The notes below the pieces were generated by a model. It had not been told where the DNA came from. It did no database searches and worked only from the letters and a program-made list of their open reading frames with translations. Shown one piece after another: positions 1 to 64,000 of a stretch of DNA of 64,000 nt (within the stretch, counting starts at the first letter, position 1; each line of letters begins with the position of its first letter). The position numbers were made by a program, and so were the translations under genes. The stretch spans positions 39,829 through 103,828 of the forward strand of contig JBDRLW010000030.1 in NCBI GenBank assembly GCA_043812655.1, given 5' to 3'. This stretch comes from a bacterium. GTDB lineage: Bacteria; Margulisbacteria; WOR-1; O2-12-FULL-45-9; XYB2-FULL-48-7.

Positions 1-183
1 ACAGCGATGAAGGTCACTATCGACTCCATTCAAATCCTTGGAGGATATGGCTATATGAAAGAATATCCCGTGGAAAAAATGGCCCGGGACGCCAAGATCA
101 CCCAGATCTACGAGGGGACCAACCAGATCCAGCGTAACCAGATCGGCTTGGCGCTAATCAAGGAAAGCGTTTCGAATAAGTAA
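1..183 (+). CDS. acyl-CoA dehydrogenase, C-terminal fragment (5' end lies outside the window)
   Basis: Frame-1 translation ...[38 protein letters not shown]... matches the conserved ACAD C-terminal helix. etfB/etfA lie downstream, the usual Bcd/EtfAB arrangement. Confidence 0.75.
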
Positions 184-717
184 GAATGAGCCCTATATTA
201 AAACTAAAGAAGCCTAATGAAAATAAAGAGATCCAGTTTGAGCTTGATTATTTATCGTCTACTTCCTATCATGCCCGCTTGGAAATAATGCTCAAGGCGT
301 CAAAGCATGCCTTATCGGTGTTAATAAAAAATGGGCATCTAAAACCTTCTGAAATTATTAAACGCAAAAAATGAAAAAGGCGGCTGGCCGAGAAAAAGAT
401 AAAGAAGATTTGAAGTACCTCAAGAAATTAAAATAAATATTTTTTGACTAAGAGCCCCCTCCGCTGATAAAGTTTCCATTTTTAGTCCAAACATGGAATA
501 AGTGCTTCTAATTTTGGACTTATCCTTCTCTAGGTGGACAAGAGTCACTCAGCAGAGACGGCATATCGATTGAGCCAACTAAAACATTTCTAATAAGATT
601 TAACTAATTATAGAGAGCGTTTCAAGCAATCAACAATTTCGATTATTAAAATTAAAGAAGCCAACTGTAGTTTAACAATCAGCTTTCAAGCGCTATCTTT
701 TTGTTTAGGCTACGTCA

Positions 718-1407
718 TCACCTTTTTTTCCAAAGGTCTTTTGCCCATTGAGGAAGGCCACCCATAGGAGTTAAAATTATCTTGGCTCGTGGCACATTTA
801 ATTCCTCATATTCTTCAAGGCTACTTCCAGCCATTAAACTAAAATACGCACAATTTTTAAGTGCTGCCTCCCTTAATTCGATTGGGTACTCCAAAAATCC
901 ATGTTCGAAGCCGCCCTTTCTGAAGTTTGGATCATCATAATCTACCTTGATCTCTGTCATCCTTTGTAGCCAGACAGGCATTTTTTCTCTTGCCTCACAA
1001 AACAACTTTTCCGCCAATTTCTTTTGTTCCGAAGTTAGCTCCATTTTCTCAACTGGAATTTGGTAAATCCATGATTCACGCTCTTCAAGCGGATAACTTG
1101 TTCTATCATTAAAGGGCCTTACTGCATACCCACCTAATCCCCCTAGAAAGGGAAGTTTTCTTCGATAATTTTCATTAAGCGTTTTTAAATAACCATAAAA
1201 AACCAATTGTTGGTCAAAAAACCCTTCCGTCCTCTCTGGGTTAAAGCTAAATCTGCTTCCTATTCCGGCAACTTTTGTATGGCCTTCTTTCCCTCGCATT
1301 CGAATAAATCCAAATAAACCCATCGCCTCATCTGTAGTCGCCCTAATCGTAAACCTTTTAGCCTTTTTTGTGCTGACCATTACTCTCATTTTAAGCCCTC
1401 CCTTCAA
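718..1407 (-). CDS. hypothetical protein (229 aa) within a low-GC insert; family not recognised
   Basis: Long ORF in an AT-rich segment that interrupts the acad-etfB junction. No motif I can assign (no HExxH, no Walker motif). Transcribed divergently from the poly-C promoter module. Confidence 0.45.
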   Translation of the reverse strand: MKGGLKMRVMVSTKKAKRFTIRATTDEAMGLFGFIRMRGKEGHTKVAGIGSRFSFNPERTEGFFDQQLVFYGYLKTLNENYRRKLPFLGGLGGYAVRPFNDRTSYPLEERESWIYQIPVEKMELTSEQKKLAEKLFCEAREKMPVWLQRMTEIKVDYDDPNFRKGGFEHGFLEYPIELREAALKNCAYFSLMAGSSLEEYEELNVPRAKIILTPMGGLPQWAKDLWKKR

Positions 1408-1455
1408 ACAAGCTCGATCCTTCTACTTCCTATATTTCTACATATATATCGTTAT

Positions 1456-1490
1456 CCCCCCCCCCCCGAAATTTCACTCTTTTAGAAAAT
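1456..1490. repeat. C12 homopolymer plus GAAATTTCACTCTTTTAGAAA module (copy A)
   Basis: The sequence at 1456-1490 closely matches 4162-4200. Both sit in divergent promoter regions. Confidence 0.6.
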
Positions 1491-1518
1491 AATTTTTTAT
1501 GATAAAATATACAAGTCA

Positions 1519-2301
1519 ATGGATATTATTGTTTGTATTAAACAGGTCCCCGATACTACCGAGGTAAGAATAAACCCAGAGACCAACACCCTCATCCGGG
1601 ATGGCGTCCCTTCTATTGTTAATCCTTTTGATGAAAACGCGATCGAAGCCGCGCTACAATTAAAAGAAAAGCATGGCGGTAAAGTTACCGTTGTCTCCAT
1701 GGGGCCGCCGCAAGCGGCTGAAGCGTTAAAAACCACGATCGCAATGGGTGTGGACGAGGCTTTTCTTGTTTCCGACCGCGCTTTTGCCGGCTCGGACACC
1801 TGGGCTACTTCTTATACCTTATCTCAAGCGATCAAAAAGATCGGCAAATTCGATCTGATCATCTGCGGTAAACAGGCGATCGACGGCGACACCGCTCAAG
1901 TCGGCCCTGGTATTGCTGAATGGCTGAATATTCCTCAAGTCACCTTCGCTTCAAAGATCGAAGTTGAAGGAACAACGTGTAAGATTGAAAGATTGCTCGA
2001 AGAAGTTAACGAGGTTGTTGAGTGCCCGCTTCCTGCCGTCATAACCGTTGTAAAACAGATCAATGAACCCCGCCTCCCTTCACTGAAAGGGATGATGCGG
2101 GCAAAAAAAGCGGAAATTAAAACCTTGTCAGCTGCTGCCATCGAAGGAGATGAGAAAAATTTGGGACTTAAGGGCTCTCCCACCTCAGTGGTTAAGATTT
2201 TTACCCCTCCAGCCAAAGGCGGGGGAGAAATTTTAAATGGTGATGCTGGTGAAGTAGTTGGTTTGTTAGTTAGTAAGTTGAAAGAGAGAAAGATCATATA
2301 G
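1519..2301 (+). CDS. etfB: electron transfer flavoprotein beta subunit
   Basis: N-terminus MDIIVCIKQVPDTTEVRINPETNTL... is the canonical EtfB N-terminus. 260 aa. Confidence 0.92.
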   Translation: MDIIVCIKQVPDTTEVRINPETNTLIRDGVPSIVNPFDENAIEAALQLKEKHGGKVTVVSMGPPQAAEALKTTIAMGVDEAFLVSDRAFAGSDTWATSYTLSQAIKKIGKFDLIICGKQAIDGDTAQVGPGIAEWLNIPQVTFASKIEVEGTTCKIERLLEEVNEVVECPLPAVITVVKQINEPRLPSLKGMMRAKKAEIKTLSAAAIEGDEKNLGLKGSPTSVVKIFTPPAKGGGEILNGDAGEVVGLLVSKLKERKII

Positions 2302-2391
2302 GAACCTGAGAATAAATTCTCGGTTCCTTAGTGTAAATCTGTAGAATTAATTCTACAGATTTATTAATAACCGCGAATTCATTCGCAGGTT
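2301..2391. promoter_or_regulatory. three palindromes in the etfB-etfA intergenic region: GGAACCTGAGAAT-AA-ATTCTCGGTTCC, a 28-bp perfect palindrome AAATCTGTAGAATTAATTCTACAGATTT, and AACCGCGAATTCATTCGCAGGTT
   Basis: Read directly from the sequence. A related element, AACCCGAGAATGAATTCGCGGTTCC, lies between fabD and fabG. Confidence 0.45.
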
Positions 2392-2409
2392 TATTGGAGA
2401 TTATTATAG

Positions 2410-3645
2410 ATGAGCATCAAAATTTTATTGGATAAATGTACCGGTTGTACACTTTGCGTTAAAGCTTGCCCGTTTGCAGCCATCTCGATGATCGATCGGC
2501 CAGCAACAGCTCCAGGCAAGGGTAAAAAGGTCGCTGAAATTAATTTAGATACCTGCACGCTTTGCGGTGCTTGCGTTGAATCTTGTAAGTTTGACGCTAT
2601 TGAGTTAAAGAAGGAACTCGGCGGCGCGGACAAAGACCTTTCACATTATAAAGGGGTTTGGGTCTTTGCTGAACAGCGCGAAGGAAAAGTCCAGTCGGTC
2701 GCCTACGAACTGCTGACCGAAGGGAAAAAGCTGGCGGCAGAGCTAAAGACCGAAGTGGCCGCCGTTCTCCTTGGCGACCAGAACATTGAAGAAGAAGTTG
2801 ATCATCTTTTCAGCTACGGCGCTGATAAGGTCTATTTAATCACTCATGTTGACTTGAAACATTACCACACCGCTCCTTATACTCGCTCACTGGGTGAAGC
2901 GATCATCAAATATAAACCAGAGGTTATGCTCCTGGGGGCGACCACGATGGGAAGAGACCTGGCCGCCCGCCTGGCGATCAGGGTTGGCGCTGGCCTGACC
3001 GCCGACTGCACCGGCCTGGCGATCGATCCAGTTAAAAAGATCTTACTGCAAACGCGACCCGCTTTTGGCGGCAATATTATGGCGACCATTCAAGCGCCCA
3101 ATCATCGGCCGCAGATGTCGACCGTCAGACCCAAGGTATTCAAGAAAGAAAAGGTTGCCAACCCCAAACCCGCGGCTGGCAATGTCATTAAATTCATCCC
3201 GGTCATTAAACCGGAGGACCTGATCGTTAAACTCCTGGAAATAATTGAAGATGAGAGCGTCAAGGTCAATCTGGCGGACGCCGAGATCATTGTTTCCGGC
3301 GGCCGGGGACTTGGAGAAGCCAAGAATTTTAAGCTGGTTGAAGAGCTGGCGGCCGTTTTAGGCGGCGCGGTCGGCGCTTCGCGGGCAACCGTTGACGCCG
3401 GTTGGATTTCTGCCCACCACCAAGTTGGTCAAACCGGGAAAACTGTCTCGCCCAAACTCTACATCGCCTGCGGCATCGCCGGTAAAATTCAGCATTTGGC
3501 CGGGATGCAATCATCGGATACGATCGTAGCGATCAACAAAGATCCCGACGCGCCGATATTTAAGGTTGCGACTTATGGCATTGTTGGGGATCTTTTTGAA
3601 TATGTGCCGCTATTGACCAGCAAAATTAAAGAAGCAAGAGCATAA
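2410..3645 (+). CDS. etfA: electron transfer flavoprotein alpha subunit with an N-terminal 2x[4Fe-4S] ferredoxin domain
   Basis: CTGCTLCVKACP and CTLCGACVESCKF cluster motifs within the first 65 aa, followed by a typical EtfA/FixB body (…ACGISGAIQH-like GIAGKIQHLAGM…). Confidence 0.9.
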   Translation: MSIKILLDKCTGCTLCVKACPFAAISMIDRPATAPGKGKKVAEINLDTCTLCGACVESCKFDAIELKKELGGADKDLSHYKGVWVFAEQREGKVQSVAYELLTEGKKLAAELKTEVAAVLLGDQNIEEEVDHLFSYGADKVYLITHVDLKHYHTAPYTRSLGEAIIKYKPEVMLLGATTMGRDLAARLAIRVGAGLTADCTGLAIDPVKKILLQTRPAFGGNIMATIQAPNHRPQMSTVRPKVFKKEKVANPKPAAGNVIKFIPVIKPEDLIVKLLEIIEDESVKVNLADAEIIVSGGRGLGEAKNFKLVEELAAVLGGAVGASRATVDAGWISAHHQVGQTGKTVSPKLYIACGIAGKIQHLAGMQSSDTIVAINKDPDAPIFKVATYGIVGDLFEYVPLLTSKIKEARA

Positions 3646-3743
3646 ACCGGAAATGCCAATTTGGCGTCTCCAATAAGGCTCATTGCCTTCTCGATAGTAT
3701 CAGATAATACTATACTATTATTTAACTTTCTTCTCCTATCTGA

Positions 3744-4070
3744 TTAGTTTTGCTTTTTTAAATTTCTTCTTGTTTCATAGGTGTAGAGGTGCTGACTGGA
3801 CCTGTTATTTACAATCTTAAGGGCTTCTTCTAAGGTGATGTTATCCGCCACATGACCAACAATAGCAAAAAGCTTTTCATTTGGTCCTCGGAGAGCGTTA
3901 ATAGCGCTTACTGACGTAGGCAGCTGATTAACCATTACAAGCCTATCAACCGCCGGAATACGTCGCTCGCTTGTATTTCTGAGGTAGCCCTTATTATCAT
4001 CTTGCCAACAACCCTTCTTTCGAATAGTAACCCCGGTTCGAAATTGTCGAAATATTATTCCTGTTTTCAT
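3744..4070 (-). CDS. hypothetical protein (108 aa) within a low-GC insert
   Basis: ORF lies downstream of the second poly-C module. Family not recognised. Confidence 0.35.
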   Translation of the reverse strand: MKTGIIFRQFRTGVTIRKKGCWQDDNKGYLRNTSERRIPAVDRLVMVNQLPTSVSAINALRGPNEKLFAIVGHVADNITLEEALKIVNNRSSQHLYTYETRRNLKKQN

Positions 4071-4161
4071 AATCCAACCCCCTTATATATTTCATTTTTA
4101 ATAAGTTCGAATATCGACCTTTACCAATATAGTTATTCAAACCTTTACTATACCTATATCG

Positions 4162-4218
4162 CCCCCCCCCCCCGCAGAAAATTTCACCCTATTTTGAAAT
4201 CGCGGTTTTTGGTATAAT
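4162..4218. promoter_or_regulatory. C12 homopolymer plus GCAGAAAATTTCACCCTATTTTGAAAT module (copy B), with an extended -10 (TGGTATAAT at 4210-4218)
   Basis: Second copy of the module seen at 1456-1490. A TGnTATAAT element lies about 130 nt upstream of the 4350 ORF. Confidence 0.5.
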
Positions 4219-4349
4219 TATTAAGTTGTGATGGAGCGGCCACTAGAAAATAAAAAAGTCGGACAATGTCTGACTAATTTTCCCGGAACAGAAATTCCAG
4301 ACGGTGTCTGGATTTTTTCCTATCCTTATAATTTTGTTAAAGGACAATA

Positions 4350-5372
4350 ATGGCAAAAGTCACCAAACATAAAGGATTTCAGCAATTAGTCGTTAAAATT
4401 GGAGATATCCTTTCTCTATCCCGATCTCAAGCAGTTAGACAAGTAAACCAACTTCTGGTAAAAACCTATTGGGAGATTGGGAAGGAAATCGTTGAGTTTG
4501 CACAAAAAGGCAAAGAAAAAGCCGATTATGGGGAGGCCCTTCTTGAGGCATTGTCCAAAGATCTTACTCTAAAATATGGCAAGGGCTTCACGCCAAGCGG
4601 GCTCCGTCGCATGAGACAATTTTATTTAGCATATCCAATCTGTGCGACACTGTCGCACGAATTAAGCTGGTCTCATTATTGTTTACTTGTTGCCGTCAGT
4701 AACCCTAATGGCAGGGCTTTTTATGAAAAAGAAACCATTAATGCCAAGTGGTCGATAAGACAGCTTGATCGCCAGATTAATTCCATGCTTTACGAGCGGC
4801 TGGCTTTAAGCAAAGATAAAAAAGGCGTCCTATTGCTTGCTAATAAAGGACTTGAGATTGAAAGACCCGAAGATGCCGTAAAAGATCCCTATGTTTTAGA
4901 ATTCCTTGGTCTTCCAGAAAACGTCAAGCTGTCTGAATCTAAGCTGGAATCGTCCTTAATTGAACACTTAAAAAGTTTTCTTCTCGAGTTGGGCAAAGGC
5001 TTTAGTTTTGTGGAAAGGCAAAAAAGGATTTCCATGAATAATGAGCATTTTTATGTTGACCTGGTTTTTTATAACATCTTTTTAAAGTGTTATGTTTTAA
5101 TTGACTTAAAAACCAGAAAACTAAGACATGAAGATGCTGGACAAATGAACTTTTATCTTAACTATTTCAAAAAAGAAATAAACCGAGAAGGAGACGGCGA
5201 GCCGATAGGGATAATTCTCTGCGCAGAAAAAGACAAGACCTTTGCCGAGTTTGTAATGGGGGGGCTGTCAAACAAGCTCTTTACTTCAAAATACAAATTA
5301 GCTCTACCTAAACCTAAGGAACTTCAGAACGAAATTGCTCAAACTATTTCAACGCTTCGCCTGAAAGGATAA
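4350..5372 (+). CDS. YhcG/DUF1016-family PD-(D/E)XK nuclease domain protein
   Basis: C-terminal ...FYVDLVFYNIFLKCYVLIDLKTRKLRHEDAGQMNFYLNYF... is characteristic of the DUF1016 (YhcG) PDDEXK core. Lower GC than its neighbours. Its stop is 4 nt before the fabD start. Confidence 0.7.
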   Translation: MAKVTKHKGFQQLVVKIGDILSLSRSQAVRQVNQLLVKTYWEIGKEIVEFAQKGKEKADYGEALLEALSKDLTLKYGKGFTPSGLRRMRQFYLAYPICATLSHELSWSHYCLLVAVSNPNGRAFYEKETINAKWSIRQLDRQINSMLYERLALSKDKKGVLLLANKGLEIERPEDAVKDPYVLEFLGLPENVKLSESKLESSLIEHLKSFLLELGKGFSFVERQKRISMNNEHFYVDLVFYNIFLKCYVLIDLKTRKLRHEDAGQMNFYLNYFKKEINREGDGEPIGIILCAEKDKTFAEFVMGGLSNKLFTSKYKLALPKPKELQNEIAQTISTLRLKG

Positions 5373-5375
5373 ATC

Positions 5376-6245
5376 ATGACAACCGCATTTGTTTTCCCGG
5401 GCCAGGGGTCGCAGTCAGTGGGGATGGGCATAGATCTGGCCGAAAAATATCTGGACCAAGCCAATCAAATCCTCGGCTTTGACCTCAGGAAGATCGTCCT
5501 CGAAGGACCGGAAGAAGAACTCAAACAGACCGCCATAACTCAACCAGCGATATTCGTCATCTCGGTTGCGATGTGCGAAACGTTACGCGAAAAGGGAGTT
5601 GCGTTTGAGTCAGTTGCCGGTCATAGTCTCGGCGAATATTCCGCGCTTTACGCCGCGGGAGTTATCTCTTTTGAGGATGCGGTAAAAACAGTTAGCCTCC
5701 GAGGAAAATTCATGCAAGAAGCAGTTCCAGCCGGAGTTGGCGCCATGGCGGCCTTACTCGGTGGAGACCGAAAAGCTATCGCCGATATCTGCGCCGAAGT
5801 TGGCAACGTTTGGCCCGCCAATTTTAATTCGCCTGGTCAAGTTGTCATCTCCGGCACCAAAGACGGCGTTGAAAAAGCGGGTGAGAAGCTGAAGGCCGCT
5901 GGAGTAAAGAAAATTATTCCTTTGGCCGTTTCTGCCCCTTTCCATTGCCCACTTATGCAGCCGGCTGCCGATAAATTAGCCGGAGTTCTTGATAATATTA
6001 AATTCAATGACGCAGCAATCCCAATTTATGCCAACGTCACCGCTTCGCCGGTTACCAGCGCGGCGGAAATTAAAAAACTTTTGATCAAACAAGTTACCGC
6101 CTCGGTTCTGTGGGATGATACAATTAATAAGATGATTGCTGATGGGGTTAATAGTTTCATTGAAGTTGGGCCGGGAAAAGTTTTGACGGGATTGATCAAG
6201 AAGATTAGTCCGAGTGTTGAAGTAAAACCATTTATAGATGTTTAA
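5376..6245 (+). CDS. fabD: malonyl-CoA:ACP transacylase
   Basis: FVFPGQGSQ and GHSLGEYSA motifs. Confidence 0.92.
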   Translation: MTTAFVFPGQGSQSVGMGIDLAEKYLDQANQILGFDLRKIVLEGPEEELKQTAITQPAIFVISVAMCETLREKGVAFESVAGHSLGEYSALYAAGVISFEDAVKTVSLRGKFMQEAVPAGVGAMAALLGGDRKAIADICAEVGNVWPANFNSPGQVVISGTKDGVEKAGEKLKAAGVKKIIPLAVSAPFHCPLMQPAADKLAGVLDNIKFNDAAIPIYANVTASPVTSAAEIKKLLIKQVTASVLWDDTINKMIADGVNSFIEVGPGKVLTGLIKKISPSVEVKPFIDV

Positions 6246-6248
6246 TTA

Positions 6249-6272
6249 ACCCGAGAATGAATTCGCGGTTCC
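6249..6272. promoter_or_regulatory. palindromic element AACCCGAGAATGAATTCGCGGTTCC, related to the etfB-etfA palindromes
   Basis: Shares GAGAAT / ATTC(G)CGGTTCC half-sites with 2301-2327 and 2369-2391. Confidence 0.4.
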
Positions 6273-6292
6273 TTTAAACAGGAGGTTCGCAT

Positions 6293-7033
6293 ATGATTCT
6301 TAAAGACAAGGTCGCGTTTGTGACGGGATCGGCTCAAGGGATCGGGAAGGCGGTCGCAATAGCTCTGGCCAAAGAAGGAGCAATCGTCGTTATTTCAGAT
6401 ATCAACCTTGAGCTCGCTACCCAAACGGCAAAAGAAATTGAAGTGCTTGGGGTAAAAACCTTAGCCGTTAAAACGAATGTCGCCGACCTGGCCGACGTGG
6501 AAAAATCGGCGGAAGAGATCACTAAAGTTTTTGGCCGGATCGACATCCTCGTTAACAATGCCGGCATCACTAAAGATGGCCTATTGATCCGAATGAAAAA
6601 AGAAGATTGGGACGCGGTCATCGGCGTTAACTTAACCGGTGTTTTCAATTGCACAAAAGTAGTTTCGACCTTGATGATGAAGCAACGTTACGGTAAAATA
6701 GTAAGCATTGCCAGCATAGTTGGCCAGATGGGAAATGCTGGTCAGGCTAATTATGCGGCGAGTAAAGGGGGCGTTATCGCTTTTACGAAAACGGTGGCCA
6801 AGGAATTGGCTTCACGCAACGTAACGGCCAACGCCATAGCCCCAGGGTTTATCCAAACAGCAATGACGGATAAGCTTTCCGATGAAGTGAAGAAAAAGAT
6901 GATGGAGCAGATTCCGCTGGGCAAGTTGGGGACGCCGGAAGACATCGCTAGTGCGGTAGTCTTTCTCTCCAGCCCAGCAGCGGATTATATAACCGGTCAA
7001 ATTCTCGCCGTCAACGGCGGAATGTACATGTAA
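6293..7033 (+). CDS. fabG: 3-oxoacyl-ACP reductase
   Basis: SDR family with TGSAQGIGKA Rossmann motif and the NAG...YAASK catalytic region. Sits inside the fab cluster. Confidence 0.9.
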   Translation: MILKDKVAFVTGSAQGIGKAVAIALAKEGAIVVISDINLELATQTAKEIEVLGVKTLAVKTNVADLADVEKSAEEITKVFGRIDILVNNAGITKDGLLIRMKKEDWDAVIGVNLTGVFNCTKVVSTLMMKQRYGKIVSIASIVGQMGNAGQANYAASKGGVIAFTKTVAKELASRNVTANAIAPGFIQTAMTDKLSDEVKKKMMEQIPLGKLGTPEDIASAVVFLSSPAADYITGQILAVNGGMYM

Positions 7034-7045
7034 GGGGGTGAAGTA

Positions 7046-7288
7046 ATGGACGAACAGCAGATATTTGAACAAGTTAAGAAGGTCGTGGTCGAACAATTAG
7101 GCGTAGCCGAATCAGAGATCAAAAAAGAATCGTCGTTTGTCGATGATCTAGGCGCCGATTCGCTCGACACGGTTGAACTAGTCATGGCTCTTGAAGAATC
7201 TTTTGGTGTTGAGATCCCGGATGAAGACGCCGAAAAGATCAAAACGATCAATGACACAATAAATTATGTAAAGGCACACAAAAAGTAA
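7046..7288 (+). CDS. acpP: acyl carrier protein
   Basis: [18 protein letters not shown] phosphopantetheine-attachment motif. 80 aa. Confidence 0.92.
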
Positions 7289-7290
7289 AC

Positions 7291-8244
7291 ATGAAGCTAC
7301 CCCAACTTAAAATAGATGGACTAACGGCTCAAGTCCCGATCATCCAAGGCGGTATGGCCGTTAGGGTTTCAACGGGCCGGCTGGCCGGCGCGGTCGCGGC
7401 GACTGGCGCGATCGGTATTATCGGCGCGTCCGGCATGGCGTTTGACGAGCTCAAAAAAGAGATCGCTATTGCCAGGGAATTAGCCAATGGTGGTTTAGTT
7501 GGGATCAATATTATGTTTGCGGCCAGAGAATTTTGGGGTATTGTGCAAACCGCGATCAAGGAAAAAATCGATCTCATTATTACTGGGGCTGGTTTTTCCC
7601 GAGATATTTTTAAAGCCGGGCTTGATAACAATACCCCTATTCTCCCTATCGTGTCAACCGCCAGGCTGGCAGAAACAGCCGCGCGTCTTGGCGCTTCAGC
7701 GATCGTGGTTGAAGGCAAAGAAGCTGGCGGGCATCTTGGGACCGATCGCTCCATCTGGGATATTTTCCCGGAAGTTAAAAAGGCGGTTAGCCTCCCGGTC
7801 ATCGCCGCCGGTGGTTTAATTAATGGCGAGGAAATCTGCAAGGCTTTTAAAATGGGGGCGGACGGCGTCCAAATTGCGACCCGCTTCGTCCTGGCTGAAG
7901 AATGCAACGTTGCTTTACCTTTTAAGAAGCGGTACCAAACCGCTACCAAAGATGATGTTGTTTTGATCCAGTCCCCTGTTGGTCTCCCTGGGCGGGCGAT
8001 CAAAACAGCCTTAGTCGAAAAAATATTAAGTGGAACGGCACCCAAGCCGGTCGGCTGTGATTTCTGTTTGAAGAAATGTTCCTTAAAATATTGCATTATC
8101 CAGGCTTTAATTAATTCCCAAAAAGGGGATATTGATAACGGCGTGGTTTTTTCCGGTGAATATGTCTGGAAAATAAAAGACCGAACCATTAAACCGACCG
8201 CCGCCATTATGAAAGAACTTTTAGACGAGGTCGCCGCGTGCTAG
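7291..8244 (+). CDS. fabK: enoyl-ACP reductase II (nitronate monooxygenase family)
   Basis: FMN-dependent NMO/FabK fold (IIQGGMA..., GAGF, EGKEAGGH) located between acpP and fabF. Confidence 0.8.
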   Translation: MKLPQLKIDGLTAQVPIIQGGMAVRVSTGRLAGAVAATGAIGIIGASGMAFDELKKEIAIARELANGGLVGINIMFAAREFWGIVQTAIKEKIDLIITGAGFSRDIFKAGLDNNTPILPIVSTARLAETAARLGASAIVVEGKEAGGHLGTDRSIWDIFPEVKKAVSLPVIAAGGLINGEEICKAFKMGADGVQIATRFVLAEECNVALPFKKRYQTATKDDVVLIQSPVGLPGRAIKTALVEKILSGTAPKPVGCDFCLKKCSLKYCIIQALINSQKGDIDNGVVFSGEYVWKIKDRTIKPTAAIMKELLDEVAAC

Positions 8245-9458
8245 GTCGCGTTGTTATCACTGGCCTCGGCGTTGTTTCCCCTGTCGGGATCGGCAAAGAT
8301 ATTTTTTGGCAAAATATTGTTGCCGGAAAAAACGGGATCGGCCCGATCACCCGCTTTGATACGGCTAAATTTGACGTCAAAATTGCCGGTGAGGTTAAAG
8401 ATTTTGATCCTTCCCTTTATTTAGATAAAAAAGAAGCCCGGCGGCTGGTTCGCTTCATCCAGTTCGGGGTTGCCGCCGGAAAAATGGCTCTAACTGACGC
8501 TAATTTAACTATTACACCAGAAAATGCGCCCAGGATCGGTGTTATTGTCGGTTCCGGGATCGGCGGCTTAGATATCCTTGAAGAACAGGCCAGAAATTTA
8601 CACGAAAAAGGGCCGGATAAGCTTAGCCCCTTCACTGTTCCCTACATGATCGCCGATATGGCCGCCGGCTACATTTCTATCATGACGGGAGCTAAAGGGC
8701 CAAACTTCTGTGTTGTTACCGCTTGCGCCTCCGGAACTCATTCGATTGGCGAGGCAATGAAGACCATTCAACGCGGTGCCGCCGATGTCGTCATTGCCGG
8801 CGGGACCGAGGCTTGTGTCACCCCGCTTGGCATTGCCAGTTTTGCCGCTGCTCGTGCTTTGTCAACGACCGGCAGCCGCCCTTTTGATAAAACCCGAGAC
8901 GGTTTTGTGATGGGCGAAGGCGCGGGAATCGTTATTCTTGAAAGCCTGGAACACGCGCAAAAAAGAGGCGCTCACATTTATGCCGAGCTTGCCGGTTACG
9001 GCGCCAGCGGCGACGCCAACCACATTACTGCTCCGGCTCCTGGCGGTGAAGGAGCGGTCCGCGCTATTAGAGCGGCCTTGGCAGATGCTAACTTACAACC
9101 GGCAGATATTGATTATGTCAACGCCCACGGGACCTCGACTGAATTAAACGATAAATTTGAAACAATGGCGCTCAAAACCGTTTTTGGCGAACATGCCAAA
9201 AAGCTGAAGATCAGTTCAAACAAATCGATGATCGGGCATCTTCTTGGCGCTTCCGGGGCGGTCGAGTTTGTTTCCACCACTTTATCCGTAGCCAATGATG
9301 TGTCGCCCCCGACAATAAACCATCAGGCTCCTGATCCTGATTGCGACTTAGATTACACCCCCAACCAGGCAAAAAAACTCCCCATTCGTGCCGCCGTCAA
9401 AGAATCTTTTGGTTTTGGCGGACACAACGCAATTCTAGTGGTGAAAAAATTTATCTAA
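8238..9458 (+). CDS. fabF: 3-oxoacyl-ACP synthase II
   Basis: KAS II motifs (TACASGTHSIG; HGTSTELND; GHLLGASGA). GTG start overlaps the fabK stop. Confidence 0.92.
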   Translation: MLGRVVITGLGVVSPVGIGKDIFWQNIVAGKNGIGPITRFDTAKFDVKIAGEVKDFDPSLYLDKKEARRLVRFIQFGVAAGKMALTDANLTITPENAPRIGVIVGSGIGGLDILEEQARNLHEKGPDKLSPFTVPYMIADMAAGYISIMTGAKGPNFCVVTACASGTHSIGEAMKTIQRGAADVVIAGGTEACVTPLGIASFAAARALSTTGSRPFDKTRDGFVMGEGAGIVILESLEHAQKRGAHIYAELAGYGASGDANHITAPAPGGEGAVRAIRAALADANLQPADIDYVNAHGTSTELNDKFETMALKTVFGEHAKKLKISSNKSMIGHLLGASGAVEFVSTTLSVANDVSPPTINHQAPDPDCDLDYTPNQAKKLPIRAAVKESFGFGGHNAILVVKKFI

Positions 9459-9473
9459 TGATATAATCGTTTC

Positions 9474-12400
9474 GTGAAAAGAATCTTATTAATTCTTGCT
9501 CTGCTTGCCACCTGCCACTGCTCACTTGCCACCATCTTATACGCTGACCAGACCTATCCGCAAATCGACATTTCTGGCTTCAAGAAATGGGAAAATAAAA
9601 AGGTTGAGGTTGACCCAATGAAAAACTATTTCGCCGGGTTAACCCAACTTGGCGGCTACTATCCGACCTTTAGCGGCAGTCCGTGGCAAGAGAGAATGAC
9701 CTTAAAGATCGCCGGCCAGTTATCAAAAAACCTCTCCGTCTCTTACGATCTCGAGCAACAGCCGGAAACCCCGGAAAAGTTTGACGTCAAAGTAAAATAT
9801 GACAACACTGAGTTAACCTTTGGAGACTTTACCGCCAATTTTTCCGGCAACGAATTTGTCTCGGCTTCAAAATACATGAATGGCGTCATGCTAACCTCAA
9901 AAGATACCTGGTATGATGTCGTGGCAGTTCCTTCGGCCAAATTAAAAAGCCAAAACCAGGCTCTAACCTCTCAAAACGGCAACAACACCAAGGGTCCCTA
10001 TAACCTTGGCCACGGCTCGATCGTTGAAGGCTCTGAACAGGTCCAACTAAACGGGATCTTTTTAAAAAGGAACGTCCATTACACAATCGACTACTTTGAA
10101 GGCAAGATCACGTTTAACCAGATCTTAAGCGCCAGCGATGAATTTAAATATACTTATGACTACACAAATATCATCGATCTTTTTTTCCCGACTTTATCAA
10201 AGAGGGATTTCTTTGGTTTTCAATCTAGGTTCACCCTCGACCCGGAAAAGTTTGGCGTAAAACCTCCCGGGGAAGAGCCCAGCATGGCCACAGGGCGGGA
10301 TGTTTTTCCGACTAACAGCGCGCAGGCTGGCGGCATCCCGGAAGGAGAATCGTCTGGCAATTTTCAGTTGAGGAACATTCCTATTGTCAGGTTCAGCGAA
10401 ACCCTCTCCTTTATGGGTGTTCAGCTGAAAAAGAACGAAGACTATATGATCCGCTACGACTCCGGTGAAATAAAATTGCTGACCCGGTTTTTGCCGACCG
10501 CGGCTGAACCGTTAACGGTTGAATATAAATATTTTCAGGTTTCTACCGAGGTCGAAACGATCCCTGGCATCGGCAGCCGGGGACCGTATAAGACCAGGGT
10601 CCACCGGATCATTCCTGAGAGCGAAAAGATTGAACTTGACGGCAAAGTTCTTATTCGCAACCTTGACTACTCGATCGATTATGGGACTGGAGATATCTTG
10701 TTTGGCGTTGTCGTCGGCCCAACCTCGCAAATAAAGGTCAGCTATCGGCATAATGTTATGAGCCTGCCGGCCGCTCCGCCAACGCCTTTCCCTAAAGAGT
10801 TAAAACTTGGCGTTACTTATTTAAAGGAATCGGCCAAAAAAAGCGCTGGCGCCCCAACCGCCACCGCCATTGAAGCCTATTCCGGAACCTCCATTGTTAA
10901 TAATGGTTATGTCCTTAGCTTAAAGAATCGTCCGGTCGTAACATCCGAAAGTTTCACTCTTAGGACAAAAACCAGGGTCTTAACGCTTGACGTTGATTAC
11001 ACTTTTCCCACGACCGAAGTTGACCCTGTTACCGGGTTTGTAAAAGTCACACCCAATGTCCCGCTAAGTTATATTACTGATAAGACTGATCTTTCAGATG
11101 GTGTTAGGACCGGTACAATTGCCTTCCTGACCGCCCTTTCGGCCTCCGATGAAGTTACGGTTACTTATACCTACAATAAAAGCGTTGTCGGCAAATATAA
11201 TGCCGCCGGAACAGGAAGCAAGGGTCCTTATTATTTGCGGAACACCAGGGATATTGTCCCGGGGACAGAAGCTGTCCAGGTCTGGGACCAAGGCTCTTCA
11301 ATAATTACGACCTATACCAGGAATACCAGCTTTGAAGCCAACGCCGGCGATACCGGGTATTCCATTAACTATTCTACTGATAACGCTTATATTACCTTTA
11401 ATAACCCTCTCCCGACATCCAAAAACTTCCAGGTTATTTTCCAGTATCTTCCCTCGACAACCGGCAACAACAACAACGACATTTCTCAAAGTGCTTTTGG
11501 TTTTGATGGGAGCTTTAAGATCGGCGATATTTTTAAGATAGATTCTTCTTATGCCAAGACCGAAAACGACCAGGTTTTTGTGGCGGAATCGACCTTCGAA
11601 ACTTTTGGCGTTGGAGGAACTTATCCGATCAATAATACCAAGAATTATGCCCTTCACTCTTCGGCCAACCTTGTTGAGGGGAGCGAAAAAATATCCATTA
11701 ATAATCAAGTGCTCAACCGTGACATCGACTATTATATCTCCTATACTGCTCCAGGCAGCTTTAGCTTTTACTACATCACTCCAGGCACGCTTGATGCTAT
11801 TTCCGTCGAATATAAATTCCAATCAACTGCCGGCTCCCAATCAACCCAAACGACCAAGACCGATACAGCTTTCCGTTTGGGCGCGGAAACCAAGCTTTTT
11901 GGCGATGTTTTAAAATTGAGCGGCAACACCAAAAAGATCGGCTTTGACTTCTCTCCTTTAGGAGGGACATCTATCGGCGTCGGATCAGAATATCAGGAAT
12001 ACAATGTGTTTTTCCATCCCGATTACCACTCGTTTTTTAGTGATTACTCATACAAGTATAACCAGTCCCCGATCGGCACAACAAGAAAAACCTTCCTGCG
12101 CACTTACGATAATACATGGTCTGGAGGAATTAACCCGAGGGGGCTAGTTAAACTTGACCTTGCCTATCGGACCCTAGCGACTATCGACGATCCGCTCACT
12201 CCCGGTGGCTTGCATAATAGCGATTCACTTCAAGACTCTTACTCGATCAGCGCTACTCCTAAGGATATTACCAGAGGGCAACTCGTTTTCAGCCAAAAAT
12301 ACGACTTAAAGAAAACTTCTTCAAAAAATGACGTGATCGATCAGGCGGCAAACAAATCAACCTCCACCACCGATTACTTCCATGCTTTTGGCAACGCTAA

Positions 12401-13523
12401 AGTCACCGATCGTTTCTCTCTAGGCTACGACTACCAATACAATGAACCGATTACGCTGAGCTCGCTCGAGACCGAAACAGCCCACACGATTTCTCTTGAC
12501 CATTCTTATAACTTGAATCTCGACCTAACAACCCTGTTCCTAAAAAAGTGGGCCCTCCGAATGGCTCTGCAAACTCATGAGGATCAAAAAATTGTTCCAG
12601 CCATGACCAGCGTCAAAACCAGGAACGAAACTTATCACATGGACATTACCCCCTTCACCATCTTAACCTCATCCATCGACCATAACCGGCAGGAGAGGAC
12701 CTCATATGTCGTAGGAGGGGAAAACCCCTTAAGCATGAGGACGGCGGCTTCAGCAAGGTTGTCCCCTGTCCCCTGGTTTTCAATAGGGGCCAACGCTTCA
12801 GTTAATGAAACAATACCGGAAACAGGCGCAATTAACAGGGCCGATGGGCGATCTAAAGCCGGTGATATTGATTTTACGCCAATATCTTTAAATCTTTTGA
12901 AGTTAAACTCTCGTTTTGTCGGCTCAGACACAAGACAGACTGCGCCGTCCGGAACCGAAAGGATCTCAACTTTCACCAATACCGTCTCTCAAAACTACAC
13001 CTTAAGTTTTAATTATATCCCTCTTGTCCCTTTAACTTTAGGGCTGCTCTCTGAAGATTATAATAATTATAATGATTCAGTCCTTTCTCATGTCGACACC
13101 AGTACGCGCAATAAAATCACAACCGCTTCAACCCAAGTTGCGCCGCCCTTCCTGCCCCAATTAACTTTAACCGCTGATTATAATCGCAAAGACACATTTA
13201 ATCTAAAAACCAATGACACCCGCCCAAAAATTGTTGTCAATGGAAAGGCCAGCTACCAAGTTACTACTTGGGGATCAATTGCCTATGATACTTCGATCGA
13301 AAGGAATCAGGGCGAGGTCCAGGCCGGTTCAATCGTTGATCTAAATTATAAAAAAACCACTTCAACCATCAGCTTGAATCTCACCCTCCCCGTTGATAAC
13401 CCGGTGCTTAACAACTTTTTAGTGGTCGCCTCTTTAAAGCGGGTTGAATATAAAAACTATTATAATTCAAGCGATGATTTTAATGCGAGCTTGTTGAGCT
13501 TTGAAGGGACGCTAAACTTCTAA
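9474..13523 (+). CDS. large (1349 aa) secreted outer-membrane protein: signal peptide, at least 5 copies of a ~60-aa 'KGPY…EGSE…LNG…L.R..DY.IDY' repeat, and a beta-rich C-terminal half ending ...EGTLNF
   Basis: Signal peptide MKRILLILALLATCHCSLA. Internal repeats are visible by eye (KGPYNLGHGSIVEGSEQVQLNG…, SRGPYKTRVHRIIPESEKIELDG…, SKGPYYLRNTRDIVPGTEAVQVWD…, NYALHSSANLVEGSEKISINNQVLNRDIDYYISY…). C-terminal Phe, as in beta-barrel OMP signatures. Confidence 0.75.
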   Translation: MKRILLILALLATCHCSLATILYADQTYPQIDISGFKKWENKKVEVDPMKNYFAGLTQLGGYYPTFSGSPWQERMTLKIAGQLSKNLSVSYDLEQQPETPEKFDVKVKYDNTELTFGDFTANFSGNEFVSASKYMNGVMLTSKDTWYDVVAVPSAKLKSQNQALTSQNGNNTKGPYNLGHGSIVEGSEQVQLNGIFLKRNVHYTIDYFEGKITFNQILSASDEFKYTYDYTNIIDLFFPTLSKRDFFGFQSRFTLDPEKFGVKPPGEEPSMATGRDVFPTNSAQAGGIPEGESSGNFQLRNIPIVRFSETLSFMGVQLKKNEDYMIRYDSGEIKLLTRFLPTAAEPLTVEYKYFQVSTEVETIPGIGSRGPYKTRVHRIIPESEKIELDGKVLIRNLDYSIDYGTGDILFGVVVGPTSQIKVSYRHNVMSLPAAPPTPFPKELKLGVTYLKESAKKSAGAPTATAIEAYSGTSIVNNGYVLSLKNRPVVTSESFTLRTKTRVLTLDVDYTFPTTEVDPVTGFVKVTPNVPLSYITDKTDLSDGVRTGTIAFLTALSASDEVTVTYTYNKSVVGKYNAAGTGSKGPYYLRNTRDIVPGTEAVQVWDQGSSIITTYTRNTSFEANAGDTGYSINYSTDNAYITFNNPLPTSKNFQVIFQYLPSTTGNNNNDISQSAFGFDGSFKIGDIFKIDSSYAKTENDQVFVAESTFETFGVGGTYPINNTKNYALHSSANLVEGSEKISINNQVLNRDIDYYISYTAPGSFSFYYITPGTLDAISVEYKFQSTAGSQSTQTTKTDTAFRLGAETKLFGDVLKLSGNTKKIGFDFSPLGGTSIGVGSEYQEYNVFFHPDYHSFFSDYSYKYNQSPIGTTRKTFLRTYDNTWSGGINPRGLVKLDLAYRTLATIDDPLTPGGLHNSDSLQDSYSISATPKDITRGQLVFSQKYDLKKTSSKNDVIDQAANKSTSTTDYFHAFGNAKVTDRFSLGYDYQYNEPITLSSLETETAHTISLDHSYNLNLDLTTLFLKKWALRMALQTHEDQKIVPAMTSVKTRNETYHMDITPFTILTSSIDHNRQERTSYVVGGENPLSMRTAASARLSPVPWFSIGANASVNETIPETGAINRADGRSKAGDIDFTPISLNLLKLNSRFVGSDTRQTAPSGTERISTFTNTVSQNYTLSFNYIPLVPLTLGLLSEDYNNYNDSVLSHVDTSTRNKITTASTQVAPPFLPQLTLTADYNRKDTFNLKTNDTRPKIVVNGKASYQVTTWGSIAYDTSIERNQGEVQAGSIVDLNYKKTTSTISLNLTLPVDNPVLNNFLVVASLKRVEYKNYYNSSDDFNASLLSFEGTLNF

Positions 13524-15661
13524 TTGAGGATGATTATTTTTCCGCGGGCCAGGATCTTTTTATCTGCGACTATTTGGTAGAGATAAACACCATTAGGCAG
13601 GTTTTCTCCATAAAGGCTCTTTCCATTCCAGGTTGGATTGTTTAGCCCTGATTTTCCACCATTGTCACCGGCCGGATAACTTTTCTGCCAGAGCAAGTTC
13701 CCGTTAAGGTCAAAAAGATAGATCGTCGCATCAAAATTCCCTGCTAAAGTATAAACAAAGCTGGTCTCGTTGGTGCTCGTCCTGATAAAAGGATTAGGCA
13801 AGACAAAGGCTAGGGGCAGCGTCCCTTGTGCTTCAACTTCTTTATTGGCCGCTTCTTTTTTGATGTTGACCAAGGTAGTCGCGATGGCGGTTTGCCCGAC
13901 GTGGTCAACAACTCTTAACCTTATCGTGTAATCTCCGCTTAACCCGGCAGTCTCCCAAGTTCCTAAGGCGCTACTTTCAACTGAAACATAGTATGTCCCA
14001 ATTGTTTGGAAAGTTGTCGGGCTGCTTCCACTTCCATATTCTAAAACATAATAGTTAAAATATTGGTCTTTCGCCTTGCCGGTGATCGTAACGCTTCCTT
14101 CTATCGTAGTCCCTTGTGATGGAGTTATAATGGCGGCCTCTGGCGCGGTGTTATCAATATGTACAGAAACCGCTGTTTCGGCCGAAGAAGCATCATTGTT
14201 CACCACGTTAAGCTTGATCGTATAATCTCCATTTAAACCGCTGGTATCCCAGCTAGCAAGAGAGCCAGCATTAACCATTGTTGAAGAATTGGCAATGTTA
14301 ACAACGACAACCCCTCCGCTTAGCGCTGCTAATGTGTACCGGTTAAAATTACTGCTATACGCCGAACCGCGGACATTAACGCTTCCGCTAATATATTCTT
14401 GGCTGGCAGGGGAAGTGATCGTCGCGTTAGGGGTTGAAAGGGCTAATTGAGCGTCGATCCGACCGGTCCCAAGCGAGCCCGCTGGAAGTGTAGGGTTTAA
14501 GCTGTCGATGCTTGTCGCGTAATCTTTTATCCGGGCGTAAATTTGCGCCGCCGTTAGAGTTGGATATGCCGCTTTAATTAATGAGGCTAATCCGGCAACA
14601 AAAGGCGTGGCCAAAGAGGTTCCGCTGGCATTTACATATCCCCCTCCCATTTTTGTGGTTAGGATCGTTGTCCCTGGAGCTGAAACGTCTACCCAGGAAC
14701 CATAGTTTGAGCCTGGAGTAGCAACCGAGGCCCACTCTGCCCTTTTATCTGAAGAGTCGGTCGCGGCAATACATAGCACCGACTTTGAAGGGGATGCCGC
14801 CGGATAATTTTTTTCATTTGTGCCGCTATTCCCCGCCGCCGCTACCACCACCACCCCCGCTTGATAAGCCGCTTTGCAGGCATTCTCCATGTCAACATCA
14901 AAATCGCTTTGCCCTAAACTAAGGTTAATTACGTCTGCCTCTTTAGAAATAGCCCAATAAATCGCGTCCGCAATATCTAGGGTATCTCCCGTCGCTCCCC
15001 CTCCTGCTACCGGCCTCATCGCCTTGAGCGGCAAAATCATCGCGTTCCAATCTGTCCCAGCAACGCCAACCCCATTATTGGTTTTCGCTGCGATCACACC
15101 AGAAACTTCTGTTCCATGCCCTTCATCATCATCGGCGTTATTATTGTTACTAACAAAATTCCAGGCTTTAGCCGTGTTTAACTTATCTTGTAAATCTTCA
15201 TGGTTGTAGTCAACCCCAGTATCGATCACCGCCACCAGCACTTCATTTGTCCCTCGGGAAACATCCCAAGCATAATCAGCTTTTATCTTTGTTAGCCCCC
15301 ATTGCGACCCATAACTCGGATCATTTGGAATGGTCTGAAAAGTGTGATATATAAAATTCGGCTGAGCGGAGATAACATTCGGCTCTTTTTCCAGGTCACT
15401 AATAACTTGTTTTACGTCAACCTCCTTGCTAAAGGTTATTTTATAATGGTTGCTAAAAGACGGCGGCCGAACATTATATCCAATCGGTCGTTCTCCTCTC
15501 GCCGCCCCATATTTTGCGGCTATGTTTTGAGAAATAACCGCCTGTCCGGGCTTAAACCTAACAATTACTTCTCCAGGCTTATATTCAGCCAATGACAAAT
15601 GACTAATGACGAACAACGAATTAATGAGTAAAAGTAATAATAGAAGAACCGCTTTCTTCAT
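13520..15661 (-). CDS. subtilisin-like S8 serine peptidase with N-terminal signal/propeptide and a C-terminal beta-sandwich (FlgD-Ig/CTD-like) domain
   Basis: VAVIDTGVD (Asp), HGTEVSG (His) and GTSLATPFVAG (Ser) catalytic motifs. C-terminal ...NGVYLYQI... tail. Convergent with the large OMP and overlaps it at the stop codons. Confidence 0.85.
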   Translation of the reverse strand: MKKAVLLLLLLLINSLFVISHLSLAEYKPGEVIVRFKPGQAVISQNIAAKYGAARGERPIGYNVRPPSFSNHYKITFSKEVDVKQVISDLEKEPNVISAQPNFIYHTFQTIPNDPSYGSQWGLTKIKADYAWDVSRGTNEVLVAVIDTGVDYNHEDLQDKLNTAKAWNFVSNNNNADDDEGHGTEVSGVIAAKTNNGVGVAGTDWNAMILPLKAMRPVAGGGATGDTLDIADAIYWAISKEADVINLSLGQSDFDVDMENACKAAYQAGVVVVAAAGNSGTNEKNYPAASPSKSVLCIAATDSSDKRAEWASVATPGSNYGSWVDVSAPGTTILTTKMGGGYVNASGTSLATPFVAGLASLIKAAYPTLTAAQIYARIKDYATSIDSLNPTLPAGSLGTGRIDAQLALSTPNATITSPASQEYISGSVNVRGSAYSSNFNRYTLAALSGGVVVVNIANSSTMVNAGSLASWDTSGLNGDYTIKLNVVNNDASSAETAVSVHIDNTAPEAAIITPSQGTTIEGSVTITGKAKDQYFNYYVLEYGSGSSPTTFQTIGTYYVSVESSALGTWETAGLSGDYTIRLRVVDHVGQTAIATTLVNIKKEAANKEVEAQGTLPLAFVLPNPFIRTSTNETSFVYTLAGNFDATIYLFDLNGNLLWQKSYPAGDNGGKSGLNNPTWNGKSLYGENLPNGVYLYQIVADKKILARGKIIILN

Positions 15662-15705
15662 TTCGGTTGAAGTATACCATAGCTATAGCGTATAATAAAA
15701 CTACC

Positions 15706-16911
15706 ATGAAAAACTTAAAGGCTCGTGGACAAAAAGTTCTTTCCCCTGTTTTGGGAAAATATTTTGATGACTTTGAGGTCGCAAGCGGCAAGGGATCGAT
15801 CCTTTCAGGCCTTGATGGGAAAAAATATTTAGATTTTTCCAGCGGCATCGCTTGCACTGTTACCGGCCATTGCCACTCCAAGGTTGTAAAGGCGATCAAA
15901 ACCCAGGCCGAAAAACTGCTTCATATTTGCATTGGCGTCGCCTACTATGAACCTTATGTTGAATTAGCCGAGGAACTGCAAAAGATCTCGCCGATAAAAG
16001 GCGCCCAGGTCTTTCTTTGCCAAAGCGGCTCGGAATCAGTTGAGGCCGCCTTAAAGCTGGCAAAGTATACGACCAATCGCCCAGGCATTATCGCCATAAA
16101 AGGTGGTTTTCACGGGCGGACACTCGGGGCATTGTCGGCCACAACGTCGAAGATGAAATACCGCGACCACTATGAACCTCTATTGCCAAATGTTTATATT
16201 GCGGAACAAAACCTCTTGTCAGTTGAAGGTATAATGAAAAAGCATGCCGGCCAGATCGCCGGGCTGATCGTTGAACCGATCCTAGGAGAAGGCGGATACA
16301 TAGTTTTCCCAAAAAAGTTTTTACAGGGACTGCGCCAGCTTTGCGACCAAAATAATATATTGTTAATATTTGACGAAGTCCAAACCGGCGTTGGCCATAC
16401 CGGTAAATGGTTCGCTTGCGAGCATGCGGAAGTCGTGCCCGACATTATAGTTACGGCTAAAGGGATTGCTTCGGGCCTGCCACTCGGCGCTTGTCTGGCT
16501 AAAAAAGAAATTATGGCCAAGTGGTCGCCCGGCGCCCATGGCTCGACCTTTGGCGGCAACCCTGTCTGCTGCGCCGCCGCCATCGCGACGATCAAGGCAA
16601 TCAAGGCCGAAAAAATGTTAGCTAACACCATTAAGCAAGGGAAATATTTGATGTCCCGCCTCTCGAAGCTCCGAAATCAGTACTCCGAACTGATCAAAGA
16701 CGTCCGCGGCCTAGGCTTGATCATTGGCGTTGATTTTGGCGACAGCGTCCCGGTCAAGAAGATCGTTAATTTTTGTTTAGAGAAAAAATTAGTTTTGATC
16801 TCCACCGGCGGCGACGGGACCGTTATCCGGTTTATCCCGCCCTTGAACGTGACCCGCGCGCAGATCGACCAAGCCTTAGAAATATTTTCTCAGGCGCTAG
16901 ATAATGTTTAA
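15706..16911 (+). CDS. class III (acetylornithine/GABA-type) PLP-dependent aminotransferase
   Basis: LIFDEVQTGVGHTGKWFA and TAKGIASGLPLGA motifs. The upstream Met at 15667 would leave only 5 bp to the divergent protease start. 15706 is preceded by TATAAT at 15691-15696, so the mRNA may be leaderless. Confidence 0.82.
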   Translation: MKNLKARGQKVLSPVLGKYFDDFEVASGKGSILSGLDGKKYLDFSSGIACTVTGHCHSKVVKAIKTQAEKLLHICIGVAYYEPYVELAEELQKISPIKGAQVFLCQSGSESVEAALKLAKYTTNRPGIIAIKGGFHGRTLGALSATTSKMKYRDHYEPLLPNVYIAEQNLLSVEGIMKKHAGQIAGLIVEPILGEGGYIVFPKKFLQGLRQLCDQNNILLIFDEVQTGVGHTGKWFACEHAEVVPDIIVTAKGIASGLPLGACLAKKEIMAKWSPGAHGSTFGGNPVCCAAAIATIKAIKAEKMLANTIKQGKYLMSRLSKLRNQYSELIKDVRGLGLIIGVDFGDSVPVKKIVNFCLEKKLVLISTGGDGTVIRFIPPLNVTRAQIDQALEIFSQALDNV

Positions 16912-17446
16912 ATATTTGACGTTACCTGACCTGTTAGACATCGCGGCGCAAAGGAAAGAGCCGCCATTCGTCTTAATTCTCGACGGGATCGAAGACCCGC
17001 ACAACTTTGGCGCGATCTTGCGCACCGCCGAGGCCGCTGGCGTCCACGGCGTCGTGATCCGCAAGAACCGCCAAGTCCCGGTCACCGAAACGGTCATTAA
17101 GGTTTCCACCGGCGCGGCCGAAAACGTGCCGATCGCCCGCGTTCCCAACATTGCCGAAGCGATCCGCTTCCTGCGGAACGAGTCGCTGACGGTATTCGGG
17201 GTTGAAATAGACGGGAAAAGATTATATAATCAGGCAGATTACCGGAGCGGGGTCGCGCTTGTCGTCGGGAGTGAAGGCGCCGGCCTTGCCCGGCTTGTCA
17301 AAGAGCGGTGCGACGAGGTCGTGCGACTGCCGATGCGAGGAAAGGTAAATTCTCTCAATGCTTCGGTCGCCACCGGCATCGTCCTATACGAAGTATTAAG
17401 ACAAAGATCTCTCGACGAATCTCGAGATAAAGGAGGTGAATTGTAA
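16904..17446 (+). CDS. TrmH/SpoU-family RNA 2'-O-methyltransferase (catalytic domain only)
   Basis: DPHNFGAILRTAEAAG, VVGSEGAGL and SLNASVATGIVLYE motifs. Confidence 0.85.
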   Translation: MFKYLTLPDLLDIAAQRKEPPFVLILDGIEDPHNFGAILRTAEAAGVHGVVIRKNRQVPVTETVIKVSTGAAENVPIARVPNIAEAIRFLRNESLTVFGVEIDGKRLYNQADYRSGVALVVGSEGAGLARLVKERCDEVVRLPMRGKVNSLNASVATGIVLYEVLRQRSLDESRDKGGEL

Positions 17447-17574
17447 TGGCAGAAAAAGTTATGAAGTGCGGTATCAAGAAAGAAAAAGGCTACCTTTATT
17501 TTATCGACAAATCAGGCGACATTTCCCGGGCTAAGATGGCCAGAGGTCGCAAAAAAGCAAAAAAACGCAGATAG
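17446..17574 (+). CDS. small basic protein (42 aa), missed by the ORF track
   Basis: MAEKVMKCGIKKEKGYLYFIDKSGDISRAKMARGRKKAKKRR. AAGGAGGTG RBS lies 6 nt upstream. ATG overlaps the preceding stop (TAATG). A hairpin plus T-run terminator follows at 17597-17624. Confidence 0.45.
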   Translation: MAEKVMKCGIKKEKGYLYFIDKSGDISRAKMARGRKKAKKRR

Positions 17575-17596
17575 TTTTGTTTAAGACAACTAGCGG

Positions 17597-17624
17597 CTTG
17601 CAACTTCACCTGCAAGGCTTTTGG
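17597..17624 (+). terminator. putative rho-independent terminator (CTTGCA-acttcacc-TGCAAG followed by GCTTTTGG)
   Basis: 6-bp stem followed by a T-run immediately after the small ORF. Confidence 0.35.
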
Positions 17625-17660
17625 TTGTAAGTTGTAAGTCGTTAGTTGTTAGTCCCCTGT

Positions 17661-17717
17661 GGAGAGGTAGCAAAGTGGTCAAATGTCCGCCTACGGCGGA
17701 TAAATCAGGCGCCTCAT
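17661..17717 (+). pseudogene. 5' fragment of tRNA-Tyr (duplicated acceptor/D-arm plus variable-arm segment); anticodon stem replaced by a CCGCC-TAC-GGCGG hairpin
   Basis: GGAGAGGTAGCAAAGTGGTCAAATG…TAAATCAGGCGCCTCA matches the intact tRNA-Tyr at 17973-18055 over two blocks. No T-arm or 3' acceptor strand follows. Confidence 0.55.
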
Positions 17718-17724
17718 AATTACA

Positions 17725-17982
17725 ATGTTTTATACATATGTGCTTCACAGTTTAAGCTTTGACTGTTATTATGTTGGAAGCACTGGGAACCTTGAAAAAA
17801 GAATACAAGAACATAATTCTGGTTTGTCCAGATTTACAAAGGGAAGAAAACCCTGGGAATTAGTCTATAAAGAAGAGTTTCCCACCAGGGGGGAAGCAAT
17901 GAAAAGAGAAAAGTTTTTTAAATCTGGCCAAGGCAGGGAACTTATAAAAGAAAAATTGGCTCATCCTCGCTCGGAGGGGTAG
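17725..17982 (+). CDS. small GIY-YIG nuclease-domain protein (COG2827/UPF0213-like)
   Basis: MFYTYVLHS…YYVGSTGNLEKRIQEHN…GRKPWELVYKEEF…EAMKREKFFK. Its 3' end overlaps the first 10 nt of the intact tRNA-Tyr. Confidence 0.8.
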   Translation: MFYTYVLHSLSFDCYYVGSTGNLEKRIQEHNSGLSRFTKGRKPWELVYKEEFPTRGEAMKREKFFKSGQGRELIKEKLAHPRSEG

Positions 17983-18055
17983 CAAAGTGGTCAAATGCAC
18001 CTGACTGTAAATCAGGCGCCTCACGGCTTCGAAGGTTCAAATCCTTCCCCCTCCA
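17973..18055 (+). tRNA. tRNA-Tyr (anticodon GTA), type II long variable arm
   Basis: Manual fold: acceptor GGAGGGG/CCCCTCC, anticodon stem CCTGA/TCAGG with loop CTGTAAA, T-arm GAAGG-TTCAAAT-CCTTC, discriminator A. No encoded CCA. Confidence 0.85.
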
Positions 18056-18258
18056 TTTTAGTTGGTACATTCCTGGCACCTCCTTTACAAAAGACTGAGC
18101 CGCCTTGTTAAAAATAAGGGATATCTCGTGTAACTAGCCATAAAATTTCGTTCGCTCGATCTTTAATCTCCCGGCTTCTACTCCCTTCTCCTAACTTCCA
18201 ATAACACGTGGATTGGAATATTGACAGTCCAATCAAGCGATGGGAAAATACTGTCGAG

Positions 18259-18876
18259 ATGAAACGTAACATCAGTCTGCTTATGATTATAGCGCTGACA
18301 GTCGCCGGCGCGCTGGCCCATCAGCCGGTGATAGTGGACAGGGGCGAGATTAAAATTGAGAAGCCCGAAATCTCGCGCGCTTTTTACGGCGAGCTGAAGG
18401 GCCAGCCCCAGCTTTACAATATCTATTCGGAAAAAGCTTTTGACCTCTACGTTAATCTTCTTGTCCCCAAAAACACCAACGCTGCCGGCCGCTATTCCGC
18501 GAACATTTATCAGATAATTGACAGCCGGCGCGTTTTTCTGGTTGAAATCAAGGCTGATTCAGTGGCCTGGAAAGAGCTCTACGAACCTTTTGGCGGCGAT
18601 CATTACCTCAAAGGCCCGGAGTGGAAGCAAGCGGTGCCGGCCGGGCGTTTTGAGATCGAAGTTTACAATGCTGATAACCGTGGCAAATATGTGCTGGCGG
18701 TGGGAGAAAAAGAATTTTTTGGCCCCAAAGAGATCGCCAATGTTTATACTGAATTGCCAAAACTCAAGGGAGAGTTCTTTGGCGGCAATCCCGTTTCTTT
18801 TCTCTGGTCGCCGTTCGGCATCGCAGCGGTGATCGCGGCCGCAGGCATAATCTATCTCATTTCAAAAGCGCGCTGA
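18259..18876 (+). CDS. secreted protein with a C-terminal membrane anchor; mature N-terminus begins with His (possible YcnI/CopC-like metal-binding protein)
   Basis: Signal peptide MKRNISLLMIIALTVAGALA, then HQPV…. C-terminal hydrophobic helix FGIAAVIAAAGIIYLI. Family assignment is tentative. Confidence 0.5.
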   Translation: MKRNISLLMIIALTVAGALAHQPVIVDRGEIKIEKPEISRAFYGELKGQPQLYNIYSEKAFDLYVNLLVPKNTNAAGRYSANIYQIIDSRRVFLVEIKADSVAWKELYEPFGGDHYLKGPEWKQAVPAGRFEIEVYNADNRGKYVLAVGEKEFFGPKEIANVYTELPKLKGEFFGGNPVSFLWSPFGIAAVIAAAGIIYLISKAR

Positions 18877-18987
18877 AACATTATGTAAATTTTTGTTTTG
18901 CTTCATACTGCCCCTGTTTTTTATTCCTATCTTTTTTCTTGTCCCTGCTGCCTGCAAATCATCCCTCTCATCTGCTATCATTATCCT

Positions 18988-19956
18988 ATGACCTGGGAAT
19001 TACTTAACCACGAAAACATTTTAAGCACCGTTGAAGCCACGCTTGGAGAAAGGTTAAGCAACCTTATTCTTCCCCGCAACAGCTACATCAATCGGGTTTA
19101 TGAACTGGAAAAATATGATTCCAGGGAAAGGTTTATCGTTAAATTTTATCGTCCTGGTCGCTGGACGTTGGAACAAATTCAAGAAGAACATGATTTTCTA
19201 TTCGAGCTTTCAGCCCAAGAAATTCCCGTCGTCCCACCAATTAAAATAAAGAATAAGACTCTTTTTCTTCTCCCAACTCCAACCCCCCCACTCCAACCTA
19301 TCCCCTACACCCTATTCCCTAAAAGATCCGGCCGCGCTCTGGACGAGTTTGACAAAAACGCCTGGGAAGAGCTGGGACGCCTTATCGCTAGAATGCACCT
19401 TGTCGGAGAAACTCGCAAGGCCAGCGGCAGAGTTTTTTGGCGGCCAGCAATAGCAACCAAACATCATCTTGAAACAATTTTAAAAACCAGCTTTCTTCTT
19501 CCAAAATTTGACGCCGCCTTTAAACAAGCAACTGAAGCCTTTATTAAAAAGGCTGACCCGTCCTTTGAAAACCAAAACAACATCTTGCTCCACGGCGATT
19601 GCCATAAAGGAAATCTGATCCACCGGCCCAACGAAGGCATTTTTATTATTGATTTTGACGATATCTGTTTTGGGCCGGCGGTTCAAGACCTTTGGCTTCT
19701 CCTTCCCGATGTTCCAGACAACTGCCAAAAAGAACTCTCTTGGTTTATTAAAGGCTATGAAACATTCCGTCCTTTCCCTGCAACTTCTCTCTCCCTTATT
19801 CCTTTTCTTCGTGGGATGCGCCTTATCCATTTCGCCGCTTGGCTCGCCGTCCAGTGCCATGAACCGGATTTCTTTATCCATTTTCCCGAAGCGAAAAGCG
19901 CCCGCTATCAAAACGAATTAATTAAAGAGTTGCAGGAAATCTCTGTTACAGTATAA
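18988..19956 (+). CDS. APH/SrkA(RdoA)-like Ser/Thr protein kinase
   Basis: HGDCHKGNLI (catalytic loop) and IIDFDDICFGPAVQDLW motifs. The upstream 30 codons of the ORF look like a non-coding extension. Confidence 0.75.
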   Translation: MTWELLNHENILSTVEATLGERLSNLILPRNSYINRVYELEKYDSRERFIVKFYRPGRWTLEQIQEEHDFLFELSAQEIPVVPPIKIKNKTLFLLPTPTPPLQPIPYTLFPKRSGRALDEFDKNAWEELGRLIARMHLVGETRKASGRVFWRPAIATKHHLETILKTSFLLPKFDAAFKQATEAFIKKADPSFENQNNILLHGDCHKGNLIHRPNEGIFIIDFDDICFGPAVQDLWLLLPDVPDNCQKELSWFIKGYETFRPFPATSLSLIPFLRGMRLIHFAAWLAVQCHEPDFFIHFPEAKSARYQNELIKELQEISVTV

Positions 19957-19968
19957 TATGGTAACCAT

Positions 19969-21807
19969 ATGAAAAAGGCATTGAGATGGCTAGCAATAAT
20001 GGTCGGCGTCCTTATCCTTCTTTTAGTTGTCGGCATGATCGCCCTCCCCTTTATTTTCCCGCTGGACAAAATTAAAGACTTTGCGACCACCAAGATCTCC
20101 GAATCGATCCACCGGGAAGTTAAGATAAACAAAGTTTCCTTTAATATTTTTTCCGGCATCAAACTGGAAGGCCTTTATGTCGGCAACCGTTCCGGGTTTG
20201 CCAAGAGGCCTTTTATTTCTGCCGATTCGATCGATCTCCATTACGCCTTCTGGCCGCTCTTTTCCCGCCAGATCATTATTAAAGAAATAAGCTTGGTTAA
20301 GCCGCAGATCCTGGTTGAAAAAAATGCCCGCGGCGAGTTTAACTTTTCCGACATGATCGCCAAGCCCTCATCGCCAAACGCTTCGCCTGTCGCATCCGCC
20401 AAACGAACATCGCCCCCTTTCGATCTTTTCGTAACCGCCTTCTCCATTAAGAACGGCAAGCTTTCTTATGTCGACAATTCAACCAAAACCATCAGTGAAA
20501 TAAAAAACCTTGGCGTTAAAATTTCTGGGTTTGAGCTGGCCCTGGTTAAACCGATCAACCTCAAGGTTTCTGCCGATGTCAATTATCAGGGAAAAGATAT
20601 TCCAGTTTCTCTGGCCGGTAAAATCGGCGTTAACCTGGCGGAAGAATCTATTAACATCCCTTCTCTTGCTCTTTCGATCGCTGGGGAAAGCCTAAACGCA
20701 ACGGCCAAAGTTTCATCCTGGAAGGTCGCGCCGCAAATAAATTTTTCCCTCAATTCCGGAGGGTTTAATGTTGACCCCCTCCTGGCGATCTTTGCAGCTT
20801 CCGCCCCAGCTAAAAAAACAAAACCAGTTCCCGGCGCCCTAACCAAAACGATCAACCAGGCCACCGCCTCCATCCCAGCCAATGTCGGAGTTAAGGGAGA
20901 AGTTAATGTAAACAACTTAACCTTCCAAAAGTTCAAGGTCGACAAGATAGGACTTTCGCTTTCTCTCGCCCGCAAGGTTGCTACCGCCTCCCTTCGTGAA
21001 ATTAAATTTTCCGGTGGAACCTTGACCGGTAAGGCTGTTGTCAACCTAAATACCCCCGGGCTTGGTTATGAGGTTAGCGACCTTAAGTTGGCCGGCTTTG
21101 ATGCGCATCCATTTTCCAACTCTGTGGTCGAAACTTTTTTAACCACCCTGCCCGACTATAAAGACTTGATCGACAAAGCCTATGGGACGCTGGACCTTTC
21201 TGCCTCTCTTTCTGGCCGTGGCGTTGAACCGAATGATATCATGGCAAACCTCAACGGCGAAGCTTCTCTCTCGCTAAAGAATGGCGAGCTAAAAAGGCTT
21301 AAAACCTTGGCTTCCGTCGGCCAAACCTTGAAGTCAAACACCCTGCAAGGAGATGTTAAGTTTGGCGAGCTAACCGCCGCCGCGAGCATTAGCAAAAAAG
21401 TTGTTAACGTAAAAACATTAAAGCTCGACAACCAAGACTTTGGCTTGAATTTTAAGGGGGGTGTTGATCTTGGCCGCTTGGTTTGGGTTGCCGGCAACCG
21501 CCTGACCCTAAAGCTTTCCCCTGCGAACACCAAAAACCTGCCTCAACAATTTTCCTTAATGCGGGACGACAAGGGCTGGCTGGAGATCACCTTTGAATTA
21601 ACCGGAGGACTCACCAAGCCGTTCCCCAAACCGATCTTAGACAAACCGATCGAAGCCGCTGTCGGCAAACTAAAGGTTAAAATAGAAGCTAAAAAAGTTG
21701 AGATCGAAAATCAAGCAAAGGCAGAGGCCCAGAAAAAGCTGGACGCCGAAAAAGCCCGACTCCAAGAAGAAGCCAAGAATAAGCTAAAAAACCTCATTAA
21801 GTTTTAA
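19969..21807 (+). CDS. AsmA-family outer-membrane biogenesis protein with a Lys/Glu-rich coiled-coil C-terminus
   Basis: N-terminal signal-anchor followed by the AsmA N-domain (KINKVSFNIFSGIKLEGLYVGN…ADSIDLHYAFWPLFSRQIIIKEISLVKPQI). Confidence 0.8.
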   Translation: MKKALRWLAIMVGVLILLLVVGMIALPFIFPLDKIKDFATTKISESIHREVKINKVSFNIFSGIKLEGLYVGNRSGFAKRPFISADSIDLHYAFWPLFSRQIIIKEISLVKPQILVEKNARGEFNFSDMIAKPSSPNASPVASAKRTSPPFDLFVTAFSIKNGKLSYVDNSTKTISEIKNLGVKISGFELALVKPINLKVSADVNYQGKDIPVSLAGKIGVNLAEESINIPSLALSIAGESLNATAKVSSWKVAPQINFSLNSGGFNVDPLLAIFAASAPAKKTKPVPGALTKTINQATASIPANVGVKGEVNVNNLTFQKFKVDKIGLSLSLARKVATASLREIKFSGGTLTGKAVVNLNTPGLGYEVSDLKLAGFDAHPFSNSVVETFLTTLPDYKDLIDKAYGTLDLSASLSGRGVEPNDIMANLNGEASLSLKNGELKRLKTLASVGQTLKSNTLQGDVKFGELTAAASISKKVVNVKTLKLDNQDFGLNFKGGVDLGRLVWVAGNRLTLKLSPANTKNLPQQFSLMRDDKGWLEITFELTGGLTKPFPKPILDKPIEAAVGKLKVKIEAKKVEIENQAKAEAQKKLDAEKARLQEEAKNKLKNLIKF

Positions 21808-21847
21808 CGCAAGTTTTCCCCTCCAAACCTCGATATATATAGTAGAT

Positions 21848-22177
21848 ATGAGAGCTATAACAATTGCCCTATTATTGATCGCCTTTTTTGCCGGGTTGGC
21901 CTGGAGCGAACCTGTCGCCAACATTAAAGAGCTATATTCAGCCCCTAGTGAAAATTCCAACTTAGTCTATAAGATCCCGATCGATGTTAAGATTCTTGAG
22001 GTCTCCCCAGACGGCAATTGGCATAAAGTCAGGATAGCATATTCTTTTGGCCCTCTTTCATATTCCTATGTCGGCTGGGCCAAAGTCCCTGTTGGCGATA
22101 TCTTAGCCGCCAGGCTAGAGACTGAGGAGCTCGCCATCATCGATGAAGCTCCCCCAGAAAAGATTGCTTCAAAGTAA
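21848..22177 (+). CDS. small secreted SH3b-like protein
   Basis: Signal peptide; GNWHKVRIAYSFGPLSYSYVGWAK resembles bacterial SH3 domains. Confidence 0.5.
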   Translation: MRAITIALLLIAFFAGLAWSEPVANIKELYSAPSENSNLVYKIPIDVKILEVSPDGNWHKVRIAYSFGPLSYSYVGWAKVPVGDILAARLETEELAIIDEAPPEKIASK

Positions 22178-22201
22178 CTAGTTTGTTATAATCGCCTTAA
22201 G

Positions 22202-22714
22202 TTGAAAGACGAACTAAAAAAACTCCTCAAAGAGACTGGCGCCGTTAAAGCTGGCGAATTTATCCTCTCCTCTGGCAAGAAAAGCAATCTTTATATTGAC
22301 TGCCGCAAGATCACTTTACACCCCCAAGGCTCACGGCTTATCGCCAAGATCATCTTGGAAAAAATCAAAGGCTTAAATGTCCAGGCGATCGGCGGCATGA
22401 CGCTTGGGGCTGACCCAATTACCTCCTCTGTTGTTGCCTTAAGTGAGATTCCCGGCTTTATCGTTAGGAAAAAAGAAAAAGAACACGGAACGAAACAAAG
22501 GATTGAAGGGATTCTCCAGCCCGGCTGGAATGTCGTGATTGTCGAGGATGTTTCAACCACCGGCGGTTCCGCGCTTCAAGCGATCGAAGCGGTTGAATCT
22601 TTTGGCGCCAAAGTCGTCAAGGTTATTTCTGTTGTTGACCGTGAGGAAGGATCTGCCGACGCCTTTAAAAACTACTCCTTCGACCCTATCTTTAAAAAGT
22701 CTGAACTTGTCTGA
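22202..22714 (+). CDS. pyrE: orotate phosphoribosyltransferase
   Basis: PRPP-binding motif VVIVEDVSTTGGS; type-I PRTase fold. TTG start. Confidence 0.85.
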   Translation: MKDELKKLLKETGAVKAGEFILSSGKKSNLYIDCRKITLHPQGSRLIAKIILEKIKGLNVQAIGGMTLGADPITSSVVALSEIPGFIVRKKEKEHGTKQRIEGILQPGWNVVIVEDVSTTGGSALQAIEAVESFGAKVVKVISVVDREEGSADAFKNYSFDPIFKKSELV

Positions 22715-22749
22715 TCTTCTGGTAATCTGATATACTGATTATCTAACCC

Positions 22750-22822
<73 letters not shown>

Positions 22823-22827
22823 TTCAC

Positions 22828-22858
22828 TTGACAGGAGGGCGGGGTTTCGTAGTATAAT
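22828..22858 (+). promoter_or_regulatory. putative sigma70 promoter for tuf (TTGACA-19 nt-TATAAT, -10 duplicated as TATAATTATAAT)
   Basis: Consensus hexamers are present but the spacer is longer than the optimal 17 nt. Confidence 0.35.
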
Positions 22859-22906
22859 TATAATTCGAGACAAAATCATTTTGATGTATTATAGGAGGTA
22901 AAGAAA

Positions 22907-24100
22907 ATGGCCAGAGAAAAGTTTGAAAGGAAAAAGCCCCACGTAAACATTGGGACGATCGGACACGTTGATCACGGGAAAACTACATTAACCTCGGCGA
23001 TCACCAAGGTTCTCGCCATGAAGGGAATGGCCAAGGCCAAAGCCTTCGACGAGATCGACAGCGCCCCGGAAGAAAAGGCCCGTGGTATAACCATCGCAAT
23101 CGCCCACGTTGAATACGAAACCGATAAAAGGCATTATGCCCACATCGACTGCCCGGGACACGCTGACTATGTTAAGAACATGGTCATCGGCGCTGCGCAG
23201 ATGGACGGAGCGATCTTGGTCGTTTCTGCCGCCGACGGCCCAATGCCCCAAACCCGTGAACATATCTTGCTAGCCCGTCAAGTTAACGTCCCGGCGATCG
23301 TCGTTTTCTTAAACAAGGTTGACATGGTTGACGATCCAGAGCTAGTCGATCTAGTCGAAGTTGAAACCAGGGATCTGTTAACAAAGTACAAATTTCCTGG
23401 CAATGACATCCCGATCATCCGCGGCTCCGCTTTAAAGGCCATGGAAGCCGCTGACGTCAACAGCCCAGATGTCAAGCCAATCCTTGACCTTATGGATGCT
23501 GTCGACAATTACATTCCCGAACCTAAGCGGCCGCTCGACCAGCCATTCTTGATGCCGATCGAGGACGTTTTCACTATTACCGGGCGAGGCACTGTCGGCA
23601 CCGGCAGGATTGAACGCGGCGTCGTTAAGGTTGGCGAAGAAGTCGAATTAATGGGTCTTGGTTCACACAAAAAAGCGGTCGTGACCGGCGTCGAAATGTT
23701 CCGCAAAACCCTTGACGAGGGCCGAGCTGGAGACAACGTCGGCTTGCTGATGCGCGGCATTGAAAAAGAAGAGATCCAACGCGGCATGGTCGCAGCCAAA
23801 CCCGGCTCGATCAAGCCACACAAAAAGTTTGAGGCCCAGGTCTACGTTTTGACCAAAGAAGAGGGCGGCCGTCACACCCCATTCTTTAATGGTTATAAAC
23901 CCCAGTTCTTCATCAGGACCACCGACGTTACTGGCGAGATCAAATTGCCGGATAAAGTTGAAATGGTCATGCCTGGAGATAACGTCACGATGACCGTTGA
24001 GTTGATCACCGATATCGCCGTTGAAGAAGGCTTAAGGTTCGCCATCAGAGAAGGCGGCCGAACCGTTGGGGCTGGAGCCGTAACTAAGATCTTGGCTTAA
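22907..24100 (+). CDS. tuf: elongation factor Tu
   Basis: [18 protein letters not shown] and NKVD G-motifs. 397 aa. Confidence 0.97.
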
Positions 24101-24106
24101 CAAAAA

Positions 24107-25423
24107 TTGAACAGAGCCATCCGTTTACTTGGCTTAATGGCGACGATTTCAATAATCGTCGCCATTTGTTTTTTGCTCTTTGATTTTTTCCAGTCGCGCG
24201 AAATATTCCCCACCAAAACCTATATCGGCAAGGTGAACGTCTCCGGCTTGACCAAGGAAAAAGCCAACGATAAACTCCGCAGTTACCGAATGGCGGAAAT
24301 TTTTTCTCCAATCATTACTTTTGAAGTTGAGGCTAATGCCTTTTCTTTTTCCCCTGAAGCGCTCGGCCTCACTATTGATTATGGCAAATCTCTTGACCAA
24401 GCCTTTGCCTTGTCCCACAAAGAAAGCTATATCAAAGACCTTAAGTCGCGCCTGTCTAGCAAGATCCTTTTCTGCCCTCTCTTTTTCAAGGTTAACGACA
24501 ACGCGCTTAAAGATGTTTTAACAGGTTTAACCCCCCTCCTCCAATCCTCCCCTCGGAATGCCTCGTTTATCTTTTATGAAAAGAGAGGTTCTTATCATAT
24601 TGAAAATGAAGAGTTGGGGCGAGAGGTTTTGGTCGATAAGACTATCGCCTCGTTTAAGGAGCGCTTAGCCAAGGAAGAGAAGCGTTTCCCGATCGAGCTA
24701 GCTTATCAGGAGCCGGCCATCACCGCAAAAGTTTTACGGGAGGCTCCGCCCATTTATCGCTTGTCTGCCTTTACCACTTTTTACGGCCGTCATGACTCAC
24801 CAAACCGGATCCATAACATTAAGCTTGTTGCCTCTTGGGTCGATAATACAATCCTTCTTCCTGGCCAGGTTTTTTCTGTCGCTGATATCTTGGGAGATGT
24901 TACTTCGGCTCGGGGCTTTAAAGAAGCCTATGTTATTTTAGCTGGCGTTTTAGTCCCTACTTTGGGCGGCGGCTCCTGCCAGATTGCCACAACCCTTTAT
25001 AACGCCGCCATACTGGCCGACCTTAAGATCGTTCAGCGAAAAAACCATTCTTTCTATTTTAATATTTATCCTTTGGGGCGCGATGCCGGCGTTTACCCTG
25101 GCCAGCTCGATATGAAGTTTGAAAACGATACCGGCAAGCCCATTTTAATCAAGGCCATTGCCACCAACAGCCGCCTTTCTTTTCGGATCTATGGGACACC
25201 TACCGGGAAAAAGGTCAAGCTCTCTTCTCCTGCCGTTTTTATGAAGGGCAAACCGGCGACCGTAAAGCAGGTCTTGGCTGCCGACCTCCCCTTTGTTACG
25301 GTCATTAAAAAGACCGTCTTTAGCCAGAACGGAAAAAAGATAAACGAAGAAGAGATCGTCAGCCGTTATAAATTATATGGCGAAAAAGACAATGTTCCTA
25401 TTGCCCGCCCAGAACCACGATGA
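24107..25423 (+). CDS. VanW-domain protein (YoaR-like) with N-terminal membrane anchor
   Basis: Characteristic VanW core …GGGSCQIATTLYNAAILADLKIVQRKNHSF…. Confidence 0.8.
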   Translation: MNRAIRLLGLMATISIIVAICFLLFDFFQSREIFPTKTYIGKVNVSGLTKEKANDKLRSYRMAEIFSPIITFEVEANAFSFSPEALGLTIDYGKSLDQAFALSHKESYIKDLKSRLSSKILFCPLFFKVNDNALKDVLTGLTPLLQSSPRNASFIFYEKRGSYHIENEELGREVLVDKTIASFKERLAKEEKRFPIELAYQEPAITAKVLREAPPIYRLSAFTTFYGRHDSPNRIHNIKLVASWVDNTILLPGQVFSVADILGDVTSARGFKEAYVILAGVLVPTLGGGSCQIATTLYNAAILADLKIVQRKNHSFYFNIYPLGRDAGVYPGQLDMKFENDTGKPILIKAIATNSRLSFRIYGTPTGKKVKLSSPAVFMKGKPATVKQVLAADLPFVTVIKKTVFSQNGKKINEEEIVSRYKLYGEKDNVPIARPEPR

Positions 25424-26214
25424 CAAACCAGCAAACAATTAAGCAAGAAATTTCCCTTGAGGGGGTCGGGATCCATTCAGGCCAGCCGGCCAAGGTCATC
25501 ATCCGTCCTGCTCCCGAAAATAAGGGTATTGTTTTTTTTAAAAAGGACATTGAAATTCCTGCGGTCCTTGCCTCCCTCTCTTCAACCAATCGGTCAACTT
25601 CTCTCGCTGGCCTCTCTTTAGTCGAGCACTTTCTCTCTGCCGCCGCTGGGCTGGGAATTGATAATTTGTCAGTCGAAATAATTGGAAATGAATTGCCCAT
25701 TTTAGACGGGAGCGCTGCTCCCTACGCCTACGCGTTAAAAAATGCCGGCATCATAAGGCAACTCGCCGATAAAAACTTCCTGCGTCTTCCTCTCCCCGTT
25801 AGATTAGAAGCCGGCGAAGCCTTTCTTGAGGCAGTTCCCTATAATGGCTTCGCTGTCGATTTTATGGTAAACTTTAAAGGTGTTGGCGAGCAGTCTTTCT
25901 TTTTTGACGACTTGAAACAAGACTATCTGGCCGAGATCGCGCCCGCCCGGACCTTTGGTTATTTGCATGAACATGAGGCGCTTAAAAAAAAGGGGTTAGG
26001 GCTTGGCGCCTCGCTTGAAAATGCCCTAGTGATCGGGGAAAAAGGGTTTGTTAACCAACCCCGTTTCCCTGAAGAGTTGGCCAGGCATAAAATCTTAGAT
26101 TTGATCGGTGATTTAGCCCTCGCCGGCAGACCGATCAAGGCTAAAATAAGGGCTGTCCGCTCCGGACACAAATTAAACATTGAATTATTGAGGAGGGTGT
26201 TAATCAATGGCTGA
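25420..26214 (+). CDS. lpxC: UDP-3-O-acyl-N-acetylglucosamine deacetylase
   Basis: …[14 protein letters not shown]… N-terminus and conserved HEHE/HKxL region ([10 protein letters not shown]…VRSGHKLN). Confidence 0.9.
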
Positions 26215-27484
26215 ATTAGATATTAAAGAGATCATGAAAATTATTCCCCATCGCTATCCTTTTCTTTTGATCGACCAAGTGGTTGAGATCGAAGAAGGAA
26301 AAAGGGCTGTTGCCATTAAAAACGTGACTATGAACGAGCCGCAGTTTACTGGCCATTTTCCTGGTATCCCTATCATGCCTGGTGTTTTAATTATTGAAGC
26401 CTTGGCCCAGGTTGGGGTGGTTATGGCCCTGCGCATCCCGGCCAATGAAGGCAAGCTTGTGGTTTTTGCAGGTATCGATGGCGTCCGTTTTCGCCGACCT
26501 GTCGTCCCTGGCGATCAACTCCGGCTTGAAGTTGAGACGGTTTGGACCCGAGGCGCTCTTGGAAAAATGAAAGGGAAAGCCACCGTTAATGGTGAGGTTG
26601 CCGCCGAAGGTGAGTTTATGTTTTCCCTCGCCGATAAAACCGCCTCTGGCCAAAAGATCCATCCCACCGCCACGATCCACGCCAAGGCTCAACTTGGGAA
26701 AAACGTCGAGATCGGGCCAGGCGTTGTGATCGGAGCCGACGTGAAGATCGGTGAAGGAACTAAAGTTGACGCTCACGCTGTTATCACCGGTTGGACCACG
26801 ATCGGAAAAAACAACCACATTTACAATAGCGTTACGATTGGCGTCCCTCCCCAGGACGTTAAATATAAAGGGGAAAAAGGCGAGATAATAATTGGCGACA
26901 ATAATTTGATCCGTGAGTTTGTCACCGTCCATATTCCTTCCGCTGGCGGACAGACAACTATCGGCAACGATAATTTTATTATGGTCCACGCCCACATTCC
27001 CCATAACTGTAAGATCGGCAATCAAGTCGTGATCGGCGGATATGTTGGCTTGGCTGGTTACACCCAGATCGGAGACCAAGTTATTATCGGCGGCATGGCC
27101 GGGATCCACCAGTTCGTCCGGATCGGCCGGCTTACCATGGTTGGAGCACAATCTAAGGTTACCCAAGACATCCCTCCTTTTATGTTGGTTGAAGGAAATC
27201 CCGCCCAGGTTCGTGGGGTCAACTCGATCGGCATTCAACGGCGAGGGATTTCCAATGACGCCGCCAGCGAGATCAAAAAAGCCTTTAAATTGATCTACGA
27301 ATCGGGCCATAATACTCCTGAGGCGGTTAAAGAGATCCGGAAACGCTTGCGCCATCTTCCCGAGATAGAACTCTTGGCCTCTTTCTTAGAAAAGGATAGC
27401 CATCGCGGGATCAGTAAAAAGACCGCGCTTGAAGAAGAGGCGGAAGAACTCCTCCTCCCCGAAATCCCTGAACTTGGGATATGA
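26207..27484 (+). CDS. fused 3-hydroxyacyl-ACP dehydratase FabZ / UDP-GlcNAc acyltransferase LpxA
   Basis: Residues 1-~150 are the FabZ hot-dog ([13 protein letters not shown]…[19 protein letters not shown]). Residues ~165-425 are LpxA left-handed beta-helix hexapeptide repeats (…[19 protein letters not shown]…). One uninterrupted ORF. Confidence 0.85.
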
Positions 27485-28680
27485 AAATATTCGTCTCTGC
27501 CGGCGAGGTTTCGGGAGACGTTCACGGCTCATATCTAGTCAAGGAACTTAAAAAGCTTAAGCCTGACGCCGTCTTTTTTGGGTTAGGCGGAGAGAAGCTG
27601 GCAGAGGCTGGCGTTGATATTCGTTTTAATATTACCCGCCGCGGTTCAATCGGCATTTTAGAAGCTCTCCCTAATATTATTCCAATTTTTTCGGTTTTCC
27701 AAAAAGTCAAAAAACTTCTATTACAAGAAAAACCCGACCTGGTCATCCTCATCGATTCACAAGGTATTAATTTTCCGATCGCCAATTTTTGTAAAAAGAT
27801 TGGACTTAAGACTGTTTATTACATCGCCCCTCAAGAGTGGCTATGGGGAACGCCGCGCGGCGTCAAAAAGGTTGCCGACGCCGTCGGCCTTATCGTCGCT
27901 ATTTTTGAGAGGGAATATGAGTCCTATAAAAAAGCCGGCGCCAACGTCATCTTTTTCGGCCATCCTCTAATTGATATCGTTAACCCTTCTCCGAATGGCT
28001 CGACAGGACTTCGACGAGATCAGTCGAGTCGCTCGCCATCCCAGCCATCCCGAGCTCTGCCGAGGGACTCCCACCTCCCAACACCCAACGTAATCTCCCT
28101 CTGCCCCGGCAGTAGAACACATGAAATAAAAAACCTCTTACCCATCTTGCTCAAATCAGCCGAACTGATCCAAAAAGAAATTCCCGACGCCCACTTCATC
28201 ATTCCAGCCGCCAGCCATGATTCTTATAAAATAATTAACTCCTTCATTTGTAATTTGTCATTTGACATTTGTCATTTGCAAGCGCTCGAGTCCGCCTCGT
28301 ATGATGCCCTTGCCTCCTCAACGCTTGCGCTCTGCACCTCCGGCACGATCAACCTGGAGGCCTCGCTCTTAGGTACGCCAAACATCATGATCTATAAGCT
28401 CTCTCCACTCACTTATTGGATCGGCAAGCATATTTTAAAGATCGATAAAAAGCTTAAATACTTCTCTATGCCCAATATCCTGCTTGACAAAAAAGTCATT
28501 CCGGAGCTAGTCATGGCTGATGCCAACCCAGAAAAGATTGCCGCCGAAGCCCTTTCCATTCTAAAATACCCTGATAGATCAGCAAAAATGAAGGCCTCTT
28601 TTGAACAACTTAAAACCCTTCTTGGAGCCCCTGGCGTAATCGCCAAAACAGCAAAAGCAATCCTCAGTCTATCCTTCTAA
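27481..28680 (+). CDS. lpxB: lipid-A-disaccharide synthase, containing an in-frame low-complexity insertion
   Basis: [16 protein letters not shown]… GT19 N-terminus. A roughly 30-aa Ser/Pro/Arg-rich segment ([35 protein letters not shown]) is atypical for LpxB. Confidence 0.85.
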
Positions 28681-28701
28681 TCCCTATCCCCCTACCCACT
28701 C

Positions 28702-28721
28702 TTTTACGCAAGTTTTACGCA
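28702..28721. promoter_or_regulatory. direct repeat TTTTACGCA-AG-TTTTACGCA upstream of the 28785 gene
   Basis: Read from the sequence. Shares ACGCAAGTTTT with 21802-21817. Confidence 0.3.
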
Positions 28722-28784
28722 TATTAACACGATAATATAAGTGAAGCCCTAGTCAAATTGCCTGTTGTTTATTGGGAGCAGTAA

Positions 28785-30947
28785 ATGGGGAGAATCGATT
28801 CATTAATTCAATACTTGGGATATAAAGGAGTAAGGCTTTCTCCCGCCGCTAAGCAAGCGCTTACAGAAGGCAAGGAAGTTGAGTGTCTCCTTCAAGGCGA
28901 CGAAGTAAAACTTTCCTCTAAAGCAACCAAACAAACCCACAAGCTCAAGCTTGATGATGGGCTCAACAGTGAAGAAAGGCTTGCCCTTGGCCTCTCCTAC
29001 AACGAAGTTGAAGATAAGGCGGATCAATCTCAATTCGATGAAGCCTCTAAGGCCCAAAAAGACGCTTTTGCTGATATATTAGAAGAAGACGAAGCCGAAA
29101 AGCTGCTTGGCTTGATCAAAGAATATGCCAACGCTAACAGGCTTTCCTTTGAAGAAGCCGCCAAGTGCTTTTTTGCCAAAGAAGCCAGCGCAACTTATAT
29201 TGACTATAAAGAAATTGACAAAAGAAACGCCGAGGTTGAAGCCGCAATAACTCCGCGCCTTCCTGAATTAAAAGAAGCGCCGGCAACTTCTCCCGCCAAA
29301 ACCCTAAAAATTAAAACCGCCAAAGAAGCCACTCGTGCCGCTTTTATTTCACAGCAAACCCCAGAGTTACAGACAGAGATTGGAACAACCTTTTCTTCCC
29401 CTGCGCCGAAAGACTATACCGCTGATCAATTAGTTAGCTGGATGAGAAAACCGCAAGCAATAAAACTAAAAGACTTGCCGGTTGTGGCCGCGCCTGCCTC
29501 CATTACGCCGCCTCCAACCCCACCCCCTGTCGTGACGCTAACACTTGAGAAATATCTGAAAATAGCTGGCGAATGTCAAAAAGCAGGCGACTTTTCTGGG
29601 GCAATTAACGCTTTAAAGCAAGCTCAAGCATCGACCAGGCAAGACTATATAAAGCAGGGGATACAGGCAAGGATTGAAAAAATAGAACTTTTACCTCTAG
29701 CAGAAGAAGGAAAAACAATTGTTTTTGAACTTACAAACACGCTTATTATTCAAGAGGCTCCTCTCCTGGCCCATTATGAGAACTCAATTAAAGGGTTTAA
29801 CTTAACCCCTTCAAACAAAGAAGAATATATGATTCTATTATCTGAAGCGCGCAAGGCTATTACGGCCCATAAAGAAGGCTTTGTCGCCGCATCCATAAGA
29901 AAAGAAGCTGTTCAATTGTTGGCTGAAGGCCATTACGAACCCGCCATAAAATCGTTTGAGTCTATTCCTGTTAAACAAAGGAATATTAATGACTGGTTAG
30001 GGCTCGGTAAATGCTACGAAAAGTTGGGCGACGACGAGAAGGCGATCGCTGTTTATCGCCAAGGAATTGGCTTGCAAGCCGACCCTACAGGCAAGGCCAT
30101 TTTAGAACAAAACATTGCACGACGCTCATCTACCGACTTACCACCCCCACCCCTAATAGAAACAGAAGAACCCCCAATAAAATATGAAACAAAAAAGTTC
30201 GTTGTTACGGTTCCCTCAACAAAAGGCGAGTTTGTTGGGCCCCCTATACTTATTCCCCCTATCAAAACAGACTGGTTTACAAGAAACCCAGCTTTAACGT
30301 CCGCCTCCCCACGTCAAGCTGGCGCCCTTCCCGACACTGGCTGGATTGCCTGGCCTAATACATTGCCGCAAGCGCCAAAAGACACTCTATCAAACCTAAG
30401 AGGAGCTCCTTCCCCCGCACTTGTCGTTTCCGATATAGAAGCAAGATTGTTTACTAGCGGAAGAACAAGCCGCCCCTTCCTTGGGGTTCGCGAAAAAACA
30501 ACCGCTCCTTCAACCAAACCTAAGGGTTCTTTACCCCCAACCAGCCTTTCTTTTTCTTCCGCGTCAAAAACCAGCAAAGCAGCCCTAGCGCTTATCGACC
30601 CTGATATTGATAATGTTCTTTCTCGCTATTCACACAAAAAAACAAATCTTTCATTAATCATTCGTTTTTATTCTGACAACGCAAAAAACAATAGGAAGAT
30701 CATTGGCCTTGAGTTTGCCATCAAAGATGCGGGTTCTTTATCCGCGGATGAACAACAGAACATCTTAGACGCGTTGAACAAGAGAGCAACAGAACGGCTT
30801 TCTGAGTTAAATTCTAAAATAAACGGCGACGCCTTATTCTTTAAAATTAAAGATAATAACCTTGGCCTTATTTTTTCTGGCGTAAAAAGGATAGACAAAA
30901 GCTATCAATTAACCGGTGATCAGATGATCTTAACTTCTCGAAAATAA
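28785..30947 (+). CDS. hypothetical 720-aa protein with a central TPR-like segment and Pro-rich linkers
   Basis: Long ORF. TPR-like …WLGLGKCYEKLGDDEKAIAVYRQGIGLQ… No signal peptide. Confidence 0.6.
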   Translation: MGRIDSLIQYLGYKGVRLSPAAKQALTEGKEVECLLQGDEVKLSSKATKQTHKLKLDDGLNSEERLALGLSYNEVEDKADQSQFDEASKAQKDAFADILEEDEAEKLLGLIKEYANANRLSFEEAAKCFFAKEASATYIDYKEIDKRNAEVEAAITPRLPELKEAPATSPAKTLKIKTAKEATRAAFISQQTPELQTEIGTTFSSPAPKDYTADQLVSWMRKPQAIKLKDLPVVAAPASITPPPTPPPVVTLTLEKYLKIAGECQKAGDFSGAINALKQAQASTRQDYIKQGIQARIEKIELLPLAEEGKTIVFELTNTLIIQEAPLLAHYENSIKGFNLTPSNKEEYMILLSEARKAITAHKEGFVAASIRKEAVQLLAEGHYEPAIKSFESIPVKQRNINDWLGLGKCYEKLGDDEKAIAVYRQGIGLQADPTGKAILEQNIARRSSTDLPPPPLIETEEPPIKYETKKFVVTVPSTKGEFVGPPILIPPIKTDWFTRNPALTSASPRQAGALPDTGWIAWPNTLPQAPKDTLSNLRGAPSPALVVSDIEARLFTSGRTSRPFLGVREKTTAPSTKPKGSLPPTSLSFSSASKTSKAALALIDPDIDNVLSRYSHKKTNLSLIIRFYSDNAKNNRKIIGLEFAIKDAGSLSADEQQNILDALNKRATERLSELNSKINGDALFFKIKDNNLGLIFSGVKRIDKSYQLTGDQMILTSRK

Positions 30948-31032
30948 TTTTTGTCACAGCCTTTTTCTTCGTTTGCTTCATTAATTAGCGCCCTTTCTAC
31001 GCCTGTGCTTGTTGTGTTATAATTAGACAATC

Positions 31033-32130
31033 ATGCCCGGCCAATTCTTTAACATTACCCGGCAAAATCAAGCCTTGGAAGCAGAGATCAACGAGGCAAT
31101 AAATAAAGTTGTCAAATCCGGCCACTACATCTTAGGCGAAAACGTTGCTGCGCTGGAAAAAGAGTTTGCCGCGGAAAACAAAACCAAATTAGCCATCGGA
31201 GTTGCTTCCGGGACCGACGCCCTCCATCTGGCATTATTGGCTTGCGGCGTAAAGGAAGGCGATGAAGTCATTACTTCGCCCTTCACTTTTGTCGCCACCG
31301 CCGAAGCGATCGTTTATTGCGGGGCCAAACCCGTCTTCGCGGATATCGACCCTAAAACCTTTAATATAGACGCTAGCCAGATAGGCGCTAGGGTGACGGG
31401 AAAAACGAAAGCCATTCTACCTGTTCATCTCTTCGGACAAGCCTGTGAGATGGATAAGATCATGGCGATCGCCAAACAGCACAACTTAAAAGTCGTCGAA
31501 GATTGCGCCCAGGCGTTTGGCGCGGAATTTAACGGCCAACCAGTCGGGAGCTTTGGCGATGCCGGCGCCCATTCTTTTTTTCCAACGAAAAACCTTGGCT
31601 GCTTTGGTGATGGCGGAATGATCTCGACTAATGATGAAGCCTTAGCCAATGAATTAAAGGTTTTGCGCGCCCACGGCAGCCGCCAAACCTATCACCACGA
31701 TATTATCGGCTTTAACAGCCGCCTCGATGAACTACAAGCGGCGATCTTGAGGATCAAGCTTCCTCATGTTAAAGATTATATTGCCGCCCGCCGGAAAAAC
31801 GCGGCCGCTTATTTTGCCCAGCTGAAAAACTTAGCCGGAGCGACGCCGCCCTTTGAACATCCGTCGGGAAAACATACTTATAACCAGTTTACCCTCCGGT
31901 CCGCGAATCGCGATAATGTCGTAGCGGCGTTAAAGGGGCAAAACATCGGCGCAATGATCTATTACCCGCTCTCTCTTCACTTACAAAAAGCTTTTGATTG
32001 TCTGGGCTACAAAAAGGGCGATTTTCCTGTCGCCGAAGCCGCCCAGACTGAAGTTTTTTCTCTCCCAGTTTATCCTGAATTAAAACCCGAAGAACTTTCA
32101 ACTGTTTGCGGTGCCCTACTTTCATGTTAA
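31033..32130 (+). CDS. DegT/DnrJ/EryC1-family PLP sugar aminotransferase (candidate GnnB, UDP-3-keto-GlcNAc transaminase)
   Basis: …ASGTDALHLAL…SFFPTKNLGCFGDGGMI… (the Lys in FPTKNLG is the PLP lysine region). Adjacent to a Gfo/Idh/MocA oxidoreductase, 2.3 kb downstream of lpxA-lpxB. Confidence 0.8.
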   Translation: MPGQFFNITRQNQALEAEINEAINKVVKSGHYILGENVAALEKEFAAENKTKLAIGVASGTDALHLALLACGVKEGDEVITSPFTFVATAEAIVYCGAKPVFADIDPKTFNIDASQIGARVTGKTKAILPVHLFGQACEMDKIMAIAKQHNLKVVEDCAQAFGAEFNGQPVGSFGDAGAHSFFPTKNLGCFGDGGMISTNDEALANELKVLRAHGSRQTYHHDIIGFNSRLDELQAAILRIKLPHVKDYIAARRKNAAAYFAQLKNLAGATPPFEHPSGKHTYNQFTLRSANRDNVVAALKGQNIGAMIYYPLSLHLQKAFDCLGYKKGDFPVAEAAQTEVFSLPVYPELKPEELSTVCGALLSC

Positions 32131-33041
32131 AAGGTTCTGGCCTTAAATTTGGCCTGATCGGTGCCGGCTCAATGGGCAAAAATCATGCTCGCATCGCCGC
32201 CTCACTCCCTGGGCTCCGCTTTGTTGGCGTGGCCGATGCTAATCTTGAAACAGCCAAGGCGATGGGCGAAGAATATGGGATCAAGTCTTTTGCCAATTTT
32301 CATGAACTTCTTCCCGAAGTTGACGCTCTTTCCATCGTCACGCCGGCGGCAGCGCACTTTGAAGTCGCTTCAGCTTGTATAGCAGCCGGAAAACATTTAT
32401 TAATTGAAAAACCCTTTACCGGCGCTTCGTCTTTGGCCAGAACCCTTGTCCATCAAGCCAAAGAAAAGAATGTACTTGTTCAGGTCGGAATGATCGAACG
32501 GTTTAACCCCGCGTTTGTTCGCTTGGTAAAAGAAATTAAAGGCGAAAAGATTATAGGCGTTGATCTTAAGCGGTTTTCTCCTTTTCCAGAAAGGATCTCT
32601 GATGCCAACGTTATTTTTGACATGATGTTTCATGACCTTGACCTGCTCCTCGCCCTTCTTCCCGGCGAGATCGAAGCGGTCAAGGCCAAAGGAGAAAAGA
32701 TCCGGACCAAAAAACTTGACCGCGTGGTGGCAACGGTAACCTATAAGACAGGAACGATCGCTCGCATCGACGCCAATCGCGTTTTTGATTCCAAGGTGAG
32801 GAAGCTTGCGGTCACTACGGATAAGTCTTTTATCGAGGCGGACCTGCTAGCCAAAACTGTTTACATCCGGGACTTTTCTTCCCCTACCCCCAGCGCCTTG
32901 CCAGTTAAGCCTGTTGACCAATTGACCGAGGAGCTCAAGTCTTTTTCTTTAGCAGTTAAAAATCAAACCCCTCCGCCGGTTACCGCCGAAGGGGCGCTTA
33001 ATGTTATAATGCTAGCGGAAGAAATAGAAAAAGCATGTTAA
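32124..33041 (+). CDS. Gfo/Idh/MocA-family NAD-dependent oxidoreductase (candidate GnnA, UDP-GlcNAc 3-dehydrogenase)
   Basis: GLIGAGSMGKNHA Rossmann motif and EKP motif. Overlaps the DegT stop, which suggests an operon. Confidence 0.78.
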   Translation: MLKGSGLKFGLIGAGSMGKNHARIAASLPGLRFVGVADANLETAKAMGEEYGIKSFANFHELLPEVDALSIVTPAAAHFEVASACIAAGKHLLIEKPFTGASSLARTLVHQAKEKNVLVQVGMIERFNPAFVRLVKEIKGEKIIGVDLKRFSPFPERISDANVIFDMMFHDLDLLLALLPGEIEAVKAKGEKIRTKKLDRVVATVTYKTGTIARIDANRVFDSKVRKLAVTTDKSFIEADLLAKTVYIRDFSSPTPSALPVKPVDQLTEELKSFSLAVKNQTPPPVTAEGALNVIMLAEEIEKAC

Positions 33042-34078
33042 TTAGCATCTTATCTTTTGCCGTTGTTTTCACGATCATTGCCGTCACCCATGAATTGGGC
33101 CACCTTATCTATTCAAAGCGGAACGGCATCCGCGTCCACGAATTTGGCCTTGGCTTTGGCCCTCGTCTTTTTGCTCACACATATAAAGGGACCATCTATT
33201 CCCTTAACTTGATCCCTATCCTGGCGTTTGTTCGGATAGCTGGCGAGTCGGACGACAAAGATGATGTTGATTGCCCTCTAAGCGAGAGTTATATTTCCAA
33301 AACACCGTGGCAAAAGTTCCAAGCGATCGCCGCCGGGCCGTTTTTAAATATTATTGCCGCCATGCTTATCCTTTCTGCTCTTTTTCTTGTTACTGGAATT
33401 CCCGCCGGCCTATCAAATGAGATCGGCATAGTCAGCAAGGACTCCCCCGCCGATTTAGCCGGCCTTAAGTCTGGTGATAAATTATTGGCGATCAACGGCC
33501 AAGCCTTTCCTAAGATGGAAGAAGCGATAAGTTTTATTCATAAAAGCGGCGGGAAGAAGCTCTCTCTCTCAATTGAAAGGGCGGGTAAAAATTTTTCCGT
33601 TTACGCTGTTCCCAAATATAATGAAAAAATGAAGGTTTCTCTCTTAGGGTTTACCGCTAACGCGGTTTATAAGCGGGTTAACCCCCTCTCCGCCATTTAT
33701 CATGGAATAACCCAGGCCTTATCAATGGTTGCCATGACCATTTTTATTGTGTGGCGCCTCTTTACGGGAGGGGTTTCCTTGTCTGATATCGCTGGCCCGA
33801 TCGGGATAGCTCAAATCACCGGGAAATATGCCCAAACAGGACTTGTTTCTTTGTTGTATTTTACGGCTTTTATCAGTGCCAATATTGGAGTAATTAACTT
33901 GCTTCCCCTGCCAGCGCTAGACGGGGGCCGCCTTGTTTTTGTCTTGCTCGAGGTTATTCGTCGTAAGCCACTTAGCCCTCAGCTAGAAATGAAGATCAAT
34001 CAATGGGGAATGCTTTTTCTTCTTGCTTTAATGGCCCTCGTCTCATTTAATGATATCCTTCGTCTCTTTAAACACTAG
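33035..34078 (+). CDS. rseP: RIP site-2 zinc metalloprotease
   Basis: HELGHL zinc motif in TM1, a PDZ segment, and the LLPLPALDGG C-terminal motif. Confidence 0.85.
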   Translation: MLISILSFAVVFTIIAVTHELGHLIYSKRNGIRVHEFGLGFGPRLFAHTYKGTIYSLNLIPILAFVRIAGESDDKDDVDCPLSESYISKTPWQKFQAIAAGPFLNIIAAMLILSALFLVTGIPAGLSNEIGIVSKDSPADLAGLKSGDKLLAINGQAFPKMEEAISFIHKSGGKKLSLSIERAGKNFSVYAVPKYNEKMKVSLLGFTANAVYKRVNPLSAIYHGITQALSMVAMTIFIVWRLFTGGVSLSDIAGPIGIAQITGKYAQTGLVSLLYFTAFISANIGVINLLPLPALDGGRLVFVLLEVIRRKPLSPQLEMKINQWGMLFLLALMALVSFNDILRLFKH

Positions 34079-34926
34079 CTTCTCTCTTTGCCCCTGGCTG
34101 CCTTTACTGTGTTCTTTAAGAGCATTGCTATTGTCATCGGCCCAACTCCGCCTGGGACCGGAGTAATATAAGCCACTTTTTCTTTGGCTTCATCAAAGGC
34201 TACATCTCCTACTAGTTTTGTTCCGCGGTTCATGCCAACGTCAATTACAATGGCCCCCTCCTTGATCATGTTTCCTTTTATCATTTCGGGTTTGCCAATT
34301 GCCGCCACTAAAATATCGGCCCTTCTAGTAACCTCTCCCAAATCCTTGGTTTTTGAGTGACAAACAGTAACGGTCGCTTGGTTTTGTAAAAGCAGGATCG
34401 CCATTGGCTTGCCGACTATGTTGCTTCTTCCAACAACTACGGCTTCTTTGCCGCAAATATCTACCCCTGTGGACAAAATTAGCTCAATACAGCCCTGGGG
34501 CGTACAAGGAATGAACGGGGGTTCCTCTCCCTTTAGCAGTTTTCCCATGTTCATTGGGTGTAAACCATCAACATCCTTGTTTGGCGCGATCTCATTCAGC
34601 ACCCGTCTTTCATCCAGTCCCTTTGGCAGTGGCAACTGAACCAATATCCCGTCAATCGAATCATCACCATTAAGCTTTTTTATTGTTCCAATCAGCTCGC
34701 TTTCCTTGATTGACAAGGGAAGCCGGAGGGTCTCCGACGCTATGCCAATTTCAGCGCAAGCCCTTTCTTTGTTTCTTACATAGACCTGTGAGGCCGGGTC
34801 CTCGCCTACCAAAACGACAACCAACCTTGGCGTCTTCTTCCCGGCCTTGGCCAACGAGGCCACCTCTTCCTTTATCCCTTGTCTTATCTTTTCTGCCAAA
34901 CCCTTACCATCAATTATTTTTACCAT
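34075..34926 (-). CDS. folD: bifunctional methylene-THF dehydrogenase/cyclohydrolase
   Basis: …YVRNKERACAEIGI… and GRSNIVGKPMA motifs. Confidence 0.9.
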   Translation of the reverse strand: MVKIIDGKGLAEKIRQGIKEEVASLAKAGKKTPRLVVVLVGEDPASQVYVRNKERACAEIGIASETLRLPLSIKESELIGTIKKLNGDDSIDGILVQLPLPKGLDERRVLNEIAPNKDVDGLHPMNMGKLLKGEEPPFIPCTPQGCIELILSTGVDICGKEAVVVGRSNIVGKPMAILLLQNQATVTVCHSKTKDLGEVTRRADILVAAIGKPEMIKGNMIKEGAIVIDVGMNRGTKLVGDVAFDEAKEKVAYITPVPGGVGPMTIAMLLKNTVKAARGKERS

Positions 34927-34929
34927 AAC

Positions 34930-34951
34930 TTATCCACACTCCTTATCCACA
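34930..34951. promoter_or_regulatory. two perfect consensus DnaA boxes (TTATCCACA) in direct repeat, 4 nt apart
   Basis: TTATCCACA at 34930-34938 and 34943-34951, beginning 4 nt upstream of the folD start and overlapping its SD region. Confidence 0.5.
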
Positions 34952-34960
34952 GGCTTATGT

Positions 34961-36298
34961 CTATTTGCCAACACAGAACCGGCTAAAAATTGATTCAATT
35001 ACTTCAACCGAAACCGCCTCGCCGCTGATTTCTCCGAGCGCTATTATAGCAGAATGTAGCTCGATCGCAATAAGATCAATGGGTAGCTTTTTCGCAATTG
35101 CTTCGAGCCCCTTCTCCAACGCTTCCTTGCTCCTAATTAAACATTCCTTATGTCGCTCATTAATAGCAACTCCATCGATCAATTTATCCTGCCTCCCGTT
35201 CATTGCCAACATATAAATTTCTTCTTTTAGTTTCTCTATTCCCTCCCCGGTCTTTGCTGAAATCAAGATAAAGCCGGGCTTATCTGGATCATTAATTAAA
35301 TCAATTTTATTGAGAACCTTAATCTTCTTTTTACAGGCCGCGACATTAATCTCCTCGTTGGCCTCATTTGGGCCCGTGGTTGCGTCGTAGACCATTAAAG
35401 CTATCTCAGCAATGTCTGCGGCTAGCCTCGCTCTTTCTATCCCGATTTTTTCCGCTTCATCATTAGGGTGACGAATTCCTGCTGTATCAATAATTATAAA
35501 GGGTAGGCCGTTGATGATTATTGTTTCTTCGATCGTGTCCCTGGTTGTCCCCGGCGTTTGGGTGACGATCGCGCGTTCTTCCCCAAGCAGGGCATTAAGC
35601 AGGCTTGATTTTCCAACGTTCGGCTTGCCTATTATTGCCAGCCGAAGCCCTTCCCTAAGAACCTTCCCCTCTTCCGCGGTTTGAATTATTTTATCAATTT
35701 CATTTATCCCTTCGTTGATCGCTTTCTTTGCTTGCTCTTGCCCTCTGTCGTTTACGTCATCGGGAAAATCTATTCCCGCCTCTATCTCTGTCGCTAATCC
35801 GACCAACCGCCCCCTGACCTCTCCTATCTTTTTTCCTAGCCTTCCCTCAAGTTGCGCCATTGCGGCGTTTTTTGCTTTTATGCTTTTAGCTGAAACAATG
35901 TCAACCACCGCCTCTGCCTTCGATAGGTCGATCTTTCCGTTTAAAAAAGCCCTCTTTGTAAACTCGCCGTTCTTTGCTAATCTTGCCCCAGCGGTTATTA
36001 AAATATTTAGCACTTCTTCTGCAACGATTTTCCCCCCATGACAAGATATCTCGACGGTATTTTCACCAGTGTAACTATTTGGGGCGGCTAAGAAATAAGC
36101 TAGGGTCTCGTCAATTTTTGTTGGTTTATCAGCGTTTTTTATCCAGCCGTGGACAACTTTATGAGAGGTTTTCAGTTCTTCAGAAAAAATCTTGTTAAAT
36201 ATCGTTAACGACCTTGGCCCGCTCATTCTTATTGAGGACACCCCTCCAACACCACAAGGCGAAGTTATCGCAACAATCGTATCATCATGAATGTCCAT
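34961..36298 (-). CDS. mnmE: tRNA modification GTPase
   Basis: GKPNVGKSSLLNAL G1 motif and C-terminal CIGK. The 15-codon upstream extension in the ORF track is made of the CACGTG palindromes, so the start is placed at MDIHDD…. Confidence 0.9.
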   Translation of the reverse strand: MDIHDDTIVAITSPCGVGGVSSIRMSGPRSLTIFNKIFSEELKTSHKVVHGWIKNADKPTKIDETLAYFLAAPNSYTGENTVEISCHGGKIVAEEVLNILITAGARLAKNGEFTKRAFLNGKIDLSKAEAVVDIVSAKSIKAKNAAMAQLEGRLGKKIGEVRGRLVGLATEIEAGIDFPDDVNDRGQEQAKKAINEGINEIDKIIQTAEEGKVLREGLRLAIIGKPNVGKSSLLNALLGEERAIVTQTPGTTRDTIEETIIINGLPFIIIDTAGIRHPNDEAEKIGIERARLAADIAEIALMVYDATTGPNEANEEINVAACKKKIKVLNKIDLINDPDKPGFILISAKTGEGIEKLKEEIYMLAMNGRQDKLIDGVAINERHKECLIRSKEALEKGLEAIAKKLPIDLIAIELHSAIIALGEISGEAVSVEVIESIFSRFCVGK

Positions 36299-36300
36299 AA

Positions 36301-36342
36301 ATGTTTCACGTGGAACATTGTTTAATTGTTTCACGTGAAACA
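36301..36342. promoter_or_regulatory. tandem CACGTG-centred palindromes (ATGTTTCACGTGGAACAT and TGTTTCACGTGAAACA) immediately upstream of mnmE
   Basis: An 18-mer with one asymmetric position and a perfect 16-mer, 8 nt apart. Related copies lie at 36410-36427 and 37711-37726. Confidence 0.55.
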
Positions 36343-36360
36343 TTCTATGCCTCCATTAGT

Positions 36361-36397
36361 CTAACTAAAACATACCCCACAATTGCTTGTGGGGTAT
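36361..36397 (-). terminator. putative rho-independent terminator after jag (stem ATACCCCAC/GTGGGGTAT, then GTTTTAGTT on the minus strand)
   Basis: 9-bp perfect stem with an 8-nt loop and a T-rich tail in the transcribed orientation. Confidence 0.5.
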
Positions 36398-36409
36398 AGG
36401 CTAAATAAT

Positions 36410-36427
36410 ATGTTCCACGTGGAACAT
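36410..36427. promoter_or_regulatory. perfect 18-bp palindrome ATGTTCCACGTGGAACAT
   Basis: Lies between the jag stop and the terminator hairpin. Confidence 0.55.
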
Positions 36428-36432
36428 TGTTT

Positions 36433-37050
36433 TTACTTAGGAGAAATTACGATCCTTCGATCTTTCCCCTCTCCCCTACTCTCTGTTTTTATGTTTGGGT
36501 TTTCTGCTAATGCAAGGTGTATCATTCTTCTGTCCGCCGGCTCCATATATGGCAACACCTTTTCTGTCTTTGTTGATTCAACCTCTTCAGCAACCTCCTT
36601 GGCAAGCTTGCTTAGAACTTGTTCTCTTTTTTCCTTATATCCTCCAGCATCAATGCTTACCCTTGTCCTTCTCCCCATTATTTTGGAAACAATTGAGCTA
36701 ACAATAATTTCCAGGGCTTTTAACATAGCCCCCTCTTTACCAATGATCCTTCCCATGTCCTCCCCTTTTACGTCTAGAATTATTGTTTCTCCGTTAAGCT
36801 TCCCTTCCGCCGCCGCCAATAACCCCATTTTATCTAATATGTTTTGCAGCACCTCTCTCGCCTCTTCCGCCTCTCCGCTCTTTACAAAAACTTCAACCTC
36901 TGATTCTTCTCCACCCAAAATCCCCATAACTGCCGGCTTCCCTTCATTAATAACTTTTACCTCTATCTGCTCCTCTCCCACCCCAAGAACCTCAATCGCT
37001 GCCTTTTTTGCTTCCTCAACCGAGCGGCCTTTCATTTTCACGCTTTTCAT
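36433..37050 (-). CDS. jag: Jag/KhpB-type RNA-binding protein (KH plus R3H)
   Basis: C-terminal R3H (…DRRIVISPK) and KH-like middle. Start placed at MKSVKMKG, which has a GGAAGGA RBS and overlaps the yidC stop. Confidence 0.8.
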   Translation of the reverse strand: MKSVKMKGRSVEEAKKAAIEVLGVGEEQIEVKVINEGKPAVMGILGGEESEVEVFVKSGEAEEAREVLQNILDKMGLLAAAEGKLNGETIILDVKGEDMGRIIGKEGAMLKALEIIVSSIVSKIMGRRTRVSIDAGGYKEKREQVLSKLAKEVAEEVESTKTEKVLPYMEPADRRMIHLALAENPNIKTESRGEGKDRRIVISPK

Positions 37051-37688
37051 TATTTCCTTCCTCCTACTTTCTGTGACATTATATATGATTGTTGTGCCCA
37101 ACCCATTAGGTTTGATATTATCCAGTATAGTTGCACCCCAGCCGCAAAGTTATAACTAATAAATGTAATAAAAATTGGCATGAACATCAACATTGTCTGG
37201 TTCTGCCCCGGCGTAGTTGGCATCGACTTTTGCGATAACCACGTTGTAACACCGATTAGAACCGGTAAAATATAAAATGGGTCGTGTACGGCTATGCTGT
37301 TTATCCATCCAGGAATAAAAGATGCATTGTTCCCAATTAATGATATAAACTCCTTGCTTTGTAATGTCCAAAATAGAGCCAAAAAAAACGGTATCTTTAA
37401 CAGGACCGGAAGACACCCCCCCAACGGGTTAACTTTTTCAACCTTATAAAGATCCATCATCTCTTTTTGCAGTTTTGAGGGGTCGTCCTTGTGTTTTTCC
37501 TGTAACTCCTTAAGCCTTGGCTGAACTCTTTGCATTGCGTGCATTTGCTGCATTGACGACAACGTGAGAGGATAAAGAGCAAGATTAACCGCTATTGTTA
37601 ACCAAATTATAGCCAAGCCATAATTATGGCCACCAATAGCGTAAAAAAACTTCAGAACTTCTAAAAATATGCCCGTTACTGTTTCCAC
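37050..37688 (-). CDS. yidC: membrane protein insertase YidC (short form)
   Basis: Five TM segments; conserved …QQMHAMQRVQPRLKELQEKHKDD…PLGGCLP… GTG start with AAGGAGGG SD. Confidence 0.85.
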   Translation of the reverse strand: METVTGIFLEVLKFFYAIGGHNYGLAIIWLTIAVNLALYPLTLSSMQQMHAMQRVQPRLKELQEKHKDDPSKLQKEMMDLYKVEKVNPLGGCLPVLLKIPFFLALFWTLQSKEFISLIGNNASFIPGWINSIAVHDPFYILPVLIGVTTWLSQKSMPTTPGQNQTMLMFMPIFITFISYNFAAGVQLYWIISNLMGWAQQSYIMSQKVGGRK

Positions 37689-37710
37689 TTAACCCTCCTT
37701 TTAACAAAAT

Positions 37711-37726
37711 TGTTTCACGTGGAACA
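37711..37726. promoter_or_regulatory. palindrome TGTTTCACGTGGAACA 22-38 nt upstream of the yidC start
   Basis: Fourth member of the CACGTG palindrome family. Confidence 0.5.
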
Positions 37727-37728
37727 TT

Positions 37729-37929
37729 TTATTTTACTGGATCATACCCGCCTGGAAATAATTGATTACACGTTATTAGGCGTTTTAACGACAAATACAG
37801 CCCCTTAAGGCTCCCGTATTTATCAATTGCTTCAATTGCGTAGTCAGAACAGCTCGGATAATAGCGACAACAAGGCTTTTTTATATAAACGCTTATTTTT
37901 TTGTATAATATTAGGAAATATTTAAGCAT
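37729..37929 (-). CDS. yidD: membrane protein insertion efficiency factor YidD
   Basis: …[15 protein letters not shown]…GYDPV… is the conserved YidD signature. Confidence 0.85.
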
Positions 37930-38231
37930 TTTAGGCTCTTTTGGTACTCGGCTTTTTCTTTTTCTGCCTCTTTTGGGAAAATCACTATATCTATGTTTTT
38001 GGTCATATTATGCTTAATATCTTTATATGCGCTCACTATCCGTCGACGAGTCTTGTTCCTTTTTACCGCGTTACCAAGTGCTTTTTTACAAACCACGACC
38101 AACCTAGAAAGCCTCTGGTTGTTTCTGGCGGCCACGATGTAGAGTAGGGGGGTTGAGAATTGAAACTGTTTTTTCCTGATGATCGCTTTGATTTGCGCGC
38201 CGCTAGCGATTCGCTCGTCCCTAGGGAGCAA
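37911..38231 (-). CDS. rnpA: ribonuclease P protein component
   Basis: RnpA-like basic protein positioned between rpmH and yidD. Confidence 0.8.
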
Positions 38232-38361
38232 GCCGTTTCCGTCCCTTACGCCTTCTGCTCGATATCACCCGTCGTCCGCCTTTGGTTTTCATTTTAACCA
38301 AAAAGCCGTGCGTGGTTTTCTTTGCTTTTTTATGAGGCTGATATGTTCTTTTGGTCGACAT
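38221..38361 (-). CDS. rpmH: 50S ribosomal protein L34 (missed by the ORF track, which applies a 60-aa minimum)
   Basis: Minus-strand translation [46 protein letters not shown]. Confidence 0.92.
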
Positions 38362-38428
38362 CGTCTTTAATTATACTTGTCTTCGCGTCTTGTGTCAACT
38401 TTTTCCTTATGCTATACTTTCCCTTCCC

Positions 38429-39799
38429 ATGACAGACATAGACATTTGTTCCATTTGGAACCAAGTTTTGCCGCTACTCGAAAAAAGCCTGAACCGGCCG
38501 ATCTACGAAGCGCTTCTTTCCGGCGCTAAGCCGCAAGCCTTTGATGGCGGGGTTTTTGAGGTGGCGGTCCCTAATCAACTGGTAAAAGATTGGCTCTCAA
38601 AGTATTGCATTACCCTGCTCGAGCAAGAGTTGCAGGCCTTTTTACCTGAGGTCAAGAAGGTAAATTTTTTTGTCGGTGCCGAAGCACTTTTCTCAACGCC
38701 TATCTGTGACCCAAAAGCGCCGGAAATCCCGACCAAAAAACCGACCCAGCCTTTAAATCTATATTTAAATGCGCGGTATACTTTTGAAAATTTTGTCGTC
38801 GGCCACGGCAATCGTTTTGCCCACGCCGCCGCCGGCGCTGTGGCCGAAAGCCCCGCCACTGCCTACAACCCCTTCTTTTTATATGGCGGAGTAGGGCTGG
38901 GAAAGACCCACCTGATGCAAGCGATCGGTAATCGGGTCGTATTAAAAAACCCAAACGCAAAGATATTATATACAACCTCTGAGACTTTTACGAACGAGCT
39001 TATCGCCTCTATCCGCGAAGATAAAACCATCCAATTTAGGAACAAATACCGGAACATAGATGTTTTAATGGTTGACGACGTCCAGTTTATCGCCGGCAAA
39101 GAGCGGACACAGGAAGAGTTTTTTCACACCTTTAACGCTCTTTACGAGTCTAATAAACAGATAGTCTTGAGCTCCGACCGACCGCCAAAAGAGATGCTGA
39201 CCTTGGAAGAACGTCTTCGCTCCCGTTTTGAATGGGGACTAACCGCCGACGTTCAGGCCCCAGACTTTGAAACTAGGATAGCTATCTTACAAAAAAAGGC
39301 GGAGATCTCTGGGGTTGTCGTTTCCGATGAGGTGCTGGCCCACATCGCTGCCAAGATCGTCTCCAATATCCGTAAGCTTGAAGGGGCGCTGATCCGGGTC
39401 GTGGCGTTTGCCTCATTAAGCGGAAAAGAGATCGATTTGCCACTGGTTGAAGCTGTTTTAAAAGATTTTGCAACCACCGAAAAAGCGACCTTAAGTATTT
39501 CTATCGATCTGATAAAAAAAACCGTAGCCGAACATTACGGCGTTGCGATCGATGATCTTTCGGCCAAAACCAGGCTGCAAAAGATCGCCTTAGCCAGACA
39601 AGTGGCAATGTATATTACCAGGGAGCTTACCAGCGCTTCTCTTCCAAAGATCGGCGCCGAGTTTGGCGGAAGGGACCATACGACCGTGCTACACGCTTAT
39701 GAGAAAATTAAGGCCGACAAAAGGTCCCAATTTGAATTAGCTGACGCAATCAAGGACATATCGGCTACTGTTAAGAAATACACAACAGCCTCTGTTTAA
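38429..39799 (+). CDS. dnaA: chromosomal replication initiator protein
   Basis: Walker A GGVGLGKTHL, box VII, and C-terminal HTH (…GGRDHTTVLHA…). Start placed at MTDIDICSIWNQV; the upstream 26 codons look like an extension. Confidence 0.92.
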   Translation: MTDIDICSIWNQVLPLLEKSLNRPIYEALLSGAKPQAFDGGVFEVAVPNQLVKDWLSKYCITLLEQELQAFLPEVKKVNFFVGAEALFSTPICDPKAPEIPTKKPTQPLNLYLNARYTFENFVVGHGNRFAHAAAGAVAESPATAYNPFFLYGGVGLGKTHLMQAIGNRVVLKNPNAKILYTTSETFTNELIASIREDKTIQFRNKYRNIDVLMVDDVQFIAGKERTQEEFFHTFNALYESNKQIVLSSDRPPKEMLTLEERLRSRFEWGLTADVQAPDFETRIAILQKKAEISGVVVSDEVLAHIAAKIVSNIRKLEGALIRVVAFASLSGKEIDLPLVEAVLKDFATTEKATLSISIDLIKKTVAEHYGVAIDDLSAKTRLQKIALARQVAMYITRELTSASLPKIGAEFGGRDHTTVLHAYEKIKADKRSQFELADAIKDISATVKKYTTASV

Positions 39800-39982
39800 A
39801 ACTTTTTTTATTTGTTTTATACACAATGATAAAGGACAGGGGTTGATAACTTTCTAAAACTTTTGCTGTTATTAAAAGAATTAAAATGGTTATTAACATA
39901 TCAACAAACTCTTTTACTACTATTTCTTTTTATACTATAATTATAGGGGATAAAAACTTGTTAATAACTAAGAGGGGGGATT
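39800..39982. other. candidate oriC: AT-rich dnaA-dnaN intergenic region with at least 5 degenerate DnaA boxes
   Basis: TTATACACA (39816), GGTTGATAA (39841), TTATTAACA (39890), ATATCAACA (39899) and AGGGGATAA (39944) each differ from TTATCCACA/TGTGGATAA by 2 positions or fewer. About 75% AT. Confidence 0.45.
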
Positions 39983-41121
39983 ATGGAATTTAGTTGTGAT
40001 AAAAAAGAATTGCAGGCTGGAGTTTCAACGGTTGAAAGGATAGTTGCGACAAGAAGCACGCTGCCAATAATAGGAAATATTCTTTTTGAAGCTTCAAAAA
40101 ACGGATTAAAACTATCAGCGAATAATTTAGAAATAGGGATAGAATTAGGGATAAAGGCAAGCGTTAATAAGGAAGGGGCGATTCTTTTGCCGGCAAAGAC
40201 CTTAAGCGGCATTGTATCAAAATTACCGGAAACGGCGGTTAGTTTTAAGCTAGCAGAAAATGGGACAATGAAAATTTCTTACGACCAGTCGCAATTTAAT
40301 CTCCATTCTCTGCCGCCAGACGAGTTTCCGGCGCTGGCAAAAGTTAAAGAAGGAAAAAGCTTTTCCGTTGATCCAGATGTTTTTGTATCAATGGTGAAAC
40401 AGACCATCTTTTCTGTGTCCAGCAGCGAAGAAAAATATGTTTTAACTGGTATTTTACTCGAAGTCGGCAGAAGCCATCTATCCGGTGATCAATCAAATAT
40501 TAGAATGGTTGCGACCGATGGTTATCGCCTGGCAAAAAGAAGCGAAAAGATCGAGACAAAAGGGGACCAAGTAATTAATTTGATAGTTCCAGCAAGAGCT
40601 CTATCGGAAGCTGTAAAAATGGTTGAAATGGGAAAAGGGACAGATTTAAAAATTACCGCTTCAACAGAACAGATCAGCTTCAGATATGGAGAGGCCTTTG
40701 TTGTTTCCAGGTTGATACAAGGGCAATTTCCCGATTATAAACAGGTAATACCAAAAAAGAGCGTAACAAAGGTCACAATAAAAACGAAAGAGTTTTTAAA
40801 AGCGGCAGAGAGGGCAGCCGTTATAGCCTCTGGTTCTGCCAATGTGACGGCGTTCGAAGTAAAAAACGGGAAGCTATATTTAACAGCCAATACGCCCGAT
40901 GTTGGCAATGTTACCGAAGTGATCAGCGCCGAAATAAAAGGCGGAGAAAAGGCGAGGGCCTCTTTTAATATCCGCTTGATAACGGACGTCTTGAATGCGA
41001 TCGGAACAGAAAAAGTTATAATTGAACTTGGCGAGGGTTTAAGTCCAGGGGTAATTAGGCCGGAAGGTAATACAGATTATTTATATATTGTAATGCCGAT
41101 CAGGACACAAGAGGCTGGCTA

Positions 41122-41122
<1 letters not shown>
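39983..41122 (+). CDS. dnaN: DNA polymerase III beta sliding clamp
   Basis: 379 aa; typical three-domain clamp (…MVATDGYRLA…). Confidence 0.92.
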
Positions 41123-45942
<4,820 letters not shown>

Positions 45943-45946
<4 letters not shown>

Positions 45947-46371
45947 TTTTTACCGGCAGCTCTTAAAGCGTTAAGGATCGCGTCACTGTCCATATAGCCT
46001 TCGTGTTTGATCAAGACGCGACCGCCGGCGGTCTTGATGATGACAGAGGGGATGGAGTTAACCCCATAAAAAGCGGCGACCTCGGGGTCTCTGGCAACAT
46101 CGATGTTTTTGAAGCGGGCAACTTGGCCAGCTTGTTTTTCCAGTTCGGAAGCGACAAAGAGCGCCAGATCAGACTCCCCGTCCCCTTTTTGGAAGAGCGT
46201 GACAACCTCTGGCAGGCTTTTCCTGTTTTCCTGGCTAGAGGGAGAGGCCTTTTTCTCTTCAATCGTTGTAGTAGAGGAAGCCGGAACATTGTCAGGCCTA
46301 GGGCCAAGGGTCAAGGCGAACAAAAAACCGGCCGCGACAACGACAGCTAAAACCAAAAATAGTTTTTTCAT
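45943..46371 (-). CDS. secreted thioredoxin-fold protein lacking the CxxC motif
   Basis: Signal peptide [19 protein letters not shown]. Trx-like …[13 protein letters not shown]… but no cysteines. Confidence 0.5.
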
Positions 46372-46427
46372 ATGGAAGATTATAGCAAAAATAGGTTTGT
46401 TGTGGTAGTATAGCCTGCAAATAAAAA

Positions 46428-47003
46428 ATGCGGCAAAGACAAAAAGCAAAAAAAAGTAAATTTAAGATCCCTAAAAAGGCAAAACAGGTTTTGGTTTTTG
46501 CCGGGCTGGTAGCCTTGGTGATTTTAGGCCTAAACATTTTTTTTAAACTGCAAACCGAAGAGCCCAGAGCAAAACCAAGGGAAACAACAAAAAACGCCTT
46601 AACAAGGGTTTATTTTATTAAAGAGGGCAGGGTCGCCCCGGTTGTTAGAGAGCTAGCCCCCGACGAAAACCCGCTAAGGAAAGTAATTAACGAATTACTA
46701 AAAGGCCCAACGAACGAGGAAAGGAAGGAAGGCTACATAACAGGGATACCAAAGGAGTGCCGGGCCTTGAACATAACGGTAAATGGAGGCGCGGCGCAAA
46801 TAATATTTAATCAAAAACTAGAAGAATTTAGCGGAGGTGCCGGCAAGGTGGAAACGATGCTGGCACAAATTGTTTACACCGCGACAGAAATCCCAGGGAT
46901 AAATAAAGTATTAATAAAAATTAAAGGCAGAAGCGAAATCGTTTTAGGGGGGGAGGGGTTGGTTTTGGATCGGCCGCTCTCAAGAAGCGAGCTTCTCCGC
47001 TAA
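46428..47003 (+). CDS. membrane-anchored GerMN-domain protein
   Basis: N-terminal TM, then …[15 protein letters not shown]…GITGIP… typical of GerMN. Confidence 0.65.
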
Positions 47004-48143
47004 TTTATCCAGCTCGGCTTTACCGACCAATTCAGTTACACAAATTATCTTGCCGCTAGGCTTAACAGCAAACTCTTTAAAGCTCGGGGTGTTGGGCCAG
47101 AGAACCTTAGTCCCTAGCTTTGCTTTTAAGTAATTAGATTTTTGCAGGCAAAGCTCGGCAACTTTACGTAAACCCTGCTTTCCCATGAGCGACAAATAGA
47201 CGCAGGCGGCCAAAGCGCAGAGCGCTTCGTTGCTACAAATATTTGAAGTCGCTTTTTCTCGCCTGATATGTTGTTCCCTGGTCGACATGGTTAAGACAAA
47301 CCCGCGCCTCCCATTTGAGTCAACGGTCCCTCCCACAATTCTCCCCGGCATTTGCCGGAGATATTCTTTTTTTGTCGCAAAAATCCCGAGCCCTGGCCCG
47401 CCAAAGCTTTGCGGGTTGCCGAGAGCTTGCCCTTCGCCGACGACAATGTCGGCCCCGTAGCTTCCCGGCGCTTTCAGAAGCCCAAGAGAAATAGGATCGA
47501 CGGAAGCAATGAATAAGGCTCCGGCGGAATGAACCAAGTCGGCTAGCCCATTAGCCGGTTCGATATTACCAAAATAGTTTGGTTGTTGAAGAATGAAACA
47601 GGATGAGTTGGGATTTAGGAGTCTTGAGTCCAGAGAAGATAATCCAGTTTTCTGGTCAAAAGGAACCTCGATCAAGGTTAAATCGGCAGCGCGGCAGTAA
47701 GTCCTTAGAACCTGAAGATAGTTAGGATTAACGGCGGAGGAGATGACGACTTCAGTCCGGCCAGTGATCCGACAAGCCATCAAAGCGGCCTCGGCCATGG
47801 CCGTTGCCCCGTCGTACATAGAAGCGTTGGCGACATCCATCCCGGTCAAGTCGCAAGCCATCGATTGATACTCATAGATCGCCTGGAGGGTCCCTTGGCT
47901 GGCTTCGGGTTGATAGGGAGTATAAGCCGTATAAAATTCAGAACGACCAATAATATGTTTTACCGCGCTCGGAATAAAATGTTGATACGAGCCGCCGCCC
48001 AAAAAAGGCGAGGCCAGTTGATTTTTTTTACTTTGAGCGATGAGCTCGGCCAGCAATTCCGGCTCACTTAATGGTGCGGGAATATCTAATTGTTTTTTTG
48101 AGCGAACTTTGGCTGGGATTCCGGCAAAAAGATCGGCGCCCAC
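46980..48143 (-). CDS. gcvPA: glycine dehydrogenase (decarboxylating) subunit 1
   Basis: Conserved …[10 protein letters not shown]…YTPYQPE… N-terminal region of P-protein subunit 1. Confidence 0.85.
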
Positions 48144-48144
48144 T

Positions 48145-48522
48145 TTACTTTAAGGTCTTCTGGTAGTCGGCAGAGGACAAAAGATCTTTTATATCAGCCG
48201 GGCTACTCATTTCAACCTTAATGATCCAGCCATCACCATAAGGGGAGCTGTTGATCAACTCTGGCTTTTTATCGAGGGCTTCATTTCTGGCCACCACTTT
48301 TCCAGAAACCGGGGCATAAAGGCTAGAAACTGATTTTACCGATTCAACAACGCCAAACTCTTGCGCGGCCTGCAATTCTTTTCCCAGAGGAGGGAGTTCA
48401 ACGTAAACGACATCACCAAGGGAATCTTGAGCGTAATGAGTTATCCCGACCGTCGCGACATTGCCGTCGGCCTTGACCCACTCGTGTTCCTTGCTATATT
48501 TCAAGTTTTCCGGACAAGACAT
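48145..48522 (-). CDS. gcvH: glycine cleavage system H protein
   Basis: …EHEWVK…[16 protein letters not shown]… lipoyl-Lys region. Start placed at MSCPENLKY with a GAAAGGA RBS. Confidence 0.85.
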
Positions 48523-48526
48523 TAAG

Positions 48527-48820
48527 TTATCCTTTCTCGATTTTTTCGACTTTAAGCCGGGCGTAGCCAAAAAGCAGGCCCGAAACCAAGATCCTTGCAA
48601 GGCTGTCAGACAAACGATCATAGAGGATCTTTTTCTGGTAATATGTTTCAAGTGAAGGAGCGCTGTCTTTATCAAAAGAACCGGCTGAATCGGCGACCGT
48701 TGAAACCGGGTGGTTAAAAAGAAGCCCGACGCCAGCTCCGGCAAAATCAATTACCCCCCACAGCAAAACAAAAAGAGCGGCAAGGCAGATGATGTAATAA
48801 TAGGTTTTCTTGAGGTCCAT
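48527..48820 (-). CDS. small membrane protein (2 TM) between gcvT and gcvH
   Basis: Hydrophobic N- and C-termini. Fills the gap in the operon. Confidence 0.4.
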   Translation of the reverse strand: MDLKKTYYYIICLAALFVLLWGVIDFAGAGVGLLFNHPVSTVADSAGSFDKDSAPSLETYYQKKILYDRLSDSLARILVSGLLFGYARLKVEKIEKG

Positions 48821-48827
48821 GTAGGTA

Positions 48828-49895
48828 TTATTTTACTCTTTTGTAGAAGGCTTTGTCAACGACGCGGGCGGGGCGCTTTTCGCCGCGTATCAGGATGGAA
48901 CCCTCTTTAGCTTCGGAGTTCAAATAGGCTAGAGCGATCGGTTTTTTAAGCGTTGGCGAAAAAGTCCCGCTGGTTACTTTGCCTAACGGCTCCGAACTCC
49001 CAGCTCCAAACACCAAGCTCCCTTCCCTGGGGATCGCTCGTCCCTCTAGGGAGATGCCAACTAATATTTTCTTTAAACCAGCCTCTTTTTCTTTAACCAA
49101 GGCCTCTCGCCCAATAAAATCACCTTTATTAAGCTTTACCGCCCAAGAGTACCCGGCTTCTAGCGGCGTTGTTTCTTCATTATATTCATGGCCATATAAT
49201 GGTAGGCCGGCCTCAAGCCTTAACGTGTCACGGGCGCCTAAACCGCAAGGTTGAACGCCTTGGTCGATAAAGCTTTGCCAAATATTGGCGACCTCTTTTT
49301 TGGCCGCGAACATTTCTACCCCATCCTCACCAGTATATCCGGTCCGGGATAAAATAATGTCGCGCCACCAGAGGGTATGATTACGTGCCAAGGAGGAAAG
49401 TGAGAGGTGAAAAGTTTTTTCAACTACTTTAACAGCCTCTGGCCCTTGTAGTGAAAGGGCGCAATAATTCTCATAGAGCCCGATGTTTAGCCCGGACGAG
49501 TTTTTCTTTAGCCAGGCCAGGACTTTGTCGGTGTTGCTGGCGTTGGCGATTATCATATAAAGCATTGGCAAGCGATAGACCAAAATATCGTCGACAACCC
49601 CGCCGTTATCATTACACAAAACAGAATATTGGCAAGAATTTATTTCGAGCTTTGAAGCGTCATTGGTGGCAACTTTTTGGATAAAAGGGAGGGCTCCGTC
49701 GCCTTCGATCTTGATCAGTCCCATATGGCCGATGTCAAAGAGCCCGAGAGAATTTCTGACGGCATTATGTTCAGCAATAATACCCTGGGGGTAGGAAACG
49801 GGCATCTCCCAGCCGCCAAAAGGGACCATTTTGGCCCCCAAATCAACATGTTTTTGAAAAAGAGGAGTTCTTTTAAGGTTTTCCATGGCTAACAA
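48828..49895 (-). CDS. gcvT: glycine cleavage system aminomethyltransferase
   Basis: …RTPLFQKHVDLGAKMVPFGGWEMPVSY… GcvT N-terminus. Confidence 0.9.
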   Translation of the reverse strand: MLAMENLKRTPLFQKHVDLGAKMVPFGGWEMPVSYPQGIIAEHNAVRNSLGLFDIGHMGLIKIEGDGALPFIQKVATNDASKLEINSCQYSVLCNDNGGVVDDILVYRLPMLYMIIANASNTDKVLAWLKKNSSGLNIGLYENYCALSLQGPEAVKVVEKTFHLSLSSLARNHTLWWRDIILSRTGYTGEDGVEMFAAKKEVANIWQSFIDQGVQPCGLGARDTLRLEAGLPLYGHEYNEETTPLEAGYSWAVKLNKGDFIGREALVKEKEAGLKKILVGISLEGRAIPREGSLVFGAGSSEPLGKVTSGTFSPTLKKPIALAYLNSEAKEGSILIRGEKRPARVVDKAFYKRVK

Positions 49896-49963
49896 AAAGA
49901 TATTAGCACAAAAACAACCCAGGCAAAAGTGAAATTATTGCCAAAAAATGACGATAATAATGC

Positions 49964-50851
49964 ATGGGAATCGTTTCAGTCGCAATAAAAGCAAGAGGTT
50001 TTTTTTGGGAAGGGATTGCTGTAACAACCGGCAAAGCTCCCTTGGCAAGGCTAAGAGGAAGCGACCTTATAAATAAATTATTTACCCATAAAGCAAAGTT
50101 AGCCCAGATTCCTATTTTTGGACATCAAGGGAAAGTGTTTGTGCGGGTTCAGGCTTACGAGGTTAGCCATAAAGCATTGAAACGGCTAGGGCTTAACAAC
50201 AGCTTACTAAAAAATGGGCCCTTGGTTTGCGTATTAAAGAAAGACCAATATAATAAATATTGTCTAGCGATTGGAGCGGACCCAAGTCAATTGGCCGGCG
50301 TTTATGGTCCAAAAGGAATCAAAGAGCAAGAAGAGGTCGACGGGGGGGCGCGAACCTATTTGACCTTTAACGCCAGAAAGATATTTGTTCCTGAGGACGT
50401 AGATTTCCTTACTCTTTGCCACGAAGTGCTGCACGATTATTTTATGAATTTTTTTGATACGCCGCTAGCCGGCAAAACAGATACACAGAGGAACAGAGAT
50501 TTTTATACCCAGTTGATCATACAAGAGGTAAGAAGGTCGGCTGATAAGTCAAAAAAACCTAGGGGTGTTTCGGTAGAGGAACAATTTTTCCAAGAAGTAG
50601 CGGAGAGGTGCTCAACCAGATACGACCTAAAAAGCCTCATAGAAACACCCGTAGATGTTACCCGTGGCAGATGGGGGGATGTTAGATATGTGGCGCTTTC
50701 AAAAGAAACCCAGCTTTTTGTTCGAGAATGTTTTGCTTATGGCGGCGCGACCTTAGCGACAGAAAAAAAATGGGGAGGGGTTGGCGAGCAAGGGATGGGA
50801 AAAGTCCCCAAAGAACTAGAAATAGCGTTAAGAAAGGTCGTTCTTGCTTAA
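49964..50851 (+). CDS. uncharacterised protein, paralog A (295 aa), contains HEVLH (HExxH)
   Basis: Alignable by eye with the downstream ORF (…LVCVLKKDQY…VPEDVDFLTLCHEVLHDYF…ECFAYGGATLA…). Confidence 0.55.
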   Translation: MGIVSVAIKARGFFWEGIAVTTGKAPLARLRGSDLINKLFTHKAKLAQIPIFGHQGKVFVRVQAYEVSHKALKRLGLNNSLLKNGPLVCVLKKDQYNKYCLAIGADPSQLAGVYGPKGIKEQEEVDGGARTYLTFNARKIFVPEDVDFLTLCHEVLHDYFMNFFDTPLAGKTDTQRNRDFYTQLIIQEVRRSADKSKKPRGVSVEEQFFQEVAERCSTRYDLKSLIETPVDVTRGRWGDVRYVALSKETQLFVRECFAYGGATLATEKKWGGVGEQGMGKVPKELEIALRKVVLA

Positions 50852-50918
50852 AGCCAAGAAATATATAAATTCTAAAACAACCTGAAATTATTTTAAAATT
50901 ACTACGATACAAGGTCAA

Positions 50919-51620
50919 ATGCACGCAAGTAAAATTTCTCTTCCACGGACAATAATTAATTTTTTGACAGGACGAACAATAAACGCGAATTTAAGGGGAA
51001 TAGAATTGTTTGGCAGATTATTTGCTTCTGTCCCCAATAGATCAGGAATATACACAAAAGAAGAAGGAGTCCAACGACTTTCCATAGAGGTTCTGATTTT
51101 TCACATTAATGGCCCAGTCGCAAAGCTTTTAGGGATCAAAAAAGAATGGCTTGAGCCGGGGATATATGTTTGTGTGGCAAAAAAAGAAGGCCATGACGGC
51201 TTTGTTTCCGGACATTGGCTAGCAAGACATGGTTCTGCCGGTAGCCAAGTTGACACAAAAATAGAATCAAGACAGGTCTTAATTCCAGATGATGCGGACA
51301 TGAGAACATTGTGCCACGCGATTTTGCTCGATGGTTTTAACAATGCTAAAGAAGAAAGTCTGAATTTTAGGGGCGCTCCCTTTGCTTATTTGGTTGCGGA
51401 GGCAGTTAACGCACAAGCAGGGATTAGATTTTTTAACGAAGTTTCAAGGCGAAGCGGCACTCCCCTAAACCCAGAAAGTTCAGCTTTTATTGCCGAGTCT
51501 TTTGCTTACGGCGGAACAAAGGTTTTAATGGCAAGGCTAGTTGGCGGAGAGGAAAAAAAATCAGTGAGCGAGGTGCCAGCAAGGCTAAGAAGGTTCTTCC
51601 TCAAGAATCTTTGCGCCTAA
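50919..51620 (+). CDS. uncharacterised protein, paralog B (233 aa), HExxH degenerated to HAILL
   Basis: …IYVCVAKKEGH…IPDDADMRTLCHAILLDGF…ESFAYGGTKVL…. Confidence 0.55.
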   Translation: MHASKISLPRTIINFLTGRTINANLRGIELFGRLFASVPNRSGIYTKEEGVQRLSIEVLIFHINGPVAKLLGIKKEWLEPGIYVCVAKKEGHDGFVSGHWLARHGSAGSQVDTKIESRQVLIPDDADMRTLCHAILLDGFNNAKEESLNFRGAPFAYLVAEAVNAQAGIRFFNEVSRRSGTPLNPESSAFIAESFAYGGTKVLMARLVGGEEKKSVSEVPARLRRFFLKNLCA

Positions 51621-51621
51621 A

Positions 51622-52680
51622 TTAACTAAGCGCGGCGATCAATTTTTCGTTCTGCTCTTTGGTCCCGATCGAAATCCGAATCGCTTGCGGAAAACCAAAA
51701 GAGGTAAGCGGCCGGATAATTATCCCTTTTTTCATCAGTGAAAGAAACATTTCATCGGCCGATTTTTTTATATCAACAAAAATAAAATTAGCTTCGGTCT
51801 TTTTATGGCTCAAACTAAGCTTATCAAGTTCCGCGTACAAACATTTTTTCCCTTCGATATTGTTCTGATAGGTTTTCTCCAAAAAGTCTTTATCTTCTAA
51901 GGCCGCGGCGGCGCCGACTTGCGCTAAGCGATTAACATTAAATGGCATTTTGGTTTTGAGCATTGGGGAGATCAACGCTTCTTTGGCTATCCCATAACCG
52001 ACACGGAGTCCAGCCAGGCCGTAATATTTGGAAAAGGTTCGTAAAACAAGAACATTCTTTCCCTCTTTTACATAATTAATGATATTTGGAAATTCCTTGC
52101 TCTCAACAAACCCAGCATAGGCCTCATCCACCACCACCAAAATGTTCTCCGGGACCTTCTGGATGAAGGAGTCGAATTGCTCGGCCGAAAAAATTGTGCC
52201 GGTCGGATTATTAGGGTTGGTCAAGAAAATGATTTTTGTTTTTTTGGTGATCGCCTTGGCGATATTGTCCAAACTAATTTCATTGTCCTTTAGATCAACT
52301 AAAACCAATTTTCCGCCAAAGATCCGCGTGACCAGCTCGTAAAGGCTAAAAGTATTTTTGGAGATAACCACTTCATCTCCAGGGTTTAAATAAGTTGAGG
52401 CCAGGACCTGCATAATATCATCCGAGCCATTGCCGCAAACAACCGAACGATCTGACACGCCAAGCTTTTTCGCTAGGGCTTCGCGCAGGAGCGTTGATTT
52501 TTGATCGGGATAAGTTTGTAATTTGCCGAGCTCGGCGGTAATTGCCGCCAAGGCTCTAGGGGAGGGCCCAAAAGGGTTTTCATTTGACGCGAGCTTAACG
52601 GCCCCAGGCTCGGTCGGTGTTTTTCCTGGAAGATATTCTTTGATCCCTTCGACTTCCGGCCGGATGAAATCTTTAGCCAT
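51622..52680 (-). CDS. hisC: histidinol-phosphate aminotransferase
   Basis: Class II aminotransferase; …YPDQ…, …LRTFSKYYGLAGLRVGY… PLP-Lys region. Confidence 0.85.
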   Translation of the reverse strand: MAKDFIRPEVEGIKEYLPGKTPTEPGAVKLASNENPFGPSPRALAAITAELGKLQTYPDQKSTLLREALAKKLGVSDRSVVCGNGSDDIMQVLASTYLNPGDEVVISKNTFSLYELVTRIFGGKLVLVDLKDNEISLDNIAKAITKKTKIIFLTNPNNPTGTIFSAEQFDSFIQKVPENILVVVDEAYAGFVESKEFPNIINYVKEGKNVLVLRTFSKYYGLAGLRVGYGIAKEALISPMLKTKMPFNVNRLAQVGAAAALEDKDFLEKTYQNNIEGKKCLYAELDKLSLSHKKTEANFIFVDIKKSADEMFLSLMKKGIIIRPLTSFGFPQAIRISIGTKEQNEKLIAALS

Positions 52681-53396
52681 TAAAAAGGGTTAGCCCAGGA
52701 GAAACCGATAGCGGCGGACCTGGCATCCTTAACCTGGGTTCCATTCAATAGATTTATCCCCGAAAGGGTGAGCGAGAAGATCGGGGTAAAGTAGATCTTG
52801 GCGCCAGCATTGACCTGGAATAGCGTTTCCCCCGCCATCATGTCGGCAAGTAAAAAGAAAGTGTCGGCCAGCGGAAATTCGACCCCGGCGATCCCCATGG
52901 GGCGGAATCTATTGTTAGGAAAATCAGCCATAAAACCAAAAGTAGCCTTTGGCCCTTGTTTGAAATATTTAGTTGCGACCATGTAAACATCTGTTTGGGT
53001 GTAAGAAAAAAGATTTTCGGTCCCTAGCGCTAAAAGGAGAGGATAGGTGTCATCCCCGCTGGAAAGAGAGAGCTTCATATTAACAAAAACCCCTTCACGC
53101 ATTTGTTTGGTGTTCTTATCTGTCCCGCCGACAACCCCCAGCTCCAAGCCATGGAAGGCGCCGATGTTCATGTTATAGCTGACCATTGATTCACCGGTCG
53201 CGCCACCATCAGGCATCGACTGGCCAAAGCTGCCGCCAACATTAAAATTTTTATATTCAATAATGTCGGCGGAGGGGATCCGGATCAAGCCTGTTGGGCC
53301 ATTAATGGCTTGGGAAGGAAAAACCTTAGGATAAGCCAGTGTCGCAGGCGAAATTAATAATAAGATAAACGAGAGGAACAAAAGTTTTTTTAGCAT
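52680..53396 (-). CDS. putative outer-membrane beta-barrel protein (signal peptide, C-terminal …WANPF)
   Basis: Signal peptide MLKKLLFLSFILLLISPATLA. Alternating beta-strand pattern and a C-terminal Phe. Confidence 0.55.
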   Translation of the reverse strand: MLKKLLFLSFILLLISPATLAYPKVFPSQAINGPTGLIRIPSADIIEYKNFNVGGSFGQSMPDGGATGESMVSYNMNIGAFHGLELGVVGGTDKNTKQMREGVFVNMKLSLSSGDDTYPLLLALGTENLFSYTQTDVYMVATKYFKQGPKATFGFMADFPNNRFRPMGIAGVEFPLADTFFLLADMMAGETLFQVNAGAKIYFTPIFSLTLSGINLLNGTQVKDARSAAIGFSWANPF

Positions 53397-53412
53397 GATG
53401 GCGCCCCCTTTA

Positions 53413-54528
53413 TTAGGACTTTTCGATGAGGAAATTATAGAGGCTTTCGGTTTGCTTTGCAACCGCTAAGGACGAGAATCGTTCCCGCGCGTCATCCCGG
53501 GCCGCCCGCCCCATCTTTTCCCTTAATTGGCCATCTTTAAGCAACCGCCCAAGGTGCTCAACATAAACGTCTTGCCGTCGGGGCAACAGATACCCGTCAG
53601 TCCCGCCTCGCACTGCGTCGGTCAGTCCGCCGGCGAACAGCGCGACGATTGGCAGGCCGGCCCCCTTGGCTTCGGCTAAGACCAAGCCTTGGGTTTCGGT
53701 CAGCGAAGAAAAAACAAAAACATCGCCAATAAAATAATACCGCAAGATCTCCGGGTAGGGGACTTCACCGGTCACAATAATATTTTTATGATGATGTTTT
53801 CTTAGCTCTTTTTCCAGTGGTCCGCCGCCGACCAGGACCAACCGCAGGCCGTCAACCGCGAGTTGTTCAAAGGCCTTAACGATGAAAGGGAGGTTCTTTT
53901 CCTTGGAAAGCCGGCCGACATAGAGAAGGACTTTGTCGGTTGATAAAAGCCCGTATTTATTCCGGAGATTTTTCCTGGTTTCTTCGGCATTGCGAGGGTA
54001 GAGGGAAAGCTCGACCCCGGAGGGGATAACATGGATTGGCCGATCAACCTGCCATTTAAGCAGGACCCTTCTAGCCATCGCGGATGGTGTAATGACCGCG
54101 TCGGCGCCGCCGCAGAAAGAACGGAGGTAGGCAACAATCCCCATTTTTGCTAATTTTTTAGGAACGAACCTTGCATAATGGACATAACGGGTAAATAAAG
54201 TATGAAACGAATAAACAAAAGGGACCCCTTTTTTTCTGGCGATATACCTCGCCAACAACCCGGCCTGAAAAGGGGAATGGCTATGGATTAGGTCGATCTC
54301 GGGGACCTTTCGGATAAAGGGGATCGCCAAGCGAAACTTTGGGTAACCGCCAGCGATCGAAGGGAAACGAAAAATATCCGGGTCGGCGTCAACGTGTCCC
54401 GGGTAATGCGGAGCAAAAACGTAAACCTTATGGCCAAGGGCGCGCAATTCGTTGACCAATATCTCCGCCGAGTTGGTAACGCCGGAAAGGTACGGCTTGT
54501 AAGAGTCAGCAAAAAAAGCGATCTTCAC
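53413..54528 (-). CDS. GT4-family glycosyltransferase
   Basis: MKIAFFADSYKPYLSGV… N-terminus and E…E C-terminal motif typical of GT-B/GT4. Confidence 0.85.
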   Translation of the reverse strand: MKIAFFADSYKPYLSGVTNSAEILVNELRALGHKVYVFAPHYPGHVDADPDIFRFPSIAGGYPKFRLAIPFIRKVPEIDLIHSHSPFQAGLLARYIARKKGVPFVYSFHTLFTRYVHYARFVPKKLAKMGIVAYLRSFCGGADAVITPSAMARRVLLKWQVDRPIHVIPSGVELSLYPRNAEETRKNLRNKYGLLSTDKVLLYVGRLSKEKNLPFIVKAFEQLAVDGLRLVLVGGGPLEKELRKHHHKNIIVTGEVPYPEILRYYFIGDVFVFSSLTETQGLVLAEAKGAGLPIVALFAGGLTDAVRGGTDGYLLPRRQDVYVEHLGRLLKDGQLREKMGRAARDDARERFSSLAVAKQTESLYNFLIEKS

Positions 54529-55448
54529 TTTTTCAGTTTTTTGTAGAGTTCAGGGAGTTGACGCTGGATCGCCTGGATTTCCAGCTCTTTCTTGTGGTCG
54601 ATGGCGGGGAAGCCGGAGACGACAGAATTGGCCGGGATATCTTTGGTGACACCAGCTTTAGCCATAATGACCGTGTTTTCGCCGACAGTGATGTGGCCGT
54701 TAAAGCCGGCCATGCCACCGACGGAGACGTGGTCTTTAAAGGTAACAGAACCGGCAAAGCCGACAAGGGCTGTTACCGCGCAATTTTTTCCCAACACGCA
54801 GTTGTGGGCGATATGGGTCAAGCAATCGACCTTTGTCCCGGCGCCGATCCGGGTATTCCCCAAGGTCCCCCGGGCGATGCAAACATTGGCAAAAATTTCT
54901 ACGTCATCCTCAATTATTACCGAGCCAACTTGCGGGACCTTAATATAACGGTCTTTTTCCCAAACAAAACCGTAACCATCAACGCCGATCCTGGCGCCGG
55001 CATGGAGAGTGACGCGCCGGCCGATCTTTACCCCATCATAAATTGTGACGGAGGGATAAATTACGCAATCATCGCCAATCTCGCAATTTTCCCCAATGGT
55101 AACAAGGGGGTGAATCGCAACGCCCTGGCCGACTTTGGCGGTCTTGGCGATGACGGCGGTTTTATGGATGCCAAAATATTCTTTTTTCTTTGGCGCGAAG
55201 AGGGGAAGGATCAGGGCCAAGGCCAGCCGCGGATTCTTTACGTAGATGGCGGGCTTGCCAGTAACTTTTAAGTTAACGGGGGCGACGATCGCGGCACATT
55301 TAGACTGCAAAGCCGGAGCCAGAAACTTTTCTTCCAGGACGAAGATCAAGTCGCCGGCTCCGGCTTCTTCTATTGGGGCTACCCCCTGGACCTCTGCGTC
55401 GCCGGAGAGTTCCCCGGCGGCAATTTCCGCGATCTTTTTAAGCTTCAC
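54525..55448 (-). CDS. lpxD: UDP-3-O-acylglucosamine N-acyltransferase
   Basis: N-terminal domain plus left-handed beta-helix hexapeptide repeats. Adjacent to skp, as in E. coli. Confidence 0.9.
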   Translation of the reverse strand: MKLKKIAEIAAGELSGDAEVQGVAPIEEAGAGDLIFVLEEKFLAPALQSKCAAIVAPVNLKVTGKPAIYVKNPRLALALILPLFAPKKKEYFGIHKTAVIAKTAKVGQGVAIHPLVTIGENCEIGDDCVIYPSVTIYDGVKIGRRVTLHAGARIGVDGYGFVWEKDRYIKVPQVGSVIIEDDVEIFANVCIARGTLGNTRIGAGTKVDCLTHIAHNCVLGKNCAVTALVGFAGSVTFKDHVSVGGMAGFNGHITVGENTVIMAKAGVTKDIPANSVVSGFPAIDHKKELEIQAIQRQLPELYKKLKK

Positions 55449-55450
55449 GA

Positions 55451-55906
55451 CTACTTATTGAGTTCGGTGACGACCATGTCGGTCAGGTCCATTCCACCGG
55501 TGATGACCACTTGCTTGTCGAGAACGACATCAACCCCAACTTTTGAGGAAACCTTTTTAACGGCTTCCAGGATCTTGGCTTGGAGCTTGATGGTCAGCTG
55601 TTCATTGAGCTTGAGAAGACTGTCTCTTTTAGGGGAGAGTTTTTCTTCCAGCTCTTTTTTCATTTTTTCCAAATCCTCTTTTTTCTTGCCATCTTTTTCG
55701 GCTTTTTCTAATTTTTTCTGGCTTTCTTCAAATTCTTTTTTAAAACTGCCTTCTTGCTTGGCCAGTTCGGCCTGAGCTTTCGAAGTTTCTTTATATTCCT
55801 TAAAAACCTTTTGGACATCGATCGTGCCGATGCTGGAAAAACTAGCGCCAGAAGAGATCCCAGCGGCCAAGAAAAGCGCGAGGACTAAAAGTGCTATCTT
55901 TTTCAT
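55451..55906 (-). CDS. skp: periplasmic chaperone Skp/OmpH
   Basis: Signal peptide; Lys/Glu-rich coiled-coil arms. Confidence 0.8.
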   Translation of the reverse strand: MKKIALLVLALFLAAGISSGASFSSIGTIDVQKVFKEYKETSKAQAELAKQEGSFKKEFEESQKKLEKAEKDGKKKEDLEKMKKELEEKLSPKRDSLLKLNEQLTIKLQAKILEAVKKVSSKVGVDVVLDKQVVITGGMDLTDMVVTELNK

Positions 55907-55938
55907 TTTTTCACCCCCTCTATGATATGGGACACATT

Positions 55939-57768
55939 TTAACATTGACGCCTTTGCTTTTCAAGGCAAACGAGCAAAACGGCAATGTCGGCCGGGGAAA
56001 CCCCGGCGATCCGGCCGGCCGCGCCGACGGAAGCCGGACGCAATTTATCTAATTTTAATCTTGCCTCCGAAGAAAGGCCGCGTAATCCCTGGTAGTCAAA
56101 GGAAGAGGGGAGGAGCTTTTCTTCAAGCTTTTTAAAGCGGCCGATCTGAATAAGCTGGCGGGCAATATAGCCGGCATATTTTTCGCTGATCTCAATTTGC
56201 TCCGCGACTTCGGGAGAGGTCCTTTCTTTGTTCTCTACGGCAGCCTGTTTTTTTAAAAAAGCCTGATAGCGCTCTTCGGAAATTAATCCGGCGCGGTAGC
56301 CTTTTTCGGTTAAGCGGAGGTCGGCATTGTCTTGCCGTAAAAGGAGGCGATATTCTGACCTGGAAGTGAGCATCCGGTACGGCTCATTAATTTCCTTAGT
56401 GATGAGATCGTCAATTAGTGTCCCAATGTAGCTGTCGTCACGTAGCAAGATCAAGGGAGTCTGTTCTTTTATTTTTAGGGCGGCATTTATCCCGGCGACG
56501 ATCCCTTGAGCGGCAGCTTCTTCATAACCGGAGGTCCCATTAATTTGTCCGGCGCAAAAAAGTCCGCTTATCAGTTTAGCCTCCAGCGTGTTTTTTAATT
56601 GTTCCGGTAAAACATAATCATATTCAACTGCATAGCCGGGGCGAATGATCTCGACATTTTCAAGCCCAGCCATTGTCCGTAAAAAAGCCAGCTGGACATC
56701 TTCCGGGAGGGAGGTCGACATTCCTTGCGCGTACATTTCCAGGGTCTCTCTGCCGGTCGGTTCGATAAAACATTGATGCCGGTCTTTTTCCGGGAAGCGG
56801 ACAACCTTATCTTCGATCGAGGGGCAATACCTGGGGCCGACGCCCTGGATCTTTTTTTGAAATAAGGGAGAACGATCAAGGTTGGCGCGGATGATCTCAT
56901 GGGTGGCTTCGTTGGTCCACGTGAGATGGCAGGGGACTTGTGACAGGGAGAGGCAGGGATTATAGGGAAGAGCAGGGAGGAGGATGGAGTTCCCTTCCTT
57001 GCTCATCCCTGCTCTTCCTTGTCCCTCCTTGCAATCCCCGTACTGACGATATTCCCAGACAAACGAAAACATTCTGGGCGGCTCATCGCCGGGCTGGGGG
57101 GTCATTTTGGAAAAATCGATAGAGCGCTTGTTCAAACGAGCGGGAGTCCCGGTTTTTAAGCGACCAAGAGTTAGCCCAAGTTCTTTTAATGAAGCGGACA
57201 ATCCTTTGGCCGGGAATTCCCCCATCCTCCCGGCTTCCTGATGGTTCATCCCGACGTGGATAATGCCGTTTAGAAAAGTACCAGTAGTAACAATAACCGT
57301 CTTTCCTTCATAGATAACATCAAGCTTCGTCTTTATTCCCATTACCCCATTCGCATTACGCGCTACCAAAACTTCAGCCACCTCTCCCTGCTTCAAATCA
57401 AGGTTATCTTGTTCTTCCAAAACTTTTTTCATGATCCGATGATATTGCTTGCGGTCGGATTGCGCGCGCAAGGCTTGGACCGCCGGTCCTTTATTGGTAT
57501 TTAGCATCTTCATTTGCAGGAAAGTGAGGTCGGTGGTAATTCCCATCTGCCCGCCCAAAGCGTCAACTTCACGGACTAATTGGCTTTTGGCTGGACCACC
57601 GATGGCAGGATTACACGGCATAAATCCGATGGTATCTATATTCATGGTAAGAAGGAGCGTCTGGCAGCCCAAACGGGCAGAGGCCAAGGCCGCTTCGATC
57701 CCAGCGTGCCCGGCGCCAATGACGATAACATCATAGTGTTTGGGGTAGACCGTTGTATTAGCGAACAT
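55939..57768 (-). CDS. mnmG: tRNA uridine-5-carboxymethylaminomethyl synthesis enzyme MnmG (GidA), with a ~28-aa in-frame insertion
   Basis: FAD motif [16 protein letters not shown] and conserved …[11 protein letters not shown]…[13 protein letters not shown]… About 28 extra residues between the FSF and QVPC motifs relative to the E. coli enzyme. Confidence 0.9.
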
Positions 57769-58309
57769 TTTTTTGGGTTTGTTTAATAAAATGCTGGTAT
57801 TTTTCGTTTTGCCCCTCAACTATCGCCCAGCGTTTTAGCTCTTTCAAATCAATTTTCTGTTGTCTATAAACCATTAGCGCCTGACCTAATGATTGTTGGT
57901 CATTCCAATGAAAATACGCCGCCAAGCGGTCTTTGACGCAGTCGGTGGGGCTTAATAGCCGCAACTCTCCGACCTTGGTCTTTATCTTTCGGACCGATTT
58001 AACCGGCTCCCGGCCTACGGATAGAGGGGGAGATAAAAATTCGATGATATAAGGACATTTTGGGTGAGCAAAAAAACCTTGCGCGGCAAGCTCAAAGCCG
58101 ATCTCGGCCATAACGGCCTTGATCTTTTTGCCGTGCAGATCAACAGCGCTGGTCACAAAGTCTAAATCCAAAGACTGATACTCATTTTTTGAGTAAATAG
58201 TCACGCAGCTGCCGCCAGTTAAGACCGCGTTGATCCGATATTTTCTAAGCTGTGTGGAGACGAAAACAGCCAGGTCCTTGATAGAAATAGAGGAGAGGTC
58301 TTTTTTCAA
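57758..58309 (-). CDS. nucleotidyltransferase-fold protein (AbiEii-like minimal NTase)
   Basis: …[12 protein letters not shown]… (hG[GS] motif) and …SLDLDFV… ([DE]h[DE]h motif). Overlaps the upstream wHTH gene by 4 nt. Confidence 0.6.
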
Positions 58310-58689
58310 AGAGGTTTTCCCGCGCGTCTCGGCCGCAGACGAGGTTGATAATACTCCTTCCTCTCTTCTTTGCCTAGAAAGGAAAGGGCTTTTTGGAGCA
58401 GAGCTTTTAGCTCATCCAGGAAGGGATAGCGGGGATTAAAGCTATAAAGCCGAGTTCTTCCCCGAAGCTGACTGACCAGGACCCCCCCATTTTCCAGCTT
58501 TTTAAGCTGGTTTTGGACAGAAAGAAGGTGTCCTCCAAAAAGGGCAACGAGGTCTCGGGCATAGGTTTCTTTGCGGGTCAAGACCGTAAAGAGGATCCTT
58601 TCTTTAACTGGACTATCTAATATTGGCTTTAGCATAAAGAAATTATAACATAGCCAGCGAAAAACGGCAAGACTATTAATGTTAGTCAT
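58306..58689 (-). CDS. winged-helix DNA-binding protein (putative antitoxin or regulator partner of the NTase)
   Basis: …KERILFTVLTRKETYARDLVALFGGHLLSVQNQLKKLENGGVL… wHTH pattern. Confidence 0.55.
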   Translation of the reverse strand: MTNINSLAVFRWLCYNFFMLKPILDSPVKERILFTVLTRKETYARDLVALFGGHLLSVQNQLKKLENGGVLVSQLRGRTRLYSFNPRYPFLDELKALLQKALSFLGKEERKEYYQPRLRPRRAGKPL

Positions 58690-58830
58690 ATGACTAAGTA
58701 AGCTAGTCGAAGAAAACTCCCTGAAATTTCTCGGGGGTGCGATATATACTTGTCAGGATAGTCCCGGACAATAGAGGATCAGGAAATCAGGGTGTTCGGG
58801 AAACAAAAATATTTGTAGGAGGAAAGAAAG

Positions 58831-59286
58831 ATGAGGGTATCACGCACGAAGCTCCAGGCGCAAACAGCTTTAACGCCAAAAAGACCGACTGAGGTTTTAA
58901 GTGTTTGGCAGAATAAAAACAATCAGGCAGCGCAAGGGCTTATTCAGAAATTAGGCGGGAGCGCCCAGGAAACCTTGGCAGGATTATTTTCAGCTGACGA
59001 AAAGAGCTTTAGAGGCAGGCTGGGGGCGGCGTTTGAAGTCGGCGTAATCCGCGCAGGTGTAGTTTCGCCAGTGGGGCATTTTCAGCTGCCAGCTGTTGAC
59101 GCAGGGGAAAGGCCTATAATGACTAGGCTTGAAAGCTGCATTCTTGATCAAGCACCCAATATTGTGATCAACCAACTTTCCGAAGAAGTGATAAAATCAA
59201 TACTCAAACTAGTTATTTACGCGGATATTCCACGATCCCGCATTATTGGGCGAGTCTTAGACGGGGGGCAAAAATTCTCGAAGTAG
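58831..59286 (+). CDS. hypothetical protein (151 aa)
   Basis: ORF only; no recognisable motifs. Confidence 0.3.
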   Translation: MRVSRTKLQAQTALTPKRPTEVLSVWQNKNNQAAQGLIQKLGGSAQETLAGLFSADEKSFRGRLGAAFEVGVIRAGVVSPVGHFQLPAVDAGERPIMTRLESCILDQAPNIVINQLSEEVIKSILKLVIYADIPRSRIIGRVLDGGQKFSK

Positions 59287-59293
59287 AAGGGCC

Positions 59294-60337
59294 CTAGCCC
59301 CTAATATCTCTGACCACAAAAACGAGGCCGATATTCTCACCCAGCAACTTATCGCGCAAGAGGCGGGCGTTGATCACCGAAGAGATAGATTCGCCATGAG
59401 GATTGATCATTTCGGCCTTAAAACATTCAATTATCAGCCCTTTCTTGGCGACCTCATTATATAGTTTGTAATAATCATCGACGTTCTTAAAGAGGTCTTT
59501 TATTGAATGGCCGGAAATTTCACTGGCGGGGACATGGAAAAATTTTTGCGCTTCCTCGTTCAAGAAAATGATCCGGCCAATTTGGTCGGTCACGATCAAG
59601 GAATCTGGCATGGTCTCGATAATGGTTTCAGCGGCCAGCGCAGGGGAGATCGAAAAAAGACTATGTTTACGTACCGCCCAAAAGATAAAGCCATTCATCA
59701 CAGCTAATAAAAGAACGCAGATCGGCGGAAAGACGCGGTGCCCAATAATTAGCGGCATTATCTCGTCATTTACCAGGCCGACCAGGGAAGGGACCAACAC
59801 GCCGTAAGCGATGAGCTGGGCTTGGGCTTTCACCGCCGGCTGGATCGTTTGTTTGGCGTAATTATAAAGCACTAAAAACGAAAAAGCCGAATAAACCAAA
59901 GACTCCAAGACAAACAGCCAATAAAAGACTGAAGGCTGGGTGGTAATGCCAAAGTTGTGGATCTCATGGCGGAGGAACATAACGTCGCCCATTAAGAATA
60001 AGACAGCAATGAGAATTGCCGGACCATAGATGACCGGTAGCGCCAAAGGTTGTTTTAATTTGTCTTCTCTTTTACAAAAGATCAGGGAAAAGTGGAGAAA
60101 AACCGGGAAGAGCAAGGCCCAAAAAACGCCGCTTAAGCGATTGATGGCCGCGGCGATCTCAAGCGTAAAAGCAATGCGGACCGAATACTCAAGGATGCCG
60201 GCAAAAAACGCGATCAAAGCGAACCGGGCAAAAAAACGGGCGGTCCGGTCTTCGTAGTGGCGGCTCATAATGCTAAACGCGAATAATAATGTAAAGAGGG
60301 CGGCGGCTAATTCAAAATATGGGAAGAACATTGCCAT
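59294..60337 (-). CDS. polytopic membrane protein with a C-terminal PAS domain (sensor module with no output domain)
   Basis: About 7 hydrophobic segments, then …IVTDQIGRIIFLNEEAQKFF…HSIKDLF… PAS-like. Start ambiguous (M1, M12 or M14). Confidence 0.6.
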   Translation of the reverse strand: MAMFFPYFELAAALFTLLFAFSIMSRHYEDRTARFFARFALIAFFAGILEYSVRIAFTLEIAAAINRLSGVFWALLFPVFLHFSLIFCKREDKLKQPLALPVIYGPAILIAVLFLMGDVMFLRHEIHNFGITTQPSVFYWLFVLESLVYSAFSFLVLYNYAKQTIQPAVKAQAQLIAYGVLVPSLVGLVNDEIMPLIIGHRVFPPICVLLLAVMNGFIFWAVRKHSLFSISPALAAETIIETMPDSLIVTDQIGRIIFLNEEAQKFFHVPASEISGHSIKDLFKNVDDYYKLYNEVAKKGLIIECFKAEMINPHGESISSVINARLLRDKLLGENIGLVFVVRDIRG

Positions 60338-60368
60338 GTTTTTTCGATTATAGTATAATAAAAACAAC

Positions 60369-61091
60369 ATGGCAAGACCCGTCTACAAACGAATTCTCCT
60401 CAAGCTCTCCGGTGAAGTCTTTGGCGGCCAGCAAAAATATGGGATCGACCTCGAAGTTTTAACTGTCGTCGCCAAAGAGATCAAAGCGGTTAAGGAGCAA
60501 GGGGTTGGGGTGGCGGTAGTGGTTGGCGGCGGGAACATTTTTCGCGGCGTCGCCGGTTCGGTCAAAGGGATCGATCGGGCGACCGGCGATTACATGGGGA
60601 TGCTGGCGACCGTGATCAACTCACTTGCCCTCCAAGACTCACTTGAAAGGGAAGGGGTCCCTTCCAGGGTACAAACTGCGATCGAAATGAGATCGATCGC
60701 CGAACCTTTCATTAGAAGAAAAGCGATCCGGCACATGGAAAAAGGGCGGGTCGTTATTTTAGCCGCCGGGACAGGCAATCCTTATTTTTCCACCGATACG
60801 ACCGCCGCTTTGCGCGCGGCCGAGCTTGATGTCGACGTTATCATTAAAGCGACCAAGGTTGACGGTGTTTACGATAAAGACCCCAAGCAATTTAATGACG
60901 CGAAAAGATTTAAGAAGATCACCCACATGGAAGTGATCCAAAAACGGCTCAAAGTGATGGACACTACCGCGGCTTCGCTCTGTATGGAAAACAGGATCCC
61001 GATCATTGTCCTTGACCTGACCAAAAAAGAGAACGTGAAAAAGGCCGTGCTGGGCAAAGAGGTTGGAACTTTAGTCGAAGTCGAAAAATAA
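60369..61091 (+). CDS. pyrH: UMP kinase
   Basis: …RILLKLSGE…[11 protein letters not shown]…. Confidence 0.92.
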
Positions 61092-61105
61092 AAAGGGGTA
61101 AACAT

Positions 61106-61660
61106 ATGCAAGACGTACTAAAAGAGACAGAATTAAAGATGCAAAGGTCGATCGAGGCGATGAAAAAGAATTTTTTGGCGATCAGGACCGGCCGCGCCAA
61201 CCCGGCGCTGCTTGACCACGTCCAGGTTGAATATTACGGGGCAAAGGTCCCGTTAAAACAAGTTGCTTCAATTGCGGTGCCGGAACCGCGGATGCTCCTT
61301 TTAACTCCCTTTGATAAAAGCGCGGCGCAGGCGATCGCCAACGCGATCTCTTCTTCTGACCTTGGGATCAATCCGAAAATCGAAGGGAACGTGATCCGCT
61401 TAAGCCTCCCCGAACTGTCCGAAGAAAGACGGAAAGACTTAATTAAAGTCGTGAAAAAAGAAGCGGAAGACGCCAAGGTCTCGATCCGCAACGGCCGGAG
61501 AGAGGCGCTTGATTTTTTAAAGAAACAAAAAGCGGACAAAGTGATCACCGAAGATGATGAAAAAGGGAAAGATAAAAAGATCCAGGAGATGACCGACAAG
61601 CATATTGCCGAAATCGATAAGTTGTTTGGCTTGAAAGAAAAAGAAGTTCTTGAGGTTTAA
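61106..61660 (+). CDS. frr: ribosome recycling factor
   Basis: …MKKNFLAIRTGRANPALLD… canonical RRF. Confidence 0.92.
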   Translation: MQDVLKETELKMQRSIEAMKKNFLAIRTGRANPALLDHVQVEYYGAKVPLKQVASIAVPEPRMLLLTPFDKSAAQAIANAISSSDLGINPKIEGNVIRLSLPELSEERRKDLIKVVKKEAEDAKVSIRNGRREALDFLKKQKADKVITEDDEKGKDKKIQEMTDKHIAEIDKLFGLKEKEVLEV

Positions 61661-61787
61661 ATTCTAAATACTAAACTCTAAATCCTAAATAAACCCAAAA
61701 TTATAATAATCAAAAAATAAGGTTTTAACATTTAAATTTCGGTAATTTAATATTGTTTAGAATTTAGGATTTAGTGCTTAGAATTTA
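61661..61787. repeat. long imperfect inverted repeat (~30-bp arms, ~65-bp spacer) between frr and uppS
   Basis: ATTCTAAATACTAAACTCTAAATCCTAAAT … ATTTAGGATTTAGTGCTTAGAATTT. Confidence 0.45.
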
Positions 61788-61792
61788 TTACT

Positions 61793-62494
61793 ATGGATAA
61801 ACAAAATATCCCACAACATATTGCCGTCATAATGGATGGGAATGGGCGTTGGGCGAAGAAAAAAGGTAAACCGCGTATTTTTGGCCACAAGGAAGGGGCT
61901 GAATCGCTCCGCGCGATCCTCAAAGCCTCGGCCGAATTCGGCGTTAAATATTTAACTGTCTACGCTTTTTCCACCGAAAACTGGGGACGACCACGAGATG
62001 AGGTCGATTTTTTAATGGGCCTATTTGCCTCAACGATCGACCGGGAAATGAAAGAGCTGATCAAAAATGGGGTCCGCCTTAAATTTTTAGGCCGCCTGCA
62101 AAAGTTCTCCCCAACCCTCCAAGAAAAAATGAACAAGGCGATGGAGCAGACCAAAGCTTGCGAGCGGATCCAGCTAAACGTGATGGTAAATTATGGGGGG
62201 AGGGCGGAGTTGGTGGATGCGGTGAATAAGGTGCTAGGGGTTAGGGAGCAGGGGCTAGGGGGAGAAGTAACAGAAGAAGAGATTCAGAAAAGTCTTTATA
62301 CTGCTGGAATTCCTGATCCAGATCTTTTAATTCGGACGGCGAATGAGCTGAGGGTTTCAAACTTTCTGCTTTGGCAGATCGCCTACAGTGAAATTTATGT
62401 GACCGAAACGCTCTGGCCGGATTTTCGGCGCGAACAATTGATCGCCGCGATCGAAGCGTACCAAAAAAGGGAGAGAAGATTCGGAAAATTATGA
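61793..62494 (+). CDS. uppS: undecaprenyl diphosphate synthase
   Basis: HIAVIMDGNGRWA and ELLIRTANELRVSNFLLWQ motifs. Confidence 0.92.
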   Translation: MDKQNIPQHIAVIMDGNGRWAKKKGKPRIFGHKEGAESLRAILKASAEFGVKYLTVYAFSTENWGRPRDEVDFLMGLFASTIDREMKELIKNGVRLKFLGRLQKFSPTLQEKMNKAMEQTKACERIQLNVMVNYGGRAELVDAVNKVLGVREQGLGGEVTEEEIQKSLYTAGIPDPDLLIRTANELRVSNFLLWQIAYSEIYVTETLWPDFRREQLIAAIEAYQKRERRFGKL

Positions 62495-63291
62495 AACCGC
62501 GCCTGTTAACCACCTTGGTTGGCGTTCCCATTGTTCTTGGGGCGGTTTACTTTGGTGGCCCGGCCTTCTTAATCCTCTCGCTGGTTTTAGCGGTTTTTGC
62601 GGTGAATGAATTTTATAATTTGATGATGAAGAAAGGCCTCTTCCCCGCTTATTATGTCGGCAATGTCATTACGGTTATCTTTATCTTGGTCGCGTACTAT
62701 TCTTTAAAGCGAAATTGGGAGCCGGCCCATTCGGCGATCTTAACCTTAGCCGCTGCCTTTGCCCTGATCTCGGGGATCTTTCTTAAGAGGGAAAAAGATA
62801 CAATAGTGGATGTTGCCGTTACAATATTAGGCGTTATTTATGTCGGCTGGTTTTTTAGCTACATTGTTTTTATCCGCGGCTTGACCGAGCATGGCGGCTA
62901 CCTTTTCTTTTTGATCTTTACGGTCTGGGCGATGGACGTCGCCGCCTATTTGACCGGAAAATATTTTGGCCGGACAAAATTAAACCCCGCGATCTCACCT
63001 AAAAAAACTTGGGAGGGAGCGGTCGTTGGTTTTGTCGTTAGCTTTGGGGCGGCTGGGATCCTTTGCCAAACAGCCCGGCTGGAGATCTGGCACGCGCTGA
63101 TCCTGGGCGGGCTGATCGGGATCTTTGGCCAAGTGTCCGACATGATTGAATCCCTGATCAAGCGCGACGCTGGGGCGAAAGATTCTTCAGATATTTTACC
63201 CGGCCACGGCGGCGTCCTTGACCGGATCGACTCCTTTGTATTAACCGCCCCGCTGATGTACTACTACCTGGTCTTGTTTGTGTTAAAATAG
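62491..63291 (+). CDS. cdsA: phosphatidate cytidylyltransferase
   Basis: Polytopic; C-terminal …GHGGVLDRIDS… signature. Confidence 0.88.
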   Translation: MKPRLLTTLVGVPIVLGAVYFGGPAFLILSLVLAVFAVNEFYNLMMKKGLFPAYYVGNVITVIFILVAYYSLKRNWEPAHSAILTLAAAFALISGIFLKREKDTIVDVAVTILGVIYVGWFFSYIVFIRGLTEHGGYLFFLIFTVWAMDVAAYLTGKYFGRTKLNPAISPKKTWEGAVVGFVVSFGAAGILCQTARLEIWHALILGGLIGIFGQVSDMIESLIKRDAGAKDSSDILPGHGGVLDRIDSFVLTAPLMYYYLVLFVLK

Positions 63292-63342
63292 TTGGAAAGT
63301 TAGTTAGTTTGTTAGTCTGTTAGTTTGTTAGGATAGAAAAAA

Positions 63343-64000
63343 ATGAATAATATTAATGCCGTAACGGATTTTATTGTTAAATTAGCCTTAGCCGAAGATA
63401 TCGGGTCGGGAGATATTACAACGCGAGCGATCATTCCACGAGAGGCCGAAGCCAAAGCGGTGATCATAGCTAAAGAAGACGGGATCATTGCCGGACTGCA
63501 CGTTATGGAAGCCGTTTTTCGCCACGTTGACCGGCGGATCAAAGTTAAAGCCAAAAGAGAAGACGGCTCGGCCGTCAAGAAAGGGAAGATTGTTGCGGTT
63601 CTTTCCGGTCCAGCCGCAGGCATAATTACAGGAGAGAGAGTTGCCTTAAACTTTTTACAGCATCTTTCTGGGGTAGCGACGCTGACGGGCAAATTCAAGA
63701 CAAAAACTTCAAAATTCAAAAAGAAAGCGAAGGTCATCGATACCAGAAAAACCACCCCGGGTTTGCGGCTGCTCGAAAAATACGCGGTTAAATTGGGCGG
63801 TGGAGAAAACCACCGGCTTGGCCTTTACGACGCGATCTTAATTAAAGATAACCATATTAAAAGCGCAGGCGGCATTGGCAAGGCTGTTGCCAAGGTTAAA
63901 GGCGCAGGGAATAGCGGGATAGGGGGTAGGGGAATAGAAGTTGAAGCCAAGACTATTGCTGAAGTTAAAGACGCAATAAAGGCAAAGGCTGACAGGATAT
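63343..64000 (+). CDS. nadC: nicotinate-nucleotide (quinolinate) pyrophosphorylase, 5' part (runs off the window end)
   Basis: MNNINAVTDFIVKLALAEDIGSGDITT…ERVALNFLQHLSGVAT…DTRKTTPGLR… Not in the ORF track because there is no in-window stop. Confidence 0.8.
   Translation, partial: MNNINAVTDFIVKLALAEDIGSGDITTRAIIPREAEAKAVIIAKEDGIIAGLHVMEAVFRHVDRRIKVKAKREDGSAVKKGKIVAVLSGPAAGIITGERVALNFLQHLSGVATLTGKFKTKTSKFKKKAKVIDTRKTTPGLRLLEKYAVKLGGGENHRLGLYDAILIKDNHIKSAGGIGKAVAKVKGAGNSGIGGRGIEVEAKTIAEVKDAIKAKADRI

Follow-up and report, generated by a model that had tools for sequence, protein, structure and literature searches.

DnaA doubles as a transcription factor, and regulon maps for it are available, to our knowledge, for just a few cultured species. 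In Escherichia coli, DnaA binds the double DnaA boxes of its regulon, which include those at purH, nrdA, polA, dnaA, and mioC (Stringer, Fitzgerald & Wade 2024, PMC11317965). Such a double box is composed of two co-oriented boxes located 2 to 3 bp apart, and binding at the purH pair dropped strongly when its spacing was changed from 3 to 4 bp (PMC11317965). The purH gene, which has its double box upstream, is folate dependent and consumes the 10-formyl-THF made by FolD (PMC11317965). According to work cited in that paper, DnaA bound inside transcribed regions of E. coli acts as a roadblock, and the paper describes roadblocking and promoter-proximal repression as known modes of E. coli DnaA.

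DnaA boxes near the origin have been described in other species as well. The origin-proximal DnaA-box clusters of Bacillus subtilis, some of which also regulate a neighboring gene, include DBC[thdF-jag] (Okumura et al., PMC3245932). At oriCII of Pseudomonas aeruginosa, DnaA boxes beside the origin gene cluster control the operon that follows and are dispensable for initiation (PMC13438810). For origin unwinding, the basal unwinding system (BUS) comprises at least three DnaA-trios, with the middle A on the bound strand, located at most 16 bp from a DnaA box and followed by AT-rich DNA (PMC8287927). Here, we analyze a pair of DnaA boxes at the mnmE-folD junction of a genome from an uncultured bacterial class.

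Two exact DnaA boxes abut the folD start codon

The window, which is the whole 64-kb stretch of DNA that was analyzed, was scanned for the DnaA-box 9-mer TTATCCACA (TTWTNCACA). Exact matches are present at positions 34930-34938 and 34943-34951 of the + strand, in the same orientation and separated by the 4-nt spacer CTCC (34939-34942). This recovers the two exact, directly oriented boxes 4 nt apart that a first-pass annotation of this DNA had reported. The + strand context of the pair reads ...ccataac TTATCCACA ctcc TTATCCACA ggcttatg..., and the minus (folD) strand across the junction reads TAG-acataagcc-TGTGGATAA-ggag-TGTGGATAA-gtt-ATG. On the folD strand, both the proximal box (34930..34938, minus strand; -12 to -4 from the folD ATG) and the distal box (34943..34951, minus strand; -25 to -17) are the exact consensus TGTGGATAA. 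On the + strand, the folD start codon reads CAT (34924-34926; ATG on the minus strand). The proximal box is thus separated from the ATG by 3 nt (34927-34929), and the boxes indeed abut the folD start. Of the 34 nt that separate mnmE from folD (mnmE stop, 34961-34963; folD start, 34926), the pair takes up the greater part.

No other perfect DnaA box occurs in the window, where 0.37 are expected, in line with the earlier estimate of fewer than one per 64 kb; two or more perfect boxes, counted anywhere in the window, occurred in 8 of 100 shuffled windows. In the whole 1.616-Mb assembly, 17 perfect single boxes were found versus 15.8 expected, and single boxes are thus at chance level. The genome-wide scan that had been proposed nevertheless singles out one double box, the folD site, which is the only co-oriented pair with at most two mismatches in total and a spacing of 2 to 4 nt in 1.616 Mb. 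By chance, 0.3 such pairs at two or fewer mismatches and 2.4e-4 perfect pairs are expected per assembly of this size. This number, together with the class-wide conservation described below, rules out a chance occurrence, as the first-pass annotation had suspected of two adjacent copies. A dispersed repeat or a general translation-start motif can also be dismissed, given one copy per genome.

A wider DnaA regulon in this genome was considered and rejected, the remaining 15 perfect boxes occurring at chance frequency and 11 of them lying within ORFs. The four intergenic single boxes are found by atpD, by membrane glycosyltransferase-like genes, by a small membrane protein gene after msrBA, and downstream of purQ, and no pattern was apparent among these four. 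The box after msrBA (contig C31, ~20146) is positioned between a TATAAT-like element and the Shine-Dalgarno (SD) sequence of the gene for a 122-aa membrane protein, and the one near purQ (contig C16, ~12802) is intergenic, ~340 nt downstream of the purQ-like gene and near the contig end. As in E. coli, most perfect single boxes elsewhere in the genome appear to be nonfunctional.

The folD pair resembles the E. coli double boxes in that two co-oriented 9-mers are placed about one helical turn apart, an arrangement bound there as a DnaA dimer, and in its position beside a nucleotide-supply gene, purH being the user of the 10-formyl-THF of FolD. However, both boxes are perfect here, whereas one is usually degenerate in E. 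coli, and the spacing, 4 bp in this genome and mostly so across the class (2 to 4 bp), differs from the 2 to 3 bp of the co-oriented E. coli boxes. Moreover, the folD site overlaps a ribosome-binding site between co-directional genes, while the E. coli sites are located in promoters, and folD is absent from the E. coli ChIP list. Like the E. coli roadblocks, the boxes would lie downstream of a promoter in the path of the elongating polymerase, where DnaA-dependent termination takes place in E. coli. Unlike in those cases, the presumed effect here would come from a double box that sits precisely at the junction between two cistrons and is conserved throughout a class.

The pair lies in a gene cluster with mnmE, parS sites, and the origin

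The identities of folD, mnmE, yidC, rnpA, dnaA, and dnaN are supported by NCBIfam. The folD gene (34075..34926, minus strand) encodes a bifunctional methylene-THF dehydrogenase/methenyl-THF cyclohydrolase of 283 aa (NCBIfam FolD models, E ~1e-116). Upstream of it and co-directional is mnmE (34961..36343, minus strand), encoding a tRNA U34 modification GTPase (TIGR00450, E 2.7e-113, match from residue 32). MnmE-MnmG uses a folate one-carbon donor, and the pairing of mnmE with folD would therefore be sensible. On the minus strand, the gene order is rpmH, rnpA, yidD, yidC, jag, mnmE, and folD; on the plus strand, it is dnaA, dnaN, a DUF721 gene, gyrB, and gyrA. The dnaA gene (38429-39799, plus strand; TIGR00362, E 4e-164) has its probable ATG at 38429, which agrees with the reported distance of 3.5 kb between the pair and dnaA.

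Four parS sites (TGTTNCACGTGNAACA; 36302-36317, 36327-36342, 36411-36426, and 37711-37726) lie between the box pair and oriC. They are the only ones in the 1.6-Mb assembly and cluster between folD/mnmE and rnpA. Two of them share sequence with the first codons of mnmE as annotated, and the true mnmE start is therefore probably downstream of both, ~20 codons further in.

With respect to transcription, a candidate internal promoter, TTGCGA-16-TGcTATAAT, was found in the mnmE 3' end (35043..35070, minus strand) by a consensus scan alone, with 10/12 matches and an extended -10 element. Because the scan returned 11 sites versus 8.1 expected, the match is weak evidence; a transcript from it would have a leader of ~110 nt that crosses the box pair. 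A terminator-like hairpin with a 12-bp stem and a T-run is present between jag and mnmE (36371-36398, minus strand). The rpmH...jag transcript probably ends there, and mnmE-folD would therefore be a separate unit. In addition, a perfect sigma-70 consensus promoter, TTGACA-17-TATAAT (12/12), is located just upstream of rpmH (38370-38398, minus strand), divergent from dnaA.

The Shine-Dalgarno sequence of folD is nested between the boxes

The SD sequence of folD, TAAGGAG (34939..34945, minus strand), is formed by the spacer GGAG and the TAA of the distal box, with 12 nt from GGAG to the ATG. Across 47 loci of the class, the spacer of the pair is GGAG in 19, GGGG in 8, and GGA in 7, with GAGG, AGGG, and similar sequences also found, and it is G-rich wherever the interval between pair and ATG holds no other SD sequence. 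The spacer is instead CTC or CT in families f10 and f13, where a separate SD sequence follows the pair ahead of the ATG, and GCC in relative G015, where folD is gone. These exceptions indicate that the G-rich spacer reflects the SD sequence and not a requirement of DnaA. The genome uses GGAG-type SD sequences, for which the GGAG-to-ATG spacing peaks at 5 to 10 nt genome-wide. At 12 nt (11 to 13 nt being described for the pair), folD falls in the tail of this distribution, and since the spacing is stretched beyond the norm, the proximal box appears to fill the SD-ATG spacer at some translational cost.

The pair is conserved throughout the class

For an order-level sample, folD was located in 30 relatives from two families and ~24 genera, and the DNA upstream was read. 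Of 29 loci, 28 have mnmE ahead of folD, with TGTGGATAA-N3/4-TGTGGATAA ending 2 to 4 nt short of the ATG; genus g7 has TGTGGAAAA as its distal box. The rest of the mnmE-folD spacer, 30 to 97 nt long, is unalignable between these genomes, with protein identities within the order of 60 to 71% for FolD and 41 to 50% for MnmE. At their widest across the compared loci, identities drop to ~55% (FolD) and ~39% (MnmE). A pattern scan of all 146 genomes of the phylum showed that nearly every genome of the order has a single exact pair in its entire assembly, located at folD.

A class-level survey, in which the order sample was joined by the remaining 11 families, covered 58 loci from 13 families. The mnmE-to-folD synteny is present at all 58, and a pair or a cluster of 2 to 3 boxes is found just 5' of folD at 47 of them, in 11 of the 13 families. 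The check at folD in relatives that had been suggested thus reveals retention, not the lack of conservation that had been named as an argument against the site. Aligned on the proximal box, the 47 loci are 98 to 100% conserved per position in the proximal box and 87 to 100% in the distal box, versus 28 to 57% in the 30 nt upstream of the pair; as relatives do not count as statistically independent samples, what matters for the argument is the contrast between invariant box positions and randomized flanks rather than counts. The GCC that flanks the distal box (34952-34954) is 66 to 68% conserved. The cluster is never more than ~45 nt from the folD ATG, and its distance to the mnmE stop ranges from ~3 to >200 nt. 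A box spacing of 4 bp is the commonest, 3 or 2 bp also occurring, and the box centers are 11 to 13 bp apart.

Two families, f7 and f8, keep mnmE-folD with the boxes mostly absent and have two parS sites and an ordinary SD sequence instead, from which it follows that folD does not need the boxes. In many relatives, parS is found inside the mnmE-folD spacer, immediately upstream of the pair. Three boxes are present at the site in families f3 and f5 and in G015. In family f3 (L216, L222, L225, and L227), the third box, TTATGCACA, is inverted and abuts the distal box (GGTGGATAA) just upstream of folD, giving a layout that is head-to-head plus head-to-tail. Another relative (G025; L025, contig C31) has two folD copies, with 69% and 60% identity to the query and a box pair before both; the second is located at a contig end and may derive from a contaminating related strain.

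In the 20 families sampled outside the class, folD is not beside mnmE and there are no boxes at folD; exact tandem pairs lie directly upstream of dnaA there. The mnmE-folD junction with its DnaA site is therefore a shared derived trait of the class. When 185,579 species were scanned for the tandem pattern, at least 120 loci were obtained, and among the matches listed, all are of the oriC type with C/T-rich spacers and none adjoins folD.

One relative has lost folD and kept the pair

In G015, folD is gone from the locus (L056, 1440-2000), yet the two boxes are perfect. The sequence downstream of mnmE consists of cTGTGGATAAgccTGTGGATAActaATG, eight codons with a stop, and ~470 nt of noncoding DNA up to a convergent rseP, with a third perfect box ~450 nt beyond the pair. 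Searches with tblastn and a profile HMM at maximum sensitivity revealed no remnant of a folD pseudogene. A distant folD paralogue with 46% identity is encoded elsewhere in the genome, without boxes; another relative, G121, carries both folD types. Because the G015 pair is perfect in the absence of folD, selection on the boxes does not need folD.

The pair is predicted to be a DnaA site

In the E. coli domain IV-DNA complex 1J1V, Fujikawa et al. in 2003 reportedly described base contacts by R399, P423, D433, H434, T435, and H439. The equivalents of all these residues are identical in the DnaA of this genome, and the stretch SLPkIGaeFGGRDHTTVLHA, which spans P423, D433, H434, T435, and H439, is intact. 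In the sister family f2, perfect boxes are located ~45 nt upstream of dnaA, with several in both spacers that flank this gene, and in other classes of the phylum, tandem TGTGGATAA-type pairs are found upstream of dnaA. A known RNA family, riboswitch, or structured leader was considered for the mnmE-folD junction and discarded, as no Rfam match was obtained at E <=5 and the RNA fold is no better than that of shuffled sequence (z = -1.4). Based on the canonical DnaA domain IV, the use of the same 9-mer at dnaA/oriC in relatives, the lack of an Rfam match at this threshold, and the insignificant fold, we predict that the pair is very likely bound by DnaA.

The conserved origin module is in the dnaA-dnaN spacer

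The oriC core (39890..39946, + strand) contains degenerate tandem boxes (TTATTAACA and ATATCAACA), a DnaA-trio-like array, and an AT-rich stretch. This module is common to 30/30 relatives, in whose dnaA-dnaN spacers tandem boxes are followed by a short GC cluster, an array of the CTACTATTACTA type, and finally AT-rich DNA resembling TATATTATAAT. In this genome, the array reads CTT TTA CTA CTA TTT CTT TTT ATA CTA (39911-39937), i.e., nine consecutive NTN triplets, in agreement with the BUS definition. The GC-skew minimum, which the first-pass annotation had suggested should be placed relative to the pair, is at ~38-40 kb of the window, at the oriC module, whose core lies 4.9 kb from the pair.

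The earlier remark that the dnaA-dnaN spacer contains only degenerate boxes holds: one box with at most one mismatch, TTATACACA, was found (39817-39825). This is a feature of the whole family f1, to which the genome belongs and in which the oriC boxes are TTATCAACA-type; those of f2 are nearer to the consensus. In f1, the rpmH-dnaA spacer is 66 to 150 nt long and without boxes, measuring 66 nt here (38363-38428). In f2, it is 300 to 400 nt long with several DnaA boxes, including a perfect one ~45 nt before dnaA. Judging from these spacers (loci L181-L210), f1 seems to have lost either box-mediated autoregulation of dnaA or an upstream half of the origin.

Discussion

As judged from its sequence and distribution, the pair is a genuine double box for DnaA whose conservation is unusually high. 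We lean, with some caution, toward the view that this 22-bp element acts as a high-affinity double DnaA box that gates transcription into folD by DnaA occupancy. Two DnaA molecules would bind head-to-tail, one helical turn apart, covering the DNA that encodes the folD SD sequence and reaching within 3 bp of the start codon. Bound in the transcribed mnmE-folD gap, DnaA would act as a roadblock or promoter-proximal repressor, and RNA polymerase arriving from mnmE or from a promoter in the mnmE 3' end would stop before copying the folD ribosome-binding site. High levels of free DnaA would thus lower FolD output, and titration or inactivation of DnaA would raise it, as would passage of the fork that arrives from the origin 4.9 kb away and clears the site. 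FolD supplies one-carbon units for purines and fMet, and the outcome would be a supply of 10-formyl- and methenyl-THF coupled to the replication cycle. DnaA binding, repression as its direction, and the cell cycle logic are what we infer, and activation in place of repression is also conceivable.

Control of folD is favored because the SD sequence is nested between the boxes, and it agrees with the occurrence of the exact consensus twice, in the sole double box of the genome, and with a cluster that is tied to the folD ATG. However, G015 keeps the perfect pair without folD, families f7 and f8 keep mnmE-folD without the boxes, the commonest spacing of 4 bp is the one that weakens binding at E. 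coli purH (PMC11317965), and the promoter for folD is a consensus match only. Among the literature searched, no paper connects DnaA boxes with folD. The first-pass annotation had offered either control of folD or a titration or auxiliary origin-proximal site. The class-wide pair and the canonical DnaA are consistent with both parts of this proposal, except that an auxiliary origin in the sense of an unwinding site does not stand, as the trio and AT-rich module is missing at folD.

The serious rival to folD gating, or else a second function beside it, remains a DnaA docking or titration site that is independent of folD and belongs to an oriC-side maintenance hub with parS. Such a site would buffer free DnaA or organize the origin region, its contact with the folD start being a by-product of genome compaction and the SD sequence simply using the sole free bases. 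We consider this possible but rather less probable as a full account; the two roles are not exclusive. G015 argues for a folD-independent role, as it lost folD yet kept the perfect pair with the non-SD spacer GCC and a third perfect box, although it is a single case in which the loss could be recent. In this genome all four parS sites lie between the pair and oriC, in many relatives parS immediately precedes the pair, and in f1 the boxes at dnaA/oriC are degenerate, which leaves the perfect folD pair as the strongest site near the origin. Synteny and boxes are also both confined to the class, as seen against the 20 outside families sampled. Precedents exist in B. subtilis, where deleting all six clusters, the one at thdF(mnmE)-jag included, advances initiation (PMC3245932), and in P. 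aeruginosa, where the oriCII DnaA-box cluster is located upstream of gidA (PMC13438810). Like the folD pair, the B. subtilis DNA is origin-proximal but not part of oriC, with mnmE (thdF) and parS sites as neighbors; unlike it, it has many boxes over hundreds of base pairs upstream of thdF, instead of two downstream of mnmE. The oriCII cluster likewise adjoins mnmE/trmE in Pseudomonas, but it has five or more boxes, at least 130 bp upstream of the promoter, acts by activation, can drive plasmid replication, and has gidAB-parAB rather than folD as its target (PMC13438810). Compared with many-box titration clusters of the DBC or datA-like type, the site is origin-proximal (4.9 kb away) but consists of two boxes only, which would hold about two DnaA molecules, poor titration next to clusters of nine or more. 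Also, the pair hugs the folD ATG and not the mnmE stop, forcing a suboptimal SD spacing, while a pure docking site could sit anywhere in spacers of up to 250 nt.

A more far-reaching version, which we regard as unlikely, is that the pair is not mainly a regulator of folD but an essential remote high-affinity anchor of the origin region that recruits or retains DnaA 5 kb from the degenerate f1 oriC, or else sets a boundary to ParB spreading from the neighboring parS sites, with the folD ribosome-binding site being secondary. If true, the remote anchor would represent a new, split origin architecture in the sister lineage of Cyanobacteria. That the pair is itself part of the origin, either as an additional unwinding module or as half of a bipartite oriC, is hardly credible. 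Its head-to-tail tandem boxes followed by a GC cluster (TTATCCACAGGC) do resemble the start of a basal unwinding system, and the site is 4.9 kb from dnaN, inside the GC-skew trough. After the pair, however, there is neither a conserved DnaA-trio array nor an AT-rich element but variable DNA, which in this genome is mnmE coding sequence; the median is two triplets and no array is conserved across genomes, from which we conclude that the folD pair is not an unwinding site. This trio and AT-rich test largely rules out a second origin or unwinding module at folD, and the conserved module of boxes, CTACTA... trios, and AT-rich DNA is found in the dnaA-dnaN spacer of 30/30 genomes. Very improbable, too, is an RNA-level reading in which the repeat is a translational operator, a structured folD leader, or the site of a protein other than DnaA, and its identity with the DnaA box is coincidental. 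The constant orientation relative to folD and the overlap of the repeat with the SD sequence would fit such a role. Yet neither the Rfam search nor the fold lends it support, repeats in direct orientation cannot base-pair with one another, the 9-mer is the exact DnaA consensus twice over and also serves dnaA and oriC in relatives, and in G015 the pair persists without any downstream gene.

In conclusion, a single DnaA target of extreme conservation emerges in an uncultured class from comparative genomics alone, with folD as a target that parallels the E. coli DnaA site at purH. In family f1, the folD pair surpasses every other DnaA site in the genome, including those in oriC. As a compact 22-bp element with the SD sequence nested between its boxes, it could offer a portable test of DnaA roadblocking and of the spacing rules, and G015 gives natural access to an old question, namely whether sites of this kind act in gene control, in DnaA buffering, or in both. 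Because the pair is kept almost letter for letter throughout the class, replication initiation is probably wired to one-carbon metabolism in these bacteria, or DnaA is parked next to their origin.

Follow-up and report, generated by a model that had tools for sequence, protein, structure and literature searches.

The question raised by this locus is what reads a family of four CACGTG-centred palindromes, which lie within 1.4 kb around mnmE, jag and yidC in a 64-kb window (the whole stretch of DNA that was analyzed). The original prediction proposed that they are operators bound by some unidentified regulator of dimeric type, hairpins at the RNA level, or elements resembling REP/MITE, and stated that no described regulator with this site was known. 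Such a protein has been described: the sequence corresponded to the parS consensus of ParB/Spo0J (PMC7022226 and PMC2346475). The four palindromes are almost certainly chromosomal parS, centromere-like loading sites for ParB (Spo0J), 0.7-2.1 kb from dnaA and the origin, as judged from the nucleotide sequence and its comparison with relatives. The proposal of an operator was thus correct in a generic sense only (a dimeric protein on a palindrome), while the word "unidentified" did not stand. This assignment was based on the sequence match, the origin-proximal location, the small number and clustering of the copies within the 64 kb, their conservation in relatives, the invariance of their positions, and the precedent in mycobacteria. 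The palindromes are a known element in an uncultured lineage, and not a new one.

The whole window was searched with TGTTYCACGTGRAACA, allowing two or fewer mismatches, and 100 dinucleotide-preserving shuffles were used as the control. The 16-bp motif TGTT[TC]CACGTG[AG]AACA was detected four times (36302, 36327, 36411, and 37711), against a chance expectation of 0.03 in 64 kb, and none of the 100 shuffles reached four, confirming that the family is beyond chance. The restriction to this short region also held at this threshold: four copies in 1.4 kb and none in the other 62 kb. When three mismatches were allowed, two further weak matches appeared (15248 and 48644) against a chance expectation of approximately 1. 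The 8-mer half-sites were confined to the four sites, except for one GTGAAACA at 40394. No similarity was found among the flanks of the sites beyond 18 bp, with just one A/T on each side in common.

Direct reading of 36100-37900 confirmed the four palindromes at their predicted positions, including the two perfect ones (36327 and 36410). Site 1 (18-mer ATGTTTCACGTGGAACAT at 36301-36318; 16-mer at 36302..36317) matched the consensus exactly (plus strand, TGTTTCACGTGGAACA; minus strand, TGTTCCACGTGAAACA). It was located 3 nt upstream of an internal ATG of mnmE (36298), and would be part of the mnmE ORF in the case of a start at 36343. Site 2 (36327..36342) was the perfect palindrome TGTTTCACGTGAAACA, identical to parS of B. 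subtilis and M. tuberculosis, and directly adjoined the ATG at 36343. Site 3 (18-mer ATGTTCCACGTGGAACAT at 36410-36427; 16-mer TGTTCCACGTGGAACA at 36411..36426) was also a perfect palindrome, with one mismatch to the consensus. As had been proposed, it lay between jag and its terminator: 6 nt past the stop codon of jag and, reading along the minus strand, ahead of a terminator-like hairpin of 12 bp (36398-36371). Site 4 (37711..37726) read TGTTTCACGTGGAACA (minus strand, TGTTCCACGTGAAACA), another exact match; it was located 2 nt past the yidD stop codon and 22 nt ahead of the GTG start codon of yidC, close to the predicted distance of approximately 25 nt.

Compared with the published consensus TGTTNCACGTGAAACA, sites 1, 2, and 4 were therefore exact when read on one strand or on both, and a single position differed in site 3. 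A literature search with the consensus string led to ParB/parS papers. Chromosomal parS sites are described as highly conserved palindromes, "mainly TGTTNCACGTGAAACA", and this consensus is given for Firmicutes, Actinobacteria, Proteobacteria and others, including B. subtilis (8 of its 10 sites fall within the ori domain), chromosome I of B. cenocepacia, and C. glutamicum (PMC7022226). In the same source, parS of H. neptunium is TGTTTCACGTGAAACA, while the TGTTCCACGTGGAACA variant, corresponding to site 3, is given for P. aeruginosa and M. xanthus. The 16-bp perfect palindrome of Lin and Grossman, TGTTTCACGTGAAACA, is quoted for both B. subtilis and M. tuberculosis (PMC2346475).

The location of parS in the ori domain is a conserved feature of ParABS systems, and the par operon and parS are found together near oriC in most species (parS review). 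This defining location was also found here: dnaA and dnaN were adjacent, and cumulative GC skew dropped steadily to a minimum at approximately 38-40 kb and rose afterwards, from which we concluded that the window spans the replication origin. On the minus strand, Pfam assigned rnpA (37911-38231), yidD (37729-37929), yidC (37050-37688; GTG start with an AGGAGGG Shine-Dalgarno sequence), jag/khpB (36433-37050; R3H, KH, and Jag_N domains), mnmE (34961 to 36343 or 36298), and folD (34075-34926). The jag start is probably ATG 37050 instead of TTG 37101. Divergent from the rnpA-yidD-yidC-jag-mnmE genes, dnaA (38429..39799) and dnaN (39983-41122) were assigned by Pfam on the plus strand, followed by two further plus-strand ORFs (41409-43379 and 43376-45946), the first of which aligned with gyrB of the relatives. 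A 46-codon rpmH (38221-38361, minus strand) had been missed by the 50-aa cut-off for ORFs; it was preceded by a perfect TTGACA-17-TATAAT promoter (38398..38370). Since the listed start codon of the dnaA ORF (TTG 38351) overlaps rpmH, ATG 38429 is probably the true one, leaving a rpmH-dnaA spacer of 67 nt.

The spacer between dnaA and dnaN (39800-39982) had a GC content of 24.6%, and its single DnaA box was imperfect (TTATACACA at 39817). This spacer is the likeliest candidate for oriC and the DNA-unwinding element; it lay at the GC-skew minimum and was notably poor in consensus DnaA boxes. Only two perfect boxes (TTATCCACA) were found in 64 kb, in tandem (34930-34938 and 34943-34951) in the 34-nt mnmE-folD spacer, where they flanked the Shine-Dalgarno sequence of folD (minus-strand sense, CCTGTGGATAAGGAGTGTGGATAAGTTATG). 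Elsewhere in the window, a 1349-aa ORF (9474-13523, plus strand) had no significant Pfam domain, its match to DUF2460 being sub-threshold, and several mid-size ORFs gave no Pfam match: 718-1407, 18208-18876, 49964-50851, 50919-51620, 52680-53462, and 57758-58309.

Relatives of the locus were collected with MnmE as the query. Among species-representative genomes, two metagenome-assembled genomes of Candidatus Margulisiibacteriota were obtained (L001 and L002; 46% identity), and a scan of metagenomes added L007 (48%) and L005 and L006 (40-41%). L004 and L001 were one and the same contig, which was counted only once. L003 (Rhodanobacteraceae), with a partial match of 29% identity, was left out as a useful relative; no parS-like site was found at its locus. 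By tblastn with the proteins of the window, L001, L002, and L007 shared the arrangement gyrB-dnaN-dnaA / rnpA-yidD-yidC-jag-mnmE-folD-M50 peptidase, with identities to the window of 79-86% for GyrB, 67-73% for DnaA, and 46-48% for MnmE. In L007, the alignment of gyrB was split into two segments (2938-3270 and 3254-4894) that overlapped and were not in the same frame, suggesting a frameshift or an assembly error.

All three syntenic loci carried parS at the yidD/yidC junction (L001, 8666; L002, 8688; L007, 8652), orthologous to site 4. The second parS was located at the jag/mnmE junction in L002 (9978), orthologous to sites 1-3 of the window, and in the mnmE-folD spacer in L001 (11352) and L007 (11324). 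L005 and L006 had another local gene order, and a perfect parS was found 6 nt after mnmE. Each relative carried one or two copies in a locus of 2-21 kb, all within the same operon, while the chance expectation per locus was 0.02-0.03. The original prediction had asked whether the motif is conserved in related genomes, and these results gave an affirmative answer: the consensus parS occurred at orthologous junctions in relatives with only 40-48% identity in MnmE. The sites show strong purifying selection on the universal parS sequence in this Margulisiibacteriota-related lineage.

The tandem DnaA boxes of the mnmE-folD spacer also recurred in the relatives. The 24-nt element containing them was found in L001 (11383-11404) and L007 (11351-11372), and partly in L002 (11344-11365); it was kept although the proteins were just 46-67% identical. 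In L001 and L007, it lay 11-15 nt past a parS. The pair could be a DnaA-controlled start region of folD, a DnaA-titrating cluster, or a part of the origin.

A gene for the protein that would read the sites was not found nearby. Pfam scans of 40 ORFs detected neither ParB nor ParA genes in the window. No match was obtained there by tblastn with Spo0J and Soj probes, which on its own was a weak test; the Pfam result is firmer. Similarly, tblastn with these probes detected neither protein within ±10 kb of the loci of the relatives. Any parB would be at least 28 kb away on one side and at least 34 kb away on the other. The mnmG/gidA gene (55939-57819, minus strand), 20 kb from mnmE, was not followed by rsmG-parA-parB, and thus the usual linkage between parS and parAB is absent here. 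The usual mnmE-mnmG-rsmG-parAB order was split up in this lineage, with folD after mnmE instead, in the relatives as well as in the window. A literature search on Margulisbacteria plus ParB found nothing relevant. We infer a cognate ParB from the strict conservation of the sites and the near-universal distribution of ParB (PMC7022226).

The sites were compared with known systems. Like the Spo0J/parS system of B. subtilis (TGTTNCACGTGAAACA; Lin and Grossman 1998), they consist of the identical 16-bp sequence (with one mismatch at site 3), in copies that were few and clustered in the window, origin-proximal, and conserved across relatives. Unlike in most species, parAB is not adjacent, and the four sites lie at junctions of the rnpA-mnmE operon. 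In B. subtilis, parS sites are mostly inside coding regions. The perfect TGTTTCACGTGAAACA and the oriC-side neighborhood of yidC/orf60K-jag-gid are shared with the mycobacterial parS sites (jag-gidB-parA; PMC2346475). On the other hand, the latter are located 1-2 kb upstream of parB, in contrast to the distances of at least 28 and 34 kb described above. Of the mycobacterial sites, one is in a promoter/5' region and another is at the 5' end of a coding sequence; a gidB promoter is overlapped by one site (PMC2346475). The TGTTCCACGTGGAACA-type clusters of P. aeruginosa and M. xanthus resemble the present ones in the variant found at site 3 and in the packing of several sites near oriC, and differ in copy numbers and spacing. 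Binding of P. aeruginosa ParB to dispersed half-parS (review) has no counterpart here, because half-site motifs hardly occurred outside the four sites in the 64 kb. The differences from known parS (parAB not nearby, and the position at rnpA-mnmE junctions) are minor, and, by analogy with these systems, the main role of the sites would be chromosome segregation and organization and not operon regulation.

A wider function is conceivable, albeit improbable: loading of ParB, and binding of DnaA, may also gate the transcription of yidC, mnmE, and folD, which would couple the insertion of membrane proteins, the modification of tRNA, and folate metabolism to the replication/segregation cycle. In this reading, parS would be uncoupled from parAB and fixed at operon junctions, with one site always right behind yidD and another over the mnmE start codon, translated as an N-terminal FHVK extension, and would be accompanied by the pair of DnaA boxes over the ribosome-binding site of folD. 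In a more extreme form, the lineage would be devoid of ParB, with another protein reading parS.

A dimeric DNA-binding protein other than ParB, such as a transcription regulator or a diverged, Noc-like paralogue of ParB, is very unlikely to use the sites as operators for control of the rnpA-yidC-jag-mnmE operon. The positions of the sites at junctions (22 nt before yidC, over the start of mnmE, and past jag) are as expected for operators, and neither ParB nor ParA is encoded nearby; furthermore, ParB at parS was proposed to affect neighboring promoters in mycobacteria, a regulatory side-effect having been suggested for the site at the gidB promoter (PMC2346475). However, the sequence is identical, and not just similar, to canonical parS, and the reviews consulted on ParB/parS describe no regulator of this site besides ParB. 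The shift of the second site among the relatives, between the jag/mnmE and mnmE/folD junctions, also suits a location "somewhere near oriC" over a fixed promoter-operator geometry. The Noc-binding site (NBS) has the consensus ATTTCCCGGGAAAT, with a CCCGGG core, and differs from parS at the specificity positions. Since the present sites have a CACGTG core and TGTT/AACA arms, the reading as Noc sites was rejected.

A function at the RNA level, with the palindromes folding into hairpins of the rnpA-yidC-jag-mnmE transcript that act in processing, stability, or translation control, would be compatible with the position of all four sites in transcribed spacers or at the 5' end of mnmE, and with the detection of site 3 by a simple terminator scan. 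We aligned 12 sites from approximately four lineages in the mRNA sense. Fourteen of the 16 positions were invariant; recurrent variation was found just at positions 5 and 12, plus position 1 once. This pair (C or T with A or G) corresponds to N of the published consensus. Perfect copies were able to form stems of 6-7 bp (-4.7 to -7.4 kcal/mol), whereas four of the 12 sites, including sites 1 and 4 of the window (two of four), had an uncompensated C.A mismatch at positions 5/12 and a predicted RNA stability of only -0.2 to -0.6 kcal/mol, such that these four cannot form a hairpin. No compensatory changes were found among the 12 sites, and it was the primary sequence that was kept instead, including the CACGTG core, which would form the loop and was invariant. 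In a permissive Rfam scan (34800-38500), all matches were at the level expected by chance, and no family reached its threshold (the best, RsaE, scored 26.9 bits against a gathering threshold of 79, with an E-value of 0.16; Ysr283 was also sub-threshold). The hairpin reading is thus contradicted, and we regard it as extremely unlikely. The pattern of variation in these sequences fits the signature of sequence-specific recognition of DNA by a protein, and argues against an RNA structure or a REP/MITE element.

Although the sites are short palindromic repeats of intergenic spacers, an accidental cluster of dispersed REP/MITE-like repeats has next to no probability, as the sites were confined to the operon in the window and every relative, with no further copy in 64 kb (two or fewer mismatches), half-sites almost as confined, unrelated flanks beyond 18 bp, and a 16-mer retained at orthologous junctions of genomes with proteins of only 40-48% identity, which mobile repeats do not show.

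As parS, each 16-bp site would be recognized by a ParB dimer through its helix-turn-helix domains, as inferred from known ParABS systems. In these systems, parS is the nucleation site for ParB, whose N-terminal domain with the GERRxRA motif binds CTP, and the resulting clamp leaves parS and slides; the partition complex recruits SMC at origin-proximal parS and is moved by ParA (PMC7333895). By the same scheme, ParB of this lineage would bind CTP, close as a clamp, and slide off onto the flanking DNA, and repeated loading at four close sites would cover the origin region with a large complex of ParB and DNA. Four sites in 1.4 kb beside dnaA may represent a high-capacity loading zone, from which the complex would recruit the SMC condensin and, where ParA is present, be moved to segregate the new origins. 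The junctions of rpmH-rnpA-yidD-yidC-jag-mnmE are probably the places where a 16-bp palindrome is tolerated near oriC, and do not indicate a role in the operon. The centromere of the chromosome would lie at these sites, which, combined with dnaA and the switch in GC skew, help to locate the origin in a little-studied, uncultured lineage with a relationship to Candidatus Margulisiibacteriota. The sites also predict the places where ParB and SMC are loaded, and provide a ready-made probe for ParB of the lineage. The importance beyond annotation is small.

One such point of annotation concerns the 5' end of mnmE, where sites 1 and 2 are located. The tandem pair abuts the start of this gene, as originally predicted; however, the accompanying claim that it had created a false N-terminal extension in the ORF call is doubtful. 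A canonical GGAGG was found 6 nt upstream of ATG 36343, whereas the internal ATG at 36298 had no Shine-Dalgarno sequence. With initiation at 36343, the two parS sites would encode 15 additional residues at the N-terminus (MFHVKQLNNVPRETF). In L002, an in-frame TGA directly precedes parS in front of mnmE, so that no start codon in frame is available except TTG 9977 and GTG 9986, both inside parS; this parS (region 9974-9993) was translated in the same frame as in the window, yielding FHVK. The Shine-Dalgarno sequence at 36343 and the start codons inside parS of L002 suggested that the extension may be genuine, and parS may, therefore, overlap the mnmE start codon, which should be noted in annotating these genomes.
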